Shown here: one piece after another, positions 1 through 64,000 of the stretch
Layout of the letters: each line of letters opens with the position of its first letter
How positions within the stretch are numbered: position 1 is the first letter of the stretch
Source: Chloroflexota bacterium
GTDB taxonomy: Bacteria > Chloroflexota > UBA11872 > VXOZ01
Direction: 5' to 3'
Assembly: GCA_022824225.1 (NCBI GenBank)
Contig: JAJEAH010000042.1
Span: forward strand, 2,216-66,215
Length of the DNA stretch: 64,000 nucleotides
Made by a program: the position numbers and the translations under genes
Notes under the pieces: generated by a model
Told to the model about the DNA's origin: nothing
Seen by the model: the letters and a program-made list of their open reading frames with translations, nothing else
The model's database searches: none

Positions 1-805
1 CGATGGCGTGCGGGAACTCCATCGCGAGTTCGCCCGGTCCGGGGCCGAGGTGCTGCAGGCCATGGCCTGGGGCGTGCGGCAGTTCGACCGGGAAGCGGAA
101 CTGCACCGCACCGCCGTGGCGCTGGCGCGGGAAGCCGCCGGGCCGGACCGCTACGTGGCGGGCACGCTCAGTCCCTATTTTGGTAGGACCCGCCCGCGCT
201 TGAACGCCGCCGATCGCCGCGAGGCCGCCGCCTTCTTCGACCGGCGCGTCGGCCAGCAGGTGTCAGCCGGTGTCGATCTCTTCATCGTCGAGACGTTCCA
301 CACGGTGGCGGAAGCCAGCCTGGCGCTTCCCTTCATCAAGCAAGCCGGGATCCCCGCCGTGGTCACGCTCACCTACCAGGAGCGCAACGTGACCCGCGAC
401 GGCCTCTCACCGGCGGAGGGGGCGCGGCAACTCGTAGACAACGGCGCGGACGTAGTGGGCGTCAATTGCCACCGCCCGCCCCAGACGCTGCTGCCCCTGG
501 CCCGCGCCATGCGCGCAGCCGTCAGCGCGCCCCTGTGCGTGCAGCCGACGGCCTACGAACTGGAACCCGGCGCGCGCTACAACCGCGAGATCGCCGAGCC
601 GGGCCTCTGGACCACCGTCGAGCCCCGTGTGCTGTCCCGCTACACGGCGGCGGAATACGCGACCGAAGCCGCCGGCGTCGGCATCGAGTTCATCGGCGCG
701 TGCTGCGGCATGCTGCCCTACCACATCCGCGCCATGGCGGACGCCCTGGGCAAGCCGGTCGCCTTGCCGGACCGAGAGCGAGAATACGCAGTCGGCAGCG
801 CGTGA
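1..805 (+). CDS. homocysteine S-methyltransferase family protein (N-terminus lies upstream of the window)
   Basis: ORF 8..805 aligns along its length with the paralog at 48203..49141 (REFARAGAELLQAM, FIVETF, GACCG zinc-binding motif). The paralog has about 45 more N-terminal residues, so this gene starts before nt 1. Confidence 0.75.
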   Translation, partial: DGVRELHREFARSGAEVLQAMAWGVRQFDREAELHRTAVALAREAAGPDRYVAGTLSPYFGRTRPRLNAADRREAAAFFDRRVGQQVSAGVDLFIVETFHTVAEASLALPFIKQAGIPAVVTLTYQERNVTRDGLSPAEGARQLVDNGADVVGVNCHRPPQTLLPLARAMRAAVSAPLCVQPTAYELEPGARYNREIAEPGLWTTVEPRVLSRYTAAEYATEAAGVGIEFIGACCGMLPYHIRAMADALGKPVALPDREREYAVGSA

Positions 806-1141
806 TCGGGGCGTTCCTGAGAAGACCTGAGCAGGACGAGACCGGCGCGCACTCATAGGGCTGTGACGGCCGGCGCCGGTGCGGAAACCGTTGCGGCATC
901 GGCCGGCAGACCCGGTGATGCATAAACCCTCAGCGTTTGGCCGGTCTGGTGTAGGACGGCGCCGTTCGTGCGCGGCAGCGCCGCAGGGCGAATACTGCGT
1001 GGGACGGCCCTCCTAGAGGCAGGGATACTCTCCCTTTGGGGGGGGTAGATGAAAAAGCAGGTAGACACGGCGTGAAGCGGCAGTGCCACTGTTCGCCAGC
1101 GTCCCAGAATTGGGTAGCAACTACGGGAGACGGCACACCCC

Positions 1142-1501
1142 GTGACCGGCAGCGAATTCAGCCCCTTCCGGCTCCTGCGGGCGGCCACGTACGCCCTCGC
1201 CGGGCTGCGCGACGCCTTCCGCAGCCAGGTTGCCATCCGCCAGGAAGCGCTCATCCTCCTGGTGATGAGTCCGGTTGCGCTCTGGCTGGGTGAGAACGGC
1301 GTGGAACGGGCGCTGCTGATTGGCGTGCTGTTCCTCATCCTGCTGACGGAACTGCTCAACGCCGCCATCGAAATGACCGTTGACCGCATCGGCCCCGAAC
1401 GCCACGAGCTCTCCCGCAAGGCCAAGGACATGGCCGCAGCCGCCGTGTTGGTTTCGCTCGTCATGGCGGCTATTGTCTGGTTGCTCATACTGCTCGATTG
1501 A
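1142..1501 (+). CDS. dgkA: diacylglycerol kinase (prokaryotic DgkA family)
   Basis: 119 aa, three TM helices. ELLNAAIEMTVDRIGPERHELSRKAKDMAAAAVL matches the DgkA signature (ILNSAIEAVVDRIGSEYHELSGRAKDMGSAAV in E. coli DgkA). Confidence 0.85.
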   Translation: MTGSEFSPFRLLRAATYALAGLRDAFRSQVAIRQEALILLVMSPVALWLGENGVERALLIGVLFLILLTELLNAAIEMTVDRIGPERHELSRKAKDMAAAAVLVSLVMAAIVWLLILLD

Positions 1502-1628
1502 GCGCTGCCGTGTCGTTATGGGAGACCGTTGCGGAAGTCCTTTGAGCGCTGCCGTGTCGATATGGGAGACCATTGCGGGAGTCCTTTGAGCGCCGCCGCG
1601 TCGATTTGTGAGACTGTTGCGCAACTTC
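1500..1628. repeat. tandem direct repeat, 44-bp unit, about 2.8 copies (GAGCGCTGCCGTGTCGWTATGGGAGACCRTTGCGGRAGTCCTTT)
   Basis: Read directly. Copies at 1500-1543 and 1544-1587, with a degenerate partial third copy. It starts at the dgkA stop codon. Confidence 0.8.
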
Positions 1629-2223
1629 TTCCCTCTTGATGGACCGATAGGGGCATGCATTCTATAGTCGATTTCACCTGTCATTCCGAACGGAGCGCAT
1701 CGGAGTGAGGAATCTAGAGTGCTGGGCCTACAATCTGCGCAAAGTACGGCGCTAGACTTCGCGTACAAGGATCGCTACGGCGCTCCATTCGTCATGGCAC
1801 GTGCCACCGGCCCAAATCAAGTGCCCCTGTCCGCTCTCGATGGGGGGTTGGAATAGCGGGGCAATCGACTTGCCGGCTCTTGCCAATGAAACCCTACCGC
1901 CCTGGATTCCGGCTTTCGCCGGAATGACGGATGTATGGCGGCCGGGCTTACGTTTGGCAGTACAGCGCGTTGCGGAAGTCCAGTACGTCTTAGAGCCTGT
2001 ATACAATCGTTTTTTGAGCGACCAACGTTCGCCCCCGTATCCAGTACGGGGCAGGCTCTGAGCACTTCGACAAGCTCAGTACAGGCTTGTCGAAGGGTGA
2101 GTAGAACCGCCGCAAGTTGGCAAATGGCCGTTCATGATTCGACAAGGGCTTCGCGCAGCCCTCAGCACGAACGGCATTCATCAGCCTTGTAGACCCCCTC
2201 TAGAGATGGTCGTAAACAGGTTC

Positions 2224-3273
2224 TTAGTAGTCCAGCACGACGGCCAGTGCCTCATCCGGATGGTCGACGAGCAGGTCGACGGCGCGCGGCGCTTCGGCAA
2301 AGGGGAAGCGGTGGGTGAGCAGCGGGGCGACGTCTACCTGGCCGGCGGCCTGCATGCGCAGCAGCGCGTAGAGATTGCGTTCCTGGTCCCACTGGACGAA
2401 GCGGTTGGGATAGTCGGTGCGGGCGTGCAGGTAGTCCTGGTCGCGGCTGCCGGGGCCCCGTCCGTAGACCCAGCGGATGTCGATCTCCTTGGTGTGGGGA
2501 TTGGCGTCGGGATGCGCCGGGGTGAAGTCCGGCACCAGCCCGCCAATCATCATCACGCGGCCGCTGTGCCGCACCAGGCGGATGCCCAAGCGGCCCGGTT
2601 CCGGCCCGCCGGCCGCGGCCACGAACGCCGCGTCCACGCCCACGCCGCAGGTGAAGTCCGCCACCGCCGCGGCCAGGGTGTCTGGGTCGCCTTGCACTGC
2701 CAGGTCTATGCCCAGTTCCCGGGCTTTGTCCAGGCGGGAGGCGATGAGGTCGATGCCGATGGCCTGGCCGCCCAGCATGCGCACCATCTGGGCGATCATC
2801 TGGCCCACCAGCCCCATGCCGATGATGGCGGCGGTCTCGCCGGGCAGGAGTTGGGCGCGGCGCACGGCGTGGAGGGCGGTGAGGCCGATGTTGGCGGTGG
2901 CGGCCTCCGCCGTAGCCAGATTGTCCGGTATCTTGGCAAAGTTATGGCGAATGAGCGCGGCCCGTTCGGCGTGAGGCGCAAAGCCGCCGCCGACCGCCAC
3001 CACGCGGTCGCCCGGCGCGAAATGCGACTCCAAATCGGGCGTGACCGCCACGATGCGGCCGGCCGATTGGTAGCTCATGGGCCGTTCCCGCAGTTCGCCG
3101 GGATCGGCGCCGGCCTGCACGGCCCGGCGGGCGCGGGCCAGCCCGCCGACTTCCGAGCCGGTGCCGAGCACCGAGGCCGTGGTCTCGATGAGTACGCCGG
3201 TTTCCCCCAGCGCCGGTTCCGGCACTTCTTTCAGATACGTATCGCCCCGGTTGTTCGCATACAGCGCGCGCAT
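2224..3273 (-). CDS. MDR-superfamily (zinc-type alcohol dehydrogenase-like) oxidoreductase
   Basis: 349 aa. GroES-like N-terminal part, then a Rossmann segment AAIIGMGLVGQMIAQM...GIDL typical of medium-chain dehydrogenases/reductases. Confidence 0.6.
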   Translation of the reverse strand: MRALYANNRGDTYLKEVPEPALGETGVLIETTASVLGTGSEVGGLARARRAVQAGADPGELRERPMSYQSAGRIVAVTPDLESHFAPGDRVVAVGGGFAPHAERAALIRHNFAKIPDNLATAEAATANIGLTALHAVRRAQLLPGETAAIIGMGLVGQMIAQMVRMLGGQAIGIDLIASRLDKARELGIDLAVQGDPDTLAAAVADFTCGVGVDAAFVAAAGGPEPGRLGIRLVRHSGRVMMIGGLVPDFTPAHPDANPHTKEIDIRWVYGRGPGSRDQDYLHARTDYPNRFVQWDQERNLYALLRMQAAGQVDVAPLLTHRFPFAEAPRAVDLLVDHPDEALAVVLDY

Positions 3274-3385
3274 AAAATCTCCTTCTCACTCACTCAATAT
3301 GCCGGGAATGCCCCGTGTGCATACGTGGGTTCTCGCAATTGGGAACTGAGCGTGGCCGCGCAAGGCAGCGCCTGGCCCGCCTGGT

Positions 3386-4954
3386 CTAGGGCTCCGGCCA
3401 CCGCCAGGCGGCTTGGCGGCGCAAACCGGCGTCATACGCCGCCGCCAGCTCCGCCCGCCGTGCCGCGGGCACATTTGAATAGTTCGGCGTGTCCATGCCG
3501 GGAATCCGGGCCGGTGGCGGCGCTTCCACTTCCCACTCGTCGAGCCGGGCCGCCAGCTCCTGCAGCAGCGACTTGCGCGCGGGATCGTCGGCCAGATTGC
3601 GCATCTCCGCCGGGTCGTTCGTCATGTCGAACAGTTCCCAGCGCGTACGGAAGTCCGCGCCGTAGTCGATCAACTTGTACTCAGGAGTGCGCAGCATGCG
3701 CTTGGTGCCTAGCATGTACGCTTCCTGGCGCGTGTACGGCACGCCGAGCATCCAGGAGAACGCCTCATTGGGCCAGCCCGCGCTTTCACCGGCGCACAAC
3801 GGCGCGAGGCTCCTGCCCTGCACGCCCTCAGGTACCGGCAGCCCGCAGAGATCGAGCACGGTGGGCACGATGTCCACGTGGCCGGTTATCTCGTCCACCA
3901 CCCGGCCCGGCGTCAGCGACGGGCAGACGGATTCCGGCGCTTGCATGATCAGCGGCACGTGCACCGCGCCCTCGTACATTACCTGCTTGTACATGCGCCC
4001 GTGGTCGCCCATCATGTCGCCGTGGTCTGACATGAAGATGATGATGGTGTTATCCGTCAGGCCGCGCTTGTCAAGCGCGGCGAGCACCAAGCCGATGTCG
4101 TCGTCCACGTGGGTGGTTGCCGCGTAGTAGATGGCCGTAATCTCGCGCAGCATCTCTGGATCGTCGATCAGGTGCGCAACTTCCTGCGTGCCGCGCGCGT
4201 CCCGGCGCAGCTTGGCAATGCCGGGCGGAATTTCCGGCAGCGAAATGGCCTCCCGATCATACATCGAATAGTACGGTTCCGGTTCCACGAAGGGCGAGTG
4301 GGGATCGTGGTAGCTGGCAAAGAGAAACCACGGTTTGCCGCTCTGCTCCAGCAGATCAAGGGCTTCCAGGGTCTGCCGCGTAATCCAGCTTGTGTCGTTG
4401 TCTTCCGGCGGATCGGCAAACAGTCCCACGCCGCCGCCATGGGGATCGCCCGGCCACCGGCAGGTGCCTTCCGTGATTCTGTCGCGCTTCCACTCACCGT
4501 ACTTGCCCTGCATATACGCTTCATAGCCCCGTTCCGGCGTGGGGCCCTCGGCGCGAAACGTGCGGAAGTCGTCGAAGCCGAACGCCTCCTCCACCGGATC
4601 GAAGTGCAGCTTGCCGGCAATGGCGGTCGCGTAGCCGTAATGCTGCATGATGGACGGCAGAAAGATCTCGCCGTCTCGCGTCGGCAGGCCGTTCCAACTG
4701 CCCTCGTGGACAGGCACGTGGCGTCCGTTGAAGACCGAGTAGCGCGCCGGCGTGCAGATCGGCGCCGCGCTGTAGAAGTTGGCAAAGCGCACGCCGCGCG
4801 CCGCCAGGCCGTCGAGCGCCGGCGTGCGGCAGACGGGGTGCCCCGCGCAACTGAGTAGGTCCCAGCGCATCTGGTCCGTCATGAGTATGAGCACGTTGGG
4901 CTGTCGTTTGCCGCCGCCCTGCTCGACTTGCCCGTTGCCGGATTGCTCACTCAC
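3386..4954 (-). CDS. sulfatase (arylsulfatase family, Cys-type formylglycine motif)
   Basis: 522 aa. N-terminal NVLILMTDQMRWD and C-T-P-A-R (CxPxR FGly motif) in PICTPARYSVFNGR, with a downstream GKLHF/HGDMMGDHG metal-site pattern. Confidence 0.85.
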   Translation of the reverse strand: MSEQSGNGQVEQGGGKRQPNVLILMTDQMRWDLLSCAGHPVCRTPALDGLAARGVRFANFYSAAPICTPARYSVFNGRHVPVHEGSWNGLPTRDGEIFLPSIMQHYGYATAIAGKLHFDPVEEAFGFDDFRTFRAEGPTPERGYEAYMQGKYGEWKRDRITEGTCRWPGDPHGGGVGLFADPPEDNDTSWITRQTLEALDLLEQSGKPWFLFASYHDPHSPFVEPEPYYSMYDREAISLPEIPPGIAKLRRDARGTQEVAHLIDDPEMLREITAIYYAATTHVDDDIGLVLAALDKRGLTDNTIIIFMSDHGDMMGDHGRMYKQVMYEGAVHVPLIMQAPESVCPSLTPGRVVDEITGHVDIVPTVLDLCGLPVPEGVQGRSLAPLCAGESAGWPNEAFSWMLGVPYTRQEAYMLGTKRMLRTPEYKLIDYGADFRTRWELFDMTNDPAEMRNLADDPARKSLLQELAARLDEWEVEAPPPARIPGMDTPNYSNVPAARRAELAAAYDAGLRRQAAWRWPEP

Positions 4955-5307
4955 ATTGAGACTCCCTAGAGCTTGTTTGTGATCTTACTTAGGTGGGTAT
5001 TTGCAGAGCCAAATTAAAGTCGTTCGCGCCGAGCATGCCTGTCCTGAGCCTGCAGTTATTCGTGCCAAGCCTGCTGCCGTTCGTGCTGAGCACTTCGACA
5101 AGCTCAGCACAGGCCTGTCGAAGCATGAACGGCAACGGGCGTGTACTGCCCTTCCCACAATGCCGCACCGTTCACCCTTCGACCAGCTCAGGGCGAACGG
5201 TGCTCGTGCGGACAACGCCATTGTAGACAGGCTCTTAGCGGATTGCATGCTCGCTTTGAGGCGAGGCCCGCTCACAACTACGGGCTGGAAAGTGCATGCC
5301 TACCAAA

Positions 5308-6867
5308 TTACTGCGTCTTGGACGAAGCCTGCGGCCAACGCCTTGCCGCCGAGCGGCGCATGTTCGCCTCCCAAGCTGCGCGCATTGCCGCCCGTCGTTC
5401 CGCCGGGACGTACGCATAGCTCGGTGTGGGCATACCGGGCACGCTTACCGGTGGAGGTTCCTCGTCCTGCCATGCATCGAGCCGCGCCGCCAAAGCGCGC
5501 AAAACGGAACGGTACGCGGGATCGTCGGCCAGATTGTGCACCTCTGCGGGGTCGTCGGCCATGTTGAAGAGTTCCCACCGCATGCGGAAGTCCGCGCCGT
5601 AGTCGATCAGCTTATACTCCGGCGTGCGCACCATCCGCTTCTTGCCGACCATATACGCTTCCTGGCGCACGAACGGCGCGGCCCGCACCGCAGCGAACGC
5701 CTCATTGGGCCAACCGGCGGCGTTGCCGGCGCACAGTGGCGCCAGGCTTTGGCCCTGCACGCCCGCCGGGACGGGGAGGCCGCAGAGTTCCAGTACCGTC
5801 GGCAGAATATCCACCTGGCCGGCGATCTCGTCAACCACGCGGCCCGGCGTCAGCGCCGGGTGGATGGTCTCCGGGACCTGCATAACGAGCGGTACGTGCG
5901 CCGCGCCTTCGTACATCACCTGTTTATTCATGCGACCGCGATCGCCCATCATGTCGCCGTGATCGGAGAGGAAGAGAACGATGGTGTTGTCCGCCAGACC
6001 GCGTTCCTCGAGGGCGGACAAGAGGATGCCGATGTCGTGGTCCACGTGCGTGGTGGATGCGTAGTAGACCGCCGTAACCGCTTGCACCACTTCCGGATCG
6101 TCAATCACGTGGGCACGTTCCTGGGTACCGCGCGCGTCCCGGCGCAGCCGGCGTATTTCGGGCGGAATCTCACGCAGCGGGATGGATTCCCGGTCGTACA
6201 TCGAGAAGTACGGCTCCGGCTCGACGAAGGGCGAGTGGGGATCATGGTAGCTGGCAAAGAGGAACCACGGCTTGCCGCTTTCCGCAAGCCCAGCGAGGGC
6301 TTCAATGGACTGCCGCGTAATCCAACTCGTGTCGTAGTCCTCCGGCGGGTCGGCAAATCGACCGACGCCCTTGCCCCCCGTGCCTTCCTCGATCCTATCG
6401 CGCGTGTATGCGCCGTATTTCCGCGTCATATAGGCGTCGTAGCCGCGTTCGGGCGTCGGACCCTCGGCGCGAAACGAACGAAAGTCGTCAAAGCCAAATG
6501 CTTCTTCCCGTGGCGCGAAGTGCAGCTTGCCGGCGATGGCCGTCGCGTAGCCGTAGTGCTTCAGGATGGAGGGCAGGAAAACCTCGCCATCCTGCGTGGG
6601 CCAGCCGTTGCTCCAGCCGCCGTGGACGTGGACGTGCCGCCCACTGAAGATCGAGTAACGGGCGGGGGTACACGTTGGGGCCGCGGTGTAGAAGTTCGCA
6701 AAGCGCACGCCGCGCGCGGCCATGCCGTCGAGCACCGGCGTGCGGCAGATCGGATGGCCCGCGCAACTGAGCACGTCCCACCGCATCTGGTCGGCCATGA
6801 TGAAGAGCACGTTCGGCTGCTTCCGGCCGGATTCGCCGCTATTGCCGCTGGCGCTTGATTTGTTCAC
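5308..6867 (-). CDS. sulfatase (arylsulfatase family), tandem paralog of 3386..4954
   Basis: 519 aa, collinear with the neighbouring sulfatase (NVLFIMADQMRWD, PTCTPARYSIFSGR). Confidence 0.85.
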   Translation of the reverse strand: MNKSSASGNSGESGRKQPNVLFIMADQMRWDVLSCAGHPICRTPVLDGMAARGVRFANFYTAAPTCTPARYSIFSGRHVHVHGGWSNGWPTQDGEVFLPSILKHYGYATAIAGKLHFAPREEAFGFDDFRSFRAEGPTPERGYDAYMTRKYGAYTRDRIEEGTGGKGVGRFADPPEDYDTSWITRQSIEALAGLAESGKPWFLFASYHDPHSPFVEPEPYFSMYDRESIPLREIPPEIRRLRRDARGTQERAHVIDDPEVVQAVTAVYYASTTHVDHDIGILLSALEERGLADNTIVLFLSDHGDMMGDRGRMNKQVMYEGAAHVPLVMQVPETIHPALTPGRVVDEIAGQVDILPTVLELCGLPVPAGVQGQSLAPLCAGNAAGWPNEAFAAVRAAPFVRQEAYMVGKKRMVRTPEYKLIDYGADFRMRWELFNMADDPAEVHNLADDPAYRSVLRALAARLDAWQDEEPPPVSVPGMPTPSYAYVPAERRAAMRAAWEANMRRSAARRWPQASSKTQ

Positions 6868-6949
6868 AGATGGTCTCGCTCGTTTTGGTGAAAGAACACG
6901 TGTGCAGTCGTGTTAGTGGCACCGGCTCATCGGATGACGATTTCTCTTC

Positions 6950-7380
6950 GTAGCGCGGGGGCTTGTCCCCCGCTCGACTTCATACGGCTCGTTCACGGAG
7001 AAGATGGATTCCCGCCCCGTATCGGGGTACGGGGCAAGCTTTCACGGGAATGACGGATACTGTCTCGCTCTCCTGTGTTTGACGTGAGGGCTTGTCCCCC
7101 GCCAACTCCGTGCCGGTTCACGTGCAAAGGCACTCTTGCCCAAGCCCAAAGGACTCACTGGCACTATCGTGGCGCTTCTCCCCTGTAGCGCGGGGGCTTG
7201 TCCCCCGCTCGGCATGGCGGGGGTTCCGTCATTCCCGCGCCCGCGGGAATCCATCCGGTTCTCCCCCCGCTGCGGCGGTCGGGTACGCCAGCCAAGACAG
7301 GATGGATTCCCGTTTCCACGGGAATGACGGATTCTGTCTCGCTCTCCTCTGTTTAGCGCGGGGGCTTGTCCCCCGCCACG
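6950..7380. repeat. array of REP-like palindromic units (A-type ATTCCCGT-N4-ACGGGAAT and B-type GCGGGGG-N5-CCCCCGC hairpins)
   Basis: At least four B units (6954, 7090, 7190, 7360) and three A or A-variant units, with conserved spacers, in the intergenic region between a sulfatase gene and the amidohydrolase gene. Confidence 0.8.
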
Positions 7381-7391
7381 TCCGTGCCGGT

Positions 7392-8747
7392 TCACGGGAC
7401 GAGATTCTCCTGCCCAAGGCCAAAGAACTCATTGGCGTTGTCGTGCAGCACCCGCGCGGCGACGATTCTCGCTTGGTCCACCGAATAGAGGCCTTCCTCA
7501 ACCTTCTCGCTCAGCACGCGGGCGACGTTTTCCCGCGCCATCACGCTGTGGCCGTACGCCAGTTCCACCGGCCCGTAGTCGCCGCCAAAGCCGAAGATCT
7601 TGTTGTGGGGCACGGTTTCCAGCCACTCGTGCAGCGTCGCCCGCGCCACGTACGGGCTGATGATGTGCACCCAGCAGAGATCGAGGTAGACATTCTGGAA
7701 GTTCTTCGCCAGCGTAGCCAGTTCGCTCTGGTACGGATACCCCGCGTGGAAGATGTCGAATCGCGCTCGCGGATACTGGATGAAGAGGTTGACGAGGTGG
7801 GTGGGATTGCTGTTGGTGATGATGTTGCCGTTGCCGGCGTGGAGGCCGGTGTGGATCTGCATGGGTATGTCGTGCTCGATGCAGAGCCGCACTACCTGGT
7901 GCAGCATGTAGTCCTGCAACGGCTTGCACTCCGTGAAGGTCAAGCCGTCTTGGGTCATGCCGTTGCCCTGCGCCCGGGTGCCGGCGACCACTTGCGCAAA
8001 GAGCTGCTCGGCGGTTGAGCGCGGCACGTTGTCATACTGCAAGATGCGCCGGTAGGCCAGCCCACTTTTGACGGTGACCATGCCCTCCGCCTTGGCCTGG
8101 GCATATGCCGCGCCCAAGGCGGACACGAGGTCGTCCAGATCGTAGATGCTGTGGCCGGTCTGGCGTTCCAGTCTCACCACGTCAGCCCGGCTGCTCACGC
8201 TAATAAAGGAATCGAAGCGCATGGCCGGGGCGAAAACTGCTTTGTCCACCTGGGTGGACTGCACGTCGGGGATGGCCAGCGGGATGTTGCCGCGCTCTTG
8301 TAGTATATGCCGGTACCAGGCCGTATGCTGCTGCGAGGCGGTCAATTGCTCGTTGACGCTGCGGTAGCCCGCCAGCGACGGCGCCGCCGACATGAGGTCG
8401 TCCATCCCAAAGAGGTCGCGGCACGCGATGTGCAGCGCCTTTGCATATCCCGTTGTCTTGGCAAACTGCCAGTAACGCAGGAAAATCGCCCAGCGGTCGG
8501 CGGGATCGCGGCTTTGGTCGTACATCCGCTCCTGTTCATCCGGCGTCATGCCGGCGGAGACCAGATCGCTGCCGACGTAGTGGTGCATTTCGGATGAGAG
8601 CAGATCGAGCGGCATTTGCCGCCGGTCTTCCTCGGAAAACGTATGCTCGTGGGTGTCGATGACCGGCTGCGCCCTGACGGCCTCTTCGATTTCGGCAACG
8701 GCGGCAATAGCCACTGGCTCACCTCCCTGTAAATGGCGTTCTGCCAT
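7392..8747 (-). CDS. amidohydrolase-family metal-dependent TIM-barrel hydrolase
   Basis: 451 aa. N-terminal IDTHEH (HxH metal ligand pattern), later HTGLHAGNGN and DLCW motifs, consistent with the amidohydrolase_2-like fold. Substrate is unknown. Confidence 0.5.
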   Translation of the reverse strand: MAERHLQGGEPVAIAAVAEIEEAVRAQPVIDTHEHTFSEEDRRQMPLDLLSSEMHHYVGSDLVSAGMTPDEQERMYDQSRDPADRWAIFLRYWQFAKTTGYAKALHIACRDLFGMDDLMSAAPSLAGYRSVNEQLTASQQHTAWYRHILQERGNIPLAIPDVQSTQVDKAVFAPAMRFDSFISVSSRADVVRLERQTGHSIYDLDDLVSALGAAYAQAKAEGMVTVKSGLAYRRILQYDNVPRSTAEQLFAQVVAGTRAQGNGMTQDGLTFTECKPLQDYMLHQVVRLCIEHDIPMQIHTGLHAGNGNIITNSNPTHLVNLFIQYPRARFDIFHAGYPYQSELATLAKNFQNVYLDLCWVHIISPYVARATLHEWLETVPHNKIFGFGGDYGPVELAYGHSVMARENVARVLSEKVEEGLYSVDQARIVAARVLHDNANEFFGLGQENLVP

Positions 8748-8924
8748 TGTACTGTACTTCTTCGCCGATAGACGTACAAGCGGGAGAGGATTAGCCCCGT
8801 TGACAACTGGCCTGGGAAAGCAAAGTGCAAGCCATTGGATTCCAGATCGTCAATCCCATGAAAGTAGCACGAGGGGTTCCGTTGTGCCCGTGCAAGGTCG
8901 CCCCCGCGCGGACATACAGGGGTA

Positions 8925-9450
8925 AGTAGATGTCATTCCGAGCGAAGCGAGGAATCTCAGGTGCTGGTATAGCAGGGCAATGCGCTAGGTTCCTCACTCC
9001 GCTGCGCTCCGATCGGAAGGACATGTGGAGGCAAGTAGGGAGAACATGCGCCTGTCGGGCCGCGCGGGGGCGCGATCCATGTTCTCTTAGTTGGCACACC
9101 CCACGACCGGAGGGGAGAAGCCCCGCGTTACACAGAGGAGTGCGAGACAGGGATCCGTCATTCCCGTGAAAACGGGAATCCATCTTCTCCGAAAAAGCAC
9201 CGCGCCAAGTCGAGCGGGGGGACAAGCCCCCGCGCTACCCGGAGGAGAGCAGGACGCACATCCGTCATTCCCGTGAAAACGGGAATACATCTTCTCCGAA
9301 AAAGCACCGCGCCCTGCCGAGCGGGGGACAAGCCCCCGCGCTACCCGGAGGAGAGCAGGATGCACATCCGTCATTCCCGTGAAAACGGGAATACATCTTC
9401 TCCGAAAAAGCACCGCGCCAAGTCGAGCGGGGAAAAATCCCCGCGCTACT
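8925..9450. repeat. array of REP-like modules, including three tandem about 105-bp copies of an A-unit plus B-unit composite, preceded by a small E-type hairpin variant (8928-9020)
   Basis: Tandem copies begin at about 9163, 9268 and 9373. The module is CCGTCATTCCCGTGAAAACGGGAATMCATCTTCTCCGAAAAAGCACCGCGCC....GAGCGGGGGACAAGCCCCCGCGCTACCCGGAGGAGAGCAGGA. Confidence 0.8.
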
Positions 9451-9606
9451 CCCTGCCTAGTAGCTGGAATCCGTATGAGTCTACAAGACTGCGCGAGACT
9501 TCGTGGTCTTGTCTATCGTCCTGGTGTAATCTCACTATGTAAGCCGCGGCGGTCATCAGCGGCGTTTCGCTTAGAGCCTGCCGGGTAAGCAGAGGAGAAA
9601 TCGAGC

Positions 9607-11370
9607 ATGCTGGTGTGGTCTGAACCCGCCGATTGGGATACCTGCGCCAGGGATACCGGCATCGCCGCTGAGGAGGCGGGCGGGCTTCGTCTCGCCGCGA
9701 GCCATCTCATTACCCACGAGCCCGGGGCGTTCTCTACCCAACACGGCGAGGAACTCTACCAAAATACCCAAGCCCAGGTGTCATTTGAGCTGGGCGATGC
9801 GGTTCCCCAGGGGGCCGACTGCTACTTCTACGCTCGCGAGGAACGGGAGAACCGGTGGCCGCTCAAAGTGACGGTCAACGGCCATGCCGAAGCCGTGGGA
9901 CCCGGCACGGCGCTCGCCGGCGAATTTGCTTGGTACCACGTGCGGTTCTCGCGGCAACACCTGCGGCCCGGCCGGAATACCGTCCGCTTCGCCTGCGACA
10001 GCCCCGCCGCGAACGCGTGGATTCTCTCCGTAGACACCAGCGTTCCCAACGCGCACAGCCGCAAGAGCACGGACGGCGGTCAGTCCTGGGATGCCACAGG
10101 TTTCGGTTTGGAAGGGGCATTATCCGGCGAGTACGTGGTGCGCCTGCGGGTGCGGCAACATCCGGCGCGGGGGACGATTACGAGTTCCATACTTGACGCG
10201 GCCACACTGTTTCCGTCCGCCCCGCTCGTCCTGCACTGGCACGCCGCCACGCCGGCTGGAACGAGGGTCGCCTTGCGCTACCGTACCGGCACACGGCAAG
10301 ACATAGAGCGCGCAGCTTGGCGCGATGTGGTGAATGCCGCGGCGACCGCAAATGAGATCGCGGATTCACACGCCGATTCAGATTCGGGCCAAGCATCGCG
10401 CGGGAATGACGAATTCGGGCAAGCCGAGTTACCGCAAACCGTCGACCCGTGTGTGCAGTGGCAAGCCGAACTGCGTTCCAACGGCGGCAGCGAGTCGCCG
10501 GTTCTGCGGGGCATGGCGCTGCTTCCCAAAAACGCCAGTCCTGACGAGACAAGGCCCGTGAGCCGGTTGTCGTGTGCTGAGAGCCAAGCCACACCTTCTT
10601 ACCCCTTCACCCACCAGGACCCGGCGGAGCCGAAGCTGAGCATCCTGCGCAGGCAGGAGCGTCTTGATGAAACCATCGCCGGCGGGGCAACGCAGTGGGA
10701 GCAGGCGCTGGCGTTGCGGAGTTGGGTAGCGGTGCAATGGGTGCACCGCGCCCCCCACGAGTTCCGGCGCTGCTGCCCGTGGGATGCCCTGACGATCTTG
10801 GACTGGATGCGCGCCGACCGGGGGCACGGCCAGCCGCAACCCGACGCCTACTGCACGCACTACGCGGTGGTCTTGGCGCAGTGCGGGTTGGCGCTGGGCT
10901 GGCAGGCGCGCCTCTGGGTGATGTCCGCCGAGCCGACTTTGCACACGAACGGCCACTTTGTGGCCGAACTTTGGAGCAAGGCGCACGGCAAGTGGGTGAT
11001 GCACGACGCCGATACGGATTCGCACATTGAGAGAGACGGCGTGCCGCTGGGCGTGCTGGAAATCCATGATGCATGGCGAGAAGGCGGCCTCGATGGACTA
11101 TGCGTGGTCGCGGGGACAAACGCCGGCAAGGTGAAGATCGGCCCGGACTGGATCGAAGAGATGCTGCCGCTGGGTCTTTACCGCTTCTGCGGTCTCGTGC
11201 TCCGCAACAACCACCTGTCCACGCTCGTCCCAGGGCCCGTTGAGCACGGCTGGACGGCATACAAGTGGGATGGGTTCCTCTGGTACCGCGACGGAGCCGA
11301 GCCGGAGTTGCCGTTCTTCTCGCTCTCGTCCAGTCGGCGGGCGGATTTCGACTGGATGCCGCAGAGCTAG
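9607..11370 (+). CDS. transglutaminase-like (Cys-His-Asp) domain protein
   Basis: 587 aa. The C-terminal region contains the ordered triad context AYCTHYAVVLAQ (Cys), NGHFVAELW (His), MHDADTD (Asp), characteristic of transglutaminase-like cysteine peptidase cores. The N-terminal approximately 380 aa are uncharacterized. Confidence 0.55.
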   Translation: MLVWSEPADWDTCARDTGIAAEEAGGLRLAASHLITHEPGAFSTQHGEELYQNTQAQVSFELGDAVPQGADCYFYAREERENRWPLKVTVNGHAEAVGPGTALAGEFAWYHVRFSRQHLRPGRNTVRFACDSPAANAWILSVDTSVPNAHSRKSTDGGQSWDATGFGLEGALSGEYVVRLRVRQHPARGTITSSILDAATLFPSAPLVLHWHAATPAGTRVALRYRTGTRQDIERAAWRDVVNAAATANEIADSHADSDSGQASRGNDEFGQAELPQTVDPCVQWQAELRSNGGSESPVLRGMALLPKNASPDETRPVSRLSCAESQATPSYPFTHQDPAEPKLSILRRQERLDETIAGGATQWEQALALRSWVAVQWVHRAPHEFRRCCPWDALTILDWMRADRGHGQPQPDAYCTHYAVVLAQCGLALGWQARLWVMSAEPTLHTNGHFVAELWSKAHGKWVMHDADTDSHIERDGVPLGVLEIHDAWREGGLDGLCVVAGTNAGKVKIGPDWIEEMLPLGLYRFCGLVLRNNHLSTLVPGPVEHGWTAYKWDGFLWYRDGAEPELPFFSLSSSRRADFDWMPQS

Positions 11371-11504
11371 CGCGGGCCTGACGCCGGAGGTTGCGGGAAT
11401 GGCCGCGCGAAGCTCGTCGCCCTTGCCATCTCCGCAACGCTGCGCGCCCAGCGGTCGCAGGCGGCAAACCTGCGCTGCCGGCCAACTGCGCCTGCGGACA
11501 GCAT

Positions 11505-11770
11505 TGAGGCTTGCCCCCCGCTCGGATTGGCGGGGTTCCGTCATTCCCGCACCCGCGGAATTTCGTCGCTTCCACTGGATGGACTGGTACAAGGTAATCC
11601 GTCATTCCCGCGCCCGCGGGAATCCATCCGGATTCTTCCCTGCTCGGCATGGTAGGGCGCCTTCTCGGAGAAGATGGATTCCCGTTTCCACGGGAATGAC
11701 GGATTCTGCCTTGCTCCCCTCTATGTGGCGCGGGGGCGTGTCCCCTGCCTCGGTGGTCGAACGCCGGCAG
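11505..11770. repeat. cluster of REP-like A/B palindromic units
   Basis: B units at 11508 and 11740; A units at 11538, 11598 and 11672 (GTCATTCCCGCGCCCGCGGGAATCCATCC and GGATTCCCGTTTCCACGGGAATGAC). Confidence 0.7.
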
Positions 11771-11809
11771 AGCCAACTACAGGCATGCGCGCGCGCCCGG
11801 TACGTTGGC

Positions 11810-13012
11810 TCAGCTCGCGTGCCACAGCGGCGCAATCTTGGCGTGGTATTCGTCCTCGATCAGGGCGGCGTATTCCGGCCAGATAGCCATGAGCGCGTCG
11901 AGCCGGGCGTCGTTCATATCGTCGTGGGGCGTAATCGCGGCATACACGTTGGCGACGGTGCGTACCGCGGAAGGCTTGAGCGTGCCTGCCAGCCGCTGCC
12001 ACACCGGCCCGGCGTCCGTGCCGTTGTCATCGAGCAGGGCTGTGAAGAACTGTGTGCTCAGCCCCTCGATTTCTTCGCCCAGGTGCATGCGCAGCCACTC
12101 GCCGTCAAAGAGGTCCGGAGAGGCGCGGCGGAAGAAGACGGCGATGCCAAAGCGCCCGCGGATACCGGCAAGAGCCTGCAACGCGGAGCGTAAGCGTCGT
12201 TCACGCGCAGCCTGCGCGGGCGGTTGTTGCGGCAAGTCCCGGCAAAACGCTGCCACCCGGTCGCGCAACTCGTAGACTACCTCCAGCAACTCGTCCGCCA
12301 TGGCGGCGCACTCATCCTCAGACATTTGCACGCGGTAGTCCGCGGCGACAATGGCATTCAGCCTCTCCAGCAGCGGCCGCTTGCCAATCACACCCGGCAG
12401 AACCTGCAGCGCCGACGGCTTCGTCGGCGCCCACGCGTTGCGCAGCAGGCCGCACGCCAGCTTGGCGGCCGGCAGGAACCAGTGGGACAGCGCACCGTAG
12501 ACCGGGTAGTAGGGCAAGTATTCCGGCAGCAAGTTGATGGGCGGGTCGAACTGCTGCGCGCGCGGCACCAGGTAGATCTTGAACTTGCCGCAGGCCTCGT
12601 GCTGTTGGGCCTCCGTTAGCTGCGCGGGCTGCGCTGCCAGGACGTCGTCCAACGGGCTCGCCGCGCCGCCGATGCGCTGCCAGTCGCGCACCTCGCCCAT
12701 GAGCGGCAGGAGTTGCCGCGCCTCGTCCGGCGAACAGATGAAGCCGGGCGGGTGTTCCAGAATGCGGGCGTAGTGGGGCGCGTCTTCCAGCATCGCCACG
12801 TACGCCTCACCGCCCGCGCGGCTCAGCGCCAGCCAGGATTCGGCATCGGGCGCGTCCGCTACGGTACGCAGATCGTGATCGCTGAATCCCGGCGTGAGCG
12901 TGCCGAGATGATGCTTGCAATACACGGCAGCAGCGCAACTTGGCACGTGCTCGGCAAGGTAGCGCCCAAGCTCCGCACCGATGTAGCGGTAGTCGTCCAA
13001 AGAGATTTGCAT
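11810..13012 (-). CDS. hypothetical protein (weak nucleotidyltransferase-like G-S/T...SDhD motif)
   Basis: 400-aa ORF with good coding potential. HHLGTLTPGFSDHDLRTV loosely resembles the Pol-beta-type nucleotidyltransferase motif. No other family signature was recognised. Confidence 0.4.
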   Translation of the reverse strand: MQISLDDYRYIGAELGRYLAEHVPSCAAAVYCKHHLGTLTPGFSDHDLRTVADAPDAESWLALSRAGGEAYVAMLEDAPHYARILEHPPGFICSPDEARQLLPLMGEVRDWQRIGGAASPLDDVLAAQPAQLTEAQQHEACGKFKIYLVPRAQQFDPPINLLPEYLPYYPVYGALSHWFLPAAKLACGLLRNAWAPTKPSALQVLPGVIGKRPLLERLNAIVAADYRVQMSEDECAAMADELLEVVYELRDRVAAFCRDLPQQPPAQAARERRLRSALQALAGIRGRFGIAVFFRRASPDLFDGEWLRMHLGEEIEGLSTQFFTALLDDNGTDAGPVWQRLAGTLKPSAVRTVANVYAAITPHDDMNDARLDALMAIWPEYAALIEDEYHAKIAPLWHAS

Positions 13013-13269
13013 AGTTCAAACCGTCATTCCGGCGGAAGCCGGAATCCATCTTCGCTGCGGCGTGAACTCCGGTCTCCGTCCCGCGCTATGGCGTAGCCGC
13101 TCCAGTGTGAACCGGATCAAATCCTCGCCCGCACGCTGGACTCCGCCATCCGCCGGAGTGACGGAAGACACAGTCTACCGCCACAGAGTGGCAGCCCAGG
13201 TACGGACTGAGGGCACTGGCGCCGGAGGGGGTCGGCGCATACCGGCAGCCGCTCGCCGCATACACACCG

Positions 13270-14346
13270 TCAAGCCCCTGCCGCCGCCGGCGTTTCTGCG
13301 AACGTAAACGCCTCGAACTCGTTCTCGCAGGGATAGCCGAAGCTCACCAGCAGTTTGCGTTCCCGGGCAATCATGATATAGCCCATGATGCTGTGGGCCA
13401 ACTCGTCGTGCCGGCAGATGTCGGCGGGTTTCGTGTGGGTGCGCGCGATGCGCATGAGTTGGTCCAGCGAGTGGGGCTGCTCCGCCGTGAGCCGCTCTAA
13501 GACCGTGAAGCGGTCGCGGCTGTTCTGCGCCGCCGGGCCGCCGTCGTTCTTCAAGACCGGCTGCATCTCCTCAGTCAGAAAGTGGTTCGTATTCCAGATG
13601 GTGTGGCCGTCCATGCGCCGCACCGCTGAGCGCGTGGACGACTTCTCCGCCACGATGGCCGCGCCCGTCGCATCCGTGAGCATGAGGTTGAGGCCGTGGT
13701 TCATGATGGGCGTGGCCGCCGCCAGGTCTGCGGCCGCGTCTACGCTGTCGGCATATTGCAGCAGGTAGCGCAGGAAGGTATTGGCGGGAATGCCGTCCGC
13801 GTCGCTGTCGTTATTCGGAATGCTGCTGCCGCCGTAGGTGAGCCCCGCCTCGTTCACGCCCGCGTTCAACCACGTGGTCCCGGCGTAGTTCACGCCCAGG
13901 GAGGCCAAACCGCGGTCGGGATGGGTCTCCTGCAAGACGTGAAACTGCTTCATGTCGGCGTCCACGTCGTTGGACTTGAAGTGTATCGTGCCGTGGTCCG
14001 TTGCCGCCAGCGCCACGTTGGTGCACTCCACGCGGGAGCGGCCGATTTCCTGGCAGGCATTGTAGGCGAGCAGGTCGTCGTAGTTTATGTTGGCGGCGGC
14101 CGCGATGGCGTGGAGTTCTTCAAGGGACTCGGGGAAGACCCGATTGAGGTTACGTTCGACCCGGCGCAGCACGCGCCGCCCGTGGGGTGTATCGTAGCCG
14201 CGGTCCAGCGCAAACCGTTTCACCGCCACGGGGATGATGTCCGCGAACGCGGCGCCGTGTTGCAGGCCCATCTCGTGGGGCGTGCCCGACTGGACTACTT
14301 GCCGCATGGGAATTCCCTCCTCGTTGCAGCAGTGCTTTGTCACCAA
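13270..14346 (-). CDS. peptidase C45 / acyl-CoA:6-aminopenicillanic-acid acyltransferase-like protein
   Basis: 358 aa. N-terminal GTPHEMGLQHG matches the AAT/C45 G.p.EmG..hG motif. A candidate autoproteolytic Gly-Cys site is VECTNVA. Confidence 0.55.
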   Translation of the reverse strand: MVTKHCCNEEGIPMRQVVQSGTPHEMGLQHGAAFADIIPVAVKRFALDRGYDTPHGRRVLRRVERNLNRVFPESLEELHAIAAAANINYDDLLAYNACQEIGRSRVECTNVALAATDHGTIHFKSNDVDADMKQFHVLQETHPDRGLASLGVNYAGTTWLNAGVNEAGLTYGGSSIPNNDSDADGIPANTFLRYLLQYADSVDAAADLAAATPIMNHGLNLMLTDATGAAIVAEKSSTRSAVRRMDGHTIWNTNHFLTEEMQPVLKNDGGPAAQNSRDRFTVLERLTAEQPHSLDQLMRIARTHTKPADICRHDELAHSIMGYIMIARERKLLVSFGYPCENEFEAFTFAETPAAAGA

Positions 14347-14445
14347 GTGCGGGTTGCGCGCCGGCTGCGGCGGCTATCCGCCGCTATCGCGATAGCTCCG
14401 GGAAAGCCGCGCCGCCTCTTGCCGCTCACCGCCGCCAAGCCGTGC

Positions 14446-15330
14446 CTAGTGGCGTTTGCCTTCCACCGCCGCGTAGACGCTGCCGACGGTGCCGCCGACC
14501 ACCTCGCAGCCTTCTTCCTCCGCAATGGTGTTGATCTCATCCACGATGGCATCCAGGGCGAGCCGCTTTTCCCCGCTGGCGTCACCGTAGAAATGGGTGT
14601 TGTGGGTGAAAGGCATGATGATTTTGGGCCAGGCGTCGTCGTAGTCTGCCATGTCGGCCCAGGCCTGGCGGATTGTCTGCCGGTGGCTGTCGCCGTCGGC
14701 GCCCTCGATGCGGAGTTCCATGGGCAGGTGGGGCGCGCGCCGCCGCACCTGGTCGCACGTGAGCGGGATTTCGTAGAAGTCCAAGTCGCCGGGAAAGAGG
14801 CGGTTTGCCTTGTGGGCGTAGTGGGCATAGGTCACGGCGCCCTGCCACACGGCCTTGGCGTCGATGTACTGCCGGCCCGGCGACGAGACGCTGCCGTGGG
14901 TAAAGCCCGTGGCCGCCAGCGCGGGATACGTGTGGTCGTTGGCGGAAAAATTGCCGCCCCGAAACGTAGTGGGCCGCTTGCCGATGGCGTTTGCCCACTG
15001 GTCGGTGACGGCGGTGAACATGGCCACTTGCTCGTCGAAGTTGTATCCGCCCAGGTAGTCCGTATAGCCAAGCCCGGTGTCCTGGGGATGGATGTGCAGG
15101 CCGATTTCGAAGCCGCGCCGCTCCAGGTCGCGGTAGAGCGCGGGTTGCGCCGCCGCGGTCTGCGCCACGATGAAGAAGGTCGCGCGCAGGCCGTACTCCT
15201 CCAGGGTGTCCGCCAACCCGGTGACCGACCGCTCGCTGATGCTCCAGTCATCCGGCCCGCCGTGGATGGAATCGTCCATGAGCTGTTCGCAGTCTTGCGT
15301 GAAGATGACGTAGAGCGGTTTTCCGGCCAT
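14446..15330 (-). CDS. polysaccharide deacetylase-like (NodB/CE4-type) protein
   Basis: 294 aa. FTQDCE, TFFIV, LHIHP and RGGNF segments resemble the CE4 deacetylase motif order. Assignment is by pattern only. Confidence 0.5.
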   Translation of the reverse strand: MAGKPLYVIFTQDCEQLMDDSIHGGPDDWSISERSVTGLADTLEEYGLRATFFIVAQTAAAQPALYRDLERRGFEIGLHIHPQDTGLGYTDYLGGYNFDEQVAMFTAVTDQWANAIGKRPTTFRGGNFSANDHTYPALAATGFTHGSVSSPGRQYIDAKAVWQGAVTYAHYAHKANRLFPGDLDFYEIPLTCDQVRRRAPHLPMELRIEGADGDSHRQTIRQAWADMADYDDAWPKIIMPFTHNTHFYGDASGEKRLALDAIVDEINTIAEEEGCEVVGGTVGSVYAAVEGKRH

Positions 15331-15549
15331 AGGTCTCTATCCTTTGCGTATTCTCCACCAATTCTCTCGTACAGGCCATCACGTAGTGCTCATGCCCGCT
15401 GTACGTACATGCGCACCTTCAAGGGCGGAATGAGCCTGGAACGGACACCGAATCCCAAGAATCAGTCTAATCCTTGCCTACGCACCCCTAGCGCCTTGCC
15501 GTTTCCTCGACAGGCTTGTTGTGAGTGCTGTTTGGGGCCAGTTGAAGAA

Positions 15550-16326
15550 CTAGCCTTGGATGCTCTGCTCTAAGAAGCTCACGATCCGGTCTCGGTTTGC
15601 GTTCAGGCTGGAGAACTGTTTCTCGCAGACATCGCTAAACCGCGCAAGCACCTTGCGGTTGATCCCTTCCTGGTCCTCGAATATCGCCAATGACCGAAAC
15701 GGAACCCCCCACCTTTCGAATTGAAGCAGCGCAATTGTCGCGTCACGAGTTCTCGCATCGTTTGGCAAGGCGTGCACGAACAAGGGCTCTGGCAACCCGC
15801 TTACGCGACAATCGACTGTGTAAACGGCTTGAGGATCAAGGCCGGGATCGTGCCAACCAAAGTCTCTGCGTTCTTCAGGCACGGATTCGGCAAGTAAGCT
15901 CCTAAAGTCATCTTCAAAGGTGGAGTGAACCCGCTCTCTTGTCAAATATGTGACATCCGTGATCTTGAGCAATGCCTGCACAAAAGAGTAGAGGGCGTCG
16001 CCGTACTGATCATCGGGCACTGCCAGCAAGAGTTCTCCCTCCCGGTCCTCAATCTGAAAAACGGAGAGCGCATTGGATATGATCTTCTGGCGCGTACCGC
16101 GGCGAAGGTCTTGATCGTCTATCGAGTAGGTGAGATGCATGTAGGTGTGCGCTTCGTCTGACAAGACCCAGCCGGTCTCATCCCTCTTCAGCACTATCGA
16201 CAGGTGATCGCCGTCGTCGAATTGAAAAGGCGTTAGGACACGGTAACGGCCTATCCCCTCGGGCACAAGCCTTACTTGGGCGGAAACTTTTTCGTGAAAG
16301 TCTCTCTCAACCGGGGCCATCGACAT
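15550..16326 (-). CDS. hypothetical protein, second gene of a low-GC two-gene module
   Basis: 258 aa, in a region visibly lower in GC than the flanks. No catalytic motif recognised. From memory it may resemble DUF1828/DUF1829-type proteins; this is unverified. Confidence 0.5.
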   Translation of the reverse strand: MSMAPVERDFHEKVSAQVRLVPEGIGRYRVLTPFQFDDGDHLSIVLKRDETGWVLSDEAHTYMHLTYSIDDQDLRRGTRQKIISNALSVFQIEDREGELLLAVPDDQYGDALYSFVQALLKITDVTYLTRERVHSTFEDDFRSLLAESVPEERRDFGWHDPGLDPQAVYTVDCRVSGLPEPLFVHALPNDARTRDATIALLQFERWGVPFRSLAIFEDQEGINRKVLARFSDVCEKQFSSLNANRDRIVSFLEQSIQG

Positions 16327-16334
16327 GACTAGAC

Positions 16335-16814
16335 CTACTCCTGGAAGAGACTCAGTTGCTCGTTGGGCGGCAAGACAAAGTTGCAGTCCTCAAAGAGACA
16401 CTCGATCGCTCCCTCCCGGCTACTATACCTGTCAGTCAATGCTGCGTAGGTGTCTTCCTTTGCTCCCAAGTGCTGGTACCGCATTGTCGCCATGTGAATG
16501 TGAAATCCCAGGAATCTCTCATTCTCGATCTGATTATTGTGTTCGTGGCTCCTTCCGTTACAGCGCCGAAGCCGAAACAACTGATTGGTCTGCGGAATGC
16601 GCACCGCCAAGATGATCGAGAAGTCAAGGACGTTGATTCTGTTCTGGCGCACTATTAGATGAAAGTGGCTACCGGCATCGCCGATAAGATCTAGGGCTGC
16701 TTCCTGGTGTCCTCGCTTAGGCCGAAGGTGAAAACGATCGCGCCAAGATTCGGGCAATTGCTTTCGCTCTTGGATGAGATCGCTGATTTGACTGTCGGTG
16801 AACGTGATTGCCAT
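16335..16814 (-). CDS. hypothetical protein, first gene of the low-GC two-gene module
   Basis: 159 aa. Its stop lies 8 bp upstream of the next gene's start, suggesting translational coupling. No recognised family. A possible Rx5H segment (RRCNGRSH) is too weak to call HEPN. Confidence 0.5.
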   Translation of the reverse strand: MAITFTDSQISDLIQERKQLPESWRDRFHLRPKRGHQEAALDLIGDAGSHFHLIVRQNRINVLDFSIILAVRIPQTNQLFRLRRCNGRSHEHNNQIENERFLGFHIHMATMRYQHLGAKEDTYAALTDRYSSREGAIECLFEDCNFVLPPNEQLSLFQE

Positions 16815-17124
16815 GAAGTCAAACTCGAACCGAGGACGCAGGGGGCAAACCAGCGGCAGAGTTCTGCCAGGCTACTAAGCCCAGATTAGACGAGAAAGGT
16901 GCTGACTAATGCAATCGGCTCCCGCCCAAAATCGTTGTCTGAGTTGTGAGCAGCACTGAAGCCGGTCTATAGCGCAGGGGTTTCCGGGTTCGGTACGGAC
17001 TCTCTGATGCAGGTCCTGCCCCAAACCCTATTGATTGACGGCAACTCAATTGACGATTACCACTTTCGTGACCAGTCTCTCCGTTGCCTAACGCCGGGGC
17101 GGTGACGCTCGCCGCTTAGCCCCG

Positions 17125-18237
17125 CTACCGGCCCTGCTCCTCTTGCGCCATACGATCAACATCTACCATCACATCCGTTAGCAGGTCCACGTCCACTTCG
17201 TACCAGAGGCCGAAGGTGCTTGTGCCGCCCGGGCCCAGGATTTCTTCCGCGATCTCTCGCACCACGTTGCGGTCTGCGTTTTGCACGCCGAAGTCGGCGA
17301 ACGTCGAGGGCAGATTGACCGACTGGTTGAAGCGGATGAGCTTGCGCACCTCGGCTTCGCCCTGTTGCATGAGCGCCACCGAGATGAGAATGCCGAACGC
17401 CACTTGCTCGCCGTGCACGCCCTCGTTGGTGGCATGCTTCGAAAAACCGGGGTGCAGGCCGTGCTCGCCGCCCACCACGCCGCAGGCCGGTCCGGCCACG
17501 CCGCCGCCGTAGACGATGGCTTCCACCACTTTGTCCACGGCCTCCGTGGCCGCGCCGCGCTCGCAGGCATGGTAAGCAGATTCGCCGTATCCCAGAATCG
17601 TATCGTAGGTCCACTCGGCGATGGCGATGGCCGCGCCGGTGGGAAAGACGTTATCGAAGCCGAGGATGCGTTCCGTGCCGCTGCGGTGGCGCAGTTCCCG
17701 GGCGATGCGGCCGCCCGTCCAGGTCGGCAGCGCGTCGGCCATGCCGGCGGCCAGCCAGCGCCCGCCGCCCTGGGCGATGATGCGCGTATCGGCAATCACC
17801 GTGTGGGGGCCGACGTACCAGACGTTGCGGTCGGCGTCGCCTTCGATGCTGGCGCTGAAGGTTGCCGTGGCGTTGGTGGAGGCCACCGTCGGCACGCTGA
17901 TGAGCCACGCGCCCATCTCGTGGGCGATGGCCTTGGCAGCGTCCACGACGCGTCCGCCGCCGGCGCCGATGACCACGTCGGCGCCAAATTCCTTGCCCTT
18001 TGCCACCAACGCGTCCACTTCCGGCCGCTTCTTATCCACGTGACTGCCGTGTTCGACGTGGTGGGGAATGCCGTGGGCGTCCAGCGCGCCGGTAACGGTA
18101 TCTTGGATGGCCGCGACTGCCCTGCCGCCGCCAACGATGAATGCCTTGCTGCCCAGCGCCGCGGCATGCGCCCCGACGTCGCCCACTACTCCCGGACCCA
18201 CCACAAAGCGCAGCGGGTGAACGATCGTTTTCTTCAT
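17125..18237 (-). CDS. iron-containing alcohol dehydrogenase family protein (glycerol dehydrogenase-like)
   Basis: 370 aa. GAGGGRVVDAAK matches the Fe-ADH/DHQS-like GGGSxxDxAK dinucleotide motif, with a histidine-rich metal-site region downstream. Confidence 0.75.
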   Translation of the reverse strand: MKKTIVHPLRFVVGPGVVGDVGAHAAALGSKAFIVGGGRAVAAIQDTVTGALDAHGIPHHVEHGSHVDKKRPEVDALVAKGKEFGADVVIGAGGGRVVDAAKAIAHEMGAWLISVPTVASTNATATFSASIEGDADRNVWYVGPHTVIADTRIIAQGGGRWLAAGMADALPTWTGGRIARELRHRSGTERILGFDNVFPTGAAIAIAEWTYDTILGYGESAYHACERGAATEAVDKVVEAIVYGGGVAGPACGVVGGEHGLHPGFSKHATNEGVHGEQVAFGILISVALMQQGEAEVRKLIRFNQSVNLPSTFADFGVQNADRNVVREIAEEILGPGGTSTFGLWYEVDVDLLTDVMVDVDRMAQEEQGR

Positions 18238-18415
18238 GCGAATTCACTTTCTCAACTAAATGCACTTTACTAAGCCACACTGAGCATCCAGTTCTACGGC
18301 CTGCGCGAATTGGCTAACGTCTTGCGAACTAGCGGCACTGGGCCGCCCAAGCGCCAGACGTTACTTGACGGATTACCAAGAACGATTGTCTGTGATGGTC
18401 AGACCAACCTTGATG

Positions 18416-18742
18416 CTAATGCCACTTTGTGCCGCACCTATTGCAAACGTAAATCCCGGTACTACTCGCGTAGCGGTAACGTGTCTGACTCCAGGTAGGT
18501 TTACACTCCTCGCAACCATTGCGCTCTTGTGAGCTGAGTTTGACCGGGCTCCCTGTGATCTCGTGTGACAACGAAGGGTCGCTGGATTGTATTCTCTTAT
18601 CAGTTCTCACTTTAGGCTCTGATGGTCGGGGCTCTTGCTTGGTGCTTGCAGACTCACGGGGCCCATTAACTATGATCAACCCAAGAATGATCCACCAAAG
18701 AATGACCACTACAAGGAAAGTCAGTATCGCTGTGAGATCCAT
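18416..18742 (-). CDS. small membrane protein with a C-terminal CxxC...CxxC zinc-ribbon-like motif
   Basis: 108 aa in an AT-richer patch. It has an N-terminal TM helix and C-terminal CEEC...CNRC. Confidence 0.35.
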   Translation of the reverse strand: MDLTAILTFLVVVILWWIILGLIIVNGPRESASTKQEPRPSEPKVRTDKRIQSSDPSLSHEITGSPVKLSSQERNGCEECKPTWSQTRYRYASSTGIYVCNRCGTKWH

Positions 18743-19541
18743 TTGATTCTCCTATATAGCCGACTCTGGCATTGGAATTGTCAGTTTTCTTACTGTGCCT
18801 ACTCCAATATACTCGTTCAGACCACTCTGAACCGCTCTCAGAGTCTCTCTCTTATCGCCCTCCTTTCAGAAACTCCGATTCTGGGACTAATCGTCTTCTG
18901 AATGCCAATCTCCGCAGCTCTGCCATAGTTCTTGTGAGCCACTCGCGTCAATCGATTCAATTTCCAAGTCTGCCTCGTTTTCACTCCCATCCCAGCCACA
19001 GTCGGCTGCTTCCTGCCAAGCGGCGAAGGCTGCGGCGCTTGCGATCTCATCATCATATTCGTCCCAGTCGTTTACGTCGTCGTACGGGTCAGCGTCTTCG
19101 TTTGCCAATGAGGCTGCGCGCGCCGCTGGCTTCGCGGACCGACGACTCTTGTCGCGGCCCCCGTCATCAAGGCGGTCAGGGCGCGCTTTTTGCGCGTCCG
19201 CCCCTGCGACGGAGATCGAGAAATGCCATCCGGAGGCTCTGCGCAACATCTGCTTCTCCCAATGCACACCGGATTAGCCGTCTTCGATTACCGACTGTGC
19301 CGGCCGCTCACGTACGTTGATGGTTCCGGAGCCTAGGCCGCAACGCCCGCCCCGGCGCGCAACGGCAGCGGCGCATGCGCGCGAGGCGGAAGCGGATTTC
19401 TATGGCCCGCCCCAGGGCGCAGCAGCGGCCCCATGCAGCGCGTAGCGGCAGGCGCCGCCGCGAACCCCGCCGGTTGCGGCCGGTTTTCAGCCACCCATCG
19501 GGAAAGACGGTCCGGCGAACGGCGCGTTCGCGGCGTCTCCT

Positions 19542-19886
19542 TTACGGGATCAGTTCCAGTATGGCGAGCACGATCGCCGCGGCGACGACCAGCGCGCCCA
19601 ACCGGAGCGTCATGCGCAACTCAAGAGCCTGCAAGCGCGCGTCCACTTTGTCTTCCAGCGCTGAGTACTGCGTATTCATCTGTTGCTCGAACGCATTGAA
19701 CCGCGCGTCTATCCGTTCCGCAAGCGCATGCAGATCGGCCTTGGTTGCGACCGCTTCGCGCCCTTCATTCACAGCGCATCCAGCAGGGCTTTGGCTTGGG
19801 GCGCGCTGAAGCCCGCCTCCGTGAATGCCTCGAACGCCTTGTGGGTGTCCCTCACTGCCATGCGACGACTCCTGTGGGATATTCAA
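19542..19886 (-). CDS. small coiled-coil protein with C-terminal TM anchor
   Basis: 114 aa. A heptad-like segment is followed by LGALVVAAAIVLAILELIP. It has the same architecture as 47699..47950. Confidence 0.4.
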   Translation of the reverse strand: MNIPQESSHGSEGHPQGVRGIHGGGLQRAPSQSPAGCAVNEGREAVATKADLHALAERIDARFNAFEQQMNTQYSALEDKVDARLQALELRMTLRLGALVVAAAIVLAILELIP

Positions 19887-19910
19887 GTCCGGCGGAAGGG
19901 CGCGCTCGCC

Positions 19911-21167
19911 CTAGCCCACCGCCGCTGGCAGGCGCATGTCCGCCGCCACCGCGTTCATGCTCTCCTTGATGGCCGCGGCCACGTAGCGCAGGTCCTCATC
20001 GCTCATGAGCGGATGCACCGCGGGACAGAAGAGCCGCCGGCCGACCTCGGTGGAAACCGGCACGTCTTCCGGCCGGTGCCCCAGCTTCACCATGAAGCCG
20101 TGGTAGTCCGGCAGCGAGGCGTTCATGATCCAGGTGCCGACGCCGTGTTCGCCAATGAGGCGGTCCACCATCTTGTCGCGGGGCGCGCCGGTCCACTCCT
20201 CATCCAGCAGCAGCGTATAGCCGTACCACACGTGGTCGTAGCCTGCCGGCTCGATGGGCAAGGTGAAGCCGGGAATATCCTCGATTAGTGCGACGAAGTC
20301 GGCCACGCGCCGCCGCCGGGCCTCGTTCATCTCGTCCAGGCGCTTGAGTTGAATCGAACCGGCCACCGCTTGCAGCTTCGTCATGCGGAAGTTCGTGCCC
20401 CAGTTCTCCAGGGTATTGCCGAAAGCGCGCATGCTGTTCACGAACGCGGCGTAGTCGTCATCGTCCGTGGTGACCATGCCGCCTTCGCCCAGGGTCGTCA
20501 TGTTCTTGCTGGTCTGGAAGCTGAAGATATTCATGGCGCCGGCTTTGCCGACCTTGGTGCCCTGGTAGCCGGCGCCGGCGGCGCGGGCGGCGTCGCCCAG
20601 AACGGGCGCGGGACCGTGGACGGGGTGCGGATGCCGCTGGGCAACGTCTTCCAACGCATACATGTCGGCGGAAAGGCCGTTATTGTGCACCGCCAGGATA
20701 GCGCGGGTATTCGGCGTCATGCGGCGCTCGACGTCGTTGGGGTCGAGGTTGAAAGTTGCCGGATCGATCTCGGCCAGCACCACCTTGGCGCCGACGCCGA
20801 GCACGCAGAGCGACGTGGCCTTGAACGTGATGCCCGGCACGATCACCTCATCTTCAGGACCGAGTTGCAGGGCGTGTATGGCCGCGTCCAGGCCGGTGCC
20901 GCACGAGTTCACGGCAATGGCGTGCTTCACGTCGCAGTATTCGGCAAACTCCTGCTCGAACTGCGCGATCTCCGGGCCGTGAAAGCCGATGCGCCAGTCC
21001 ATGCTTTCCCGCAGGCTGGCGTTCAGGGCGTCCACTTCCGCCTCGGTGTACCAGCCGCCAAGAGTCGGAAACGGAAACTCGCGCTTGGCGTGCTGCAGCA
21101 GGTCTCGTTCGTCCTTGGTCAATTCCATCGGTAGCTCCTCAGCCATGGGTTCTTTGCCATTGAACAT
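19911..21167 (-). CDS. DegT/DnrJ/EryC1/StrS family PLP-dependent aminotransferase
   Basis: The fold-type I sugar aminotransferase pattern is present, including the PLP-lysine context NIFSFQTSKNM. The start was taken at MFNGKEP/MAEELP (21167 or 21146) rather than the long ORF start that overlaps the upstream gene. Confidence 0.8.
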   Translation of the reverse strand: MFNGKEPMAEELPMELTKDERDLLQHAKREFPFPTLGGWYTEAEVDALNASLRESMDWRIGFHGPEIAQFEQEFAEYCDVKHAIAVNSCGTGLDAAIHALQLGPEDEVIVPGITFKATSLCVLGVGAKVVLAEIDPATFNLDPNDVERRMTPNTRAILAVHNNGLSADMYALEDVAQRHPHPVHGPAPVLGDAARAAGAGYQGTKVGKAGAMNIFSFQTSKNMTTLGEGGMVTTDDDDYAAFVNSMRAFGNTLENWGTNFRMTKLQAVAGSIQLKRLDEMNEARRRRVADFVALIEDIPGFTLPIEPAGYDHVWYGYTLLLDEEWTGAPRDKMVDRLIGEHGVGTWIMNASLPDYHGFMVKLGHRPEDVPVSTEVGRRLFCPAVHPLMSDEDLRYVAAAIKESMNAVAADMRLPAAVG

Positions 21168-21204
21168 ACGTGCGTTTCTCGCGTAACCGGCTGTGACGAG
21201 TCTA

Positions 21205-22950
21205 TCACGTTTGCACGACGATCTGCCGTGTTTCCGGCCCGTTGCTGCTGATGGGAACGGGCACCAGCGCATAGGTCCAGCCATAGGCCTCCTGCAGTGA
21301 CACGTCCACGGACTCGCCGTCCACGGAGGCGCGCGGGGTCTCACCATTCTGCAGCGGGACCATCAGCGTAAAGCTGCCGCTGGGCGAACTGCCGGCGACT
21401 TGACACGAAAAGCTCCCATCGTCCCACGCGCTGTGAGCAACCTGCGCCCGGTCGCGGGCGCGCACGAAGTCGGCCCACTCGAAGGCGCTCCAGATGGGCA
21501 GCCCCAGTTCGTTGGCGTAGTCCCAGCACTGGTTCTGGTACGCGCCGCTGTAGGTGTAGAACGAGACCGGGTGCGAGAGCATGGTCAGCGGACTAAAGTA
21601 ACGTTCCTTCTTGTCCACCATCACCTGGCGCGTGCGTTTGGCCTCGCCCACGGGGTCCGACGAGAGCTTGGCCTTGACCGACGCGTCGTCGTAGGCCTGG
21701 GTCAACTGCTGGTAGACCTGGATGACGTCGCCGTCGGTATCCACGAACTTGCCGGGATGCCCGGAGCCGTTGGTGTATTGGAGCCACTGGTCGTGGATGC
21801 TGAGCACGTTGGTATCCAGCACTACCCCCACGTCCTCGTAGATGCGGGGCAAGTCCACGTAGCCCTTCCAGCCCAGGCAGTGGTTGCGGTTGGCAATCAC
21901 CGTATCACCGCCGTAGTGCTCCCGGAAGTAGTCGGTATCGCGCCGCACGATCTCTTCCATTACGGCGTCCTGTTCTTCATCGGCGTAGTGCGGGTCGAAG
22001 GCGTTGTGGTGGATGCCGAACGAGTGCCCGCGGGCGCGCCAGCCTGCCACCCGCTCCGGCGTGGCGATGGTGTATTTGGACGGGCCGAGCATCAGGTAGA
22101 TGGTGATATGGCCGTCGTGCGCCTCTACCGAATCCATGAGGGCCTCGAACGCTTCCAACGGCGAGTAGTCGTCGTCGGAATCCAGCACCACCATGCTCTT
22201 GGTGTCCGGCGTGTCGTAGTACCAAAGGCGCGGCTGCGGGTGTTTGGCAATGGCGTTGACGGCGTTGCCGAGCAGCATGGTGTGGATGTCCGCCTGGGGC
22301 AGATGCATGCGGCGCTTATCCAGGTGGCTGCTGTAGAACTCGTTGGGTCGGTAGGGATTCCCGAACCCCAGGGTGCGCCAGCCGTAGTGCACGGGGTTGC
22401 CCTGGCGAATCAAGGCGACGGCCTGGGCCAGGTCGTAGCCGAACGCCACCACCTGTCCTTTGCCCAAGGGGAAGTGCAGCGCCGCGGGGTACGACGTTTC
22501 CACCCCGGCGTCGGCGAACGTGCGCGCAATCTCCTGGGTGCCTTCCGGCAGTTGCAGCGGCTCGTAGTTGTCAACCGGTACGTGGGTCTGAACTGATTCA
22601 TGGGGCACGCCTGCGCTGATGGCATTGCCCGGCAGGGGCCGCACGTAGGCCGGATGCACAACCGTGGAGGTCGGCGCCAACCCCAGGGCCAGCGCCACCA
22701 GCCGCGAGGGCCGCAGGGCGATCAAGCGGCCGCCGGCCTTGACGTAGGCGGCGAGCCGGTCCACGTAGGCCCGGCGGGGCAGGCAGGGCGTGAGGATTAC
22801 CGCGTCGTACGCCTCCAGCCCCGCCAACGACTCCTGTCCGATGGGCCGCACGACCATGTCCGCAAAGCCCTCGGCTTTGAGCACGGCGGTGGTGTAGGCG
22901 CCGTAGGTGTTCGCGCGGTTGCCCGGCTGGGTGAGAATGAGCATGCCCAC
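21205..22950 (-). CDS. hypothetical two-domain protein (GATase1-like N-terminal region; His-rich deacetylase-like C-terminal region)
   Basis: 581 aa, immediately upstream of the DegT gene and probably co-transcribed. DSDDD and GHSFGIHHNAFD resemble CE4-like motifs. Tentative. Confidence 0.45.
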   Translation of the reverse strand: MGMLILTQPGNRANTYGAYTTAVLKAEGFADMVVRPIGQESLAGLEAYDAVILTPCLPRRAYVDRLAAYVKAGGRLIALRPSRLVALALGLAPTSTVVHPAYVRPLPGNAISAGVPHESVQTHVPVDNYEPLQLPEGTQEIARTFADAGVETSYPAALHFPLGKGQVVAFGYDLAQAVALIRQGNPVHYGWRTLGFGNPYRPNEFYSSHLDKRRMHLPQADIHTMLLGNAVNAIAKHPQPRLWYYDTPDTKSMVVLDSDDDYSPLEAFEALMDSVEAHDGHITIYLMLGPSKYTIATPERVAGWRARGHSFGIHHNAFDPHYADEEQDAVMEEIVRRDTDYFREHYGGDTVIANRNHCLGWKGYVDLPRIYEDVGVVLDTNVLSIHDQWLQYTNGSGHPGKFVDTDGDVIQVYQQLTQAYDDASVKAKLSSDPVGEAKRTRQVMVDKKERYFSPLTMLSHPVSFYTYSGAYQNQCWDYANELGLPIWSAFEWADFVRARDRAQVAHSAWDDGSFSCQVAGSSPSGSFTLMVPLQNGETPRASVDGESVDVSLQEAYGWTYALVPVPISSNGPETRQIVVQT

Positions 22951-23140
22951 GGTGGACTTCCTCCTGGGTGAAACGAACGGTCTTAAGTAGGGTCCTCAAT
23001 GGGAGTATAGCAGCTTCTCGCGCCTTGACTTGATGCGCCGGAAAGCCACTACACGCACGTCGCAGAGAGGTAGACACAATTGCGGGATACTAGTACCCTT
23101 TACGCGACGAGATTGAGAGCATCCAGAGGACGCGCATCGT

Positions 23141-24670
23141 ATGTTGACCACGTGGGTACTGATCGTCTTCTTGGCGTATTTCGCGGCGCTGATCGGCATT
23201 GCGGTCTTTCGCAGCCGTCAGATGCAGGAGATGTCGGACTACGTGCTGGCGGGCCGCAAGGTTGGCAGCTTCACCTCGGCGCTGAGTTCCAGCTCTTCCG
23301 CCACCAGCGGGTGGACGATGCTCGTCTTCCCCGCGTTGGCGTTCATGCATGGCGCCGTGGAGTTCTGGACGGTATTCAGCATCGTCCTGGGTCTGTGGCT
23401 GACGTGGACCATATACGCGAAGCGCTTGCGCCGGTACACGATCGCTGCGGATAACTCCCTCACCTTTCCGGAGTTCTTCGAAAAGCGGTTTGGGGATAGG
23501 CGGGGCGTGCTGCGCACGCTTTCCGCCGCGATTGCGCTCTTCTTCATCACCTTCTACATCAGTTCCGGTTTGATAGCCGGTTCCAAGCTGCTGAACACCG
23601 TTTTCGGCCTCGACGGCATCGTGGGCATACTGGTCACACTCGTCGCCGTGGCGTCCTACACGTTTATCGGCGGTTTCCTGGCCGTCTCACGCACCGACGT
23701 CTTCCAGGCCCTCATCATGTTGGCCGGCTTCATCATCTTGCCGGTTACGCTGCTCTTCCTCACCGCGGACCCGTTCCAGGGACTGGAAGACACCGCCCCC
23801 GGCTTTTGGAATCCGTTTACGGACGCCGCGGGCGACGGCATCACCGTAACGTTCGTGCTGACCACCATCGGCTGGGGCTTGGGCAGCTTTGGCTCGCTGC
23901 GCATCCTGCAGCGCTTCATGGCCGTGGAAAGCGAAGCGCGCATCCGTCCCAGCCGCGACATCGGCACGCTGTGGACGACTGTGATATTTGCGTTCGGGCT
24001 GCTCTTGGGACTGGTCGCCTTGCCGGCCCTTGGCGAAGTTGGGAGGCTGGATGAGGTAACCGCCGACCCGGAACGCCTCTATCTCGTCGCCGCCACGGTA
24101 TTCTTCCCGCCCGTCATCGCGGGCGTGTTATTGTCGGCGGTGATTGCCGCCGTGATGAGCACGGCGGACTCGCAGCTACTCCTGGCATCCGCCATGGCCA
24201 CGGACGACCTGCCGCTCATTCGGCGCTATGCCTACGCCAAGAGGTACGTGTACGTGCTCGGCGCTTTTGCGCGGGTGTGGCTGGGCCGCTTTCTGCTCGT
24301 CGTGGTGGGCATTGTCGCGGCGCTTCTGGCGATATTCAATCCGGATTCCGTATTCAATCTGGTGTCCTATGCCTGGGGCGGCATGGGGGCCGCCTTTGGC
24401 CCGCTCATCCTGCTGGCGCTCTACTGGCGCCGCTTCAACTTCTGGGGCGCGCTTGCTTCCATGCTCTCCGGCACGGTAGTTGCCTCGATCTGGGGCTACT
24501 TCTCCGGGGGGCCCGGCGGCGTGATGGACATCGAACCGGCCACACCCGGTTTCATCATTGCCCTCCCCATCGCCGTGGCCGTCACGCTCCTGACCCCGGC
24601 GCCGTCGGCGGTGATTACCGAGACGTTCGATGACGTTAACACCGGTTGGGCTGCTGCGCGTGAGGTCTAG
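23141..24670 (+). CDS. sodium:solute symporter family transporter (PutP-like)
   Basis: 509 aa with about 13 TM segments. The N-terminal region has the SSF-typical arrangement (DYVLAGRKVG, conserved Gly/Ser-rich TM2-3). Confidence 0.8.
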   Translation: MLTTWVLIVFLAYFAALIGIAVFRSRQMQEMSDYVLAGRKVGSFTSALSSSSSATSGWTMLVFPALAFMHGAVEFWTVFSIVLGLWLTWTIYAKRLRRYTIAADNSLTFPEFFEKRFGDRRGVLRTLSAAIALFFITFYISSGLIAGSKLLNTVFGLDGIVGILVTLVAVASYTFIGGFLAVSRTDVFQALIMLAGFIILPVTLLFLTADPFQGLEDTAPGFWNPFTDAAGDGITVTFVLTTIGWGLGSFGSLRILQRFMAVESEARIRPSRDIGTLWTTVIFAFGLLLGLVALPALGEVGRLDEVTADPERLYLVAATVFFPPVIAGVLLSAVIAAVMSTADSQLLLASAMATDDLPLIRRYAYAKRYVYVLGAFARVWLGRFLLVVVGIVAALLAIFNPDSVFNLVSYAWGGMGAAFGPLILLALYWRRFNFWGALASMLSGTVVASIWGYFSGGPGGVMDIEPATPGFIIALPIAVAVTLLTPAPSAVITETFDDVNTGWAAAREV

Positions 24671-24809
24671 CTCGCCGCGGGGTTGAGCGTGAGCATGGGC
24701 CAGAGACCCCCCGCGCTGCACAGCGGTCAGACGCCATCGCGACAGAATTACACCCGCCGCGCGGCGGGTGTGTGCAGTGCGCCGAGCGCTTTGGCCGGAT
24801 GCTTCGCTT

Positions 24810-25829
24810 TCAGCGCGCCTGCGACCGGATGAGCGGACCCTCTGCCAGCATCTGCGCAAGCTGCCCCGCCCGGTCAACGCGGCCGAAGTAGTTGCAGGGA
24901 ATGACCTCAAACGGTTCCAGGCGGCGCATGAGTTCATCCAGCAGCAGGTTCTGGCCGATGTTGTCGGTGGCGTAGTGGGGCAGGCGCACGATGGCAAGGC
25001 CGTGCTCGCGGCACGCCGCCACGGTTCCCGCTCCCGCCGAGACCTGCACCACCGTGTTCACACCCGCCTTGGCCAGCAGGGGATAGGCGCTGGGCGTATG
25101 CGCATAGCCGCCGGCGAACTTCGCGTGGATGCGGCCGGCGGGCTGCGCCGGGTCGCCGGTCATGATCTGGGGCGGCGCGCCAATGCGCGCGGCTTCCTGC
25201 ATCTCCGGGATCGTGAGCATGAGTTCGACGATGTCGCCGACGGTCTGCGGCTTTTCGCGTGCAAAGAGCGCGTTGATGAACTGGCGGTGGCCAAAGTCAA
25301 CCGGCGTATGAATGCACGCCAGCGGATAGCCGAGCAGCTTGGCCGTATCGGGCCCGATGCGGTGCATGTCTTCGTGCTCGCGCAAGCGCTCCGCCATGTC
25401 CGCGGCCACGCAGGCGCGCGCCTCGTCCTCCGGCACACCTTCCCAGATGAGGTAGTCGGCATTGATCTCCATGAAGTCGGCGACGAGTGAGGCGGAGATG
25501 CCCACGCTGTTCGTATGGTGGGAGATATACGCGTCGAAGGGCCTGCCCCTGGCGGCGAGTTGAATGCCCAACAACATTTCCTTTACGTGCATGTTGATGC
25601 CCACCAGCGCGGTGCGGATGGGCGTATCGTCCGGGCCGTTGGAAATGCGCACGTCGCCGTAGGGATTGCGGAAGCGTTCCCGGTCGTAGAGGGCTTGCTC
25701 CCACGCCGGCAGGGCGTCAAATTCGTTCCGGCGTTGCTGCAGTTGCCGGTCTACGGCCGCCTGACCTCTGGGGTCAAGCTCGCGGCCGATTTCGATGGAC
25801 GTTTCATACAAATCGCGTAAGGTTACCAT
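24810..25829 (-). CDS. Nif3-like (DUF34 / GTP cyclohydrolase 1 type 2 homolog) family protein, paralog 1 of 3
   Basis: Start taken at MVTLRDLYETSIEIG to match the paralogs. ISHHTN, ACIHTPVD and LPHYATDNIG resemble Nif3 HHP / AAHTNLD / GHxxxE motifs. Confidence 0.5.
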   Translation of the reverse strand: MVTLRDLYETSIEIGRELDPRGQAAVDRQLQQRRNEFDALPAWEQALYDRERFRNPYGDVRISNGPDDTPIRTALVGINMHVKEMLLGIQLAARGRPFDAYISHHTNSVGISASLVADFMEINADYLIWEGVPEDEARACVAADMAERLREHEDMHRIGPDTAKLLGYPLACIHTPVDFGHRQFINALFAREKPQTVGDIVELMLTIPEMQEAARIGAPPQIMTGDPAQPAGRIHAKFAGGYAHTPSAYPLLAKAGVNTVVQVSAGAGTVAACREHGLAIVRLPHYATDNIGQNLLLDELMRRLEPFEVIPCNYFGRVDRAGQLAQMLAEGPLIRSQAR

Positions 25830-25922
25830 GATCTTGCTGCCGGATGTGTCCTCTCGTACGAATACCGTTCGCGCTGAGCCCGTCGAAGCGCACAAGCAAC
25901 AAGTGCCCGCGCCACACAAGAC

Positions 25923-26894
25923 CTAGTTGCCGTTCCGCCGGATACGTTCGAAGTAGTTGCAGGGAATGACGTTCAGCGGGCCGAGGCGTTGTTCCACCTT
26001 ATCCAACAGCAGATTGAGGCCGACGTTATCGCACGCGCCGTGGGGCATGCGCACCCAGGCCATGCCGAGTTCTGCCGCCGCGCGCCGGTGCGCGGGGCTG
26101 CAGCCGATGGTGACGAACGTGCCGACACCGGCGTCCTTCAGCAGGGGGATCACCTCGGCGGGGAAGAGCCAGCCGCCGCCGTCCTGGTGGAAGATGCGGC
26201 CGGCGGGTTGGTCCGCGTCGCCGGCCATGATGCGGGGGATGGCGCCGATCTTCGCCGCGCCCTGAAACTCCGGCAGCGCCAGCAGCGCCTGTACCACGTC
26301 CCCCACCGTTTCCGCGTGCGCGGCCTCGATTGCGCCGCGCACGCCCTGTCCGTGGTGAAAGTCGGCGGGGGTATGGATGCAGGCCAGGGGGAATTCCAGC
26401 AACTGCGCCATGTCGATGCCGATGCGGTTGAAGTCCTCGGCGTACTGCCAGCGGTCGGCCATCATGGCCGCGACGTGGGGCTCGGCGTCGGCCCGGTCTA
26501 CCCCTGCGCCGGCCAGCAGATCGACGAGGTAGGGCACGGTATCATAGATGAGCGTATCCGCCGGCACCCCGATGCCGTTGGTATGGTGGGCGACCACGGC
26601 GTCGATGCGGGTGCCGCTGCCGCGCAGATTGTCGGCCAGCAGGAGTTCCTGCGTGCCGATGTTGACGCCCATGAGAATAGTCTCGAGTTCCGTATCTTCC
26701 GGACCGTTCACGATGCGCACGTCGCCGTACGGGTTGGTGAACCGCTCCCGGTCGTAATAGGGCTGGCGCCAGTCCGGCAACGCGGCGTACTCCTCCCGCC
26801 GCTGCGCCATCTGGCGGTCCAGGGCTTCGCGACCCCGTGGGTCTACTTCCTTACCGATCTCGATAGCGGTTTCATAGAGTTCGCGTAAGTTCAT
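25923..26894 (-). CDS. Nif3-like family protein, paralog 2 of 3
   Basis: 323 aa, collinear with the neighbours (MNLRELYETAIEIG, VAHHTNGIG, ACIHTPADF, MPHGACDNVG). Confidence 0.5.
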   Translation of the reverse strand: MNLRELYETAIEIGKEVDPRGREALDRQMAQRREEYAALPDWRQPYYDRERFTNPYGDVRIVNGPEDTELETILMGVNIGTQELLLADNLRGSGTRIDAVVAHHTNGIGVPADTLIYDTVPYLVDLLAGAGVDRADAEPHVAAMMADRWQYAEDFNRIGIDMAQLLEFPLACIHTPADFHHGQGVRGAIEAAHAETVGDVVQALLALPEFQGAAKIGAIPRIMAGDADQPAGRIFHQDGGGWLFPAEVIPLLKDAGVGTFVTIGCSPAHRRAAAELGMAWVRMPHGACDNVGLNLLLDKVEQRLGPLNVIPCNYFERIRRNGN

Positions 26895-27145
26895 GCGTTC
26901 GATTCCATGCTCGTTTCAGTTCGGCGTGCCTTGCTGCTCTCGCCACTCCCACCTGCTTTCGGCGCCACCGCCTGCCCTCGTCACTCCCGCTGTCCCTTGT
27001 CATGCCCGCCTTCTCGCGCCATTCCCGCTTTTTCCCGTCGCGCTAGTTTCATGGTAATGACGGATACTCCTCGCCCCTTTGGGTACTCATCGCCTCTACC
27101 GGTTGCGCTGTTCGTCTGCACTGTACTCAATTGCAATGTCAATGT

Positions 27146-28108
27146 CTAATTGCGCCTGATCCGCTCGAAGTAGTTGCAGGCAATGACGTTGAGCGGCCCC
27201 AGGCGGCGCTCCACTTCGTCAAGCAGCAGGTTGATGCCGATGTTGTCGCACGCCGCGTGGGCGATCCGCACGATGGAAACGCCCGCTTCCTGGGCCGCGC
27301 GGGCGTGGGCCGGCGAGCAGCCGATTTGCAGCACGGTGTTCACGCCCGCCTTGCCGAGCAGCGTATACGCATCCGGCGGCAGGATGTAGCCGCCGCCAAA
27401 CTTAAGCAGCATACGCCCGGCCGGCCAAGACTCGTCCCCGCTCATCACGCGCGGCTCGGCGCCGATGCGGGCCGAGCTCTGCACTTCGGGAATTTGCAGC
27501 AGCGCCTGCACGATCTCGCCCACGGTCTGCGGCTGGGCCGCTTCCACCACCGGGCGCACGCCCTCGCCGATGTAGTAGTCCGCGGGCGTGTGGATGCAGG
27601 CCAGCGGAAACTCCAGCAGCTTGGCCATGTCCGGCCCCATGCGCGCGGTATCCTCCAGGGACTGCGACTTTTCCTCGATGTACCGGTTGATGCACGTTTC
27701 CGCCTGAGCGCGGGGCACGCCCTCTTCCACCAGGAAATCGATGGCGACCGGCATGAAGTCGTGCACCAACGAGATCGCCACGCCGATGCCGGACGTATGG
27801 TGGGCAATCACCGCGTCGATCTGGGCGCCCTTGCTGCGCAGCCGGTCGGCGAGCAGCAGTTCGTCGATGCCGATGTTGATGCCCAGCAAGATGGTGTTCA
27901 GTTCCACGTCGTCCGGCCCGTTGACGATGCGCACGTCACCGTAAGGATTGCGGAAGCGTTCTTGGTCGTAGTAGGGCTGCTGCCACGCGGGCAAGGCGTC
28001 ATACTCCGCCCGCCGCTGGGCCATCTGCCGGTGGAGCGCAGCCTCGCCGCGCACGTCCAGTTCCATGCCGAGCTGTATCGACGTATCGTAGAGGTCCCGT
28101 AGTGTCAT
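27146..28108 (-). CDS. Nif3-like family protein, paralog 3 of 3
   Basis: 320 aa (MTLRDLYDTSIQLG, IAHHTSGIG, ACIHTPADY, IAHAACDNIG). Confidence 0.5.
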   Translation of the reverse strand: MTLRDLYDTSIQLGMELDVRGEAALHRQMAQRRAEYDALPAWQQPYYDQERFRNPYGDVRIVNGPDDVELNTILLGINIGIDELLLADRLRSKGAQIDAVIAHHTSGIGVAISLVHDFMPVAIDFLVEEGVPRAQAETCINRYIEEKSQSLEDTARMGPDMAKLLEFPLACIHTPADYYIGEGVRPVVEAAQPQTVGEIVQALLQIPEVQSSARIGAEPRVMSGDESWPAGRMLLKFGGGYILPPDAYTLLGKAGVNTVLQIGCSPAHARAAQEAGVSIVRIAHAACDNIGINLLLDEVERRLGPLNVIACNYFERIRRN

Positions 28109-28375
28109 ATTAGACGTTCCTCAGTATCCGCGTATGCGTTTGCGCTGAGTATAGCATACTCGCCGGGGCGCGCACCCGGCGGCTGCGGCGTGCTGCGATC
28201 AGGCGCGGGCTTGCGTACGCTCTCGCCGTTCACCGGCCCCGCCAATCCACGGGGTACGGCAGCAGGGCGCCGCCCAGCGACTTGGGGTGGGTTCCCCATC
28301 GCAACCGCGCGCACAGTATAATCGGACGCAGTGCCAGAGAATCTCAGACGCGCAGGCAGAAAGCTCACCGGAAGC

Positions 28376-29596
28376 ATGAACGCAGATACCGCATTCGACA
28401 TTGCCGTGGTTGGCGGCGGCATAGTTGGACTTTCCACGGCCCGCACCCTGGCTGAGCGCCATCCCGGCGCACGCATAGCACTACTCGAAAAAGAAGCCGA
28501 CGTCGCCCAACATCAGACCGGTCACAACAGCGGCGTGATCCACTCCGGCATCTACTACCGGCCGGGATCGCTGCGGGCGCGCATGGCGGTGGAGGGTTCC
28601 GCCCGCATGATGGCCTTTTGCGAGGAGCAGGACATTCCGTTCGACCGCTGCGGTAAAGTGATCGTGGCGACGCGGGAAGACCAGCTACCGGCGCTGGCGG
28701 AATTGGAGCGCCGGGCCGCGGCCAACGGCGTGCCGGGCGTGCGCATGGTCGGCCCGGAGGAGTTGGCCGATCTCGAGCCCCACGCTACCGGCATCCAGGC
28801 GCTCCACGTGCCCAGCGCCGGCATCGTCAACTATTCGCTCGTGGCACAGGCCTACCGCCAGCGCTTCGAACAGGCGGGCGGCGAGGTGCGCACGAATGCG
28901 AAGGTAATTGCCGTCGCGGAGGAACCGCGCGGCCTGCGCCTGGAAACCGTTCAAGGAGACGTGCGCAGCAAGCACGTGATCACGTGCGGCGGGCTCTTTG
29001 CCGACCGGGTCAGCGCCGCCGCCGGTCTGAAACCCCCGGTCAAGATCGCGCCGTTTCGCGGCGAATACTACGAACTCGTGCCCGAAAAGCGCTACTTGAC
29101 CCGCAATCTCATCTATCCAGTGGCCAATCCCGCGTTTCCGTTTCTGGGCGTGCACTTTACGCGGCGCATCAATGGCGCCATCGAAGTGGGGCCCAACGCC
29201 GTATTCGCCTTCAAGCGCCAGGGCTATCGCTGGCGCGACGTGAGTGTCGGCGACACGCTGGAGATTCTCGGCTACGCGGGATTCTGGCGCATGTCGGCGC
29301 GGTACTGGCGCACGGGCCTGGGGGAAATGTACCGCTCGCTCTACAAGCGGGCCATGGTGCGGGAATTGCAGAAGCTCGTGCCCGCGGTCACGGGCGCGGA
29401 CCTGGTGCGGGCGGGGGCCGGCGTGCGGGCGCAGGCCTTAGACCGGCAGGGCAAGCTCATCGAGGACTTCCACATCGTGCGGGAAGCCCGTGTCATCCAC
29501 GTGCTCAACGCGCCCTCACCGGCGGCAACGGCTTCGTTGAGCATAGGCGCGGCCATCGCGGACATGGCGGCGGGCTGGGTGGCGGCCGGCGCGTGA
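28376..29596 (+). CDS. lhgO: FAD-dependent oxidoreductase, L-2-hydroxyglutarate oxidase-like
   Basis: N-terminal DIAVVGGGIVGLSTA (GxGxxG FAD motif) and overall collinearity with the LhgO/YgaF family. Start chosen at MNADTAFD. Confidence 0.65.
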   Translation: MNADTAFDIAVVGGGIVGLSTARTLAERHPGARIALLEKEADVAQHQTGHNSGVIHSGIYYRPGSLRARMAVEGSARMMAFCEEQDIPFDRCGKVIVATREDQLPALAELERRAAANGVPGVRMVGPEELADLEPHATGIQALHVPSAGIVNYSLVAQAYRQRFEQAGGEVRTNAKVIAVAEEPRGLRLETVQGDVRSKHVITCGGLFADRVSAAAGLKPPVKIAPFRGEYYELVPEKRYLTRNLIYPVANPAFPFLGVHFTRRINGAIEVGPNAVFAFKRQGYRWRDVSVGDTLEILGYAGFWRMSARYWRTGLGEMYRSLYKRAMVRELQKLVPAVTGADLVRAGAGVRAQALDRQGKLIEDFHIVREARVIHVLNAPSPAATASLSIGAAIADMAAGWVAAGA

Positions 29597-29852
29597 GCCG
29601 GGCCGGACGCCGCCGCTTGGGGGCCCCGGTGTCGCGCCGGGGCGCAGCGCGCGTACCGGTTCCCGGCGTAGCGGAATCCGCGGCAACACGTTGCCGCCGC
29701 AACGGGGAAAGCGGTATACTGTCTTGAGCAGCAGCAGAGCCTGCACTGTGTTCCCACGTTGTGAGTTCATGGTGAGGGCCCAAAGCAACGAATGTAGCAG
29801 CAAAGAACCTGGCCGCACAGAGGTCTAGGGGTGCAGAAGGGGTCGCGATCGC

Positions 29853-30650
29853 ATGGCCGTGGCGAGTCTGAAGGACCTGTTTGACGCAGGCGTGCATTTT
29901 GGGCATCCCACCAACCGGTGGAATCCCAAGATGAAGCCCTATATCTACATGGCGCGCAGCAAGATTCACATCATCAATCTGGAAAAGAGCGCAAGCGGAC
30001 TGCAGGAAGCGTGCGATTTTGCCCGCGACCTGGCGTACAGCAATCGCGAAATCCTGTTCGTCGGCACGAAGAAGCAGGCCCAGGACATCGTGGAACATGA
30101 GGCCGCCCGGGTGGGCATGCCCTTTGTCAACCAGCGGTGGCTGGGCGGCATGCTGACGAACTACGGCACCATCAGCCAGCGTCTTGCCAAGATGAAGTCC
30201 ATGGAATCCGAGCAGGCCAACGATGCCTGGAGCAACTTCTCGAAGAAAGAGATCGGTCGTTTGCAGGATCGCTTGGCAAAGCTCCAGCGGTTCTTCAACG
30301 GCATACGGGATATGCACCGCCTGCCCTCCGCCCTCTACGTTGTGGATACCGTGCGGGAGCACATTGCGGTTGCCGAGGCCCAGAAGCTCGGCATTCCCGT
30401 CATCGCGCTGCTGGACACGAATTGCGATCCCGACGACGTGGCATACTCTATCCCGGGCAACGATGACGCGATCAAGTCAATTCGCCTCATCACCCGCCTG
30501 ATTGCCGACGCCGTCGACAGCGGCCGGGCCCTGCGCGCCGCGGAAGCATCCGAGCAGGAAGCCGAAGAGGCAGCGGCAGCGGTGGCCGCCGATCCTGACG
30601 CGGAGGCCGCGGACGATACGGAAGAGGCGGCAAGTGGCGACGAGGCGTAA
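29853..30650 (+). CDS. rpsB: 30S ribosomal protein S2
   Basis: LFDAGVHFGH, KMKPYIY, IHIINL and FVNQRWLGGMLTN are textbook S2 motifs. A GAAGGGG Shine-Dalgarno sits 10 nt upstream. Confidence 0.95.
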   Translation: MAVASLKDLFDAGVHFGHPTNRWNPKMKPYIYMARSKIHIINLEKSASGLQEACDFARDLAYSNREILFVGTKKQAQDIVEHEAARVGMPFVNQRWLGGMLTNYGTISQRLAKMKSMESEQANDAWSNFSKKEIGRLQDRLAKLQRFFNGIRDMHRLPSALYVVDTVREHIAVAEAQKLGIPVIALLDTNCDPDDVAYSIPGNDDAIKSIRLITRLIADAVDSGRALRAAEASEQEAEEAAAAVAADPDAEAADDTEEAASGDEA

Positions 30651-30703
30651 GAGCGCCGGCACGAGCGAACATACACCACGCAGAGGGAGTTTTTAACAAC
30701 GCA

Positions 30704-31210
30704 ATGGCAACGGTGACGACCGCGGACATCAAGTCCCTGCGCGAGGCAACGGGCGCAGGCATCATGGATTGCAAGCGCGCGCTGGAAGAAGCCAACGGCG
30801 ACCACGCGGAGGCCAGGAAGCTGCTGGATGCCCAAGGATTGGCCAAGGCGGAAAAACGCGCTGGCAAAGAGGCGTCCCAGGGCTTGGTGCACTCCTACAT
30901 CCACGGCGATGGGCGCGTGGGCGTGTTGGTGGAGGTAAATTGCGAAACGGACTTCGTGGCGCGCACGGATGAATTTCAGCACCTGGTCCACGAAATCGCG
31001 CTGCACGTTGCCGGCATGGGCCCGGAATTCGTGAGCGAAGGGGACTTGCCGGAAGACTATGAGGGCAATCCGGCCGAGACGGTGCTCCTCTCCCAGCCAT
31101 TCGTGCGCGATCCGTCGCTGACGGTTGCCGATCTCGTGAAGCAGAGCATCGCCAAGACGGGCGAGAACATCGTCGTGCGGCGCTTCTGCCGCTACGAGCG
31201 CGGCCAGTAG
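30704..31210 (+). CDS. tsf: elongation factor Ts (short form)
   Basis: The N-terminal UBA-like IKSLREATGAGIMDCKRAL is the EF-Ts signature. Length is 168 aa. It sits in the conserved rpsB-tsf-pyrH-frr order. Confidence 0.9.
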   Translation: MATVTTADIKSLREATGAGIMDCKRALEEANGDHAEARKLLDAQGLAKAEKRAGKEASQGLVHSYIHGDGRVGVLVEVNCETDFVARTDEFQHLVHEIALHVAGMGPEFVSEGDLPEDYEGNPAETVLLSQPFVRDPSLTVADLVKQSIAKTGENIVVRRFCRYERGQ

Positions 31211-31291
31211 CGCGTGGGTGTTCCGGGTGTACGCTCCCCGCTAGGCGAGCGCCGGAAACGCCCACCGGTTCCGGGCGAGCAAAGAGGGTCC

Positions 31292-32038
31292 ATGGCTAAC
31301 TTACGCTACCGGCGCGTGCTGCTCAAAATCGGCGGCGAAGCCCTGATGGGCAGGGGAAAGGGCGAGTATGGCATAGATCTCGCGGTCGCGCGGGACATCG
31401 CCAAGCAGGTTGCGTCCGCCCGCCGGCTCGGCACCCAAATCGGGGTCGTTATCGGCGGCGGCAATATCTGGCGCGGCGAGTTGGCCGCCGGCCAGGGCAT
31501 GGACCGGGCCACCGCCGACTACATGGGCATGCTGGCCACCGTCATCAATGCCCTCGCATTGCAGGACGCCCTGGCGCGGGAAGGCCTGGACGCCCGGGTG
31601 CAAACGGCAATCGAAATGCGCGAGGTGGCGGAGCCGTACATTCGAGCGCGGGCCATCGACCATTTGGAGCACGACCGCGTGGTTATCTTCAGCGCCGGTA
31701 CGGGCAATCCGTTTTTCACTACCGACACGGCGGGGGCCCTGCGCGCCATGGAGATCAATGCGGAAGTGCTCATCAAGGCCACCAAGGTGGACGGCGCGTA
31801 CGAAAGCGATCCCGTCCACAATCCGGCCGCCAGGAAATTCGATCGCCTCACCTACCTCGACGCCCTCAATATGGGCCTGAAAGTGATGGATAGCACGGCA
31901 ATCTCGCTCTGCATGGAAAACAGCCTCCCCATCGCAGTCTTCAAGCTGGAAAACCCCGGCGCCCTGGAGAAACTGTTGCAAGGGGAGCCGGTAGGCACGC
32001 TGATAGGAGATAGGGACGATGCTGGAGCAGATTCTTGA
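31292..32038 (+). CDS. pyrH: UMP kinase
   Basis: [21 protein letters not shown] and [20 protein letters not shown] match the UMP kinase signature. Start chosen at [12 protein letters not shown]. Confidence 0.9.
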
Positions 32039-32576
32039 GGAAGCGGAACTCGCCATGGGCCTCGCCGTCGAGGCGTTGGAACGCGACATCGCCCGCATCC
32101 GTACGGGCCGGGCGTCTACGGCCCTGGTAGAGGACATTGCCGTCGAATACTACGGCACGGAACTGCCCCTGAACCAAGTGTCCACCATCATCGTGCCGGA
32201 GCCGCGCCTCATCGTCATCCAGCCCTGGGACAAGCAGGCGATTCCCGCCATCGAGCGCGCTATCCTCAAGTCGGAACTCGGCATTACCCCAAACAACGAC
32301 GGCACCGTGATCCGTATCGCGCTGCCGCAACCCACGGCGGAACGACGCCAGGAACTGGCCAAACTGGTCCGGCAGCGCGCTGAAGAAGCCCGCGTCGCCA
32401 TCCGCAACAGTCGCCGGACGGCGCAAGAAGCGCTGCGCAAGCTACAGAAGGGCAGCAGCGTCTCCGAGGATGACATCCGGCGGGCCCAGGGCGATGCGCA
32501 AAAGCTCACCGACGGTGAAATCGAGCGGGTCGATGCCCTACTCGCCGATAAAGAGCAGGAGATTCTGACCATCTAA
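32019..32576 (+). CDS. frr: ribosome recycling factor
   Basis: 185 aa. [25 protein letters not shown] and DDIRRAQ are typical RRF motifs. It overlaps the pyrH stop by 20 nt. Confidence 0.95.
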
Positions 32577-32578
32577 CG

Positions 32579-33469
32579 ATGGAGCCCACCAGCCCGAAAA
32601 CGCTCGCAGCGTCCGGTAATACGGCGCACGAAGCGGCGCACGAAGCGGCGCATGAGGCGGCGCAGGTCTTTCCCCCGCTGCCGGTCACACCCGTGCACGT
32701 CGCCATCGTGATGGACGGCAACGGCCGCTGGGCGGCGCAGCGCGGACTCCCCCGTTTGGAAGGCCACCGGGCCGGCGCCCAGTGCGTGCGAGAGGTCGCT
32801 GAGGCCGCCATTGATTTTGGGGTGGAGCTTCTCACACTCTACGCGTTTTCTACGGAAAACTGGACGCGACCGGAAGAGGAAGTCGGCGGTCTCATGACGC
32901 TGCTGGAAGAGACGATTGCCCGCGAACAGGACGCCATCGTGGAGAACCGGATCCGGGTGCGCTCCATCGGCCGGCGCGACGCGGTGCCGTCCACTCTGCA
33001 AGCTGCCATCGACCATCTGCAAGAAGCCACACAGGACAACGACCGCCTGACCATAAATTTTGCTTTCAACTACGGGGGGCGCGGCGAAATTGTGGACGCG
33101 GTGCGCGAAATCGTGGCCGCCGGCGTGCCCGCTGCCCAAATAACGGAAAAGACCATCGCGCAGCATCTCTACACCCGCGGCCTCCCGGACCCCGACCTGG
33201 TGATTCGCACGGCCGGCGAAATGCGGCTTTCCAATTTCCTGCTGTGGCAAGCCGCCTACGCCGAATACTACGCCGCGCAAGTCTACTGGCCGGACTTTGG
33301 GCGCAAGGAACTCTACGAGGCCTTGAGCAACTACAGCCGCCGCGAGCGCAAGTTTGGCGGCCTCTCCCCAGGCGGCGATCCCGCCGCAGGCGACAGCCCT
33401 GCCCTTGGCGGCGATCCCGCCCCTGGCGAAAGTCTCGACGCCGGTCGCAATGGCGCAGCGAAACGCTAA
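32579..33469 (+). CDS. uppS: undecaprenyl diphosphate synthase (di-trans,poly-cis-decaprenylcistransferase) with Pro/Gly-rich C-terminal tail
   Basis: HVAIVMDGNGRWA, LTLYAFSTENW and RTAGEMRLSNFLLWQAAYAE are UppS signatures. There is a low-complexity PGGDPAAGD C-terminal extension. Confidence 0.9.
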   Translation: MEPTSPKTLAASGNTAHEAAHEAAHEAAQVFPPLPVTPVHVAIVMDGNGRWAAQRGLPRLEGHRAGAQCVREVAEAAIDFGVELLTLYAFSTENWTRPEEEVGGLMTLLEETIAREQDAIVENRIRVRSIGRRDAVPSTLQAAIDHLQEATQDNDRLTINFAFNYGGRGEIVDAVREIVAAGVPAAQITEKTIAQHLYTRGLPDPDLVIRTAGEMRLSNFLLWQAAYAEYYAAQVYWPDFGRKELYEALSNYSRRERKFGGLSPGGDPAAGDSPALGGDPAPGESLDAGRNGAAKR

Positions 33470-34355
33470 GGGCGGCAACCCGCCCGCCGCCGCTCGCTTC
33501 CGCTGGCAGGACCTCACCGCCCGCGCGCTCTCGTCCGTCGTCTACGCGCCGTTGTTGCTCGCCCTGGCCTACTTCGGCAATCCGTGGCTGCTGATCGGCT
33601 TGGTGGTGTGTGGCGGCCTGGCCCTCTGGGAGTATTTCCATCTGGCGCAGCGCATGGGGCAGTCCGTGCCTCGCGTCACCACCGCCGCGCTGGCGCTCGG
33701 CTTCTTTCTCTGGCCGTATAGCCTGATTTGGGCGGGCTATGCGGAACTGGTGATTCTGCCGCCCCTGCTTTTCACGGCAATTGTGATCGTCTCGCTGTGC
33801 GTGTTGCTGTTGCCCCGTTCGCTGGAGCACAGCCGGTCTTTCACCGGTTGGGGGCTGGCGGTGGCGGGCGCGGTCTATATCGGCTGGCTGCTCGGCCATG
33901 CCGTCGCGCTGCGGGACTACATTTACATCAGCGGCGAATTGTGGCTCATCTTCGCGCTGGTCGTGACCTGGGCGTATGATACCGGCGCGTATCTGGTGGG
34001 GCGGAGCATGGGCCGCCGCCGCATCTTCCAACATCTGAGCGCAGGCAAGACGCTGGAAGGCACACTGGGCGGGGCCTTCATTGCCGTCATGGCGGCAGCC
34101 CTCTATGCCCAGTTTTCGCCGTTTCCCCTCAATCCCCTGCTGGCCGGCGCCGTCGGACTCGGCGGGGCCGTGTTCGCGCAGCTTGGCGATCTGGTGGAAT
34201 CGCTCCTCAAGCGCGGCGCGGACGTGAAAGAGTCCGGGACCCTCATCCCCGGCCACGGCGGCGTGCTGGACCGCATCGACAGCCTGCTCTTCACCGGACC
34301 CTACATGCTCTACGTCGCCCTCATCTGGGCCAGCCTGCAACTTGCCGAGCTTTAA
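33450..34355 (+). CDS. cdsA: phosphatidate cytidylyltransferase
   Basis: The C-terminal signature is GDLVESLLKRGADVKESGTLIPGHGGVLDRIDS. Start chosen at MAQRNAKG, overlapping the uppS end. Confidence 0.85.
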   Translation: MAQRNAKGGNPPAAARFRWQDLTARALSSVVYAPLLLALAYFGNPWLLIGLVVCGGLALWEYFHLAQRMGQSVPRVTTAALALGFFLWPYSLIWAGYAELVILPPLLFTAIVIVSLCVLLLPRSLEHSRSFTGWGLAVAGAVYIGWLLGHAVALRDYIYISGELWLIFALVVTWAYDTGAYLVGRSMGRRRIFQHLSAGKTLEGTLGGAFIAVMAAALYAQFSPFPLNPLLAGAVGLGGAVFAQLGDLVESLLKRGADVKESGTLIPGHGGVLDRIDSLLFTGPYMLYVALIWASLQLAEL

Positions 34356-34584
34356 CGCCGCCGTACTCCCCCCAGGCGCGCGACCTGTCTCTGCCCCCGG
34401 CGCCGTCTTTGGGCGGTTGCATGAAAACCGCCCCCCGCGGGACAGCGCACAAACGCCCGCGCCGGGCCTGCCGGCAGGCAAGCGAATGGTCACGGAAGAC
34501 GATAGCCGCGCCGCCGGCCAGCGCCGCGGCGCGGTGGCTGCCCGGCAGCGGTCACACCGTGGACGGCGGCATGGGTTCATTCGC

Positions 34585-34665
34585 GGCAAAGAGCGGGGGA
34601 CAAGCCCCCGCGCTACAGCGGACAGACAGTGCATAAGAGCGGGGGCTTGTCCCCCGCCTCTTGGC
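34585..34665. repeat. two B-type hairpin units in inverted orientation
   Basis: AGCGGGGGACAAGCCCCCGCGCTACAG and AGCGGGGGCTTGTCCCCCGCC. It overlaps a short anonymous ORF. Confidence 0.7.
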
Positions 34666-34805
34666 GCTAGGAGCGAACACCGTCTCGGATGGGGTAGGCC
34701 GTATCGTCCCTATCACAGGCTGCGTTGGCCTCGGCGCGAGCCGACCAAGCGCGGCGGCGGACTTGAGATGAACATGGGGCTACAAGGGATGAGATTCGCG
34801 CTTTT

Positions 34806-35216
34806 CTAACGCAAGAAACGGAGAAACCGCGCGGCGCGGGCGACTTTGCGACCTAGCTGAATAGAGCGATCGAAGTCTTCCTTGATGGTAGGGTCGCTAT
34901 CGTACTGTTCCTTAACGTCCTTGACAAGCGTGGAGCCACCGGCCTTCAGCGCGCGAAAGAGCTTGGACCCCGCGATGGGCTTCGGCACCGGGAGAGGCGC
35001 TCTTTGCGCCCGCTTGACGTCGTAGGCGGCGCGGTAGGCGGGATTGGCGAGTACCTCATATGCTTCGGCGAGCAGGCGCACACCCGCCGCGACGTCGGCG
35101 GCATCGTTATCCGGCGCCGCCGCCTGCGCGGCCGCGAGCGTGCGGCGAAACGCCGCTTCGATTTCCTCGGCTTCGGCATCTTCCGAGACACCGAGCACGT
35201 CATAGTAACTTTGCAT
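34806..35216 (-). CDS. J-domain-like protein lacking the HPD motif
   Basis: YYDVLGV...AYEVLANPAYRAAYD fits J-domain helices II/III, but the HPD tripeptide position reads APD. Confidence 0.5.
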   Translation of the reverse strand: MQSYYDVLGVSEDAEAEEIEAAFRRTLAAAQAAAPDNDAADVAAGVRLLAEAYEVLANPAYRAAYDVKRAQRAPLPVPKPIAGSKLFRALKAGGSTLVKDVKEQYDSDPTIKEDFDRSIQLGRKVARAARFLRFLR

Positions 35217-35284
35217 GGCAAGAATACTCGTTGTCTATCGCTCGCTAGTCCAGGAACGGGAATTCAGTATCGTCACAGCTCTGG

Positions 35285-35400
35285 CGGCAGCCAGCGCAGG
35301 GTCCGTCATTCCGGCGAAATGCCTGCCCCGTACTTGATACGGGGCAGGAATCCATCTTCGCCCGGCTCCTAGACTCCGGCTTTCGCCGGAGTGACGGCCA
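35285..35400. repeat. REP-like hairpin cluster (CCTGCCCCGTA-N5-TACGGGGCAGG plus GGACTCCGGCTTTCGCCGGAGTGAC variant)
   Basis: Read directly; related variants occur at 39700-39780 and 63640-63690. Confidence 0.7.
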
Positions 35401-35555
35401 GAAGCCCTTTTTCCCTAACGCCGCACGTTCGGTTGTGTAGCAAGGCCATCGGCGCCTACTATCGGCGTACTCCCAGGCGCGTACCGCGACCGAACTCCCA
35501 CACCTGCCACCATCGCACGCCCAACTGTAGCTGATGGGCGCGCAGTGTCCCCCAG

Positions 35556-36197
35556 CTACGGTGCGGCCTCTTCCGAGACCTTCACCTCACGTGAATCCGG
35601 CGGTTTTCCCGTTCGGGTCAAGAGCTTGATGACGAAGAAGCCGCCGATGAGCAGCACCATGAAGACGATGAACAATATGTCGAGATACTCATCGATGAAG
35701 GCCGCGATGGGTTCGCCAAACAGGGCAATGAGCAGGCCGACGGCAAAGAAGCGCGCGCCGCGTCCCAGCAGCGACGCCAGCATGAAGCGGCCAAAGTGCA
35801 GCCGGAACATGCCCGCCGTTACGGTAAAGACCTTATAGGGAATGGGCGTGAGCGCGGCAATGAGGATCGCCCACACGTCGTAGCGCTGGTATTTCTGCTC
35901 GACGAAGGTTATCTTCTGCTGGGAGAACAGCCGGTCCACCACCGGACGGCCGCCCCACATGCCGATCACGTAGCCGATGCTTGCGCCCACCAGCGAACCG
36001 GCCAGGCAGACGGCGGCAAAGACCAGGGCAAAGCTCGGCTTGCCCACGCCCAGCGCAATGAGGAGGGGATCCGGCGGCACCGGAAAGATGATCGACTCCG
36101 CCGCCGAAAGCGCAAAGAGCGCCAACCCGCCGAACGGCGACTCCGCCCAGGCGAGCACCCAGTCAACAAGGTCGTGGAGAAGGTCCATCGGGTTCAT
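35556..36197 (-). CDS. DedA/YqaA (SNARE-associated) family membrane protein
   Basis: 213 aa with multiple TM helices. FPVPPDPLLIALG resembles the DedA-family re-entrant loop motif. Confidence 0.7.
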   Translation of the reverse strand: MNPMDLLHDLVDWVLAWAESPFGGLALFALSAAESIIFPVPPDPLLIALGVGKPSFALVFAAVCLAGSLVGASIGYVIGMWGGRPVVDRLFSQQKITFVEQKYQRYDVWAILIAALTPIPYKVFTVTAGMFRLHFGRFMLASLLGRGARFFAVGLLIALFGEPIAAFIDEYLDILFIVFMVLLIGGFFVIKLLTRTGKPPDSREVKVSEEAAP

Positions 36198-36223
36198 GGG
36201 GGTCTCTAAACTTTCAGATACGT

Positions 36224-36637
36224 CTATAGGTGGTGGATTTCAACGTCGTCCCAGTGCCGCTGGAAGTACTCGGCCACCAGCCGCCGGTGACAGTAGTTGG
36301 GTTCATGCTCGCTGCAGAGCAGGCAACTGTTGGCGATGGTTGCCGGCAAGCGCTTGGCGATGCGTCTTCCCTCGGTGGGTTGCAAACCCTCTTCGAGTAT
36401 GCGCCGCGCTTGCAACAGCGCGAGAAACTCGCGTTCATAGGTCTCCCAGTCAATGCTGCCGTCGCGGTAGCCGTCCAGCAGCGCTTTCGTGGGCGCGAGG
36501 TCCGGCGCGTGGATGTACCGCATCCGGCAAACCCTCCGTAGAAGATACGGCAAGTCGTCGCCGTGCGCAAAGCGCGCCAGTTGTGAAGTGTTTTTCAGCC
36601 GCACGTCCACCAGCCGTTGCGCGCCGGAAGCGCGCAA
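36224..36637 (-). CDS. DUF488 family protein (N-terminus unresolved; overlaps the upstream DUF488 gene)
   Basis: CSEHEPNYCHRRL is the DUF488 C-terminal motif. The in-frame codons upstream of the nominal TTG start encode LYTIGFTKKTAATFFDLL, which is the DUF488 N-terminal motif, but no ATG/GTG/TTG start exists before the preceding stop. Confidence 0.5.
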   Translation of the reverse strand: MRASGAQRLVDVRLKNTSQLARFAHGDDLPYLLRRVCRMRYIHAPDLAPTKALLDGYRDGSIDWETYEREFLALLQARRILEEGLQPTEGRRIAKRLPATIANSCLLCSEHEPNYCHRRLVAEYFQRHWDDVEIHHL

Positions 36638-36690
36638 TAGATCGAAGAACGTCGCGGCCGTCTTCTTGGTGAAGCCGATGGTGTAGAGTC

Positions 36691-37392
36691 TCAGGGCGCA
36701 CGCTCCCCAGCGCCGCCGCCCGCGGCCGGATCGCGCCAGCGCGCGCCCACGCGCTGCGCCCGGCGGGATACGGCGTCCGCGATCACTTCCTGGCGGGAGC
36801 GGAAGAGGTCGCCGTGATGAGGCAGTTTGAATTCATCCAACAGCCGGTTGAGGGCGTCGTCGTGGTTCTCCAAGCTGCCGTCGGCGTGGATATGCGCCAC
36901 GGATACTCCCTGCTTTGCCAGCGTCTGGGCGATCAAGAGCGTGCGGTGGCAGTCCAGCGGCTCCTTCTCGCTGCACATTAGAGCCAGGCGGCGCACCACA
37001 GGAGCATCCGTTTGTCCCCGCATCACGTGCGGGGCAGGCTCTGAGCCTGTCGAAGGATGAACGGATGCGGCATCCAGCACAAATTCAATGCCGTGCTTGA
37101 ACGCAGCGGTTGCCGCCAGCTTGCCATAGGCAACGCGCCCGTCGGCGTCGTAGAGACCGCGGTCAGCCGGTTGTCCGCCCAGTTCCTTGCCCCGAAACGT
37201 ATAGCCGATGCCGGCTTCCTGCAGCGCATCGGCCAGGACTTCCTTATTGAAGTGAGGCATGTACCGGCTATAGGGGGCCGAACGGACATCCACCACCGCG
37301 GCCACGCCGTGGGCCCGCAGCAGCGCCAAGAACGCGGCGGGTTCGTGATTGGAATGTCCGATAGTAAACACCGGGTTTTGTTCTACGGTCAC
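36691..37392 (-). CDS. DUF488 family protein
   Basis: 233 aa. VFTIGHSNH, VVDVRSAPYS and CSEKEPLDCHR are DUF488 hallmarks. Confidence 0.65.
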   Translation of the reverse strand: MTVEQNPVFTIGHSNHEPAAFLALLRAHGVAAVVDVRSAPYSRYMPHFNKEVLADALQEAGIGYTFRGKELGGQPADRGLYDADGRVAYGKLAATAAFKHGIEFVLDAASVHPSTGSEPAPHVMRGQTDAPVVRRLALMCSEKEPLDCHRTLLIAQTLAKQGVSVAHIHADGSLENHDDALNRLLDEFKLPHHGDLFRSRQEVIADAVSRRAQRVGARWRDPAAGGGAGERAP

Positions 37393-37509
37393 GTTTAAGT
37401 ACTCCTGGTAAGCCCGCCGGCCGGCAGCCGCTCCGCCGGGGCCGAGGCAGGCGTCTGCCCAGACGAGCGTCCCGGGCCGCCTGCCGGCACGTGCGCTCGC
37501 CTTAGCGAG

Positions 37510-38271
37510 CTAGAGCTCGATGATGGCGGCGATGAGTTTGTAGGCATAACCCTGATATGGCTCGCCCAAGCTTACGGTGAGATAGCACGGACCCAGCGTG
37601 TACGTATTATTGGGCCGGTTGAGGTATGTTTCTTCGTATTCCGGCGCTGTCACCCAGAGGCGGTAGGCCGCGCCGGCATGCCAGAAGCGACCTTTGATGC
37701 GCCGCCGGAAGTCGCCCTGCGCCGCTCTTGGCTGGATGACGTCGAGCTCCAGGGCGTCAACCCGCGCCAGCCGCAGCGAACTACGCGGCGATTGGACGTT
37801 TCGCGGTGACTGCGCGCCCCGCGACGATTGCGCGCCCCGCGACGATTGCGGGTACGCCACGGGCAGCCTGTCGTTCTGCCCGTGGTGCGTACTGAAACCG
37901 TCTATCCACAGCGGCCCCGCCGGGTCCGCCAGGCGGTCGAGGACTTCCGGCCGCAGCCGATCTACCAGCCGCCAGCGACGCTCCGGGTCCAGTAACCAAT
38001 TCTCCTGTTGGTGTCCTTGCGGCCGCGCCCGGCGCAACGGCACGTCCAGCACGTCGAGCACGCGCGGCTCAGCGCCATCCGGCGAACCGGCAGCGCCAGC
38101 GGCGTACTGCCGCTCGCGCGCGTTGACGGCCGCGTCCGCCCGATCGCTCACGGGCCGCACCCAGCCGCCGGGCCGTCCGTCCGCCATCAGTTCCTTGCCC
38201 GCGATGCAACGACCGCCATCCTTGCGTGAATTGGCAAGGCACACGATGCGCTTAACGCCGCCGTCGGCCAT
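37510..38271 (-). CDS. hypothetical protein, RIVCLANSRK-motif family, paralog A
   Basis: N-terminal KRIVCLANSRKDGGRCIAGKE and C-terminal YTLGPCYLTVSLGEPYQGYAYKLIAAIIEL are shared with the adjacent paralog. It carries an internal SSRGAQSSRGAQ tandem from a duplicated 18-bp unit. Start chosen at MADGGVKRIV. Confidence 0.5.
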   Translation of the reverse strand: MADGGVKRIVCLANSRKDGGRCIAGKELMADGRPGGWVRPVSDRADAAVNARERQYAAGAAGSPDGAEPRVLDVLDVPLRRARPQGHQQENWLLDPERRWRLVDRLRPEVLDRLADPAGPLWIDGFSTHHGQNDRLPVAYPQSSRGAQSSRGAQSPRNVQSPRSSLRLARVDALELDVIQPRAAQGDFRRRIKGRFWHAGAAYRLWVTAPEYEETYLNRPNNTYTLGPCYLTVSLGEPYQGYAYKLIAAIIEL

Positions 38272-38309
38272 GGGAATGCTTCGCCTCACGGTGCGCACGC
38301 CCAAGCACG

Positions 38310-39035
38310 TTAGCCGCCAAACAACGACGGTTGCTCCACGCCGGCGGTCAATTCCGCGATGGTCGTCTTGTCCGCCAGGGCAATGATCGCCGCGACAAGC
38401 TTGTAGGTATAGCCCCGATAGGACTCACCGAGGCTCACGGTAAGGAAGCACTCACCAAGCGGATACGTGCCGTTGGGCTTGGAATGGTACGCTCGCTCGT
38501 ATGCGGGGTCCGTTATGCTCAGCCAGTACTCCACCTCATCATACCGGAATCGACCTGCCAGTTTTCCTCTCGTGACTGATAATTCCAACCAGGCTACGTG
38601 AATGAAACGCAAGGAACTGACGAGGTCCGCGGCGAGTCTCTGGGGGATGCGGTCGTTTCTGCCGCTGCCACTGCTGTAGCCATTGACCCAGAGCGGCGCT
38701 CCGTCATCGACCAGAGAGTTGAGCTCCGGGCTTTCGAGGCGGCCTATCTTCAGCCAGAAGCAGCTTGTGTCCAGCAGCCAGTTTTCCCGCTGGTAGCTTT
38801 CAGGTTGCGGCTCAAGTACGGGGACGACTATGACGTCCAGCAACTGCGGTTCGCTGCGGTCCCGGTATTGCCGCTCGTAGTCGTTCAGTTCGCCGGTCGG
38901 CCGCTCGCTTACCGGCCGTACCCATACCCCGGGATCACTGGCGGCCGCGATCTCTTTGCCGGCGATGCATCGCCCACCATACTTGCGCGAGTTTGCCAGG
39001 CAGACGATACGCTTGCGGTTAGGGTTTGCCGCCAT
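38310..39035 (-). CDS. hypothetical protein, RIVCLANSRK-motif family, paralog B
   Basis: 241 aa. RKRIVCLANSRKYGGRCIAGKE ... YPLGECFLTVSLGESYRGYTYKLVAAIIAL. No family recognised. Confidence 0.5.
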   Translation of the reverse strand: MAANPNRKRIVCLANSRKYGGRCIAGKEIAAASDPGVWVRPVSERPTGELNDYERQYRDRSEPQLLDVIVVPVLEPQPESYQRENWLLDTSCFWLKIGRLESPELNSLVDDGAPLWVNGYSSGSGRNDRIPQRLAADLVSSLRFIHVAWLELSVTRGKLAGRFRYDEVEYWLSITDPAYERAYHSKPNGTYPLGECFLTVSLGESYRGYTYKLVAAIIALADKTTIAELTAGVEQPSLFGG

Positions 39036-39205
39036 TGTTCGGCTTCGGCAGGTGGTCTAGGGGTGAGAACGTGCCGGGGATAGCACACGACGAAAAGCCC
39101 CAAAGGGCTTCACCGCCCGGCGCCGCGAAAAGGGCAGTCTGGCGTTGGGGTTACGCACGCACCATGCCCTGTATTCCTGTCGGCCAACGGCATGGGCTCG
39201 CCGGG

Positions 39206-39541
39206 CTAATACGTCGCGGGTGCGTAGACGTTGAACGTGCGCAGCGGTTCGTCGCCGGTGCAGCGGAGTTCGTGGGGGTCGCCGGCGGGGATGATGAGCA
39301 CGTCGCCGGGGGCCAGGGGGGCGGTCCGGTCGCGGACGGTGGCCTCGCCGTGGCCGGAGACGACGTAGACCACTTGGTCGGACTCAGGATGGTCGCTGGC
39401 GTGGAGGCCGCCGGTCTTCTCGCCGGGCCCCAGCACCAAGATGCCGACCTGGCTCTTTGGGGTGCCGGCAACGATGCGAAAGAGCGAATCTTGATCCAAA
39501 ACCGGCGCGACGTTTACTATCTCCATGGCCGTACCTCTCAA
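39206..39541 (-). CDS. cupin-domain protein
   Basis: 111 aa. GxHxH...E...PxG...H-type cupin motifs (GGLHASDHPESDQVVYVVSGHG, IPAGDPHEL). Confidence 0.6.
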   Translation of the reverse strand: MRGTAMEIVNVAPVLDQDSLFRIVAGTPKSQVGILVLGPGEKTGGLHASDHPESDQVVYVVSGHGEATVRDRTAPLAPGDVLIIPAGDPHELRCTGDEPLRTFNVYAPATY

Positions 39542-40290
39542 CGCTGCAAGTTTCTACACTAAAAGTGTCGTTAATATAATACCGTTGGCAGTCGTCCACC
39601 GCGCGGCCTAGCAAAGACCGCGCTTGGCTCACGGTGTCTTCAACGCCGGCGGCGGTCGCTCGTGGCGGACGCCCGTCACTCCCTTGCAATGAGACCGCAC
39701 GCGTTCCGTCGTTCCGGCGCAGGCCGGAAACCATCTTCGTCCGCTCCTGGACTCCGGCTTTCGCCGGAGTGACGTTTTGGGAAGCCGCCGTCGCCGCTCA
39801 GACCGGAGGCGTACTCTCAATCGTTGACGTGCTCTCTTTCACTAACGTGCTTTAATCTTTACAAGGATTATGCAAAGCCGCGCCTCGGATACCGCCCTTC
39901 GGTGGCACACACCCGGTACGGGGACAATGGCGGTTTCCGTCTAACGTGTGCCCGCAACGCGGAACGGGGCGGGAACGCACACGCGCACAGGCTGCAAACC
40001 TACGCTACCGGCCCACACTCCCGCGTAGACGGGAATCCGTTTAGCGCTTGCCGGTCGATTCCACCGGTTTCCCTACCCCGACGCACACGGGAGACCGCAT
40101 GGCGGACCGAGCAAAACGCGTACCAGCGGCCCTGCGCCCCCCGCGCACTTGGGAATCCGCAGTGTTTGTTGGGCCGGGCGCTGGCTTCCGGCTGCCGCCG
40201 GCATGACGGCTTGGATTCGGCCAAACGCAACTCCGGGCGCTTGCTTGCCCTATGCGCGCCGCAGACCGAGCGCTGCCCGGTACGCGGGCC

Positions 40291-42372
40291 CTACGCCGAG
40301 GCTTCCTCTTTTTCGCGCTTGTGGGCTGCCACCACTTGCTCTTGGGTGCTGGCGGGAACCTGTTCGTAGCCCAGGAATTCAGACGAAAACGTGGCGCGGC
40401 CCTGGGTGAGCGAGCGCAGGTCGGTGGCGTAGCGCAGCACCTCCGCCTGCGGGACATCCGCCTGCACCTCCATGGTGCCGGGACTCACCATGTCCATGCT
40501 ATGCACCTTGGCACGGCGGCTCGTGAGGTCGCCAATCACGTCGCCCATGCGGTCTTCCGGCACGCGAACATTCATCTGCAGCACCGGCTCCAGCAGGACC
40601 GGCTTGGCGCGGTCCATAGCCTCGCCGAGCGCCATGGAGCCGGCGATCTGAAAGGCCAGGTCGGAGGAGTCCACCGTGTGCTCTTTGCCGTCCACCAGCG
40701 TCACCCGCAGGTCCACTACCTCGCCGCCGGCCAGCGTGCCTTCCTTCATGGCCTCGCGGATGCCCTTGTGCACCGCTTCGCGGAACGGGGCCGAGATCGC
40801 GCCGCCGAAGATCTTATCCACGAACTCGAAGCCTTCGCCCCGGTCCGTGGGTTCGAGCTCGATATTGCAGACGGCGTACTGGCCGTGGCCGCCGGTCTGG
40901 CGCACGAAGCGGCCCTCCGCCGCGGCCGTGCCCATGATGGTCTCTTTATATGGCACTCTGACGGGGACGGTCTTGACATCTGCCCCAAACTTGCGTTTCA
41001 TGCGCTCCAGCGCGACATTGATATGGGTCTCGCCAATGCCGGATAGCAAGGTCTGGCCCGTGATGGGCTGTCGTTCCACGTGCAAGCTGGGGTCTTCTTC
41101 CGTCACGCGGGCCAGGGCGCTGCTGAGCTTTTCCAGGTCTTCTTTCGAGGTTGGCTCGATGGCGGCGGTGAAGAGCCACGGCGGAAACGTAACCGCCGGC
41201 AACGTCAGCGGCTCTCTGCGTTCGCCCAGCGTGTGGCTGGTGAGGGTGGTGGCGAGTTTGGCCAGCGTGCCTATGTCGCCGGCGCCGATTTCCTGCGCCG
41301 ACTCCTGCTCCCGGCCGCGCACGAAGAGCAGTTGCCCAATGCGCTCCTCGGACTCGGTGTCCACGTTCCACACGCGGGAGTCCGAGCGCAATGTGCCCGA
41401 GTAGACGCGGATGAAGGACAGCTTGCCCACATAGGGATCCCCCAGGGTCTTGAACACGAACGCCGCCAGCGGGCCGTCGGCGTCGGCGGCGAGTTCGCGT
41501 TCCTCGCCGGCCTGGGTGGCTGTGGCCGGGCCGATCTCCGCGGGCGAGGGCAAGAAGCGCACCATGGCGTCCATGAGCGCCTGCACGCCTATGTTGCGGG
41601 TAGCCGAACCGCACAGCACCGGCGTAATCTGCCCGCTGAGCACACCCTCGTGCAGCGCGCCCTGCAGTTCCTCGGCGGAGATGTCCTCGCCTTCCAGGTA
41701 CTTCTCGGTCAAGTCGTCATCGAGTTCCACCACGTTCTCGATGAGGGTCATGCGGTACTCTTCCACCGTGTCCTCGAGCTCTGCCGGCACGGCGGTCTCG
41801 GTTACCTGGTTGTCGGCGCATGTGTAGGCAACGTTGGCCAGGACATCCACCACGCCCGAGAATTCGTTGGCGGCGCCGATGGGCACGTGCAACGGCGCCA
41901 CACCGTTGCCAAAGTACTCCCGCAGGCTGTCCACCGTGGCGAAGTAATCGGCGTTTTCCCGGTCCATGCGATTGACAAAGATGAGGCGCGGCAAATCGTG
42001 GGCCGTAATCCGCTCCCAAGACTCTTCCGTGCCCACTTGCACGCCGCCGGATACATCCACCACCAACACCGCGCCGTCCGACACGTGCAGCGCGCTGGCA
42101 ACCTCCCCGGCAAAGTCGGCGTACCCGGGCGTATCCAGCGTGTTTATCTTGACATCGCCCCATTCAACGGGTATGAGAGATAGATTGAGTGAGATCTGCC
42201 GCTTGACTTCGTCCGGATCGTAGTCGGAAACCGTGGTGCCGTTGTCTACGGAACCGAGACGATTGATCGCACCGGTAGCAAAGAGCATTGCTTCCGCGAG
42301 AGAGGTCTTGCCTGCGCCAACGTGGGAATAGAGTCCAACGTTGCGAATCGATTCCGTTGCATACGCCTTCAT
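40291..42372 (-). CDS. elongation factor G family GTPase (EF-G paralog) with switch-II His-to-Tyr substitution
   Basis: All five EF-G domains are recognisable (SHVGAGKTS P-loop, NRMD G4, domain IV/V conserved blocks). The switch II reads DTPGYADF instead of DTPGHxDF; TAC at this codon was verified on the nucleotide sequence. Start chosen at MKAYATESIRNVGL. Confidence 0.85.
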   Translation of the reverse strand: MKAYATESIRNVGLYSHVGAGKTSLAEAMLFATGAINRLGSVDNGTTVSDYDPDEVKRQISLNLSLIPVEWGDVKINTLDTPGYADFAGEVASALHVSDGAVLVVDVSGGVQVGTEESWERITAHDLPRLIFVNRMDRENADYFATVDSLREYFGNGVAPLHVPIGAANEFSGVVDVLANVAYTCADNQVTETAVPAELEDTVEEYRMTLIENVVELDDDLTEKYLEGEDISAEELQGALHEGVLSGQITPVLCGSATRNIGVQALMDAMVRFLPSPAEIGPATATQAGEERELAADADGPLAAFVFKTLGDPYVGKLSFIRVYSGTLRSDSRVWNVDTESEERIGQLLFVRGREQESAQEIGAGDIGTLAKLATTLTSHTLGERREPLTLPAVTFPPWLFTAAIEPTSKEDLEKLSSALARVTEEDPSLHVERQPITGQTLLSGIGETHINVALERMKRKFGADVKTVPVRVPYKETIMGTAAAEGRFVRQTGGHGQYAVCNIELEPTDRGEGFEFVDKIFGGAISAPFREAVHKGIREAMKEGTLAGGEVVDLRVTLVDGKEHTVDSSDLAFQIAGSMALGEAMDRAKPVLLEPVLQMNVRVPEDRMGDVIGDLTSRRAKVHSMDMVSPGTMEVQADVPQAEVLRYATDLRSLTQGRATFSSEFLGYEQVPASTQEQVVAAHKREKEEASA

Positions 42373-42466
42373 ACGGTTTGTACCCTTGGTGGAAGAAGAG
42401 GTATAGTGCACTTAAGTTTGGCATTATATACCAGAGTGTGGCAACGCATCAAAACCTCGCGACTAG

Positions 42467-42663
42467 TAGGTATTGGCTTAGGCTGCGCAGGTATGGGTGT
42501 CAACGTAAACGGCTGCCCCCCGAAATGTCATTCTGAGGAGTGCGGCTGACATGTCATTCTGAGGAGTGCAGCGACGAAGAATCTATTGTCGGGAGCACAC
42601 TAGATTCCGCGTCTTTGACGAAGTCAGCGAGTCCTGTTCGACGCTGCGCTCGGAATGGCATGA
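42467..42663 (+). mobile_element. E-type hairpin (MITE-like) element, copy 1, with conserved about 60-bp leader
   Basis: TGTCATTCTGAGGAGTGCAGCGACGAAGAATCTA....TAGATTCCGCGTC...GCTCGGAATGGCA forms nested inverted repeats. It is preceded by GTAGGTATTGGC...GGTGTCAACGTAAACGGCTGC, which is shared with the copies at 49659 and 51364. Confidence 0.6.
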
Positions 42664-42949
42664 GGTCTAGCCCATCAAGGTGATCGATCAAGAACTACTG
42701 ATTCCCCAAGACCTCCCTGCCGGTACGGGCAGTCCCTCTACGCTTGGGAGTGGTCGGGTTCGTGTCATGTAGTAGAACCATGCCGCAGCCGGCGGCAGGT
42801 GCTGTGTTGCAGGTTGCTACCTTTCCGCACCCCAACTGGATTGTGTTGTCTCACCTAGCGCGCGCCGGTGAGGGCCTTGGGGGAAACGGCCCGCAGCGAA
42901 TGTGCCGATGGGTCTTGTATGCCCGCCACGAAATAAGGGAGGTAGCTCG

Positions 42950-43321
42950 ATGCAAATGAGGATAATCAAAGTCGCGCTGCTCGTGCTCGCGGTCATGCAC
43001 CTGCTGTTCGTCGCCGTCACGGCGGCTGTCGGCGGATTTGCCGATGGCGGCGACCTCCTGCAACGACTGACCCTCATGGTCGTCCATCCGGTTACGGCCG
43101 TTGTGGTGCTGTACCTGGTGGCGGCGCGGGCGCCTGCGCCCATCGTGCTCCGAATCGGGTCCGTCCTCATTGCTCTCAACGTAGCCTTGGACGTGTACTT
43201 GGCAATTGCTTTCCTCTCCGGCGCCCTGCTCGGCGACTGGTGGCTGGCGGCCGCCTTTGCGGTGGTTCCCATACTCGGGTTGATCTACGCGTGGACGGCC
43301 TCGGCCCGGCGCGCTGCTTAG
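42950..43321 (+). CDS. hypothetical small membrane protein
   Basis: Four predicted TM helices. Start chosen at MQMRIIKVALL. No family recognised. Confidence 0.4.
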   Translation: MQMRIIKVALLVLAVMHLLFVAVTAAVGGFADGGDLLQRLTLMVVHPVTAVVVLYLVAARAPAPIVLRIGSVLIALNVALDVYLAIAFLSGALLGDWWLAAAFAVVPILGLIYAWTASARRAA

Positions 43322-43393
43322 ACGCCCCGCCACAGGCCCGGCCGTGACTGGCGAAACCGGCGCGAGTGTGCGCCCAACGGAGAAGGCGGGACG

Positions 43394-43840
43394 ATGGTGA
43401 GTCAACTCATCGGATCATTTCACACGCGGAACGCGGCACTGCAGGCCATCGAGGAACTGGCAGCACTGGGCAATGACGTGGAGTTCGTCCCGGTGGCACA
43501 CGGCGGGACCCGCGGAGCCGCGCTGCGCGTCATCTTGCGCAGCGCGCAGGGGGCCTTCATTGGCGGCGCTATTGGGCTGGCCGCCGTCTTCATCGTGCCG
43601 AGCGAGTTCCTGCTGCCTGTCGCGATCATTTGCAGCGCGGCTGGCGGACTGCTCAACGTCCGCCTCACCCGACCAAAGCCGCTCCCGATTGCGGTGGAGG
43701 ATCCAAGCGTACAGGTGCTCGTGATCGTGCAAGGCAGGGACCTGGAGACGGCCAGGATGGTGCTGCAGAAGGAAGGCGTCACGGCCATCCGGCAGATCGA
43801 CCCGGACACGGCGCGCCCTGCAGGGTCTGCCGGAGCCTAG
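43394..43840 (+). CDS. hypothetical protein with central hydrophobic segment
   Basis: 148-aa ORF with reasonable codon usage. No motif recognised. Confidence 0.35.
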   Translation: MVSQLIGSFHTRNAALQAIEELAALGNDVEFVPVAHGGTRGAALRVILRSAQGAFIGGAIGLAAVFIVPSEFLLPVAIICSAAGGLLNVRLTRPKPLPIAVEDPSVQVLVIVQGRDLETARMVLQKEGVTAIRQIDPDTARPAGSAGA

Positions 43841-44234
43841 GCACGCGGCTCTTGGGCGCGGGCGTGGGCGCGCGCTGCGACCGTGGAGTTGCGGCCCGGC
43901 CGCGGCGCGCCGGCATTGCGATCGCCGCGCTTCCGCCCTGCCGGCGAGTGCGACCCCTCTTTGCGTGACATAACCCCCGGCCTTTCGCCGCTCCCTCGTT
44001 CGCCAATGCGCTGGGTCGCGCCGGTAGTCTCCGGCCCCGGCGCGGCGACGTAGGGTTTGCCCCGCAGCGCGCAGCCACAGCACGGATGGGTGGCGGGGAA
44101 GGCTATGGTGGTGCGTTGGCCCGATGGCGCGCAGCCAAGCACACGCTCATTGACTGGATTGAAAGCAATCTGAGTAGGCCCCAATGCGCCCAGTGGCTGC
44201 GCTCGGCCGCGTGCTGTCGCGCTTGGTCCGGCGC

Positions 44235-45365
44235 TTACCGCGCGGCAATGCCGGCGGGTTGCAGGATCTCCTGCAAGCGCGCGATGACTGTCGGCACGTC
44301 CTCGGGGCGCAATGTAATGGGATCGATGAAGAGAAAACCCTCTTCAGCGTAGTGGTCGCGGGTGTAGATGGGCGGGGTGCCGGATTCGAGTGCCGCGCAG
44401 ACGGCCACGGCGTCCATGCCCGCCACTGCCGGATCGACCACGAACTTGGTGCGGGTCTGCGGATTGCCGGTAACGTCCCGCTCGGCAAATACGCTGACTC
44501 CGGGAATGCCCTGCAGCGCCGCCACCATCACGTCTACCTTGGCGTTCTGCTCGGCTTCCCAGGCGGCGTAGTCGAGATTCGCCAGCCACTCCATGCGCTC
44601 GATGACGCTCACGATGCCCTCTTTCGAAGGCTTCATGGCGCGGCCGATGCCGGTGCCCTGCAAGGCCGCTGCCGCCACCAAGTCGCGCCTGCCGGCAATG
44701 ACACCCGAGGTGAAGCCGCCCAGGTGCTTGTGACCGCTGAAACAGACCGCGTCGGCGCCTTCCGCCAGCAAACGATGCGCAAACAGCGCCCCTGCCGCGG
44801 CGTCGACAATCACGGGAAGGTTGTGGCGGTGGGCGATCGCGGCGAAGTCCGGCAGCGAAAGTTGGCCGCTGGCGGCGGTCATGTGGGAAACGACGTAGAG
44901 AGCGGCGGCGGTCTGTTCGGTGACGGCGTACTCCATTTGCTCCGGCAGCGCGCGGTTTGCCTCACCGAACTCAACAGCCTTGGCGCCGCTGAGGTGGACC
45001 ATCTGCGTCACCGGCGCGCCGAATCCAACTGTGTGCCGCTTCTGGATGATGACCTCGTTGCGCATGCGGCTGGTGTCGGGCAGCGCCAGCACTTTGCCCA
45101 GGTGCGTGCCGGTCATGGCTCCGGCACAAAGGACCGCGATGGCTGACGCCGCGCAGTGCGTTACCGTGCCGGCTTCCGCCCCGGTGGCGTGGGCAATGGC
45201 CGCATCGGCGGCGTCGAGCAGTTCCGTCATGCGCGCGAATTCCGGCGCTGCCTCCACCACCCGCTCCACTACCGCAGGCGGCACGGACGATGCGCCCAGC
45301 GTGGTCTGCGTGCCCGCGGTGTTGATGATGGGCGTCAAGCCATAGCGTTCGTGGTACCTGGACAT
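44235..45365 (-). CDS. SelA-like/DgaE-like fold-type I PLP-dependent enzyme
   Basis: FSGHKHLGG (PLP-lysine context, cf. SelA SGDKLLGG) and overall collinearity with the L-seryl-tRNA(Sec) selenium transferase-related family. Start chosen at MSRYHERYGLTPIIN. Confidence 0.55.
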   Translation of the reverse strand: MSRYHERYGLTPIINTAGTQTTLGASSVPPAVVERVVEAAPEFARMTELLDAADAAIAHATGAEAGTVTHCAASAIAVLCAGAMTGTHLGKVLALPDTSRMRNEVIIQKRHTVGFGAPVTQMVHLSGAKAVEFGEANRALPEQMEYAVTEQTAAALYVVSHMTAASGQLSLPDFAAIAHRHNLPVIVDAAAGALFAHRLLAEGADAVCFSGHKHLGGFTSGVIAGRRDLVAAAALQGTGIGRAMKPSKEGIVSVIERMEWLANLDYAAWEAEQNAKVDVMVAALQGIPGVSVFAERDVTGNPQTRTKFVVDPAVAGMDAVAVCAALESGTPPIYTRDHYAEEGFLFIDPITLRPEDVPTVIARLQEILQPAGIAAR

Positions 45366-45434
45366 GCTATGCGACCTACCTCTCTCCGCTTGTGATTCAA
45401 GACCTACCTGAACGTCATTTGCCTGTAAACGGCG

Positions 45435-45480
45435 TTGGGGCACGGCATAGTGTAGGGGCACGGCATGCCGTGCCCCTACG
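45435..45480. repeat. C-type perfect palindrome GTAGGGGCACGGCATGCCGTGCCCCTAC plus adjacent half-copy
   Basis: 28-bp perfect palindrome at 45452-45479, about 70 nt upstream of the SelA-like start. Family members sit at 49427, 57745, 58656 and 61658. Confidence 0.85.
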
Positions 45481-45818
45481 CTCCAAGTTGCTCGTACGTG
45501 TACAAGAGTCCTCGCGTTTGGGTCTGAAAGCCCCTCTCCCGTCGAGGGAGAGGGTTGGGGTGAGGGTGAATGTTGCCAGTCAGGCAAACCTGCCCATAGT
45601 AAACAACCACGCATTCACGCTATCCCAACGCAGCAGCAACCTACCCTTCACAATTCTCCTCCGGACGATCGAGGATAGCCTGTATCTGCGGCTTCAGAAC
45701 TGCCCAAGAGGGCAACCACAAGGGTTGCCCCTACGTGTTGGTCGTTTGACGGCGCCGTACGGCCCGGTGGCCGGCGGCAGCCAGGTTGCCTCTACGTGTT
45801 GTTGGTAGCTTGACGGGA

Positions 45819-47246
45819 CTACCCTTTGTACTTCTCCTCCGTTTCGTCCAAGATGGCCTGGATTTGCGGTTTCAGCGCCAGCAGGCCCTCTTCCACGCCC
45901 GCGGTACCGGCGTAGACGTTGTTGAGCCATTCCTTTACCTCTGCGGAACCGCTGAAGGCGAAGTTTGGCACCACCCAGCCGGGGTCATAGCCGCCCGGAT
46001 AGTCGAGGACGTCGATGATGACGTCCAGCCGGACCTTGTCTTTCAAGTCAGGGAAGGTCTCGTTGGCCCACTGCTCCATGAGGTCGGCGCGCATGGGAAT
46101 CGTGCCTTTGCCTACGGCCCAGTTCAGGGTGCTGCCCTGCCAGGCCACGTATTGCCAGGCTTCTTCGGGATGGTCGGCGTTCGTCACCACACCGTTGGCG
46201 TCCGTCCACTGGAAGGAGGCCGTGGTCTGCACTGTCGGCAACGGCGCGAAGTCGATAGGCAGGTCTTCGTCGCGAATGCGCTGCATCATGTCGCCGAACG
46301 TGCCGCTGGAGAGCGTATTCAGGAACGCCAGTTTGCCCTGGTAGAAGAGGTTGACGATGCTGCCCTCGCCGAACAGGTCCGCGCCCTGGCCCGGTTTGAG
46401 CATGGCGCCGTGCTCATGCACCATGGAGAAGTAGTCTTTGTAGCACGCCATCGTCTCCGGGCTGTCGCACACGGCCGTGCGGCGGTCGTCGGAAATCCAC
46501 TGGCCGCCCCAGAGGAACGGGAGATTGCCGACCAGCGCGCCGGTGCCCATGTTGGAAGCGCCCATGGTTGCAACGGCGCCGCCCTCAGTAACGGTCGTCT
46601 GCCGCGCCATGTCAATGTAAGCGTCCCAATTCCATTCCGGGTCGCCCCACGTGGCCGAGGGCTCGTTGAGGCCGGCTTTCTCGATGATCTCCCGGTTGTA
46701 CGGCAGTGCCATCATGTTGCCGCCGGTCTGGTTGGGCAGGCTGACGATCTCGTTGCGAATGCGGCTGATGGAATTGAAGATGTTCTGCGGATAGTTGCTC
46801 AGGTCGAAGTTGTCGCGCTTGATGTAGTCGGCCAGATCGATGAAGTACCCGAGCAAATACGTGGCGTTGTCACCTTCCCAGGCGGCATCGGGTTGCTCAC
46901 CGGCCGCAAAGGCGGTGCGGAACGACTCCTGGTAGGCGTGCATGTTGTGGATGACTTCCACCGTAATGCCCGGATGGGTCTCTTCGAACGGGGCAACCAG
47001 GGTTTCCGGATAGTTCTCGAGCTGACGGGCATTGAGCCAGGTGCCGTAGCGGATGTGCACCGGTTCCTTTTCGGCGGCAGCCTCTTCCGCCTGCGGCGCG
47101 GCTTCCTCTTCCATTTCCTCAGCGGCGGCATCGGGCTCCATCATCGTGGCCTGCCCGCAAGCGGCAAGGAAGGCGCCAGCGCCGGCCATCCCAATGCCGG
47201 CGAGGATTCCCCGCCGGGTCAATCGCAACTCATCACGCGTAGACAT
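45819..47246 (-). CDS. ABC transporter substrate-binding lipoprotein (family 1 SBP) with TAT signal
   Basis: TRRGILAGIGMAGAGAFLAACG has a twin-arginine motif and lipobox. An acidic Ala/Glu-rich linker is followed by an SBP_bac_1-like body. Start chosen at MSTRDELRL. Confidence 0.75.
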   Translation of the reverse strand: MSTRDELRLTRRGILAGIGMAGAGAFLAACGQATMMEPDAAAEEMEEEAAPQAEEAAAEKEPVHIRYGTWLNARQLENYPETLVAPFEETHPGITVEVIHNMHAYQESFRTAFAAGEQPDAAWEGDNATYLLGYFIDLADYIKRDNFDLSNYPQNIFNSISRIRNEIVSLPNQTGGNMMALPYNREIIEKAGLNEPSATWGDPEWNWDAYIDMARQTTVTEGGAVATMGASNMGTGALVGNLPFLWGGQWISDDRRTAVCDSPETMACYKDYFSMVHEHGAMLKPGQGADLFGEGSIVNLFYQGKLAFLNTLSSGTFGDMMQRIRDEDLPIDFAPLPTVQTTASFQWTDANGVVTNADHPEEAWQYVAWQGSTLNWAVGKGTIPMRADLMEQWANETFPDLKDKVRLDVIIDVLDYPGGYDPGWVVPNFAFSGSAEVKEWLNNVYAGTAGVEEGLLALKPQIQAILDETEEKYKG

Positions 47247-47698
47247 CAGTCTGCCTCCTACAACTACTGTTGGCACCACATACCAGATATGTGCGCCCTT
47301 GCGGCGAAAGGCAACACAGTGAACGCCATGGGCGATCCGACTACACCCAGGCATCGCTACTCTGGCGCGTTGTGCCTACAATCTACTTTCTATTGACAGC
47401 GTTTGTCAAGACATGCAATAGGGATCACACTGCATTCGACCTGGCGAGAATCCAGAATACCTTTCATGAGAATCTTTGACGAAACCGAGAAGGGCTACGA
47501 TGCGCGTGCGCCACAAGGGAGAGAGTTAGCAAAGCAGCATAGAGTGGCGCCGTCGTGACAGGTCGAACTGTAGTTATTTCTTAGTAGGTGAATTGCCCGC
47601 CAGAAAGAACCCTAGGCCGGGGTACAGGGCGATGCCTACCCTGATTTGCATGGACGAGATGCTGGGAGACCCGGTCCAAACTGGGACGTATGCGTAGC

Positions 47699-47950
47699 CT
47701 AGCCGCCGATTAGCAATTCAGCAAGTCTAGGCAACACAACCAAAGCAGCACCGAAAAAGAGGATCCACCACCTTAGGGCGCGGATTTCGCTGCGCAGCGA
47801 ATCAAACTCACTACGAAGGTCGTCGTTGTTCCTGCGCGGACTGGCGATGCTACGGGACAGTGCTGAGATTCCGGCGTCCAGCCTAGCGACGTCAGCCTTC
47901 AACTCGGCCTTCATCTGTGTTAGGTCGGCTTTAAGTTGCCAAGTGCTCAT
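47699..47950 (-). CDS. small coiled-coil protein with C-terminal TM anchor
   Basis: 83 aa. Heptad-like LKADLTQMKAELKADVARLDAGISAL followed by WWILFFGAALVVL. It has the same architecture as 19542..19886. Confidence 0.35.
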   Translation of the reverse strand: MSTWQLKADLTQMKAELKADVARLDAGISALSRSIASPRRNNDDLRSEFDSLRSEIRALRWWILFFGAALVVLPRLAELLIGG

Positions 47951-48202
47951 AGCCGCCTTCTATGCGGCTTACGCGCTCGCCGTGGGCAGGTAGTTGCTCC
48001 GCCACCAGGTAGCCTTCTCCCACTGTAATTGGGTTTACCTTTCCTTATACTACATATATGCTATAAATACAAGAGACCAACACCTCTAAGCCTCAAAAAC
48101 GGTCTAGTGATGCGCTGCAAAATACGCTCCTCAACTACGGGTCAACTACTCGCCCCAGGAATAGTCTAGCACCGGATTCCCCGGTCGTGAATCAGGAATC
48201 GG

Positions 48203-49141
48203 CTAGTTTGACTGGTAACTACGCTTGGCATCCGGCAGGCCCACCGGCTTGCCCAGCGCTTCCGCCATGGCGCGGACGTGGTAGGGCAGCGCGCCGCAGC
48301 AGGCGCCGATGAAATCGATTCCTATACCCTCTGCCTCCTTGGCATACTCGGCCATCACGAAGCGGGAGACGACCCGGGGTTCCACTCGTGGGTAGAGGCC
48401 GGCGCGGCTGATGGCTTGGTTGAATACCTCGCCGGGCTCCAGTTGATACGCGGTGGGCTGGACGCAGACGGGCGCCGCAACCGCAGCCCGTATCCGCCGC
48501 GCCATGTCGTTCATGGTCTGCCAGGGCCGCATGCAGTTCAGGCCCACCACGTCGGCGCCGTTGTCTACGAGACGCTTAGCCGCTTCCACCGGATCGTAGC
48601 CGTCGCGGGTGAACTCGCTGTCGCGGAACGTCAGCGTGACCACGGCGGGCACGCCCGCTTCTTTGACAAAGGGAATGGCAATACTCGCCTCTTCCACTGA
48701 ATAGAACGTCTCGACGATGAAGACGTCCACTTCGGGGTCCATCTGTTCCGCAACCCGCCGCGCGAAGAATTCATTGGCCCGCTTGCGGTCGTCGGCGTTC
48801 AGCGGCTCCCACTTGGACGAACCGGAGTAGATGAACTGGCTGATGGTGCCGGCCACGTAGCGGTCCGGTCCGGCGGCCTCCCGCGCCAACTCCACCGCCG
48901 CTTTGTGTAGCTCCTTCTCGCGCCCGAAGGGCCGCACGCCCCAGGACATGGCTTGTAGAAGCTCCGCGCCCGCCCGGGCGAACTCCCGATGCATCTCCAA
49001 TACGGCCTCCGGGTAGTCCAAGACCGCCATGGGAATATGGGAAGCGTAGCTTCCCGCCACACGCCGTTCCAGCTCCAAGTAGTACGCGCCGTCACCGAGC
49101 AGCGGCCCCTGCGCGAGACGTTCGAGAAAGTCCGCTTTCAC
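48203..49141 (-). CDS. homocysteine S-methyltransferase family protein
   Basis: 312 aa. LGDGAYYLELERR, FIVETF, GLNCMRPWQ and GACCGALPYHVRAMAEAL (zinc-binding Cys pair) are Pfam S-methyl_trans-type motifs. It is a paralog of the gene at 1..805. Confidence 0.8.
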   Translation of the reverse strand: MKADFLERLAQGPLLGDGAYYLELERRVAGSYASHIPMAVLDYPEAVLEMHREFARAGAELLQAMSWGVRPFGREKELHKAAVELAREAAGPDRYVAGTISQFIYSGSSKWEPLNADDRKRANEFFARRVAEQMDPEVDVFIVETFYSVEEASIAIPFVKEAGVPAVVTLTFRDSEFTRDGYDPVEAAKRLVDNGADVVGLNCMRPWQTMNDMARRIRAAVAAPVCVQPTAYQLEPGEVFNQAISRAGLYPRVEPRVVSRFVMAEYAKEAEGIGIDFIGACCGALPYHVRAMAEALGKPVGLPDAKRSYQSN

Positions 49142-49658
49142 CGGTCCCCCTCCTCCACAATTGCTGCTGAACGCAGGTCTATCATACTGGAAAAAGCGCC
49201 TGCCTCCTAAGCCGCGGCGCCGGGACTCATGCGCTAGCGGGGCAACTCGGCTTGAGTATTATGTTGACGTAGGGCGGAGCCCAAGAGCGGGGTACAAGCC
49301 CCCGCGCTACAGGACGTTTTTCCGTTCCCGTGGGGCGGAGCCCAAGTGCGGGGGACAAGCCCCAATGGTGTCGCATTAAAGTCGAAAGCGAGCGATAGAC
49401 AGTCGCCGCTTGGTTTGTCAAGCTGTCGTAGGGGCACCACATTTCGTGCCCCTAAGACAGCCAAACAGAGTTTAAATAGCCATAGCAACAGAGGTTACCA
49501 TGGGATCCCAAGGCAGGAACCTAATGCGACAGCATTAGGGACAGGCCCCCGCGCTACAGGAGGTTTTTTCCCTCCCGTGGGGCAGAGCCGGTTGCCCGGA
49601 GGCCATGTGCGGCGGCAATTGCAGGCAGCGCACAGCGAACTGGGCTTGGTTCGCGGTT

Positions 49659-49932
49659 GGTAGGTATTGACTGGGGCTGCACAGGTCTGGGTGTCAACGT
49701 AAACGGCTGCTCATCAGAATGCCATACTGAGGAGTGCAGCCGCTATGCCATTCTGTGGGGTGCAGCCGATATGCCATTCTGAGCAGTTCAGCCGATATGC
49801 CATTCTGAGCAGTTCAGCCGATCTGTCATTCTGAGGAGTGCAGCGACGAAGAATCTAGTGTCGGGAGCACACTAGATTCCGCGTCTTTGACGAAGTCAGC
49901 GAACCCTGTTCGTCGCTACGCTCGGAATGACA
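49659..49932 (+). mobile_element. E-type hairpin (MITE-like) element, copy 2, with internal 20-bp tandem reiterations
   Basis: Same leader and terminal inverted repeats as copy 1. The central part carries three to four tandem ATGCCATTCTGAGCAGTTCAGCCGAT-like units. Confidence 0.6.
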
Positions 49933-49965
49933 CTGATTGCCGTCCCAAATGACATAGAGGGTGCA

Positions 49966-50102
49966 GCATTCGGCTTGGCGTGGGCGCGTGCTGCGCTCGG
50001 TTTGGCGTGGGCGTGTACCGCGTTCGGTTTGGTGTGGGCGCGTGCTTCGCTCGGTTTGGCGTGGGCGCAGGCTGCGTTCGGCGTGGCATGGATGTGCGTT
50101 CC
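49966..50102. repeat. tandem direct repeat, 27-bp unit, five copies (GYTCGGYTTGGCGTGGGCGYGTGCTKC)
   Basis: Read directly. The period of 27 keeps frame, so ORF 49927..50139 translates it as FGLAWARAA x5. It lies between the E-type copy 2 and tRNA-Pro. Confidence 0.75.
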
Positions 50103-50104
50103 CT

Positions 50105-50240
50105 GTCTTATGTCATTCCGACCCTTGCGAGGAATCTAGCGCCCCCGCAACGTGCCGCCCGCTTGGCGCGGCTCCTTAGATTCCTCACTGCGCTGCGCTC
50201 CGTTCGGAATGACATTGGATTAGTCGCTACGTTCGGAATG
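50105..50240. repeat. degenerate E-type hairpin fragments
   Basis: ATGTCATTCCGACCCTTGCGAGGAATCTAG ... TAGATTCCTCACTGCGCTGCGCTCCGTTCGGAATGACAT, plus a further CGGAATGACAT end. Confidence 0.55.
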
Positions 50241-50413
50241 ACATTCGATACTCCCTTCGCGCTACCTCTTCACCCCTCCCCGTCTCCCCGTCTTCTACAA
50301 CATACAAATGACATGAGATTTGGCCCAGCAAGGAGTTCAAGTCCAATTCTGCTAGTTCCCGCTTGGTTCCCTGTTGAGACGCGGGAGCATACTTGCTAGA
50401 ATAGGCATGTAAC

Positions 50414-50490
50414 CGGGGCGTGGCTCAGCCTGGTAGAGCGCAGCGTTCGGGACGCTGAGGCCGGCGGTTCAAATCCGCCCGCCCCGACCA
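50414..50490 (+). tRNA. tRNA-Pro (anticodon CGG)
   Basis: Cloverleaf folded by hand: acceptor CGGGGCG/CGCCCCG (C1-G72), D arm GCTC-AGCCTGGTA-GAGC, anticodon arm CAGCG-TTCGGGA-CGCTG with CGG at positions 34-36, T arm GGCGG-TTCAAAT-CCGCC, discriminator A, encoded CCA. Confidence 0.9.
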
Positions 50491-50622
50491 TTCGTGTAGT
50501 CACCCGCATGGCAGCGGCTGCCGTGCTTGTGGCTGCATTAAGTGTATGCAGGGCAGTTTCGCGTTTGTGCGACGCCGGCGGGCAGCTTAACGCTGCGTGC
50601 GGTCATTTCCGGGAGACGTGGG

Positions 50623-50934
50623 ATGCAACAAGATCCGCGACAAGCGTCGGTAGATAAACTCATCGTCGCCGTGGTGCGGAATGACGACGCGAACAAGATC
50701 GTGGATGAACTCGTGAAGCGGCGCATCGGCAACACGCGCATCAATACGGCCGGCGGCGTCCTCCGTCGCGGCAACGTTACGCTCCTGATCGGCGTGCCCA
50801 CGCATCAGGTGGATGAAGCTTTGGAAGCTATTCGCGAGAACGTGAGCGGCCAGCCCCTTACCGGCAGCGGCCAGACCGGCGACAATCGCGGTGTGGCGTT
50901 CGTCCTGGATGCCGGTCGCTACGTGCGCGTCTGA
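50623..50934 (+). CDS. darA: c-di-AMP receptor DarA/PstA (PII-like, DUF970)
   Basis: DKLIVAVVRNDDANKIVDELVKRRIGNTRINTAGGVLRRGNVTLLIGV aligns closely with B. subtilis DarA ([47 protein letters not shown]). Start chosen at MQQDPRQ. Confidence 0.75.
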   Translation: MQQDPRQASVDKLIVAVVRNDDANKIVDELVKRRIGNTRINTAGGVLRRGNVTLLIGVPTHQVDEALEAIRENVSGQPLTGSGQTGDNRGVAFVLDAGRYVRV

Positions 50935-51363
50935 GAGCCTGACCGCAATCGTCTAGTCTGCCCGATTAACGCGCTCGGCCCAATACAATACGTGGCGGGC
51001 TCAGTGGTTGCTGGCGCCAATGCAAGTGCGCGAATAGCCGTTCACGCTGTGACAGGCCGGCACTGAGCTTGTCGAAGTGCCCAGCACGAACGGTCTCCAC
51101 CGGCTTTTGTGGACTCCCTCTAAGCAGGTCGCAAACAGTCTCTCAGATTGCGGCCGGCCCGCGTAGGCGTTTAATGGCGAGGCGCCGGTCGTTTGCGGTG
51201 GGTAATCGCTCACCCCGGAGTCCGAGCCGGCGGCGGGCCTGATCGGCGCGACAATACTGTCTATTGAGCGGGTCGCCAACCGGTTCCGTCCGTCTAGGCC
51301 CCGGCCTCACCCACTGCCGTCGCAACGTTGCCGGACTCGCGGCAGCCGTTCACTCCGCGATCA

Positions 51364-51500
51364 GTAGGCTACAACTTAGTCTGCACAGGCATGAGTGTCA
51401 ACGCAAACGGCTGCGCCTCGATATGTCATTCTGAGGAGTGCAGCGACGAAGAATCTAGAGTCGGGGGCATACTAGATTCCTCGCTGCACTCGGAATGACA
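51364..51500 (+). mobile_element. E-type hairpin (MITE-like) element, copy 3
   Basis: Leader AGTAGGCTACAAC...GAGTGTCAACGCAAACGGCTGC, then TGTCATTCTGAGGAGTGCAGCGACGAAGAATCTAGAGTCGGGGGCATACTAGATTCC...CACTCGGAATGACA. Same orientation as copies 1 and 2. Confidence 0.6.
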
Positions 51501-51774
51501 TGATATCTAGCACAGCAAGGAGACCAAGTCTAAATCTACTAATTCCCGTTCACTCGGGCCTTGTCTACGGACTATCGGCGGCAGACTAGCGCGCCACATC
51601 ACCAAGCATGCTTGCCCCCCAGCGATAGGTCCGGCATGTGCGGGCCCGCCGTGTGCGTCATGTCCTCGTTATACGTCACTCCGGTAGATCCGGCGTGCCC
51701 GTATTCCGCGGCAGCAAATGTCAGGGAATGTGCGCCGCCGCACAGGCGCAAGCCGACAGCATGGTAGAGGGCCG

Positions 51775-52206
51775 TCAGACGCCGGTGCTGCCGAAACCCC
51801 CGCGATCGTCGCCATCGAAGCTCGTCACTTCCTGCCACACCACGCGGGGAACCGGCGTCAACAGCCCTTGAGCGACGCGCTCGCCGCGCGCTACGGTAAC
51901 CGGCGCGTCGGTAACGTTGTGGAAGAGCGCCTGCACCTCATCCCCGTCTCCGCAGTAGTCCCGGTCGATGATGCCGATGCCGTTGGCTTTCACCAAGCCC
52001 TTGCGCAGGGGGGTGCTGCTGCGGCTGGCCACGATGAGGGCGTAGCCGGAAGGGACCTCGATGACGACGTTGAGGGGCACGAGCGCGGTTTCACGGGGCG
52101 CAATCGTCACGTTCACCCGAGCGCACAAGTCGAAGGCAACCGCGCCGTCCGTGACATAGCGCGGCAGCGGGAGCGTGGGATCGACGCGGCGAATGCGCAC
52201 ATTCAT
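51775..52206 (-). CDS. dut: dUTP diphosphatase
   Basis: GAVAFDL, VASRSS (PRSGL-equivalent), IGIIDRDYCGD, ARGERVAQ and GGFGSTG map onto the five dUTPase motifs. Start chosen at MNVRIRRV. Confidence 0.85.
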   Translation of the reverse strand: MNVRIRRVDPTLPLPRYVTDGAVAFDLCARVNVTIAPRETALVPLNVVIEVPSGYALIVASRSSTPLRKGLVKANGIGIIDRDYCGDGDEVQALFHNVTDAPVTVARGERVAQGLLTPVPRVVWQEVTSFDGDDRGGFGSTGV

Positions 52207-52223
52207 CTTGAGCCTTCCCCACA

Positions 52224-52652
52224 CTAGGAGAATGACTGGCGGAGCAACGCCAGCCATTCCAAGAAGTAGCCCCATTCCGCGTCATAGGGCGTCACCGTGA
52301 TCCCCCGGTCTTGAACGGGAACACTGGTGCGTTCCAGCCGCTGTTGGGCGCTATTCGCTTCCAGGGGCAGCAGCACCAACTCTTCGCCGGGCTCTACCAG
52401 GCCCAACCGTTCTTTCGCCACCATGCGGACGTATGCCGTTGTGCCCCGGCGGGCGAGCTCTTGCTGCAGGGCAGCGTTCTCCTCCTCCCGCACCGCCAGG
52501 CGTTGTTCGAGCACCAGCACCCGTTGGTTGACTTCATAGCTGTTCAGCACACGCGCCGGAATTGCCGCCAGCGTGCCCGCGATGACCAGACCAGCCACCA
52601 CGAGCACGTACTTCGGTACGCGCGCCGGGGTCTCTTTCTTCGGTAAGCGCAT
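52224..52652 (-). CDS. septum formation initiator (FtsB/DivIC family)
   Basis: N-terminal TM, coiled coil (ENAALQQELARR), then VAKERLGLVEPGEELV, matching the FtsB-family C-terminal motif. Confidence 0.7.
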   Translation of the reverse strand: MRLPKKETPARVPKYVLVVAGLVIAGTLAAIPARVLNSYEVNQRVLVLEQRLAVREEENAALQQELARRGTTAYVRMVAKERLGLVEPGEELVLLPLEANSAQQRLERTSVPVQDRGITVTPYDAEWGYFLEWLALLRQSFS

Positions 52653-53159
52653 GGTCTACGAGCCCACAGAGTAGGTTGGAAGTGTCCTTGCGTGCTCTGG
52701 CGGACTGGCCCATACGAACGATGCCCCGCACCGGCCCAGCCCTCCGCCAGACTTCGGGAGGGAGCGCTCCGGTGTTCCCGCCCAGTGTAACGGGACAGCA
52801 AGCGGCACATGCCGGGGCCCGCCGCCGCGGGAGCCCTGGCGAGCCCGCCTCGATCCGGCCCGCAGCAGACGGCGCCGCCAGGCAGAAACAGTTAGTTGAG
52901 CAGCGCGGACGTGCCGGAGAAGCATAGCGCCAACCTCCTGCCCTGCTAAATGGTTTAAACGCCAGAGCGGCAGGTAGTTTCGGCTAGCAGTGTCAGTCTA
53001 CCATACGGCGGCGGACTTCACGCTCCCGCAGCCAAAGTGCGAGAGTTCCCGCAGCCCATCAAGTGGCACAGGGACATGGTATGCCTACGCTCGCCGGCAA
53101 CAGTCCGTTGCGGCGGATCAGCCACCAGCGGCGGGCGGGATCCTGCGCGCGCCAAGCCT

Positions 53160-54038
53160 TCAGTCACGTTCCGGCGTCGCGTACTGCTGCTCCCAGGCGC
53201 GAAACCGGTCAACGTCTACGCACTGGGTAAATTCTTCGAGTGTGGTCATGTCGGTAACGCTTGCCGTCGTGCCGTCTGCTTTCAGCGCGGCGTACACGTG
53301 CTGCATGGCGCGGGCCGCGGCAAAGAGACTCGATAGGGGGTACACCACGATCTTGAAGCCGATCTCCGCCAGCGCGTCGGGCGACAGCACCGGCGTCTTG
53401 CCGCCCTCGATCATATTGGCGAAGAGCGGCGCATGGGGAAAGGCTTTGGCGATGGCGTGCAATTCGTCCATGGACTGCGGCGCTTCGATGAAGACCACGT
53501 CAGCGCCGGCCTCGTAGTAAGCCTGACCGCGCGTGATGGCTTCGTCCAAGCCGAGCACTGCCCGGGAGTCGGTGCGGGCGATGATGACCAGGCCGGAATC
53601 GCCCCGGGCGTCCACGGCGGCGCGCAGCTTCTGCACGTGGTCCTCCATGGGTATCACCCGCTTGCCTTCCAGGTGGCCGCACTTCTTCGGCCACTCCTGG
53701 TCTTCCAGGATGATGCCGGCCACGCCCAGCCCCACGCACTCGTTGACGGTGCGGATGACGTTGAGCGGGTTGCCGTAGCCGGTATCCATGTCCGCGACGA
53801 GCGGCACGTTCACGCTGTTCACGATGTCGTGCACGCGGTCCAGAATCTCGCTGGCCGTCATCAGACCCAGGTCCGGCACGCCCAGGGCGCTGGCGGCGAA
53901 CCCAAAGCCGGTGGTGAAGACGGTCTCGAAACCGGCCTGCTCGGCAAGCCGGGCGCTCAGACAGTCGTAAGCGCCGGGCAGCACCACGATGCCCGGCCTC
54001 TCCATCAGCGCCCGCAGTTGGGCGGATCGTTCGTTCAT
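53160..54038 (-). CDS. isocitrate lyase/PEP mutase family protein (2-methylisocitrate lyase-like)
   Basis: 292 aa. VVLPGAYDCLSAR, the catalytic KKCGH loop and the IARTDS motif belong to the ICL/PEPM family. Confidence 0.75.
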   Translation of the reverse strand: MNERSAQLRALMERPGIVVLPGAYDCLSARLAEQAGFETVFTTGFGFAASALGVPDLGLMTASEILDRVHDIVNSVNVPLVADMDTGYGNPLNVIRTVNECVGLGVAGIILEDQEWPKKCGHLEGKRVIPMEDHVQKLRAAVDARGDSGLVIIARTDSRAVLGLDEAITRGQAYYEAGADVVFIEAPQSMDELHAIAKAFPHAPLFANMIEGGKTPVLSPDALAEIGFKIVVYPLSSLFAAARAMQHVYAALKADGTTASVTDMTTLEEFTQCVDVDRFRAWEQQYATPERD

Positions 54039-54306
54039 GGCGCGATCTCCTTCCTCTACCTCGATGCGACTCTAATTGCGCGTTGCTTCATCCTCCCATT
54101 AATTGTAGCCGCAGCGGGCGCAGGTTACCGGCGGGAGGGCCTGAAACGGCTCAAACCCACGCTGGTCTTGACGATTCGCAGTAGAATTACATAGTCTAGT
54201 ACGCAAGCAATGCTCCACAGGCGGAAGGAGGCGAGTAACTGCCCGGACGACCGACGTAAGGAGCGCGAACGTTTCCCAGACCTGTTTCACTTTAGGAGGA
54301 CGCAGA

Positions 54307-55716
54307 GTGGAGATTCGAGAGCAACTTACCCGACGCGGACTTTTGGCCGGTGTCGGCGCGGTGTCCCTCGGCGGCATCATGTTCGCGGCGTGCGGCCAGG
54401 CGGCCACCATGCCGGCGGAAGAGATGGCCGAGGAAGAGATGCCCAAGGCGGAGGAAGAAGAACCCGCCATGGCCGAGGCTGTAGAGGTGGCGTGGCTTAC
54501 CCACCACAATAGCCGCCAGTTGGACAACGTGGACACGCTGGTCAAAGAGCCGTTCGAGGCTGAGAATGCCGGCATTACGCTGAAGTGGATCATTTGGACC
54601 GGCGACCGCCGCGAGTTTCTGCAGACGCTCGTGGCCGGCGGCCAGGCCCCCGACGTGTCTTGGCTCACCGACCCGGCGCTTACGGCCCTGGGCGCGGTGG
54701 AAGCCATCGACGACCGGGTGGCCAAGGACCAGATCGACCTGAGCCCCTTCCCCGAAGCGGCCATGGACGCGTGGTTCCGGCGCGACGGCAAGCTCTTTGC
54801 GCTGCCGAACCAGTCCGGCGGCGACTGGCCCGTGGCCCCGACGAACAAGCGCATGTATGAGGAAATCGGCCTGAATCTGCCGCCCACCGATTGGACGGAC
54901 CCCGATTGGGACTTCGACCGCTTCACCTCTGAAATGAAGCTGCTGACCAAAGAAGAGGGCGGACAGCCTACACAATTCGGTCTGCTGGGCGCGAGCCCGG
55001 TCTACCTGTTCATCGACTGGCCGAACCTCTTCGATACGGAATGGATCGCCGACGACAACCGCACGGTGGTCTCGGACGATCCGGCGTTGGTGGACGCATA
55101 CGAGCAATTCTTCACCATGGCAATCCAGGACCGCTCCGTGGACAAGCCCGGCCAGGTGAACGACCTCTTCGGCACCAACGTCAGAACGGCGTTCGTCGAG
55201 GAACGCGGCGCCATGCTGCGCAGCGCGCCCGGCGGCTTCTTCATGGTGCTGGAGGCTATCCAGCGCGGCGCGCCGTTCGTCTTCAGCCCCATCGTGCGCG
55301 GCACCAGCGCGCAGCCGGTCTCGCACCTGAACCTGGACGGCAATGGCATCATCATCGGCGCCAAGCAGCCGGACGCCGGTTGGGAACTCATCAAGTGGGG
55401 CAGCCGCACCATCAACTGGGCGATCTCACGCGGCACGGGCTTCCACCGCGTGGACTTCTTCGACGAATGGGCGGAGAACATCTACGGCGACAAGGCCTTC
55501 CAAAGCGAGGTGCGCCTGGAGGTCTACCGCGACGCGCTGCAGTACGCAGTCCCCGCGGGCCGGGCGTTCCGTTCCGCATCGTATAACCAGGTGCGCGATC
55601 AACTCGTCAGGCCCATCTTCGCGGACCTGTTCGAGGGCAAGGTGACTGTCCAAGAGGCCCTGCGCGGCATGAAGCAGCCCATGCAGGCCCTGGTGGACGA
55701 GGCGCTGTCGCAGTAA
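54307..55716 (+). CDS. ABC transporter substrate-binding lipoprotein (family 1 SBP) with TAT signal
   Basis: TRRGLLAGVGAVSLGGIMFAACG (twin-arginine plus lipobox), then an acidic linker and an SBP body collinear with 45819..47246. Confidence 0.75.
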   Translation: MEIREQLTRRGLLAGVGAVSLGGIMFAACGQAATMPAEEMAEEEMPKAEEEEPAMAEAVEVAWLTHHNSRQLDNVDTLVKEPFEAENAGITLKWIIWTGDRREFLQTLVAGGQAPDVSWLTDPALTALGAVEAIDDRVAKDQIDLSPFPEAAMDAWFRRDGKLFALPNQSGGDWPVAPTNKRMYEEIGLNLPPTDWTDPDWDFDRFTSEMKLLTKEEGGQPTQFGLLGASPVYLFIDWPNLFDTEWIADDNRTVVSDDPALVDAYEQFFTMAIQDRSVDKPGQVNDLFGTNVRTAFVEERGAMLRSAPGGFFMVLEAIQRGAPFVFSPIVRGTSAQPVSHLNLDGNGIIIGAKQPDAGWELIKWGSRTINWAISRGTGFHRVDFFDEWAENIYGDKAFQSEVRLEVYRDALQYAVPAGRAFRSASYNQVRDQLVRPIFADLFEGKVTVQEALRGMKQPMQALVDEALSQ

Positions 55717-56076
55717 CGCGCACACCCACCCTCGCTGCTTGAGCGAGGACTATCGGCAAAGAGCCGGCCCCTGAGGGGCCGGCTCTTTCCTCTTGCGCCC
55801 CGCCCCAGCGGGCGCTGCTGACGACCGTGCGCCGGGCGGGCAAGTCGGGCGGTGAGTGCGCTATAGTGTAGGAACGTCCTTAGCGGTCGTTTTCTATCGT
55901 TCTGACTACACAAGATTCGTTTGCCCGGAGCGCAGACGGCTTTGCGGGCTCCCTCTCAGAAGATCGTAAACAGGTTCTGAGCAATACGCACCTCACTCAG
56001 ATCGCATAGCGGCATCAAGCTGAAATCTCTCACACGTCTGACTCTGTTCGGACCCACCTATGCACTCCGCCGCCCG

Positions 56077-56727
56077 GTGCGGCCCGCGCTTGTGCGCGCG
56101 CTGGCGGCGGCGGTTTGCGCAGTCGCGCTCACAACGTGCGGTACCATAGCGCCACGTCCCGCCGCGTCGCCGACGCCGGAACCGTCGCCCACCACGGCAT
56201 TGAGTCCCGCGACACCCCGATCAGGCCCCACGCCGCCGCCGACGGCAACTCCGGTACCTCAGCAAGCAACCGCCTCGCCGCAACCGGCCACGCCCGTACC
56301 CTCGCCGCCGGCGACGTCCACACCCACACCCCGGCCCGTACCAACCATGCGGCCCGCGCCCACCCCCGTGCCTACTGCCACGCCCACACCGGCGCCGTCA
56401 CCCACGCCAAACATCCCGGAAGCGGCCCTGGTCGGGCTGTGGGAGGGCGCCATCCATCTGCTGGGCAACGTGGTGCCGGTGAGCGTCGCGTTTCAGATCG
56501 AGGACGGCGAGTTGCGGGGCACGCTAGACGTTTCATCGCGGCAGATCAAGAGCCTCCCCATCACCGCCGAGCTCGCGCCCGACGGCACGTACCGGTTCAC
56601 GATCCCGCAGCCGGAATCCGACATTGTGTTTTCCGGCACGCTGTCGGGCAACGTGGTTGCGGGCACGTTCCGCCACGGCATATTCTGGGGCTCGTATAGC
56701 CTGGAACGCGTGACGCCACGCGACTGA
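56077..56727 (+). CDS. hypothetical lipoprotein with Pro/Thr-rich linker
   Basis: Signal peptide with lipobox LTTCG, a roughly 110-aa P/T/A-rich low-complexity stretch and a roughly 100-aa C-terminal beta-rich domain. Confidence 0.5.
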   Translation: MRPALVRALAAAVCAVALTTCGTIAPRPAASPTPEPSPTTALSPATPRSGPTPPPTATPVPQQATASPQPATPVPSPPATSTPTPRPVPTMRPAPTPVPTATPTPAPSPTPNIPEAALVGLWEGAIHLLGNVVPVSVAFQIEDGELRGTLDVSSRQIKSLPITAELAPDGTYRFTIPQPESDIVFSGTLSGNVVAGTFRHGIFWGSYSLERVTPRD

Positions 56728-56887
56728 CCGGGTTGCCGCGCGAGAAAACGAGCTAGCCGCGAGGGGTGATCCTGACGTTGCCGTCGCGCCGGACAGCAAA
56801 TACGCCCCACGGCGCGAATGCAACCGGTAGCACGCCGGATAGCAGAAACAGACCGCGGCGGCCTGCCCGCTAGCTAACCCGCGCCGG

Positions 56888-57652
56888 CTATTCGCCCTTG
56901 AACTCCGGCTCCCGCTTCTCCACGAAGGCCCGCAAGCCCTCCGCCGCGTCGGCCGAGCCGCGCACCCGTTCGAACAGCTCACCCGCCAGGTTCACCCGCT
57001 CCGCCAGGTCCAGGTTTTGGCCCCGGACCGACGCCTCTTTCATGCCCCGGGTGGCCAGCGGCGCGTTCCGCACGATGGCGCGCGCGTACTCATCCGCCGT
57101 CGCGGCCAATTCCTCCAACGGCACGACCTTATTCACCAGGTGCAGGCGATGCGCCTCCGCCGCGCTGATGAATTCACCCGTGAACAGGTACTCCAGCGCG
57201 TAATTCAGCGGGATGCGATTGGCGAGCATGGAGGGACCGCTGATGGAGCTGATGCCGCGTTTGGCCTGCGGCCAGCCGAACTGCGCGGTCTCGGCGGCAA
57301 TCCGGATGTCGGACGCGAGAGCAATGCCGCCGCCCTGGGCCAGGCAAAAGCCGTTGATGGCAGCAATGATGGGCTTCCAGATGCGCGTCTGGGTAACGTA
57401 GAGGTCCTCGATGCTCGTGCCCGGCGGCTCGTCGCCCGACGGCCCGCCCATTTCCTGCAAGTCGTGACCCACGGAAAACGCCCGCCCCGTGCCGGTGACG
57501 ATGGCTACCCAGGCATCCTCCCGCGCGGCAAAATCCGCAAAGATGCGAAAGAGGTCTTCGCGCATGGCGCGGTTGATGGCATTGAGCTTGTCGGGACGGT
57601 TGAGCGTGATCTTGGCGATCTTGTCGGTGACGGTGTAATCGATGAATGACAA
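56888..57652 (-). CDS. enoyl-CoA hydratase/isomerase (crotonase) family protein
   Basis: ITLNRPDKLNAI, AIVTGTGRAFSVGHDL and AAINGFCLAQGGGIALASD are the canonical crotonase oxyanion-hole blocks. Confidence 0.8.
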   Translation of the reverse strand: MSFIDYTVTDKIAKITLNRPDKLNAINRAMREDLFRIFADFAAREDAWVAIVTGTGRAFSVGHDLQEMGGPSGDEPPGTSIEDLYVTQTRIWKPIIAAINGFCLAQGGGIALASDIRIAAETAQFGWPQAKRGISSISGPSMLANRIPLNYALEYLFTGEFISAAEAHRLHLVNKVVPLEELAATADEYARAIVRNAPLATRGMKEASVRGQNLDLAERVNLAGELFERVRGSADAAEGLRAFVEKREPEFKGE

Positions 57653-57744
57653 CGCAATTCCCTTTCGTTAACGCTTGTTCTGAACATTACTTGCCTGCCT
57701 GAAGCCGGATTGGTCGGCGCGGCATCGGGTATTCACTGGCGCAC

Positions 57745-57777
57745 CGTAGGGGCACGACATGTCGTGCCCCCTACGGT
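57745..57777. repeat. C-type palindrome copy (GTAGGGGCACGACATGTCGTGCCCCCTAC)
   Basis: Near-perfect palindrome in the intergenic region between the crotonase gene and higA. Confidence 0.8.
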
Positions 57778-57933
57778 GCGGGCGTTCAGCCAACGTCCCG
57801 CGATTCATCGGGCGTGACACCAAAATCCGCTTAGCACACAGCCCGCGTTCTCCGGAGCGCGACAGTTGCCACTACGCGTGCGCGAAGGTGACCAAGCCGG
57901 TGATGGGTTTTGAGGCATGGGTTTGCGTTGCCT

Positions 57934-58224
57934 CTACCCGCGCGCGGAAGCAACCAGCGGTTCGATGCCGCTCACGTCGGCAGTTGCCCGGGCAACGTCC
58001 AGGTCGTACATCCGCTGGAGGTTCAGCCAATAATCGGGCGTCATGGCCAGCGCTTTGCCGATGCGCAGCGCCGTATCCGCCGTGATGGCGCGGCGGCCGT
58101 GAACGATCTGGTTTATACGTATCGGCGCCACGCCAATTGCCTTGGCCAGGCGATACTGGCTGATGCCAAGTTCGTCGAGCATCTCTGCCAGATGCTCACC
58201 GGGATGGATTGGGTCTGTCCTCAT
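57934..58224 (-). CDS. higA: HigA-family antitoxin (XRE-type HTH)
   Basis: IHPGEHLAEMLDELGISQYRLAKAIGVAPIRINQIVHGRRAITADTALRIGKALAMTPDYWLNLQ is collinear with E. coli HigA. Start chosen at MRTDPIHPGE. Confidence 0.75.
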   Translation of the reverse strand: MRTDPIHPGEHLAEMLDELGISQYRLAKAIGVAPIRINQIVHGRRAITADTALRIGKALAMTPDYWLNLQRMYDLDVARATADVSGIEPLVASARG

Positions 58225-58238
58225 GCTCCGGCCACCCG

Positions 58239-58520
58239 TTAGGTGTGATAATCGGTGACTTCGATCTCCATCGCGCCTTGGTCCGTCCAACGAAAGCACA
58301 CGCGCCATTGGTCGTTGATGCGGATGCTGTGCTGACCCTTACGCGGTCCTTTGAGCGCTCTCAACCGGTGTGAGGGCGGCACGCGCAAGTCGGACAGTGC
58401 CGTGGCCGCTACCACGCGTTGCAGCCGCATTCGCGCCCGCCGTTGTATGTTCTGTGGCAAGTGGCGTACGAACTGGCCGCGAAAGACGCGCTCAGTGTTC
58501 GTATCCGAGAATTGCTTCAC
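58239..58520 (-). CDS. higB: HigB-family toxin (RelE/ParE superfamily, plasmid maintenance system killer)
   Basis: 93 aa. The C-terminal GQHSIRINDQWRVCFRWTDQGAMEIEVTDYH matches HigB (..WSITVRANWRITFQF.NGDAYILNYEDYH). It is toxin-first, 14 bp upstream of higA. Confidence 0.75.
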   Translation of the reverse strand: MKQFSDTNTERVFRGQFVRHLPQNIQRRARMRLQRVVAATALSDLRVPPSHRLRALKGPRKGQHSIRINDQWRVCFRWTDQGAMEIEVTDYHT

Positions 58521-58639
58521 GCCTGCATATTATCGTGTGACGATAATATATGTCAAACTACACAGGTTCGTGGACGTTGCTTTGCGCCCGGCCCGCACGG
58601 CGGCAATTGGCCGCAGCCGGTCAATAGGGCATGGAACAT

Positions 58640-58682
58640 AGGGGCACGTCAGGCGTAGGGGCACGGCATGCCGTGCCCCTAC
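58640..58682. repeat. C-type palindrome copy plus half-copy
   Basis: ATAGGGGCACGTCAGGCGTAGGGGCACGGCATGCCGTGCCCCTACGCC, upstream of higB. Confidence 0.8.
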
Positions 58683-58742
58683 GCCTTAGCCTCTTCGCCA
58701 GCCGTTGCCGGGGCAATGGTCTTCTTCACCGCACCCGTTGCG

Positions 58743-61292
58743 TCAGTTGCGCAACGGCTTCCCGGTCTTCAGGATGTGAGCGATTCGGTCTTGGGTCTTG
58801 GGTTCGCCGCAGAGGCTGACGAAGGCCTCGCGTTCCAGATCGATGATGTGTTCCTCGTCCACCTGCGCGCCCGCCCGCGCGTCGCCGCCGGTGAGAATGA
58901 ACGCGAGCTTGCGCGCGATCGTCAGGTCGTGCGCCGTGGCCCTACCGGCCTGCGCCGCTTCCGCCACCGGCGCGATCAACGCCTCGCGCTCTTCAGCGCC
59001 GAGCACGGGGAGTTGGACGGGAGCGTAGCGCGCGGCATCCCCGTCTGCCGCCAACGCCAGCGCGGCGGCCTTGGCGCGGTACAGCAGATGGTCGGGATTC
59101 GCCTCGATGATGTCGTCCGCGCGCAGATAGCCCAGGACAACCGCGTCCGGCGCGTGCTGCGAGACTTTTCCCAAGCGAATTGTCTCGAACGCGCGGCGTA
59201 CGGCCGCGGCCACAGCGGACGGACTCCCATCTGCGGCACGTCCGTCATTCCCACGTGCAGCATTTCCGTCATTCCCGTGCAAACGGGAATCCATCTTCTC
59301 TTCCTCCCGCAAACGGGAATCCATCTTCTCTTCCCCCTGCAAACCGGAACCCGTCTTCTCTTCCCCCCGCACTGCCGGCAACCGCAGCAGCAGTTCCTTG
59401 CAGCCGCCGCCGGCGGGGACGAGACCCACGGCAGTCTCCACCAACCCCACGTAGCTCTCACGCGCCGCCACGACGCGCTGCGCCGAAAGTCCCAATTCCA
59501 GCCCGCCGCCCAGCGCGCGGCCGTATAGCGCGGTCACGACCGGCGCCGGCATGCGTTTGAGGGCCAGCAACCCGTATTGCAGCTTGTGGATGAAGGCTTC
59601 GATGGCGTCCCACTGCCTATCCTGCGCAGCCTGCAGAATAACCGCGAGGTTCGCGCCGACGCAGAAATTCGGCTGCACGTGGCTGCTGAGCACCAGGCCG
59701 TCGAAGCCGTCCGGCGTGCGCGCGGCCGCGACCTCCAACATGTCGAGAACGTCGGCGTCGATGGTCTGCTTTGCGCCGTGCACGTCCAGGAACGCGATGC
59801 CGTCGCCCAGGTCCCGCAGCGTCGCGCCCGTCCGGCGCTCTACCGTCTGGGCTTGCGATTGCAACCACGGCAGGGAGAGCGCGCGTTGGCTGCCGGTTAC
59901 CGGCGCGTATGCGCCTTGGGGCGTGGCTTGTTCCGTGCCGGCCCCGGTGCAGCGGTAGAAGGGCTCCCGCCGCGCCGCGAGACCGGCAACCCAGGGCGGC
60001 ACAGCCAGACCGTCGCGGGCCATGCGTTCCGCCGTCTCCGCGATGCCCATCGCTTCCCAGGTCTCGAAAGGCCCCAGCGACCACGCGAAACCCCAGCGCA
60101 TGGCGTTATCGACGCTGGCGATTTCGGGAGCGACCTCGGGGATCTTGGCCGCGGCAAAGGCAAAGAGGCGCGAGAGGATGCGCCAGGCCAACGCGCCGGC
60201 GGCATCCCCGCTCCCAGCGGCATCTTTGCTGTCAGCGCCATAGCTACTGTCGGCAAGCGCGGCGATGCGGGCGCCGCTGTCCTCGATGCGGCGCGCCGCC
60301 GCCAGCGACAGCGCCGCCAGTGCGCGCTGCGGCCGGTACGCCAGCGTCTCCGGGTCCAGCACGTGGAATTCACGGCGGCCGTCGGCCTCAACGGCCTTGT
60401 AGAACCCCTGGCGGGTCTTGTCGCCCAGCCAGCCGCGCGCCACCATCTCCCGCAGAAAACCGGGCACGGCAAACGCTTCTTGTTCCCAGGCCTCCGGCAC
60501 CGTGGCCCGCAGCTTGTCGCAGATGTCCACGTAGACGTCCAGGCCGATGAGGTCGAGGGTGCGAAACGTGGCGCTGCGGGGCCGCCCCAACGGCGGCCCG
60601 GTGACCGTGTCCACCTCATCGGGGCCGAGCCCCAAATCCCGCATGGCGCGGATGGTTTCCGCAAGCACGTACAGGCCGATGCGGTTGCCGACGAAGCCGG
60701 GCACGTCATGCGCGAGCACGCAGCCCTTGCCCAGGGTCTCGCTGCCGAACCGCTGCACCGCCGCGGCAACGGCGGGGTCGGTCTCCTGTGTCGGGATGAG
60801 TTCGAAGAGCCGCAGGTAGCGCGGCGGATTGAAGAAATGCGCGCCCATGAAGCGCGGCCGCAGTCCGGCGGGCAGCGCGGCGGCAATGTCGGTGATGGGA
60901 ATGCTGGAGGTGTTCGTGCTGGCAACGGCGTCCGCCCGGAGATGCGGCGCCAGCGCCGCCCACGTGCTCCGCTTGACGTCCAAGTCTTCGAAGACCGCCT
61001 CGATGACCCAGTCGCAGTCCGCCAGGCGCTCGCGGTGGTCTTCCACGTTGCCGGGACGGATGCGGTCCAGGTCGCCGCGGTCGAACAGCGGCGAGGGCCG
61101 CATGGCGGCGAGTTTTTTCCGGGCGGCCGCCGCCCGCGCGTCGCGACCCGCCGGGTCCGGCAGGTCGAGCAATTCGCACTCGATGCCGAACCCGGCCAGC
61201 AGCGCCGCAATTTGCGCGCCCATGGTGCCGGCGCCAATCACCGCGGCCCGGCGCACGGTCCACACGTCTTCTGCAGTCGTCTGGTTAGCCAA
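58743..61292 (-). CDS. bifunctional 3-hydroxyacyl-CoA dehydrogenase / enoyl-CoA hydratase (FadN-like) carrying an in-frame repeat-derived insertion
   Basis: 849 aa. N-terminal AVIGAGTMGAQIAALLA (NAD Rossmann motif of HCDH) and C-terminal crotonase blocks ending in EAFVSLCGEPKTQDRIAHILKTGKPLRN. The peptide GEEKMDSRLREEEKMDSRLHGNDG inside the crotonase domain is encoded by A-type repeat units. Confidence 0.85.
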   Translation of the reverse strand: MANQTTAEDVWTVRRAAVIGAGTMGAQIAALLAGFGIECELLDLPDPAGRDARAAAARKKLAAMRPSPLFDRGDLDRIRPGNVEDHRERLADCDWVIEAVFEDLDVKRSTWAALAPHLRADAVASTNTSSIPITDIAAALPAGLRPRFMGAHFFNPPRYLRLFELIPTQETDPAVAAAVQRFGSETLGKGCVLAHDVPGFVGNRIGLYVLAETIRAMRDLGLGPDEVDTVTGPPLGRPRSATFRTLDLIGLDVYVDICDKLRATVPEAWEQEAFAVPGFLREMVARGWLGDKTRQGFYKAVEADGRREFHVLDPETLAYRPQRALAALSLAAARRIEDSGARIAALADSSYGADSKDAAGSGDAAGALAWRILSRLFAFAAAKIPEVAPEIASVDNAMRWGFAWSLGPFETWEAMGIAETAERMARDGLAVPPWVAGLAARREPFYRCTGAGTEQATPQGAYAPVTGSQRALSLPWLQSQAQTVERRTGATLRDLGDGIAFLDVHGAKQTIDADVLDMLEVAAARTPDGFDGLVLSSHVQPNFCVGANLAVILQAAQDRQWDAIEAFIHKLQYGLLALKRMPAPVVTALYGRALGGGLELGLSAQRVVAARESYVGLVETAVGLVPAGGGCKELLLRLPAVRGEEKTGSGLQGEEKMDSRLREEEKMDSRLHGNDGNAARGNDGRAADGSPSAVAAAVRRAFETIRLGKVSQHAPDAVVLGYLRADDIIEANPDHLLYRAKAAALALAADGDAARYAPVQLPVLGAEEREALIAPVAEAAQAGRATAHDLTIARKLAFILTGGDARAGAQVDEEHIIDLEREAFVSLCGEPKTQDRIAHILKTGKPLRN
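59240..59375. repeat. three partial tandem A-type REP units located inside the fadN-like coding sequence, in frame
   Basis: CCGTCATTCCCACGTGCAGCATTTCCGTCATTCCCGTGCAAACGGGAATCCATCTTCTCTTCCTCCCGCAAACGGGAATCCATCTTCTCTTCCCCCTGCAAACCGGAACCCGTCTTCTC; on the coding strand this reads ...EEKMDSRL... . Confidence 0.85.
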
Positions 61293-61657
61293 AACTGTCT
61301 CACTTCCTCACTTGTGGTTGGGGCTGGCCCCGGTACTCTCGCTCGGCGTTTCAGCGCACAGCCGGACTCGGTGTCATAGCTGCGCCGGTTGGCGCAGCGC
61401 AACGGACCGCCGGCGGCCGCTCTATTCCGGTAGCGCAGGTTTGCAACCTGTGTCCGCCGGTAGCCGCCCTACTCCGGTAGCGCAGGTTTGCAACCTGCTT
61501 CCGCCAAAGACGCAATCCATGCCGCCCTCTTATCCACCATTCCGCTCGTATTGCGTCCCCGCCGTTGGCAGTGCAAACGGCGGGGGGCAAGCCCCAATAT
61601 TGTCGCATTAATGCCGAAAGCCAGGATCAGATTGCCGCTACCCGGACTGTCAACTAC

Positions 61658-61689
61658 GGTAGGAGCACGACATGTCGTGCCCCTACACC
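61658..61689. repeat. C-type palindrome copy (GGTAGGAGCACGACATGTCGTGCCCCTACACC)
   Basis: Between the fadN-like start and the ggt end. A B-type unit follows at 61770-61795, and a GCCCCAATRTTGTCGCATTAA motif shared with 49357-49385 lies at 61590-61620. Confidence 0.8.
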
Positions 61690-61874
61690 ATTGAGACAAC
61701 GTTGCCATGGCGTAAGCAACGCAGTTTCGCCGCAATTGACCCAGTCTGAGGTCAATGCGATAACAATGGGGACAAGCCCCCGCGCTACCTCAGAATGTAC
61801 CTGAGTAAAATGCGCCCGCGCCGTTCACGCTACCAACTTGCTGCGCAAGCCTGCATCTGCCCAAGCGCCTCGGG

Positions 61875-63482
61875 TCACGCGACGATGGCCGCTCCCTGGC
61901 CGCGCGGATCGGAGCCGCCGTCCAACGTACCGTCCGGCGCGATGGTGACGAGTTGGCACAGCGCAAAGCGCGAGGGATAGCTGAGCGGGCTTTGCTCCAC
62001 GGTGAAGCCCCGCGCGCGCAGGGCGTCGCAGGTGTCCGTGCGCATGCGGGCGTCGGACCAGAGCATAGCGCCCTCGGCGTGGATGCGCGGCGCGGTCACC
62101 GCTTCCGTAGCGGTCATGCCGAAGTCCACCACGTTGGTAAAGGCCTGCACCAGCGCGCTCAGGATGGCGTTGCCGCCCGGCGCGCCCCAGGCCGCCGCCG
62201 GCCGGCCGTCCCGGGTCGCGATGGCCGGCATCATCAAGTGCAGCCGCGCTTTGCGCGGCGCGAAGGAACTGGCGCGTCCCGGCCGGGGATCGAAGCGGTT
62301 CATGCCGTTGTTGTAGACGAAGCCCGTGCCGGGCGTTATGACACCGGAATAGTTGCCGTTGCTGTGGGTAATGCAGGCAATGTTGCCGTCGCCGTCAACC
62401 ACGGTGAGGTGAGTGGTGTCGCCGTGCTCCTGGGGCGGGGCGAAACCGCCGACCGTGCCCGCCGCCACCGCCGCGCGCAACCGGGCCGTGCGTTCCGGCG
62501 AGAGCAGAGCGGATTCCGGAGAGACAGACAGGAAATCCGGGTCGCCCAGGTAGTCCCGCCGGTCCTGGTTGACCAATTGCAGTGTTGAGCCCACGTGGGC
62601 AAAGTACGCCGGACTGCCGTGGCCCAGCGCCGTCAGATCGAACCCGGCAAGCACGTTGAGCGCTTGCAGCAGCAGCGGTCCGCCGCCCGGCGCGCCGTTG
62701 CTGTACACCGTATAGCCGCGATAGGCGGCGGCGCGCGGCGCATAGGTCACGGGGTGGTAGGCGGCCAGGTCCTCGCGGGTAACGAACGCGCCGTTCTGCT
62801 CCAGGTCTGCGCCAATGCGGTCGCCCAACTCGCCGTCATAGAATTCCCGGGGGCCGCGTTCGCCCAGTTGCTCCAGCGTAGCGGCGTACGCCGGGTTTTG
62901 CATGATGTCCTCTTGGGTAAACGGCGCGTCGTCGGGCCGCAGGTAGAGGGCGGCGCAGTCCGGTGTCGCGCCCAGCCGGGCCTCGCGGCTGGGCTTGTAC
63001 GGCTCCGGCTGTTCCGGGCCGCCCGGCGCCACGCTGGGGGGCACGGCAAAGCCCTGCCGCGCGATGCGGATGGCGGGCTGGAGCAGCGCGTCCCATGGCA
63101 TGGTGCAGAAGCGGCGCTGCACCTCGCCCAAGGCGGCCACCGCGCCGGGGGTGCAAATGGACGTGTAGCCCATCGTGCTGCGGAAGTCGTCGAAGAGGCT
63201 CTCGCCGTTGAATTCACCCTCGCCGCGATAGTCGGCAACCCACATGTCGGGCGTCACCCGCGAACCGGCGCGCAGGCAGCCGTCCACGATCACGTGGGCG
63301 TCGTGGGCGCGGGAGAGCACGTGGGCCGATACCATGCCCCCAATGCCGCAACTGAACGGCGTAACGATCATCTGCACGAAGGCGGTGGCCACAGCGGCGT
63401 CGAACGCGTTGCCGCCCGCTTCCAGGATCTTTGCGCCTTCTTCGGCGGCGCGGGGATGAACGCAGACTACTATGCCGGACAT
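61875..63482 (-). CDS. ggt: gamma-glutamyltranspeptidase family protein
   Basis: 535 aa. N-terminal GGNAFDAAVATAFV, and the autoprocessing/nucleophile region DTTHLTVVDGDGNIACITHS with GxGG further on, typical of Ntn-hydrolase GGTs. Confidence 0.85.
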   Translation of the reverse strand: MSGIVVCVHPRAAEEGAKILEAGGNAFDAAVATAFVQMIVTPFSCGIGGMVSAHVLSRAHDAHVIVDGCLRAGSRVTPDMWVADYRGEGEFNGESLFDDFRSTMGYTSICTPGAVAALGEVQRRFCTMPWDALLQPAIRIARQGFAVPPSVAPGGPEQPEPYKPSREARLGATPDCAALYLRPDDAPFTQEDIMQNPAYAATLEQLGERGPREFYDGELGDRIGADLEQNGAFVTREDLAAYHPVTYAPRAAAYRGYTVYSNGAPGGGPLLLQALNVLAGFDLTALGHGSPAYFAHVGSTLQLVNQDRRDYLGDPDFLSVSPESALLSPERTARLRAAVAAGTVGGFAPPQEHGDTTHLTVVDGDGNIACITHSNGNYSGVITPGTGFVYNNGMNRFDPRPGRASSFAPRKARLHLMMPAIATRDGRPAAAWGAPGGNAILSALVQAFTNVVDFGMTATEAVTAPRIHAEGAMLWSDARMRTDTCDALRARGFTVEQSPLSYPSRFALCQLVTIAPDGTLDGGSDPRGQGAAIVA

Positions 63483-63735
63483 GTGCTCCCTACCTCGATT
63501 GCTGTCGGCCTTTACTCAAGCAGAGCTCGTGAAATGTATCCGATCGTAGACTAACCCCGCGCGTGAGCCCGATCCGGTCGGCCCGCCGGCTTGGCGGCGT
63601 TAGACGGCACGCGCATCGAATCCCGCGTGCGCCGCAAATCATCCTCACCGCACCTCCTGGACTCCGGCATGCGCCGGAGTGACAAGTGGACCGGTGCACG
63701 CTCCGGACTATGGGCACGTGTGCGGCAAGACTCAA

Positions 63736-64000
63736 TCACCCAATCCGGCCGCTCGCCGTGCCGACCACCACCGGCGTGCCATCTTGATTTTCACACCACA
63801 CGTCCAGCGTGATGCGCCCGCCGCCCGCCGCCGCATCATTTGCCGTCAACCGCGCCATGGATACCACATCATCGCCGGCGTCGACGATGCCGATGAATTT
63901 AGAGGTTAGTTCGCCGTCACTAAGCCACGCCTCGCCAAAGAGGTCCACCATGAGTTCGGTCAGGTAGCCGAGGCACATGGCCCCGGAGGCCGCCCTGGTC
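63736..64000 (-). CDS. MaoC-like (hotdog-fold) dehydratase, C-terminal part; the gene continues past the window end
   Basis: ARLTANDAAAGGGRITLDVWCENQDGTPVVVGTASGRIG resembles the C-terminal strands of (R)-specific enoyl-CoA hydratase/MaoC hotdog proteins. The N-terminus lies beyond nt 64000. Confidence 0.45.
   Translation of the reverse strand, partial: TRAASGAMCLGYLTELMVDLFGEAWLSDGELTSKFIGIVDAGDDVVSMARLTANDAAAGGGRITLDVWCENQDGTPVVVGTASGRIG

What the first reader, a model, noticed from the sequence alone, without database searches (positions are those of the whole stretch)
6950..9450. Dense multi-family palindromic repeat landscape with tandem REP-like arrays
At least five distinct palindromic or hairpin repeat families recur across this 64-kb window, with more than 30 sites in total:
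- A: ATTCCCGT-GAAA-ACGGGAAT with variants.
- B: GCGGGGG-ACAAG-CCCCCGC.
- C: a 28-bp perfect palindrome.
- D: CTTCGACAAGCTCAG..CTGAGC..TGTCGAAG.
- F: GCCCCGTA..TACGGGGC.
A and B combine into an approximately 105-bp module that is tandemly triplicated at 9163-9450 and arrayed at 6950-7380, superficially CRISPR-like but with conserved 'spacers'. This density and diversity is unusual and provides markers of genome plasticity. The arrays flank the amidohydrolase gene on both sides.
Basis: seen in the sequence. Interest (0 to 1): 0.55.

Follow-up and report, generated by a model that had tools for sequence, protein, structure and literature searches.

The report
Mosaic arrays of two hairpin repeats
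The region holds real but already-known kinds of bacterial DNA hairpin repeats, one matching the recognition hairpin of the recently described Ssn single-strand nucleases and one GTAG-type REP, joined into a unit that was copied in tandem and that differs between close relatives.

Summary
A 106-bp unit is repeated 2.8 times at 9153-9449. Strict patterns find 47 hairpin-repeat sites in the window, 43 of them intergenic (p~1e-20).

Family A (CGTC-ATTCCCGT-GAAA-ACGGGAAT-CCA) is a CGTC-1 REP. This is the same element as Neisseria dRS3/NTS and the 'Ssn-related motif', which small GIY-YIG Ssn nucleases bind as single-stranded DNA. Its exact 23-mer occurs in more than 120 loci across many phyla. In other organisms I found ~95-aa GIY-YIG genes directly flanked by it.

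Family B (GTAG-CGCGGGGGCTTGTCCCCCGC) is a GTAG-tagged REP restricted to this probably Chloroflexota lineage.

B and A are coupled head-to-head across a 19-25-nt linker. This ~85-nt composite is dispersed in at least 7 copies in the window and also occurs in relatives and other metagenomes. The array is a tandem amplification of it. The layout resembles neisserial intergenic mosaic elements (NIMEs).

Syntenic loci in four relatives carry different repeat contents at the same intergenic sites. Short-read contigs break exactly at the hairpins.

The window contains no nuclease, transposase or cas gene. Whether this genome encodes an Ssn or a RAYT could not be tested.

Verdict: a new member of known kinds, of moderate interest.

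The parts
6950..6976 (+). B: GTAG-tagged REP (GTAGCGCGGGGGCTTGTCCCCCGCTCG), distal end of the downstream mosaic
   Evidence: D20, identical to 7185-7211; orthologous copy in L124
7005..7055 (-). A*: CGTC-1/SRM hairpin whose loop is expanded by a nested hairpin (F, 7014-7035)
   Evidence: the same interrupted element is present in L124 and is 100% identical in L148
7080..7103 (+). B, degenerate copy (TGACGTGAGGGCTTGTCCCCCGCC). With A* it forms a head-to-head B-A composite
   Evidence: (D10)
7118..7171 (-). Diverged duplicate of the last 54 nt of the amidohydrolase gene (recombination scar)
   Evidence: D14: 7040-7171 against 7314-7445, 83%; alignment
7185..7211 (+). B: GTAG-tagged REP
   Evidence: D20
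7227..7253 (+). A': CGTC-1/SRM hairpin with stem variant ATTCCCGC/GCGGGAAT. It forms a heads-outward pair with 7303-7329. Absent from strain L148
   Evidence: 63-nt indel; paralogue at 11600-11626
7303..7329 (-). A: CGTC-1/SRM hairpin (ATTCCCGTGGAAACGGGAAT)
   Evidence: Logan contig L123 ends at 7307
7353..7377 (+). B, starting 16 nt after the amidohydrolase stop codon. With 7303-7329 it forms a B-A composite. Orthologous B at the same position in L124
7392..8714 (-). Amidohydro_2-family gene (440 aa) flanked by the two repeat regions
   Evidence: (P0001, 100% identity)
8715..8805 (.). Conserved promoter/operator-like segment upstream of the amidohydrolase gene. The repeats stay outside it
   Evidence: conserved block at the end of alignments A1 and A6
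8932..9031 (.). E: inverted pair of TGTC-tagged imperfect hairpins, MITE-like. Present at the same site in L148 and L125, absent from L124 and L146
9112..9131 (-). B0: degenerate B, orthologous to the single B of L124; seed of the array
9153..9449 (+). Tandem array, 106-bp period, 2.8 copies. A1 9156-9182, B1 9212-9238, A2 9263-9289, B2 9319-9344, A3 9369-9395, B3 9425-9449. All A copies are on the plus strand; all B copies have the GTAG head on the minus strand
   Evidence: D4; single-stranded DNA fold z = -4.96. Logan contigs end at 9183 and 9403
11539..11751 (.). Third mosaic, between the 587-aa and 400-aa genes: degenerate A (11539-11561 +), A' (11600-11626 +), A (11675-11701 -), B (11725-11751 +). 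Positions 11598-11752 are paralogous to 7225-7380
   Evidence: (D10, D11); Logan contig L121 ends at 11702

Best explanation
The region is a mosaic of two kinds of selfish or domesticated DNA hairpin repeats (REPs) that have become physically coupled.

Family A is a CGTC-1 REP: a CGTC tag, an 8-bp stem beginning AT, a 4-nt loop and a CCA tail. This is the same element as Neisseria dRS3/NTS and the 'Ssn-related motif'. As single-stranded DNA it is bound by ~95-aa single-domain GIY-YIG nucleases (Ssn), which cut a few nucleotides 5' of the tag. The Ssn genes are themselves flanked by the hairpin, like a small insertion sequence.

Family B is a lineage-specific GTAG-tagged REP, the class usually linked to RAYT transposases.

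B and A sit head-to-head across a 19-25-nt linker. This gives an ~85-nt composite that has spread to several intergenic sites. Where two B copies bracket an A (B-A-B, the ancestral state still seen in relative L124), unequal recombination or replication slippage between the direct repeats amplified the unit into the 106-bp tandem array. The same kind of repeat-mediated recombination duplicated the gene's 3' end on the other side.

The result is a NIME/BIME-like hot spot. Its position is conserved among relatives while its content turns over quickly.

Shown here: the identity and architecture of the repeats, their distribution, the link between the hairpin and GIY-YIG genes in other organisms, and the turnover between relatives.

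Inferred: that an Ssn (and a RAYT) acts in this organism, and that the array grew by unequal recombination or slippage.
For: 1. A fits every sequence feature of CGTC-1/NTS. Eight copies fit ATTCCC-N8-GGGAAT against 0 expected. Six fit the published SRM expression against 0.39 in shuffles (definitions read).
2. The exact 23-mer GTCATTCCCGTGRAAACGGGAAT hits more than 120 loci in Dehalococcoidia, Thermodesulfobacteriota, Nitrospirota, Bacteroidota, Patescibacteria, Vibrio and others. Only the hairpin plus its tag and tail is conserved there.
3. The ~95-aa PF01541 genes retrieved are flanked by the hairpin in the one-orientation / gene / inverted-orientation layout. In L126 the copies lie at 2957-2984 (+) and 3288-3315 (-) around the gene at 3001-3288. 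L128-L130 show the same, including the exact window variant.
4. Three of the 8 stem pairs show double compensatory changes among sub-families.
5. B and C carry the GTAG tag. Among the 120 cross-phylum loci they occur only in L061, labelled Chloroflexota, and otherwise only in the syntenic relatives.
6. The B-linker-A composite was found 14 times in at least 8 sequences. Linker length stays at 19-25 nt while the linker sequence diverges. L142 has an independent array of at least 5 units.
7. Syntenic loci with 78-94% amino-acid identity carry different repeat contents at the same intergenic sites. L124 has B-A*-B and a single B where the window has the larger mosaic and the array. L146 has no upstream array. 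L148 differs by a 63-nt indel and by point changes shared between adjacent units.
8. All five informative ends of short-read contigs fall within about 10 nt of an A hairpin, three of them inside or directly adjacent to one, as expected for a multicopy repeat.
9. 43 of 47 sites are intergenic.
Against: - No GIY-YIG, RAYT (Y1_Tnp), IS110 or other transposase gene was found. tBLASTn with 40 real GIY-YIG proteins was negative for the 64-kb window, the syntenic relatives and the other loci assigned to this lineage. Pfam scans of about 60 window ORFs were also negative. Action of a nuclease in this organism is therefore unproven.
- Chenal et al. report that changing the stem while keeping the hairpin abolishes cleavage by the Neisseria enzyme. 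The window holds at least 4 stem variants, so either several enzymes, a relaxed specificity, or inert relics must be assumed.
- Two of the three array copies have A instead of the C after the palindrome. That base was the most important one for SsnA binding.
- Di Nocera et al. found CGTC clusters rare and head-to-tail arrangements negligible. The array here is head-to-tail.
- The growth mechanism is inferred from structure only.
- The compensatory-change test used copies pre-selected for at least 7 of 8 pairs.
Confidence: 0.75

Rival explanations
1. Classical REP/BIME system. All the hairpins, A included, are REPINs made and moved by a RAYT (IS200/IS605-like Y1 transposase) encoded elsewhere in the genome.
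For: B and C have the GTAG head typical of RAYT-associated REPs. B forms a head-to-head homodimer at 34593/34639, which is REPIN-like. The regular alternation of orientations in the array is BIME-like (Nunvar abstract).
Against: A carries the CGTC tag, not GTAG. CGTC REPs were never found next to tyrosine transposases (PMC3733652). They are found flanking GIY-YIG genes. No Y1_Tnp domain is present in the window.
Confidence: 0.15
2. The hairpins work mainly as RNA. They are co-transcribed with neighbouring genes and act as 3'-end stabilisers, attenuators or processing sites. The array is a structured leader for the 587-aa gene.
For: All five B-to-A composites seen in the window and L124 are co-oriented with the adjacent gene or genes. 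Most sites lie just downstream of coding regions, as Di Nocera et al. report for REPs. The array strand folds much better than shuffles, z = -4.96.
Against: No Rfam family matches. No T-tract follows A or B, so they are not intrinsic terminators. Content at a given site is not conserved between relatives whose genes are 80-90% identical. The same 27-nt hairpin is shared by phyla with 30-70% GC, which fits a protein recognition site better than local RNA function. This reading does not exclude the DNA-level one.
Confidence: 0.2
3. [quoted passage not shown] The mosaics would be scars of integration and excision.
For: This is reported for dRS3 in Neisseria (PMC1797815; PMC11893778 introduction).
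Against: The window contains no integrase, IS110 or phage gene. B has 0 exact hits and A only 3 in 2.9 million viral contigs.
Confidence: 0.05
4. A degenerate or orphan CRISPR array.
For: Regular spacing of a short palindromic repeat.
Against: The 'spacers' are themselves repeated at 83-95% identity and contain a second hairpin. The period is 106 nt. The window has no cas genes. The same unit is dispersed singly elsewhere.
Confidence: 0.01

Closest known systems
NTS / Ssn-related motifs (SRM) and Ssn GIY-YIG single-strand nucleases (Chenal et al. 2025, Nat Commun, PMC11893778)
   Same: Same hairpin: CGTC tag, ATTCCC..GGGAAT palindrome and C/CCA tail, with a defined orientation. It is extragenic, multicopy and clustered around genes. 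In other organisms, ~95-aa GIY-YIG genes are flanked by it.
   Different: No ssnA gene is in the window, and its presence in the genome is unknown. Several stem variants coexist. Two array copies lack the C after the palindrome. The host is an uncultured, probably Chloroflexota lineage rather than a proteobacterium.
CGTC-1 REPs and dRS3 within neisserial intergenic mosaic elements (Di Nocera et al. 2013, PMC3733652; Bentley et al. 2007, PMC1797815)
   Same: 20-bp ATTCCC-N8-GGGAAT repeats separated by ~80-nt repeated segments. The arrays sit at syntenic intergenic sites, with number and length differing between genomes. They are interleaved with other repeat families.
   Different: Bentley et al. 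described NIMEs as not seen outside Neisseria, and Di Nocera et al. did not list CGTC REPs for Chloroflexi. Here the segment between hairpins is the same unit repeated head-to-tail, and it contains a GTAG REP at a fixed distance.
GTAG-tagged REPs, REPINs and BIMEs with RAYT transposases (Nunvar 2010; Bertels and Rainey 2011; Di Nocera 2013)
   Same: B and C have the GTAG head, GC-rich stems, head-to-head dimers, clustering and lineage restriction. GTAG REPs are known in Chloroflexi (T. roseum GTAG-23).
   Different: In the composite, the dimer partner of B is a CGTC REP from the other super-family. No RAYT was found nearby.
Rickettsia palindromic elements and other intragenic REPs
   Same: One A hairpin with stuttered half-sites is inserted in frame in a fadB-like gene (59225-59371).
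   Different: This is a side observation outside the finding's coordinates.

Membership tests
CGTC-1 REP = dRS3 / NTS / Ssn-related motif | Unpaired 5' CGTC (or TGTC) tag directly before the palindrome | tested here: met
   All 12 distinct 8+4+8 window copies carry CGTC or TGTC; 18 copies by hand census; G4 T5 C6 invariant in alignment A5.
CGTC-1 REP = dRS3 / NTS / Ssn-related motif | 8-bp stem beginning AT, 4-nt loop, CCA tail, with C immediately after the palindrome | tested here: met
   Exceptions: array copies A2 and A3 have A instead of C, and A* has an expanded loop.
CGTC-1 REP = dRS3 / NTS / Ssn-related motif | Matches the published consensus expressions (ATTCCC-N8-GGGAAT and the SRM degenerate expression) more often than chance | tested here: met
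   8 hits against 0.00 expected; 6 hits against 0.39 expected. Several obvious relatives fail the strict SRM expression.
CGTC-1 REP = dRS3 / NTS / Ssn-related motif | Multicopy and predominantly extragenic | tested here: met
   17 of 18 copies are intergenic. Contig breaks fall at the hairpins. Copies are present in relatives.
CGTC-1 REP = dRS3 / NTS / Ssn-related motif | Genome encodes a single-domain GIY-YIG (cd10448) Ssn gene, usually flanked by the motif | not testable with these tools
   Absent from the window and from about 60 kb of relatives' sequence. The rest of the genome could not be fetched. The association itself was reproduced in other organisms.
CGTC-1 REP = dRS3 / NTS / Ssn-related motif | Strand-specific binding and cleavage as single-stranded DNA | not testable with these tools
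   Needs biochemistry. Only folding as single-stranded DNA was checked.
Neisserial intergenic mosaic element (NIME) | dRS3 repeats flanking 50-150-bp repeated segments, clustered in arrays | tested here: met
   Hairpin to hairpin spacing is 106 nt, with 86-87 nt between successive 20-bp dRS3 hairpins, at 9153-9449; mixed segments at 6950-7380.
Neisserial intergenic mosaic element (NIME) | Arrays at syntenic positions that differ in repeat number and length between genomes | tested here: met
   Five states were compared: window, L148, L146, L124 and L125.
Neisserial intergenic mosaic element (NIME) | Occurs in Neisseria | tested here: not met
   64% GC; ribosomal protein S2 is only 50-59% identical to any named organism. 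The repeat-sharing relative L061 is labelled Chloroflexota. The region is therefore NIME-like, not a NIME.
GTAG REP / REPIN-RAYT | GTAG tag followed by a GC-rich stem-loop, forming head-to-head or tail-to-tail dimers | tested here: met
   B is GTAGCGCGGGGGCTTGTCCCCCGC. B-B dimer at 34593/34639. C is tagged at both ends.
GTAG REP / REPIN-RAYT | A RAYT (Y1 transposase) gene flanked by the REPs | not testable with these tools
   No Y1_Tnp in the window ORFs. The rest of the genome is unavailable.
CRISPR array | Identical repeats separated by unique spacers, with cas genes or a leader | tested here: not met
   Spacers are 83-95% identical to each other. No cas domains were found.
Intrinsic terminator | GC-rich hairpin followed by a T-run | tested here: not met
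   None of the A or B hairpins is called. Five weak sites were found against 2.2 expected, none on A or B.

The most novel reading that the evidence does not exclude
The B-A composite is a chimeric REPIN-like unit. The cleavage-proximal heads of a GTAG REP and a CGTC REP face each other across a length-constrained 19-25-nt linker. A RAYT-type and an Ssn-type single-strand nuclease would then nick opposite strands within the same linker. This would create a programmed recombination or duplication hot spot that spreads the unit and builds the tandem arrays. If so, two unrelated hairpin-nuclease systems would be functionally coupled.
Probability: 0.1. Interest if true: 0.6.

Novelty: new member of a known kind. 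Interest (0 to 1): 0.35.

Why it matters
- The Ssn nuclease and its hairpin partner were described only in 2025, and the biology outside Neisseria is open. This locus shows NIME-like arrays, described by Bentley et al. (2007) as not observed outside Neisseria, in a deep-branching uncultured lineage with about 3.5-Mb genomes.
- The CGTC hairpin can be hard-wired to a GTAG REP at a fixed distance.
- The arrays turn over between relatives whose genes are 80-98% identical, so they are usable strain markers.
- The hairpins explain why short-read assemblies of this organism break here.
- The coexisting stem variants, and the natural C-to-A change at the key binding base, are ready-made substrates for testing Ssn specificity.

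None of this changes current concepts.

Tried and rejected
- Rfam, at gathering threshold on the whole window and permissive on 6800-9650: only tRNA-Pro and chance-level hits.
- My first F pattern with a 4-nt loop found nothing because the loop is 6 nt.
- Exact look-up of the 451-aa ORF and of the 400-aa ORF failed. For the former the annotated start is 11 codons downstream.
- tBLASTn for GIY-YIG genes in the window and in all 145 fetched loci found them only where I had fetched them on purpose.
- I tried to find the lineage's own ssnA through 'longest contig' fingerprints. No hit carried a fingerprint length.
- The metagenome scan for the B-A composite gave 15 loci, of which only 4-5 are true composites.
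- Viral contigs: 0 hits for B and 3 for A, so the repeats are not phage-borne.
- NCBIfam and PDB give no specific name or structure for the GIY-YIG family.
- No supplements of the Ssn paper are held.
- Sample identifiers gave no paper; one accession I guessed was irrelevant.
- I tested whether the array-flanked gene is unusually divergent, as in Neisseria. It is not: 88% and 82.5% identity against 78-94% for its neighbours.
- I tested whether strain divergence changes sharply at the arrays. Identity to L148 is mosaic along the whole locus, which may reflect recombination or MAG chimerism, so no conclusion was drawn.
- Array copy number in strain L148 is unresolved because of an N gap in the scaffold.
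Full report
**What is there**

The window is 60-68% GC chromosomal DNA. It carries ordinary housekeeping and catabolic genes: two sulfatases, an Amidohydro_2 enzyme, rpsB-tsf-pyrH-frr-uppS-cdsA, an EF-G-like gene and others.

TRF finds a 106-bp unit repeated 2.8 times at 9153-9449 with 93% matches. Read closely, the array is B0-A1-B1-A2-B2-A3-B3. A is CGTC-ATTCCCGT-GAAA-ACGGGAAT-CCA on the plus strand. B is GTAG-CGCGGGGGCTTGTCCCCCGC with its GTAG head on the minus strand. Units 1 and 2 are 95% identical, and each is 83-84% identical to unit 0.

On the other side of the amidohydrolase gene (7392-8714, minus strand), 6950-7380 is a mosaic rather than a regular array. Read on the minus strand from the gene's stop codon, it runs:
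- B, A;
- an inverted A;
- B;
- a diverged copy of the last 54 nt of the gene;
- B, then an A whose loop holds a nested hairpin, then B.

It contains an imperfect 274-bp duplication. A third mosaic at 11539-11751 is paralogous to 7225-7380.

**Is it more than chance?**

Every family greatly exceeds its shuffle expectation. Strict patterns give 47 sites, of which 43 fall in the 27% of the window that is non-coding (p~1e-20). The array strand folds as single-stranded DNA far better than shuffles, z = -4.96.

Independent assemblies reproduce the sequence at 99.3-100%. All five informative ends of short-read contigs fall within about 10 nt of an A hairpin, and three lie inside or directly adjacent to one. 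That is what a multicopy repeat does to an assembler.

**What A is**

The hosts include Dehalococcoidia, Thermodesulfobacteriota, Nitrospirota, Bacteroidota, Patescibacteria, Vibrio and Pedobacter, at 29-71% GC. In these loci only the hairpin with its GTC tag and CCAG tail is conserved; the flanks are unrelated.

The literature names the element:
- Di Nocera et al. 2013 sort REPs into GTAG- and CGTC-tagged super-families. CGTC-1 has an 8-bp stem starting AT, a 4-nt loop and a CCA tail. It equals Neisseria dRS3, and at that time it 'lacked a dedicated transposase'.
- Chenal et al. 2025 show that the longer oriented form (NTS; generalised as the Ssn-related motif) is bound as single-stranded DNA by SsnA. 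SsnA is a 94-aa single-domain GIY-YIG nuclease that cuts a few nucleotides upstream of the motif. Its gene is typically flanked by the motif on both sides.

A meets each sequence criterion.

I reproduced the gene association independently. A consensus-like probe retrieved thousands of ~95-aa PF01541 proteins. In four fetched contexts the gene is bracketed by A-type hairpins. In L126 the copies lie at 2957-2984 (+) and 3288-3315 (-) around the gene at 3001-3288. L130 includes the exact window variant and large arrays.

Among copies from this lineage, three of the eight stem pairs change on both sides while pairing is kept. The copies were pre-filtered for pairing, so only the compensatory changes carry weight.

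**What B is, and the composite**

B and C carry the GTAG tag. Among all fetched loci they occur only in L061, labelled Chloroflexota, and in the syntenic relatives. They are therefore lineage-specific, unlike A.

B and A are not independent neighbours. The segment [B stem-loop]-GCTAC-linker-CGTC-[A stem-loop] recurs at least 7 times in the window, including its linker. It recurs in relatives and in unrelated metagenome contigs with different linker sequences but a constrained length of 19-25 nt, mode 23-24. L142 holds an independent array of at least five units with a longer period.

In the terms of Di Nocera et al., this is a head-to-head heterodimer between the two super-families. B also forms a head-to-head homodimer at 34593/34639.

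**Turnover**

I fetched four syntenic relatives: L148 (97.6% nucleotide identity in the amidohydrolase gene), L146 (87%), and L124 and L125 (88% and 82.5% amino-acid identity). Gene order is conserved and neighbouring proteins are 78-94% identical.

| Site | Window | L148 | L146 | L124 | L125 |
|---|---|---|---|---|---|
| Downstream of the gene | 524-bp mosaic | lacks the 63-nt segment with the inverted A; differs in the proximal B-A unit; 100% identical distally | contig ends 79 nt after the stop codon, one B seen | B-A*-B only, orthologous to the window's distal unit including the nested loop insertion | two inverted A copies |
| Upstream of the gene | tandem array | array with an N gap; all A tails are CCA | none of these repeats | one B, orthologous to B0 | B, E, B |

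In the window, two adjacent array units share an ACA tail instead of CCA, which points to recent unit duplication or homogenisation. About 90 bp of promoter-like sequence next to the amidohydrolase start is conserved in all relatives and is free of repeats.

**Mechanism**

My best reading has four parts:
1. A elements descend from, and may still be serviced by, an Ssn-type element.
2. B elements descend from a RAYT-type system.
3. The coupled B-A unit disperses between intergenic sites.
4. B-A-B triads, as in L124, expand by unequal exchange or slippage between direct repeats. The same process left the duplicated 3' end of the gene.

The weak points are stated plainly:
- No nuclease or transposase gene lies in the window or in about 60 kb of relatives' sequence.
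- Several stem variants coexist, although the Neisseria enzyme is sequence-specific.
- Two array copies carry A at the base most important for SsnA binding.

An RNA-level role is not excluded, because the composites are co-oriented with the flanking genes. No T-tracts or Rfam matches support a terminator or a known RNA. CRISPR is excluded, since the spacers are conserved and no cas gene is present. Phage attachment sites are unlikely.

**Comparison and verdict**

By sequence, A is a member of CGTC-1/dRS3/SRM. Its functional membership, meaning a cognate Ssn in this genome, is untested. The arrays behave like NIMEs and BIMEs but lie outside Neisseria, so they are NIME-like. B is a GTAG REP.

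The fixed GTAG-CGTC pairing and the head-to-tail amplification are variations I did not find described in the papers read. This is a new member of known kinds. It is useful as a strain marker and as a natural substrate set for Ssn biochemistry, but it is not conceptually new.

Taxonomy rests on one record label (L061) and on shared lineage-specific repeats. Ribosomal protein S2 has no named relative above 59% identity.

Noticed in passing
window 59225-59371 (inside ORF 58743-61292, minus strand): An A-type hairpin (59268-59294) with tandem 'stutter' copies of its 5' half (period 24, 2.2 copies) and its 3' half (period 30, 3.1 copies) lies in frame inside a 3-hydroxyacyl-CoA dehydrogenase/enoyl-CoA hydratase gene. 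It encodes ...GEEKMDSRLREEEKMDSRLHGNDGNAARGNDG.... Almost all of the 150 listed homologues match in two stretches that break at this point, and four aligned homologues lack about 40-50 residues here.
   Followed up: yes
L068, L085, L097, L022, L036, L128, L129 and window 59225-59371: Tandem duplications of half-sites (tag plus one arm, period 18-30 nt) directly beside complete CGTC-1 hairpins recur in unrelated phyla, including next to GIY-YIG genes. I know of no mechanism for this.
   Followed up: partly
window 8932-9031; longer relatives at 42457-42660, 49651-49932 and 51355-51506: A MITE-like inverted pair of TGTC-tagged imperfect hairpins (ATGTCATTCCGAGCGAAGCGAGGAATCT...). It is present at the same site in L148 and L125 but absent from L124 and L146.
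   Followed up: partly
window 8715-8805: About 90 bp upstream of the amidohydrolase start is conserved in all five relatives. It contains the palindrome TTGTACGTCTA...TACAGTACAA and a TACAAT box, so it is probably an operator and promoter.
   Followed up: no
window 49262-49620: B copies here are followed by a different conserved tail (GCGCTACAGGAsGTTTTTyCC..CCCGTGGGGCrGAGCC), repeated three times. The region also holds a C-family palindrome at 49428.
   Followed up: no
window 49719-49844 and 49961-50095: Two further tandem arrays (26 bp, 4.8 copies; 27 bp, 4.5 copies) lie just upstream of tRNA-Pro(CGG) at 50414-50490.
   Followed up: no
window 24810-28108: Three tandem paralogous genes (369, 323 and 320 aa; 64-76% nucleotide identity in blocks) have no Pfam match.
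   Followed up: no
window 2065-2095, 5083-5110, 5177, 25874, 37041, 51063: The D family (CTTCGACAAGCTCAG, partly palindromic) has six sites, two of which may lie in coding sequence. I did not classify it.
   Followed up: no
window 2600-11900 compared with L148: Identity to the close strain L148 is mosaic along the whole locus, 87-100% per 200 bp. This reflects either frequent recombination or strain-chimeric MAG consensus. L148 also has an N gap inside the array.
   Followed up: partly
window 15550-16814: Two genes (one DUF1828, one without a Pfam match) have markedly lower GC at the third codon position (0.64 against about 0.8-0.88 for neighbours). The DUF1828 gene is present in L125 but missing from L124 and L146, which suggests a small accessory insertion.
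   Followed up: no

Follow-up and report, generated by a model that had tools for sequence, protein, structure and literature searches.

Within the 64-kb window (the whole 64,000-nucleotide stretch of DNA that was analyzed), two adjacent genes, A and B, form a horizontally acquired, translationally coupled pair that resembles the candidate system PDC-M24. Its most likely role, which we propose with moderate confidence, would be that of an Abi or superinfection-exclusion module of phage defense. The positions of the features are given in Table 1.

The pair lies in the lowest-GC 1.5 kb found anywhere in the window. In sliding 1.5-kb windows, GC was 0.536 at 15350–16900 compared with a window mean of 0.639 (sd 0.029, z = −3.6), and GC3 was 0.64 in both A and B versus 0.83–0.87 in five flanking genes. 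The preliminary description had noted a low-GC island at these positions, with two co-oriented genes of 159 and then 258 aa separated by 8 bp and flanked by metabolic genes. The low GC was confirmed, the ORFs are as described (on the minus strand), and the flanking genes are metabolic, namely an Fe-ADH family gene and a polysaccharide deacetylase gene. The extent had to be revised, because comparison with the empty-site relatives L208 and L210 showed that the inserted DNA spans ∼15355–17122 (∼1.77 kb). Homology to these two relatives stops at ∼17123–17138 and picks up again at ∼15354–15330; the stop codon of the Fe-ADH gene begins at 17125, adjoining the edge of the cassette. In L208, L210, and L212 the deacetylase gene comes straight after the Fe-ADH gene, and a REP-filled spacer of 261–344 bp stands in place of the cassette in relatives without it. 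The empty site in close relatives, together with a module GC below that of the flanks in 74 of 80 other genomes, bears out the horizontal acquisition that had been proposed. The island is thus an old horizontally acquired cassette between the Fe-ADH and polysaccharide deacetylase genes, and the insertion itself is directly visible in this comparison.

Table 1. Features of the cassette and its flanks (positions in the window)
Feature	Position	Strand	Remarks
Polysaccharide deacetylase gene	14446-15330		Flank of cassette
Inserted low-GC cassette: leader, gene A, gene B, trailer	15355..17122	.	GC 0.52-0.57 throughout; empty-site comparison
Non-coding trailer	15355..15549	-	Conserved within lineage only
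Gene B, 258 aa, ATG start	16326..15550	-	DUF1828-family, PDC-M24B-like; soluble, acidic
Most conserved B motifs, F-D-D-G-D (residues 36-40) and S/T-D-E-x-H-T (56-61)	16144..16218	-	64-sequence alignment
A-B junction	16327..16342	-	SD AGGAG 16342-16338 inside last codons of A; TAG stop of A 16337-16335; 8-bp spacer; read from sequence
Gene A, 159 aa, ATG start	16814..16335	-	Divergent DUF6978/PDC-M24A-family protein, soluble
Conserved core of A, residues 84-114	16473..16565	-	Putative metal or active site; 38-sequence alignment
Non-coding leader	16815..17122	-	∼200 nt partly conserved, syntenic relatives only
Fe-ADH family gene	17125-18237		Flank of cassette

The leader is presumed to be the promoter or regulatory region of the cassette. 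A promoter scan of the leader stayed at background and found no consensus sigma-70 site, and a terminator scan of the trailer was likewise at background, with no consensus terminator found. In a flank comparison, neither leader nor trailer was common to cassettes of other phyla, and the search for terminal repeats or target duplications around the cassette returned only short, chance-level repeats. Because the flanks are not conserved across phyla, we rejected a defined mobile element with ends.

The preliminary description had further placed the pair in an accessory neighborhood, which did not hold for the window, and the pair does not lie in a defense island there either. The cassette is a solitary insertion without an adjoining defense gene, co-oriented within a conserved, biosynthetic-looking array (DegT aminotransferase, Fe-ADH, deacetylase, and AAT-like acyltransferase) in which A and B share the strand of all neighbors. 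It is retained in five syntenic genomes and is inherited vertically in the window lineage. In the syntenic genomes A and B are intact, with amino acid identities of 76–90% compared with 78–94% for the flanking genes; intact genes that diverge about as much as their flanks indicate continued selection without R-M in this lineage. Decay of A in this lineage had been suggested by L205 and L207, where A was called at 117 aa or not at all, but this was rejected because translation shows A intact, at 157 aa, in all syntenic relatives.

The tightly coupled module of the preliminary description proved to be a conserved pair in other genomes. B directly follows A in 115 of the 115 loci with room downstream (74 metagenome and 41 viral; another 6 of the 121 A-carrying loci, all metagenome, ended too close to A to tell), and the pairing is kept even at 29–35% identity. 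As in the window, where B follows A on the same strand, the distance is short elsewhere, the interval from the stop of A to the start of B being mostly 3 bp, a 4-bp overlap, or 13 bp. Loss of the two genes is asymmetric. None of the 97 loci with an intact A lacks B, which is complete in 93 and partial in the other 4. Of the 80 loci with an intact B, by contrast, 52 have an intact A as well, 19 carry a disrupted A, and 9 have no A at all, so that 28 of 80 are without an intact A (Fisher p = 8e-8, for samples that were both drawn by similarity searches and are biased toward intact query genes). In most loci where the rest of A is deleted, its ∼30 last codons remain, and solo B copies are 71–75% similar to the query, the same as paired B copies. 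Synonymous sites were saturated (pS ∼0.75–0.79) and pN came to 0.24 in A and 0.16 in B, indicating strong purifying selection on both genes. The asymmetry of loss offers a testable clue as to which partner is dangerous and which protective.

The fold predicted for A is a confident β-meander for which no solved relative was found. Among 38 family members the invariant residues are R84, N86, G87, S89, H90, H92, N94, E97, H105, H107, A109, T110, R112, Y113, and Q114 (numbers are one lower in alignment A1, whose first row lacks Met1). The motif H-x-H-x-N / H-I-H-x-A-T-x-R-Y is also invariant in 22 phage-type sequences that are ∼33% identical to the window subfamily, and E97, invariant only within the window-type alignment, is E or D in the phage-type sequences. 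Of the earlier statement that neither protein has a recognizable catalytic motif, what remains is that neither falls into a known catalytic family; A does carry an HxHxN...E...HxH cluster and B invariant acidic motifs.

The family relationship of A emerges at the profile level. Window A had no match to DUF6978 (PF22398, gathering threshold 29.6 bits) at E ≤ 1, its close homologues scored 26.9–29.4 bits, and a phage homologue scored 46.2 bits, above the threshold. With the PADLOC models, window A and three close homologues gave no match at E ≤ 0.01–1, and the phage homologue, which is 35% identical to window A, matched PDC-M24A at 1.2e-8. Aligned with hhalign, the window-A family and the phage subfamily gave a probability of 100% and E = 2e-42. 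Because its homology to DUF6978 is seen only by profile–profile comparison, A represents a divergent sister subfamily and not a member by Pfam's rule. Sequence-profile searches of the PDB with four profiles (A1, A2, A3, and A7) returned nothing below E = 0.05; a weak match to 8y75, a “CRISPR-associated protein,” was not reproducible as significant and was discarded.

B matched DUF1828 (PF08861) with 87.9 bits (5.5e-25, threshold 22 bits) over residues 32–122, covering all 91 model positions, and 64 of 64 diverse B-family members matched it as well. PDC-M24B was matched through PDLC04539 (E = 4.7e-17, residues 24–147) and PDLC04540 (E = 4e-13). DUF1829, which is distinct from DUF1828 and implicated in defense in DS-6B/HipAD, has no match in B. 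The N-terminal domain resembles secretion chaperones/YbjN, and the C-terminal domain has no Pfam model. D38 and D57 do not vary across the 64 sequences, which are 25–52% identical, and conservation is 90% or more at P33, G39, D40, and T61. In the C-domain, D140 (in a helix) and Y169 are invariant in both subfamilies and D172 is at least 90% conserved. Phage-subfamily sequences do not preserve the FEDQE stretch. The structural model of B reached a pLDDT of only 62, because its alignment was too shallow in diversity (70–90% identity), and values of 31–55 make it unreliable over most of residues 160–240. The C-domain may have a restriction-endonuclease-like fold, with an αβββαβ core, an assignment that is weak because the model is poor. 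The canonical PD-(D/E)XK signature, D...(D/E)-x-K on strands 2 and 3, is also absent, strand 3 carrying neither a conserved acidic residue nor a Lys. B differs in this way from PD-(D/E)XK effectors with a sensor domain (Can2/Card1/VC1899 and Cap4): it has a single conserved strand acidic residue (D172) and no (D/E)xK, and PDB sequence-profile searches did no better than E = 0.05.

Judged by sequence, the A–B pair represents a divergent subfamily of PDC-M24, a PADLOC candidate (DUF6978 plus DUF1828 proteins). Thus, the suggestion of an undescribed system has to be withdrawn, since PDC-M24 was already catalogued in 2024, as cassette CAS_00098 (FAM_00129>>FAM_00065; Payne, Hughes, Fineran & Jackson, bioRxiv 10.1101/2024.01.29.577857). 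It was predicted by guilt-by-embedding, that is, from genes that lie inside BREX, DISARM, or type I R-M systems (10.1101/2024.01.29.577857). Gene order and sizes are equal (a DUF6978-type protein of ∼160 aa, then a DUF1828-type protein of ∼258 aa), and homologues of the window pair are likewise embedded in type I R-M operons. The window copy differs in lying outside any defense system, next to the Fe-ADH and deacetylase genes, and of window B the two PDC-M24B models cover just the N-terminal half (24–147 and 29–147). The profile searches proposed at the outset (Pfam and PADLOC) succeeded for B, through DUF1828 and PDC-M24B, and gave no significant match for window A. PADLOC would not call the window locus, because window A falls below both the PDC-M24A and the Pfam DUF6978 models. 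Membership says little about function, since PDC-M24 is a candidate only. We found no experimental test of PDC-M24 or any homologue in the literature, and searches on DUF1828, DUF6978, PDC-M24, DUF1829, TY-Chap, and the phage names yielded no functional study of the family; a native-host test of two other candidates, PDC-M63 and PDC-S04, showed no defense activity.

The contexts of the homologues point to defense. The family comprises 1466 representative clusters at 50% identity and is spread over at least ten phyla. Members were seen in Chloroflexota, Acidobacteriota, Latescibacterota, Gemmatimonadota, Planctomycetota, Spirochaetia, Gammaproteobacteria, and temperate Pseudomonas phages. The association with defense regions that the preliminary description had envisaged was found in these other genomes, where the module lies within type I R-M operons or follows prophage cI. 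An R-M-type gene lies within three genes of the module in 34 of 80 genomes (∼57% have none at this distance, by rough gene calls), and in 15 of the 80 the module is bracketed by HsdS upstream and HsdR downstream, an arrangement that recurs in many phyla. HsdS is directly upstream and co-oriented at 16 loci, often with a gap of only 3–5 bp, and downstream lie HsdR at 17 loci, a YgjP peptidase at 14, and HsdM at 11. Solo B, too, directly follows HsdS, an HSDR_N-like gene, or a Dcm methylase, as read from sequence features. On the viral side, ∼35 of 41 IMG/VR contigs have a CI-like repressor (cluster phrog_4/6201) upstream of the pair in the same orientation. The pair also follows a CI-like repressor in three Pseudomonas phages; phage 5399 carries cI, a small ORF, A, and B on one strand.

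In these settings the position of the module is comparable to that of PrrC in type I R-M operons and of rexAB beside cI. Homologues sit between hsdS and hsdR, as prrC does in the prr locus. PrrC is almost always embedded in type I R-M (10.1101/2024.01.29.577857), and by analogy a PrrC-like position suggests a back-up or guard role. A and B differ from PrrC/RloC in being two proteins rather than one and in occurring frequently outside R-M loci, and searches of Pfam, NCBIfam, and PADLOC revealed in them neither an ABC-ATPase nor an anticodon-nuclease domain. Like λ rexAB, the phage-borne homologues form a two-gene unit immediately downstream of a co-oriented CI-like repressor, a position that predicts expression in the lysogen. 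The analogy is one of position only, no sequence or fold relation having been found. Unlike RexB, which is a multi-pass membrane protein, neither A nor B contains a hydrophobic segment, their maximal KD19 values being 1.2 and 0.95, respectively, versus 3.08 in a transmembrane control ORF of the window.

A reading that we regard as unlikely, yet deserving of weight, is a TA or addiction module without a dedicated defense role, in which A would be a His-cluster toxin, B its neutralizing partner, and the pair would stabilize itself or its carrier DNA. The operon is compact, translationally coupled, mobile, and lower in GC than its hosts, and the N-domain of B is similar to secretion chaperones, whose function is to bind partner proteins. 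No A was seen without B, and B outlasts the loss of A, the pattern expected of toxin and antidote; in this the small coupled pair is like toxin-first type II TA systems (higBA/mqsRA-like order), with an upstream gene never found without the downstream gene and a downstream gene that tolerates loss of the upstream one. However, the putative antidote is larger than A and the more conserved partner by pN, and solo B remains intact under purifying selection and diverges no faster, which is unusual for an orphan antitoxin. Searches of Pfam, NCBIfam, and PADLOC detected no DNA-binding domain (HTH, RHH, or AbrB) and no known toxin or antitoxin family in A or B, and tblastn gave 0 matches for either protein among 72,556 plasmids. 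A is near neutral (pI ∼6), so that charge complementarity between a basic toxin and an acidic antidote is uninformative. The reverse polarity, with A as antitoxin and B as toxin, was rejected, since B often stays intact where A does not, as in 28 genomes. The toxin-antitoxin-like character suggested earlier is thus seen in the pattern of loss, and it fails on known TA domains and on the stronger conservation of B. TA and defense roles are not mutually exclusive.

The repeated hsdS–hsdR position with its 3–5-bp gaps, shared in part by solo B, would also fit an R-M accessory or regulator that modulates HsdR, alleviates restriction, or guards against anti-restriction proteins and has no autonomous function, the window copy being a stranded relic. 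We consider this distinctly improbable, as the pair stands beside cI without an R-M gene in most of the viral contigs and A and B remain intact in a window lineage without R-M, at identities close to those of their flanks. Proteins of the homing-nuclease or transposition type, serving their own spread and not the host, could account for a unit of just two ORFs that recurs across phyla at many unrelated sites and has a GC below that of its hosts, for an insertion that replaced a REP-rich spacer, and for a possibly nuclease-like B C-domain beside the His cluster of A. Such a selfish cassette is very unlikely, given one copy per locus, no terminal repeats or target duplications, non-coding flanks that differ between lineages, and no integrase, transposase, or HNH/GIY/LAGLIDADG match in A or B; saturated synonymous sites and vertical inheritance in the window lineage give no sign of recent spread. 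Hardly credible is a housekeeping part of the surrounding array, such as a pathway-specific accessory pair. The shared strand and the retention in five syntenic genomes would agree with it, but close relatives have the same array entirely without the pair, which comes close to refuting it, the GC3 of A and B departs from that of the array, and homologues beyond the window lineage have entirely different neighbors.

Under the phage-defense reading, B would be the core component, with a selected function that persists even in the absence of A. Its secretion-chaperone-like N-domain, with the invariant acidic patch (DDGD/DExHT), would bind a partner or ligand, and its C-domain possibly has a restriction-endonuclease-like fold. 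A would be an accessory effector of new fold that depends on B. Its four invariant His, together with the conserved Asn and one acidic side chain (Glu97; Glu/Asp in the phage subfamily), form a probable metal center, and the location of this center beside conserved Arg/Lys suggests action on a nucleotide or nucleic acid. A would act once B senses infection or releases A.

For experimenters, the locus provides exact cassette boundaries, natural empty-site controls, and natural B-only variants. Residues for mutation are H90, H92, H105, and H107 in A and D38, D40, D57, and D172 in B, and the P. aeruginosa phages 5399, 5371, and phita81A are culturable entry points. It is possible, if rather doubtful, that the pair is a mechanistically new immune module, with B an autonomous guard in R-M and prophage regions and A a new-fold, metal-dependent effector acting only under the control of B. 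If so, it would represent new effector chemistry and guard logic and not a variant of known Abi or TA systems. Should the defense role be real, the family would rank among the more widespread uncharacterized immune modules, one whose window subfamily is missed by current detection tools because its A protein is too divergent.

The two genes of the low-GC island, here called A and B, are present as the preliminary description had claimed, as minus-strand ORFs of 159 and 258 aa with an 8-bp spacer, and the Shine-Dalgarno sequence of B (AGGAG, 16342–16338) lies within the final codons of A. The GC dip proved real and large in a windowed check: 15350–16900 has a GC content of 0.536 against 0.639 ± 0.029 (1.5-kb windows, z = −3.6) and is the lowest-GC 1.5-kb stretch of the 64 kb. 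GC3 is 0.64 in each of A and B and 0.83–0.87 in five neighboring genes. The genes flanking the pair on either side share its strand.

Features of the window and of the empty-site relatives L208 and L210 (window positions unless a locus is named)
Feature	Position	Strand	Remark
Gene A	16814..16335	minus	ORF, 159 aa
Gene B	16326..15550	minus	ORF, 258 aa
Fe-ADH family gene	17125-18237	minus	same strand as A-B
Polysaccharide deacetylase	14446-15330	minus	same strand as A-B
AAT-like acyltransferase		minus	neighbor of A-B, same strand
DegT-type aminotransferase		minus	neighbor of A-B, same strand
Cassette	~15355-17122		from break points against empty-site relatives
REP-like palindrome GTAGCGCGGGGnCTTGTnCCCCGC	6950, 7185, 7353, 9215, 9321, 11725, 34593, 34634, 49287, 61765		in window
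REP-like palindrome	L208:5740-6000; L210:5657-6000		in empty sites
ORF	18416-18742	minus	108 aa, N-terminal transmembrane helix, C-terminal CxxC...CxxC
ORF	18887-19267	minus	126 aa, acidic
ORF	19542-19886	minus	114 aa
tRNA-Pro(CGG)	50414-50490		only tRNA gene of window

The nearest relatives of B (84–90% identity) occupy the same array as in the window, in syntenic genomes (L204–L207) with the order orf581, DegT, variable spot, Fe-ADH, A, B, deacetylase, AAT and orf400. The local neighborhood, previously but wrongly taken to be accessory, is an array shared by syntenic relatives, within which the cassette (leader, A, B and trailer) lies. The A proteins of these relatives are 76–81% identical to that of the window, a divergence of A and B on par with that of the flanking genes (78–94%), and each of these genomes encodes an intact A, as judged by translation because public gene calls are misleading. 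Two equally close relatives, L208 (3.5-Mb contig) and L210, were located via the deacetylase (86% identity); in both, and likewise in the more distant L212, the deacetylase comes directly after Fe-ADH and the cassette is absent. Window homology to the empty sites ends at ~17123–17138 and restarts at ~15354–15330, which delimits the cassette; it stands in place of a 261–344-bp spacer of REP-like palindromes. Since palindrome GTAGCGCGGGGnCTTGTnCCCCGC fills the Fe-ADH/deacetylase spacer where the cassette is lacking, the A-B insertion displaced a REP cluster. The palindrome has 10 copies in the window, with 0 expected by chance.

The cassette was inserted long ago. Low GC and the empty-site relatives back the earlier proposal that the pair was acquired horizontally, and signs of a defined mobile element were absent: no flanking repeats were found around the cassette, and its non-coding flanks had nothing in common with those of cassettes from other phyla. 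In the window lineage, the cassette retained a GC of 0.46–0.52 through roughly 10–20% protein divergence. Across L204–L207 and window positions 15355–17122, cassette GC is 0.10–0.15 below host despite flank-like divergence, which points to very slow amelioration or to a constraint on composition.

A second island, of even lower GC (0.48–0.51), lies at 18240–19900 between Fe-ADH and DegT, and its three small ORFs had no Pfam match. This spot varies in every syntenic relative, being empty or holding a 119-aa CCDC90-like, a 141-aa or a 210-aa ORF, and has the look of a hot spot of variable content, 1 kb away from the cassette. A mild GC dip at 45500–50500 (0.57–0.60), beside the tRNA gene, could be another integrated segment.

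Co-occurrence of the pair was examined from both sides. Among 80 species-representative genomes of many phyla sampled by B, A is found directly upstream, mostly 3 bp apart, with a 4-bp overlap, or 13 bp apart, and module GC is below that of the flanks in 74 loci (mean difference 0.06). In the A-based sample, B follows next after A in 74/74 metagenome loci with downstream room (in 6 further loci the contig end is too near A to tell) and in 41/41 IMG/VR viral contigs; tblastn of A and B against 72,556 plasmids gave no match. Clustering and annotation of three genes per side of the 80 loci revealed HsdS in 20 (16 directly upstream and co-oriented, often 3–5 bp off), HsdR downstream in 17, a YgjP-like peptidase in 14, HATPase_c_4 in 12 and HsdM in 11, besides further methyltransferases and AAA_13/AAA_21 ATPases. 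An R-M-type gene lies at most three genes away in 34/80 loci, and HsdS and HsdR flank the module in 15, which is the position of prrC between the HsdS and HsdR genes of the prr locus. In ~35 of the 41 viral contigs, the pair is closely preceded by a co-oriented CI-like repressor (phrog_4, phrog_6201). As suspected from the island alone, the two genes are tightly coupled and bear the hallmarks of a defense or TA-like module.

The pair also occurs right after cI, with a 4-bp A/B overlap, in the cultured temperate P. aeruginosa phages 5399 (PQ758389.1: 21188–23636), PQ738200.1 and PQ758388.1; the genes of this stretch, cI included, are all annotated hypothetical. The order in phage 5399 is cI, an 84-aa ORF, A and B, with cro divergent, so that the pair occupies the position of rexAB in lambda. 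Elsewhere, B without intact A lies right after HsdS, an HSDR_N-like gene or a Dcm-type methylase, judged from sequence features (L003, L012, L015, L026, L044); HEPN/MNT or VapBC-like pairs lie near the module in L034 and L051, and an ISAs1-like transposase in L039.

In profile searches, B matches Pfam DUF1828 (87.9 bits, residues 32–122) and both PADLOC PDC-M24B models, which align to its N-terminal half only; window A has no significant Pfam match and no PADLOC match. Its close homologues score 27–29 bits on DUF6978 (threshold 29.6 bits), and it matches PHROG 27326 (2e-25). The pair of the three temperate phages is divergent (A 35%, B 29% identity); phage A passes the DUF6978 threshold (46 bits) and matches PDC-M24A (1.2e-8), and phage B matches DUF1828 and PDC-M24B. 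Profile-profile comparison joined the window and phage A subfamilies with 100% probability (E = 2e-42). These matches place the window pair in PADLOC's candidate system PDC-M24, as a divergent subfamily and not as an undescribed system, as had been proposed: a new member of a catalogued, uncharacterized candidate family, overlooked by current tools because its A is too divergent. PDC candidates were drawn from genes lying inside BREX, DISARM and type I R-M operons, and PDC-M24 is cassette CAS_00098, count 153 (Payne et al., bioRxiv 10.1101/2024.01.29.577857); an R-M-embedded candidate defense pair is, as a general finding, already in the literature, where we found no experimental test of PDC-M24.

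The AF2 model of A is confident (pLDDT 88.6, pTM 0.85) and predicts an N-terminal helix, a four-stranded beta-meander, short His-bearing strands and C-terminal helices, a modeled fold without solved relatives. Residues R84, N86, G87, H90, H92, N94, H105, H107, A109, T110, R112 and Y113 (full-protein numbering) are invariant across both subfamilies; R81, S89, E97 and Q114 are so in the window subfamily alone, and phage-type sequences have Glu or Asp at position 97. In the model, four His alternate on adjacent strands; with a nearby Asn, several Arg and a conserved acidic residue they form a putative metal or phosphate-handling site. The B family comprises 4107 word-indexed homologues and 1466 clusters at 50% identity (250 of these <1e-30), nearly all of the ~258-aa architecture. 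Among 64 sequences (25–52% identical), D38, D57 and F137 are invariant and P33, G39, D40, T61, R79, G97, D164, Y169 and D172 at least 90% conserved; conservation does not extend to the canonical D...(D/E)xK signature. The C-terminal half has no Pfam model, PDB profile searches with B gave no significant match, and the AF2 model of B is poor (pLDDT 62 overall; N-domain mostly 73–90, C-domain mostly 31–55). Neither protein has a transmembrane segment.

Comparison of copies from different genomes gave a median pS of 0.75–0.79, which means saturation at synonymous sites, and a median pN of 0.24 (A) and 0.16 (B); the ~70% similarity that B shows across phyla is therefore due to constraint and not to recent transfer. 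Of the 80 genomes that have an intact B, 52 also have an intact A; in 19 A is disrupted and in 9 untraceable. In the opposite direction, 97 loci with an intact A could be assessed: 93 of them have an intact B, 4 a partial one, and none lacks B (Fisher p = 8e-8). Sampling relied each time on similarity to one partner and so favors its intact copies, and the two counts can fairly be compared only because this bias acts equally both ways. The disruptions are 5' deletions, frameshifts and one nonsense codon, and A was inactivated repeatedly and independently with B still intact (for example L004, L007, L010, L014, L020, L037, L046, L055 and L066). The surviving part is usually the 3' end bearing the B ribosome-binding site, and the last ~30 codons of A are kept with this site upstream of several solo B genes; solo and paired B are equally close to the query (71–75%). 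This one-sided loss argues for B as the core component, functional in its own right, and for A as an accessory tolerated only with B: either a dangerous effector restrained by B or a part useless alone.

A mobile two-gene unit whose homologues lie at two independent positions typical of anti-phage genes supports a phage-defense module, probably of abortive-infection or exclusion type within the PDC-M24 candidate family, as the best explanation. Such a module would involve A-B binding, a metal center, a substrate and a trigger, each of which we infer. A housekeeping role is nearly excluded by the relatives in which the site is empty. A pure TA or addiction role is possible, as is an accessory role to R-M systems, and a selfish nuclease cassette was also weighed. 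Intact solo B genes are numerous, which contradicts the reverse TA polarity with A as antidote and B as toxin.

The cultured P. aeruginosa phages carrying the pair provide a ready experimental system. The PDC-M24 family is widespread and open to clear experiments, and the predicted fold of A has no relative of solved structure.

Follow-up and report, generated by a model that had tools for sequence, protein, structure and literature searches.

The window analysed here, a stretch of 64,000 nucleotides from a Chloroflexota bacterium, contains two neighbouring paralogous genes, hereafter U (the upstream copy) and D (the downstream copy), followed by two genes for DUF488 proteins. The features discussed below are these:

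38310..39035, minus strand: paralog U, 241 aa, ATG start, intact ORF
38313..38381, minus strand: tail of paralog U, residues 219-241, ALADKTTIAELTAGVEQPSLFGG
38319-38333, minus strand: Q-P-S-L-F motif of the U tail, residues 235-239 of 241
37510..38271, minus strand: paralog D, 253 aa from the ATG at 38271, intact
37808..37850, minus strand: tandem repeat in paralog D, 18-bp unit, 2.4 copies, 96% matches, encoding SSRGAQSSRGAQ
36691..37392, minus strand: third gene, DUF488 protein of 233 aa (PF04343, 3.6e-19; PADLOC PDC-M45B, 5.3e-68)
36224..36709, minus strand: fourth gene, DUF488-N3a protein (PF22751 and PF04343; PADLOC PDC-M45C, 4.6e-48)

The ORF listing and a BLASTP alignment of U with D (46% identity, E-value of 5e-68) bear out an earlier note on this DNA, which described two neighbouring intact paralogs; for D, a TTG codon provides an alternative start that extends the ORF to 37510..38304 (264 aa). 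Two motifs quoted in that note, KRIVCLANSRK(D/Y)GGRCIAGKE near the N-terminus and Y(T/P)LG(P/E)C(Y/F)LTVSLGE(P/S)Y(Q/R)GY(A/T)YKL(I/V)AAII, are present as written in both proteins. The second of these, presented as a shared C-terminus, is indeed shared, but it does not end the 241-aa protein, which continues for 23 residues beyond it. The order of transcription is cupin, 241-aa copy, 253-aa copy, DUF488 and DUF488-N3a. Since all these genes are on the minus strand, the paralogous pair lies upstream of the DUF488 genes and not downstream of them as had been stated, although the DUF488 pair was correctly recognised as its neighbour.

The family of U and D, thought at first to be unrecognised, is already catalogued. 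Both proteins are full-length members of Pfam family PF22557 (DuOB, dual OB-containing domain), matching positions 1-210 of the 210-position profile with E-values of 3.5e-65 (U) and 3.6e-58 (D); the two genes reach 197.5 and 220.4 bits, where the cut-off is 27, and both are also matched by the PADLOC model PDC-M45A (1.7e-80 for U and 7.6e-75 for D). Part of what the earlier note had named as a refutation, a clear match to a characterised family, has thereby come about: the family has a name but is experimentally uncharacterised, and a search of the literature on DuOB with DUF488 and on PDC-M45 returned nothing relevant and no experiment on DuOB, DUF488-N3a or PDC-M45. The PADLOC candidate systems (PDCs) are unvalidated candidates nominated through guilt by embedding (PMC12988326). 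The A, B and C models of PDC-M45 match the genes in the window (E-values from 1e-48 to 1e-80) in identical gene order, but the window has two A genes and its locus lies outside any obvious defence island. In the same vein, DuOB occupies its customary place directly upstream of the DUF488 and DUF488-N3a genes, whereas, unlike in the usual DuOB loci, it is present twice in tandem. From the usual DuOB proteins, U differs in its additional tail of 23 residues and in a changed loop of the second barrel, and D in a loop insertion derived from the repeat. The locus is a lineage-specific variant of a catalogued three-gene candidate system for phage defence, with the DuOB subunit doubled in one Chloroflexota lineage.

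The DuOB family comprises 3782 clusters at 50% identity. Some of the homologues carry an N-terminal extension of about 100 residues, for which we considered a HigA-type helix-turn-helix; this reading is unsupported because the extension has no Pfam match even at an E-value of 10. NCBIfam yielded no match for any of the four system genes, and a PDB sequence search with the family profile returned nothing at E-values up to 10.

The AlphaFold2 models of U (pLDDT 87.6, pTM 0.85) and D (pLDDT 90.5, pTM 0.88) are both all-beta, with two beta-barrel halves and a short helix after each half. Foldseek, which the earlier note had proposed as a check, placed tandem-OB DNA binders nearest among the solved structures, with weak scores: the best PDB neighbours are the HIN-200 domains of p202, AIM2 and IFI16, together with CST, RPA70, POT1, Teb1, SSB and LEF-3, with probabilities up to 0.99, TM scores of 0.2-0.4 and E-values of about 1e-3 or worse. 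Because these scores are weak (TM of 0.4 or less), the assignment of two OB-like barrels is a call of fold class only, and the matches point, weakly, to OB-like barrels and to no specific function. The HIN-200 domains (AIM2, IFI16, p202 and p204), known from mammalian innate immunity, are the top PDB matches for U (probability of 0.7-0.99 over 217-249 aligned columns) and, like DuOB, consist of two consecutive OB-like barrels spanning about 200 residues. However, the two groups are only 5-9% identical and superimpose with an rmsd of 8-11 Å; the TM scores normalised by query length (0.28-0.35 for U and 0.15-0.35 for D) stay below the value of 0.5 that would denote fold-level similarity to HIN-200; among the matches of D, HIN ranks no higher than CST and RPA; and a Pfam scan of the DuOB proteins at E-values up to 0.1 returned DuOB only and no HIN. 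We regard the likeness to HIN-200 as an analogy of tandem OB architecture, not as membership. Single-stranded-DNA binders with OB folds, namely, RPA70 DBD-A/B, POT1, CST/CTC1, Teb1, bacterial SSB and baculovirus LEF-3, are recurrent neighbours of both models, matching over both barrels in tandem or over just one barrel of about 90 residues with an rmsd of about 5 Å. By contrast, no sequence relation connects them to DuOB, and they lack the distinct invariant hairpin of DuOB, CLANSRK..RC.AG.E.

An alignment of 29 family members contains 52 invariant columns, all of which are kept in both U and D. These columns are distributed along the full length of the proteins, at variance with the earlier picture of a divergent middle region. 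Thirty of the 52 fall in the first barrel, including C12, N15, S16, R17, K18, R22, C23, E28, R40, S43, R45, E54, R55 and Y57; C12 and C23 are invariant in the family, and the third cysteine (LG.C) is not conserved. The unusual density of invariant polar residues in the first hairpin, the two cysteines among them, is less in keeping with generic DNA binding than with catalysis or a specific pocket. DuOB might be conceived as an enzyme or a sensor of a small ligand rather than a passive binder. The site, whether catalytic or for a metal or cluster, would then be made up of C12 and C23 and the N, S, R, K and E residues of the first hairpin; were it shared by two protomers, a U/D heterodimer would be meaningful. 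The concentration of invariant columns in the first barrel, the retention of all its invariant residues in both paralogs and an identity across phyla that is high for a DNA-binding scaffold are what such a site would lead one to expect, but there is no enzyme among the structural neighbours, no invariant His or Asp that could complete a triad and only two cysteines per chain, and no relation to any enzyme was found in Pfam, NCBIfam or PDB sequences. We consider an enzyme or sensor quite unlikely.

Only one Chloroflexota clade has the DuOB gene in tandem; the pair occurs there in 11 loci including the window and stems from one old duplication: in the tree, U and D form separate clades, and the D clade also holds single-copy Chloroflexota genes. 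In comparisons of orthologues, dN/dS was 0.14-0.25 for U, 0.15-0.29 for D, 0.14-0.32 for the DUF488 gene and 0.13 for the DUF488-N3a gene (over 154 codons including the extension), with an overall range of 0.10-0.32 for the four genes. Given this purifying selection on all four, neither copy is decaying. Among the 75 positions conserved in at least 90% of single-copy DuOBs, 71 are retained in D and 64 in U; we infer that D is the ancestral-like copy and U a derived one, with an altered basic loop in the second barrel.

Tandem Repeats Finder recovered the 18-bp tandem duplication that had been noticed in the 253-aa gene. The repeat belongs to an insertion, some 20 residues long, that lies between the barrel halves and is aligned with a gap in all other family members; in the model of D, residues 141-160 have a pLDDT of 54-59, consistent with a disordered loop, and the remaining fold is intact. 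Over the 2680 bases that were compared, the window does not differ from an independent short-read contig (L095; Logan SRR16351689), which ends within the 18-bp repeat, at window position 37821.

Both partner genes match PF04343 and, in alignments, display the conserved DUF488 motifs (T-I-G-H/F-S/T and C.E....CHR); the 233-aa protein keeps TIGHS, DVRS.PYSR, ELGG and C.EKEP..CHR. The DUF488-N3a frame is open back to 36709, with no canonical start upstream of its TIGFT motif: codon 36707-36709 is TGG in the window, as against TTG, ATG or GTG in close relatives, and CTG (36692-36694, within CTGA) is the codon overlapping the stop of the gene before it. Thus, the system may be impaired in the window. 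This lack of a canonical start and the low-complexity insertion with its 18-bp repeat are what could be cited for one of the DuOB copies, most likely the 253-aa gene, being a pseudogene in decay after a recent duplication. We attach next to no probability to such decay, which is contradicted for the 253-aa copy by its full set of family-invariant residues, its 71 retained positions and its dN/dS of 0.15 relative to the L001 orthologue; moreover, its frame is intact, its Pfam match is full length, its insertion falls in a loop that is disordered while the model is confident elsewhere, and the duplication is old and retained in 11 loci. The search for a decaying copy therefore found none, and the suggestion that both copies are kept as functional genes holds, with full-length Pfam matches, all invariant residues, dN/dS of 0.14-0.29 and the pair present throughout those 11 loci.

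Scanning the locus for promoters and terminators produced no signal beyond that expected from shuffled sequence, the 117-nt stretch separating the downstream DuOB gene from the DUF488 gene folds no better than its shuffles (z = -1.3), and Rfam and tRNA scans produced no hit near the locus. Foreign composition was considered and rejected, the GC content of the locus (0.63-0.66) being the same as that of the flanks. The cupin gene mentioned in the earlier note is present locally, but the link to it did not survive comparison: outside Chloroflexota, there is no cupin other than an opposite-strand ORF at L074, and in relatives, a restriction-modification-like pair has been inserted between the cupin and the DuOB genes. 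We thus reject the cupin as a system component and treat it as a syntenic neighbour limited to Chloroflexota.

By contrast with the cupin, DUF488 proved to be a consistent companion of DuOB when co-occurrence was checked: DuOB, DUF488 and DUF488-N3a sit side by side on one strand in nearly all of the 79 genome loci, which represent at least 10 phyla or classes; gene calls labelled with Pfam families show the same order, and natural DuOB-DUF488 fusion proteins exist (P0164 and P0247). In a collection holding a single genome per species (185,579 species), 412 relatives were confirmed by tblastn, with a sporadic spread and a DuOB identity between phyla of about 50%. Neighbours of the operon in various loci include MADS, Hma, Druantia, PARIS, AbiL and restriction-modification genes, CBASS adjoins the operon in Agrobacterium, and a gene with AlbA_2 and HATPase_c_4 domains is found immediately upstream in 20 of about 69 loci.

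Most loci of the operon are chromosomal. Yet it occurs on 19 plasmids, small IncFII-type ones included, and plasmids of Agrobacterium and of enterobacteria carry it; examples are Agrobacterium pAt1D1108a, with a single-copy operon, and Citrobacter pCF1807-5. Agrobacterium WP_121557645.1 is an example of a single-copy DuOB protein. On a Citrobacter plasmid, genes for a DuOB-like, a DUF488 and a DUF4326 protein come in that order amid partition, toxin-antitoxin and transfer genes. Nine viral-classified contigs carry the operon, and recombinases and a relaxase surround locus L002. These occurrences raise the prospect that the module serves mobile elements rather than the host, for instance, by shielding or processing single-stranded plasmid DNA as it enters or by countering host defence, and that the chromosomal copies are domesticated remnants. 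This appears improbable, considering that the nine contigs were found among 2.9 million viral contigs, that 50,697 phage genome records contained no match, that the majority of loci are chromosomal and that the locus in the window shows no signs of mobile elements.

Conversely, the Chloroflexota clade holds the operon at a fixed housekeeping site, between EF-G/cupin and DedA/DnaJ, where it is inherited vertically. The fixed site, the flank-like GC content and the vertical inheritance look more like a resident repair function than mobile immunity. The operon could then be a resident module for DNA repair or DNA-end processing and not an immune system, with DuOB binding damaged or single-stranded DNA at replication forks, the DUF488 enzymes cleaning blocked termini and, in Chloroflexota, the copy with a clamp-binding tail coupling the module to the replisome. 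Long vertical retention under purifying selection in a housekeeping setting would agree with this, as would the housekeeping neighbours of many loci outside Chloroflexota, a helicase (DEAD, Helicase_C and MZB domains) upstream at one locus and a clamp-type motif, described below, of a kind typical of replication and repair proteins. Against it are the sporadic occurrence across phyla at about 50% identity, the frequent adjacency of defence genes and mobile elements, the presence of the operon on plasmids and a few viral contigs, and its PADLOC listing as a defence candidate; we hold a dedicated repair role to be unlikely, if worth keeping in sight.

All 11 upstream copies have the tail seen in U; none of the downstream copies and none of the 69 single-copy DuOBs do. 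Residues 223-241 of the U model have a pLDDT below 50, that is, they are predicted to be disordered. In the window, the motif-bearing peptide is TAGVEQPSLFGG, the equivalent in relatives being ESTAQIPLFTL; the tails of the upstream copies end in QIPLF(T/S)L or QIPLFTH, or in EQPSLFGG, and the ending is degenerate in L001. The pattern Q..LF in the last 12 residues is otherwise rare, occurring in 15 of 2375 ORFs, most of these 15 being U copies. The consensus for binding to the beta clamp is Q-L-x-L-F, usually at the C-terminus (PMC4549789). The U tail resembles this motif of polymerases, repair proteins and transposases in being disordered and in carrying Q-P-S-L-F (QIPLF in relatives) near the C-terminus, but differs in having P instead of L at the second position of the motif in the window and QPLLP in the L001 orthologue. 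We describe it, judging from the sequence, as a putative beta-clamp-binding motif.

We consider it reasonably probable that the duplicated DuOB gene, the first of a PDC-M45 operon, encodes a nucleic-acid-recognition subunit that serves the DUF488 enzymes, with U as a derived copy in a tethering role. Most likely, DuOB is a nucleic-acid-binding subunit that presents DNA to these enzymes. The ligand of its two OB-like barrels would be single-stranded DNA, DNA ends or some other nucleic acid, which DuOB would pass to the DUF488 proteins, members of the rhodanese-phosphatase superfamily, which would process a terminal phosphate or sugar group, such that invading DNA is disabled or ends are repaired. 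The D copy would keep the original role, and U probably adds a tethering or partner-binding function, possibly directed to the beta sliding clamp; U and D are probably part of one complex with the DUF488 pair. DNA-end processing in conflict systems has reportedly been predicted by Burroughs and Aravind in 2023 for the clade of RapZ-C, DUF488 and DUF4326, and the same work is the likely source of the names DuOB and DUF488-N3.

A more specific version, which we put forward as a doubtful proposition, is that U and D form a specialised heteromer in which the U tail docks onto the beta sliding clamp and stations a DUF488 complex for DNA-end processing or immunity on clamp-loaded, replicating DNA; heteromer formation and clamp binding are both pure conjecture. 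If this version were true, it would link a candidate defence system directly to the replisome and would reveal a bacterial tandem-OB sensor that is architecturally analogous to the eukaryotic HIN-200 DNA sensors.

The main outcome of this analysis is that a supposedly unknown family turns out to be a catalogued, if uncharacterised, one. The DuOB/DUF488-N3a operon is widespread, being found in many phyla, and has so far been given a Pfam name and a PADLOC candidate label only. The Chloroflexota variant amounts to a natural experiment, in which one ancestral-like and one derived copy coexist, and the short linear motif of the derived copy suggests a partner that can be tested. Should the tail prove to bind the sliding clamp, this would show where in the cell the system acts and would make it easier to assign a mechanism to the whole family.

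The two adjacent genes, described in the earlier note as an unrecognised family, encode proteins that both match the entire Pfam model PF22557 ("DuOB, dual OB-containing domain") with 197.5 and 220.4 bits, against a score cut-off of 27 bits. We refer to the upstream paralog as U and to the downstream one as D; their main features are:

38310..39035, minus strand: DuOB U, intact ORF of 241 aa with an ATG start
38313-38381, minus strand: tail of U, 23 residues, ending ...EQPSLFGG
37510..38304, minus strand: DuOB D, intact ORF, 253 aa when begun at ATG 38271
38040-38062, within D: short tandem repeat, 9-bp unit, 2.6 copies, coding for part of VLDVLDVPL
37808-37850, within D (minus-strand gene): 18-bp tandem repeat, 2.4 copies with 96% matches, encoding SSRGAQSSRGAQ

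The proteins share 46% identity (pairwise protein alignment, E 5e-68), in agreement with the description of two adjacent paralogs, and both carry the N-terminal and C-terminal motifs quoted for them. The C-terminal motif is thus indeed common to the pair, but it does not end the protein in U, where 23 residues follow. Nor does the middle diverge freely: conserved residues run the full length, and U and D retain all 52 columns that are invariant among 29 family members. The only invariant cysteines of the family are C12 and C23; the third Cys is not conserved. The orientation given previously, downstream of DUF488 and upstream of a cupin, has to be reversed, all these genes being on the minus strand, so that by transcription the pair lies 5' of the DUF488 genes and 3' of the cupin.

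The genes following the pair encode a DUF488 protein (PF04343) and a DUF488 protein of the "active DUF488-N3 subclade" (PF22751; here DUF488-N3a). The names DuOB and DUF488-N3 presumably originate in Burroughs and Aravind 2023 (NAR Genom Bioinform). All four products match the PADLOC-DB candidate system PDC-M45, namely PDC-M45A (U, E 1.7e-80; D, E 7.6e-75), PDC-M45B (DUF488, 233 aa, E 5.3e-68) and PDC-M45C (DUF488-N3a, E 4.6e-48). Systems with a PDC label were proposed as putative defence candidates by a guilt-by-embedding approach, with validation absent for most (PMC12988326). Given the PF22557 and PDC-M45 matches, the family is already catalogued and named, its function only predicted, and the operon is already listed. 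None of the four genes is covered by an NCBIfam model, PDB chains searched by sequence with the DuOB family profile yielded no match, and a literature search returned nothing on DuOB together with DUF488 or on PDC-M45; plasmid homologues of DuOB are annotated "hypothetical protein".

A word-indexed search returned 1392 clusters at 90% identity, every one PF22557. At 50% identity, an exhaustive profile search gave 3782 clusters with E of 1e-3 or less, 1032 of them with E of 1e-30 or less. Relatives are encoded in 412 stretches of a collection that represents 185,579 species by a single genome each. The 79 loci fetched for comparison (~50% identity to the query) span Chloroflexota, Dehalococcoidia, several proteobacterial classes, Acidobacteriota, Latescibacterota, Spirochaetia, Longimicrobiales, Rhodothermales, Acidimicrobiia, Thermodesulfobacteriota and Binatia. 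DuOB, DUF488 and DUF488-N3a follow one another in this order on a single strand in nearly every locus, often with overlapping stop and start codons, and Pfam-labelled gene calls agree. The co-occurrence with DUF488 that the earlier note suggested looking for is found; the cupin proved to be a mere neighbour. Three viral-classified contigs (L088, L090, L092) carry a two-gene variant in which DUF488-N3a directly follows DuOB, with no middle DUF488. Natural DuOB-DUF488 fusions of ~445 aa (P0164 and P0247) argue for physical cooperation of the two proteins.

Several further variations were observed. DuOB homologues with ~30% identity reside on small enterobacterial, Acinetobacter and Moraxella plasmids of cultivable hosts. 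The Citrobacter freundii IncFII plasmid pCF1807-5 (L097 3989-5652) carries a DuOB-like gene followed by DUF488 and DUF4326, flanked by ParA and CcdAB, a trio that differs from DuOB/DUF488/DUF488-N3a. Some DuOBs (P0019, P0047, P0071, P0078) have an N-terminal extension of ~100 residues (about 90-130) with conserved YPYRPDYAVPPGW...FWL..E..Y, which by eye resembles a HigA-type helix-turn-helix but matches nothing in Pfam, even at E 10. The DUF488 of the Chloroflexota clade bears an insertion, VHPSTGSEPAPHVMRGQTDAPVVRR (36970-37070 in the 233-aa gene), not seen in homologues from other phyla.

The tandem pair is restricted to one set of Chloroflexota genomes, with ten distinct loci (L001, L004, L008, L010, L015, L016, L017, L021, L022, L024) besides the window, and always occupies one site: EF-G, cupin, [U, D, DUF488, DUF488-N3a], DedA/VTT and a DnaJ-domain protein. 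The cupin and the first DuOB gene are separated in several relatives by two inserted genes, one for a Vsr-Dcm methylase (Vsr-fused cytosine methylase) and one for DUF4928 (L004 5376-7948, likewise L005 and L013; L010, L021, L024, L041 and L047 show a similar spacing), so that we reject the cupin as a component of the system; in the window this gap is just 170 bp. This position resembles a minor hotspot at which restriction-modification-like genes integrate. On the other side of the cupin, the ~750-bp gap to EF-G (39542-40290; ~300 bp in L004) contains no convincing ORF, tRNA or Rfam match.

A neighbour-joining tree groups all U copies in one clade and the D copies in another, which also takes in the single-copy genes from three Chloroflexota relatives; two D copies fall elsewhere, on long branches. 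Given these clades, the tree indicates one old duplication, with D as the ancestor-like copy. Nei-Gojobori dN/dS between orthologues is low for U (0.14-0.25) and D (0.15-0.29), with 0.14-0.32 for DUF488 and 0.10-0.23 for DUF488-N3a. With intact ORFs and every invariant column kept, neither copy is decaying; the possibility raised earlier that one is a pseudogene is extremely improbable, and both are evidently functional, as the earlier note supposed. The 18-bp duplication it reported in one paralog was recovered by Tandem Repeats Finder in D, and lies in a ~20-residue insertion that aligns to a gap in all relatives; the model of D is confident (pLDDT 90.5) except for this loop, which has low confidence. 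Over the 2680 bases compared, the sequence of the window is matched without a difference by an independent short-read contig (L095), which stops within the 18-bp repeat.

Of 75 positions with at least 90% conservation among 69 single-copy DuOBs, 71 are retained in the D clade and 64 in the U clade, where the changes cluster in a basic second-barrel loop (G..RRRVQGRF). Every U copy also has a tail of 23-31 residues after ...YKL(I/V)AAII, found in none of the D copies or single-copy DuOBs and disordered in the model (pLDDT <50). Across these tails the linker varies and the terminal motif is conserved: ...QIPLF(T/S)L in one subclade (QIPLFTH in L010), EQPPLFGG in P0002, and a degenerate EQPLLPGG... 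in L001. The Q-x-x-L-F near the C-terminus (QIPLF, QPSLF), rare in other ORFs of the examined loci, resembles the beta-clamp-binding consensus Q-L-x-L-F (PMC4549789). We regard this putative clamp-binding motif as a lead, not a result.

The DUF488-N3a frame of the window is open and conserved back past the TIGFT motif, and the codon at the start position of close relatives (TTG, ATG or GTG) is TGG (36707-36709, minus strand). No canonical start codon lies upstream of this motif (36638-36709, minus strand); the first, TTG 36637 (the mechanical ORF start), would remove it. At the overlap with the stop of the preceding gene the window reads CTGA, giving a CTG codon; in most other phyla the sequence at this point is TTGA. 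Translation may begin at CTG or be coupled to the preceding gene, the TGG may contain an assembly error, or the predicted active enzyme may be impaired in this genome.

AlphaFold2 models of U and D are confident (pTM 0.85 and 0.88) and all-beta; each consists of two barrel halves, and a short helix follows either half. Foldseek against the PDB returned only OB-fold nucleic-acid binders: for U, HIN-200 domains (p202, AIM2, IFI16, p204, MNDA; probability up to 0.99), then Teb1, POT1, CST and RPA; for D, CST/CTC1, then HIN, RPA70 DBD-A/B, SSB and LEF-3. The scores are weak (E ~1e-3 at best), so that even for HIN-200, the top neighbours of U, the likeness is an OB-like one; with TM 0.2-0.4 and identity of 5-10%, membership in HIN-200, CST, RPA or similar families is unsupported. 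The comparison supports the "dual OB" class and, by analogy, a putative nucleic-acid-binding role. Given the dense invariant polar residues of the first hairpin (including C12, N15, S16, R17, K18, R22, C23, E28), a very specific pocket is suggested. The same residues would suit a catalytic or metal-binding DuOB, an enzyme or cluster-binding sensor, yet no enzyme occurs among the structural neighbours, and we deem this quite unlikely. Linkage in the operon, natural fusions and an OB-like fold are what the data show; we favour, with fair confidence, DuOB as the nucleic-acid-recognition subunit of the system, handing DNA to the DUF488 proteins. As to substrate and chemistry, we infer that DuOB would present DNA, as single-stranded regions or ends, and that the DUF488 proteins would act on terminal phosphate or sugar groups. 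Burroughs and Aravind reportedly predicted DNA-end-processing in conflict systems for the RapZ-C, DUF488, DUF4326 clade.

The gene directly 5' of DuOB encodes, in 20 of ~69 single-copy loci, a ~416-aa AlbA_2 (Schlafen-like) + HATPase_c_4 protein on the same strand (e.g., L003 6734-7984; likewise L020, L025, L032, L040, L044, L050, L054, L063, L066, L068, L069, L078, L084 and others); absent from the window, this protein could be a regulator or an optional fourth member of the system. The flanks are otherwise heterogeneous, with housekeeping functions beside defence functions (MADS mad2, mad3 and mad8, Hma genes, Druantia DruE, the PARIS gene AriA, AbiL, HEC-01, and type I, II and IIG restriction-modification). 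On the Agrobacterium plasmid pAt1D1108a, the operon adjoins a CBASS-HORMA system, an HTH/ImmA pair and a TcmP/DUF5131 pair, and in L002 it lies between recombinases, beside a DEAD + Helicase_C + MZB helicase. This pattern fits a conflict-related module, short of proof. In the window the GC content of the locus equals that of its flanks, and a resident repair module instead of immunity is an unlikely reading that still deserves some weight. The operon was not found among 50,697 phage genome records, and of 2.9 million viral contigs just 9 carry it; that it serves mobile elements seems improbable.

Within the Chloroflexota clade, the roles of U and D are probably divided: D would retain the ancestral function, and U would add tail-based tethering of a partner, for which the sliding clamp is a doubtful candidate. 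The family name (Pfam DuOB) and the operon listing (PADLOC PDC-M45) were known; the new element is an architecture specific to this lineage, in which DuOB is duplicated and the derived copy bears a tail.
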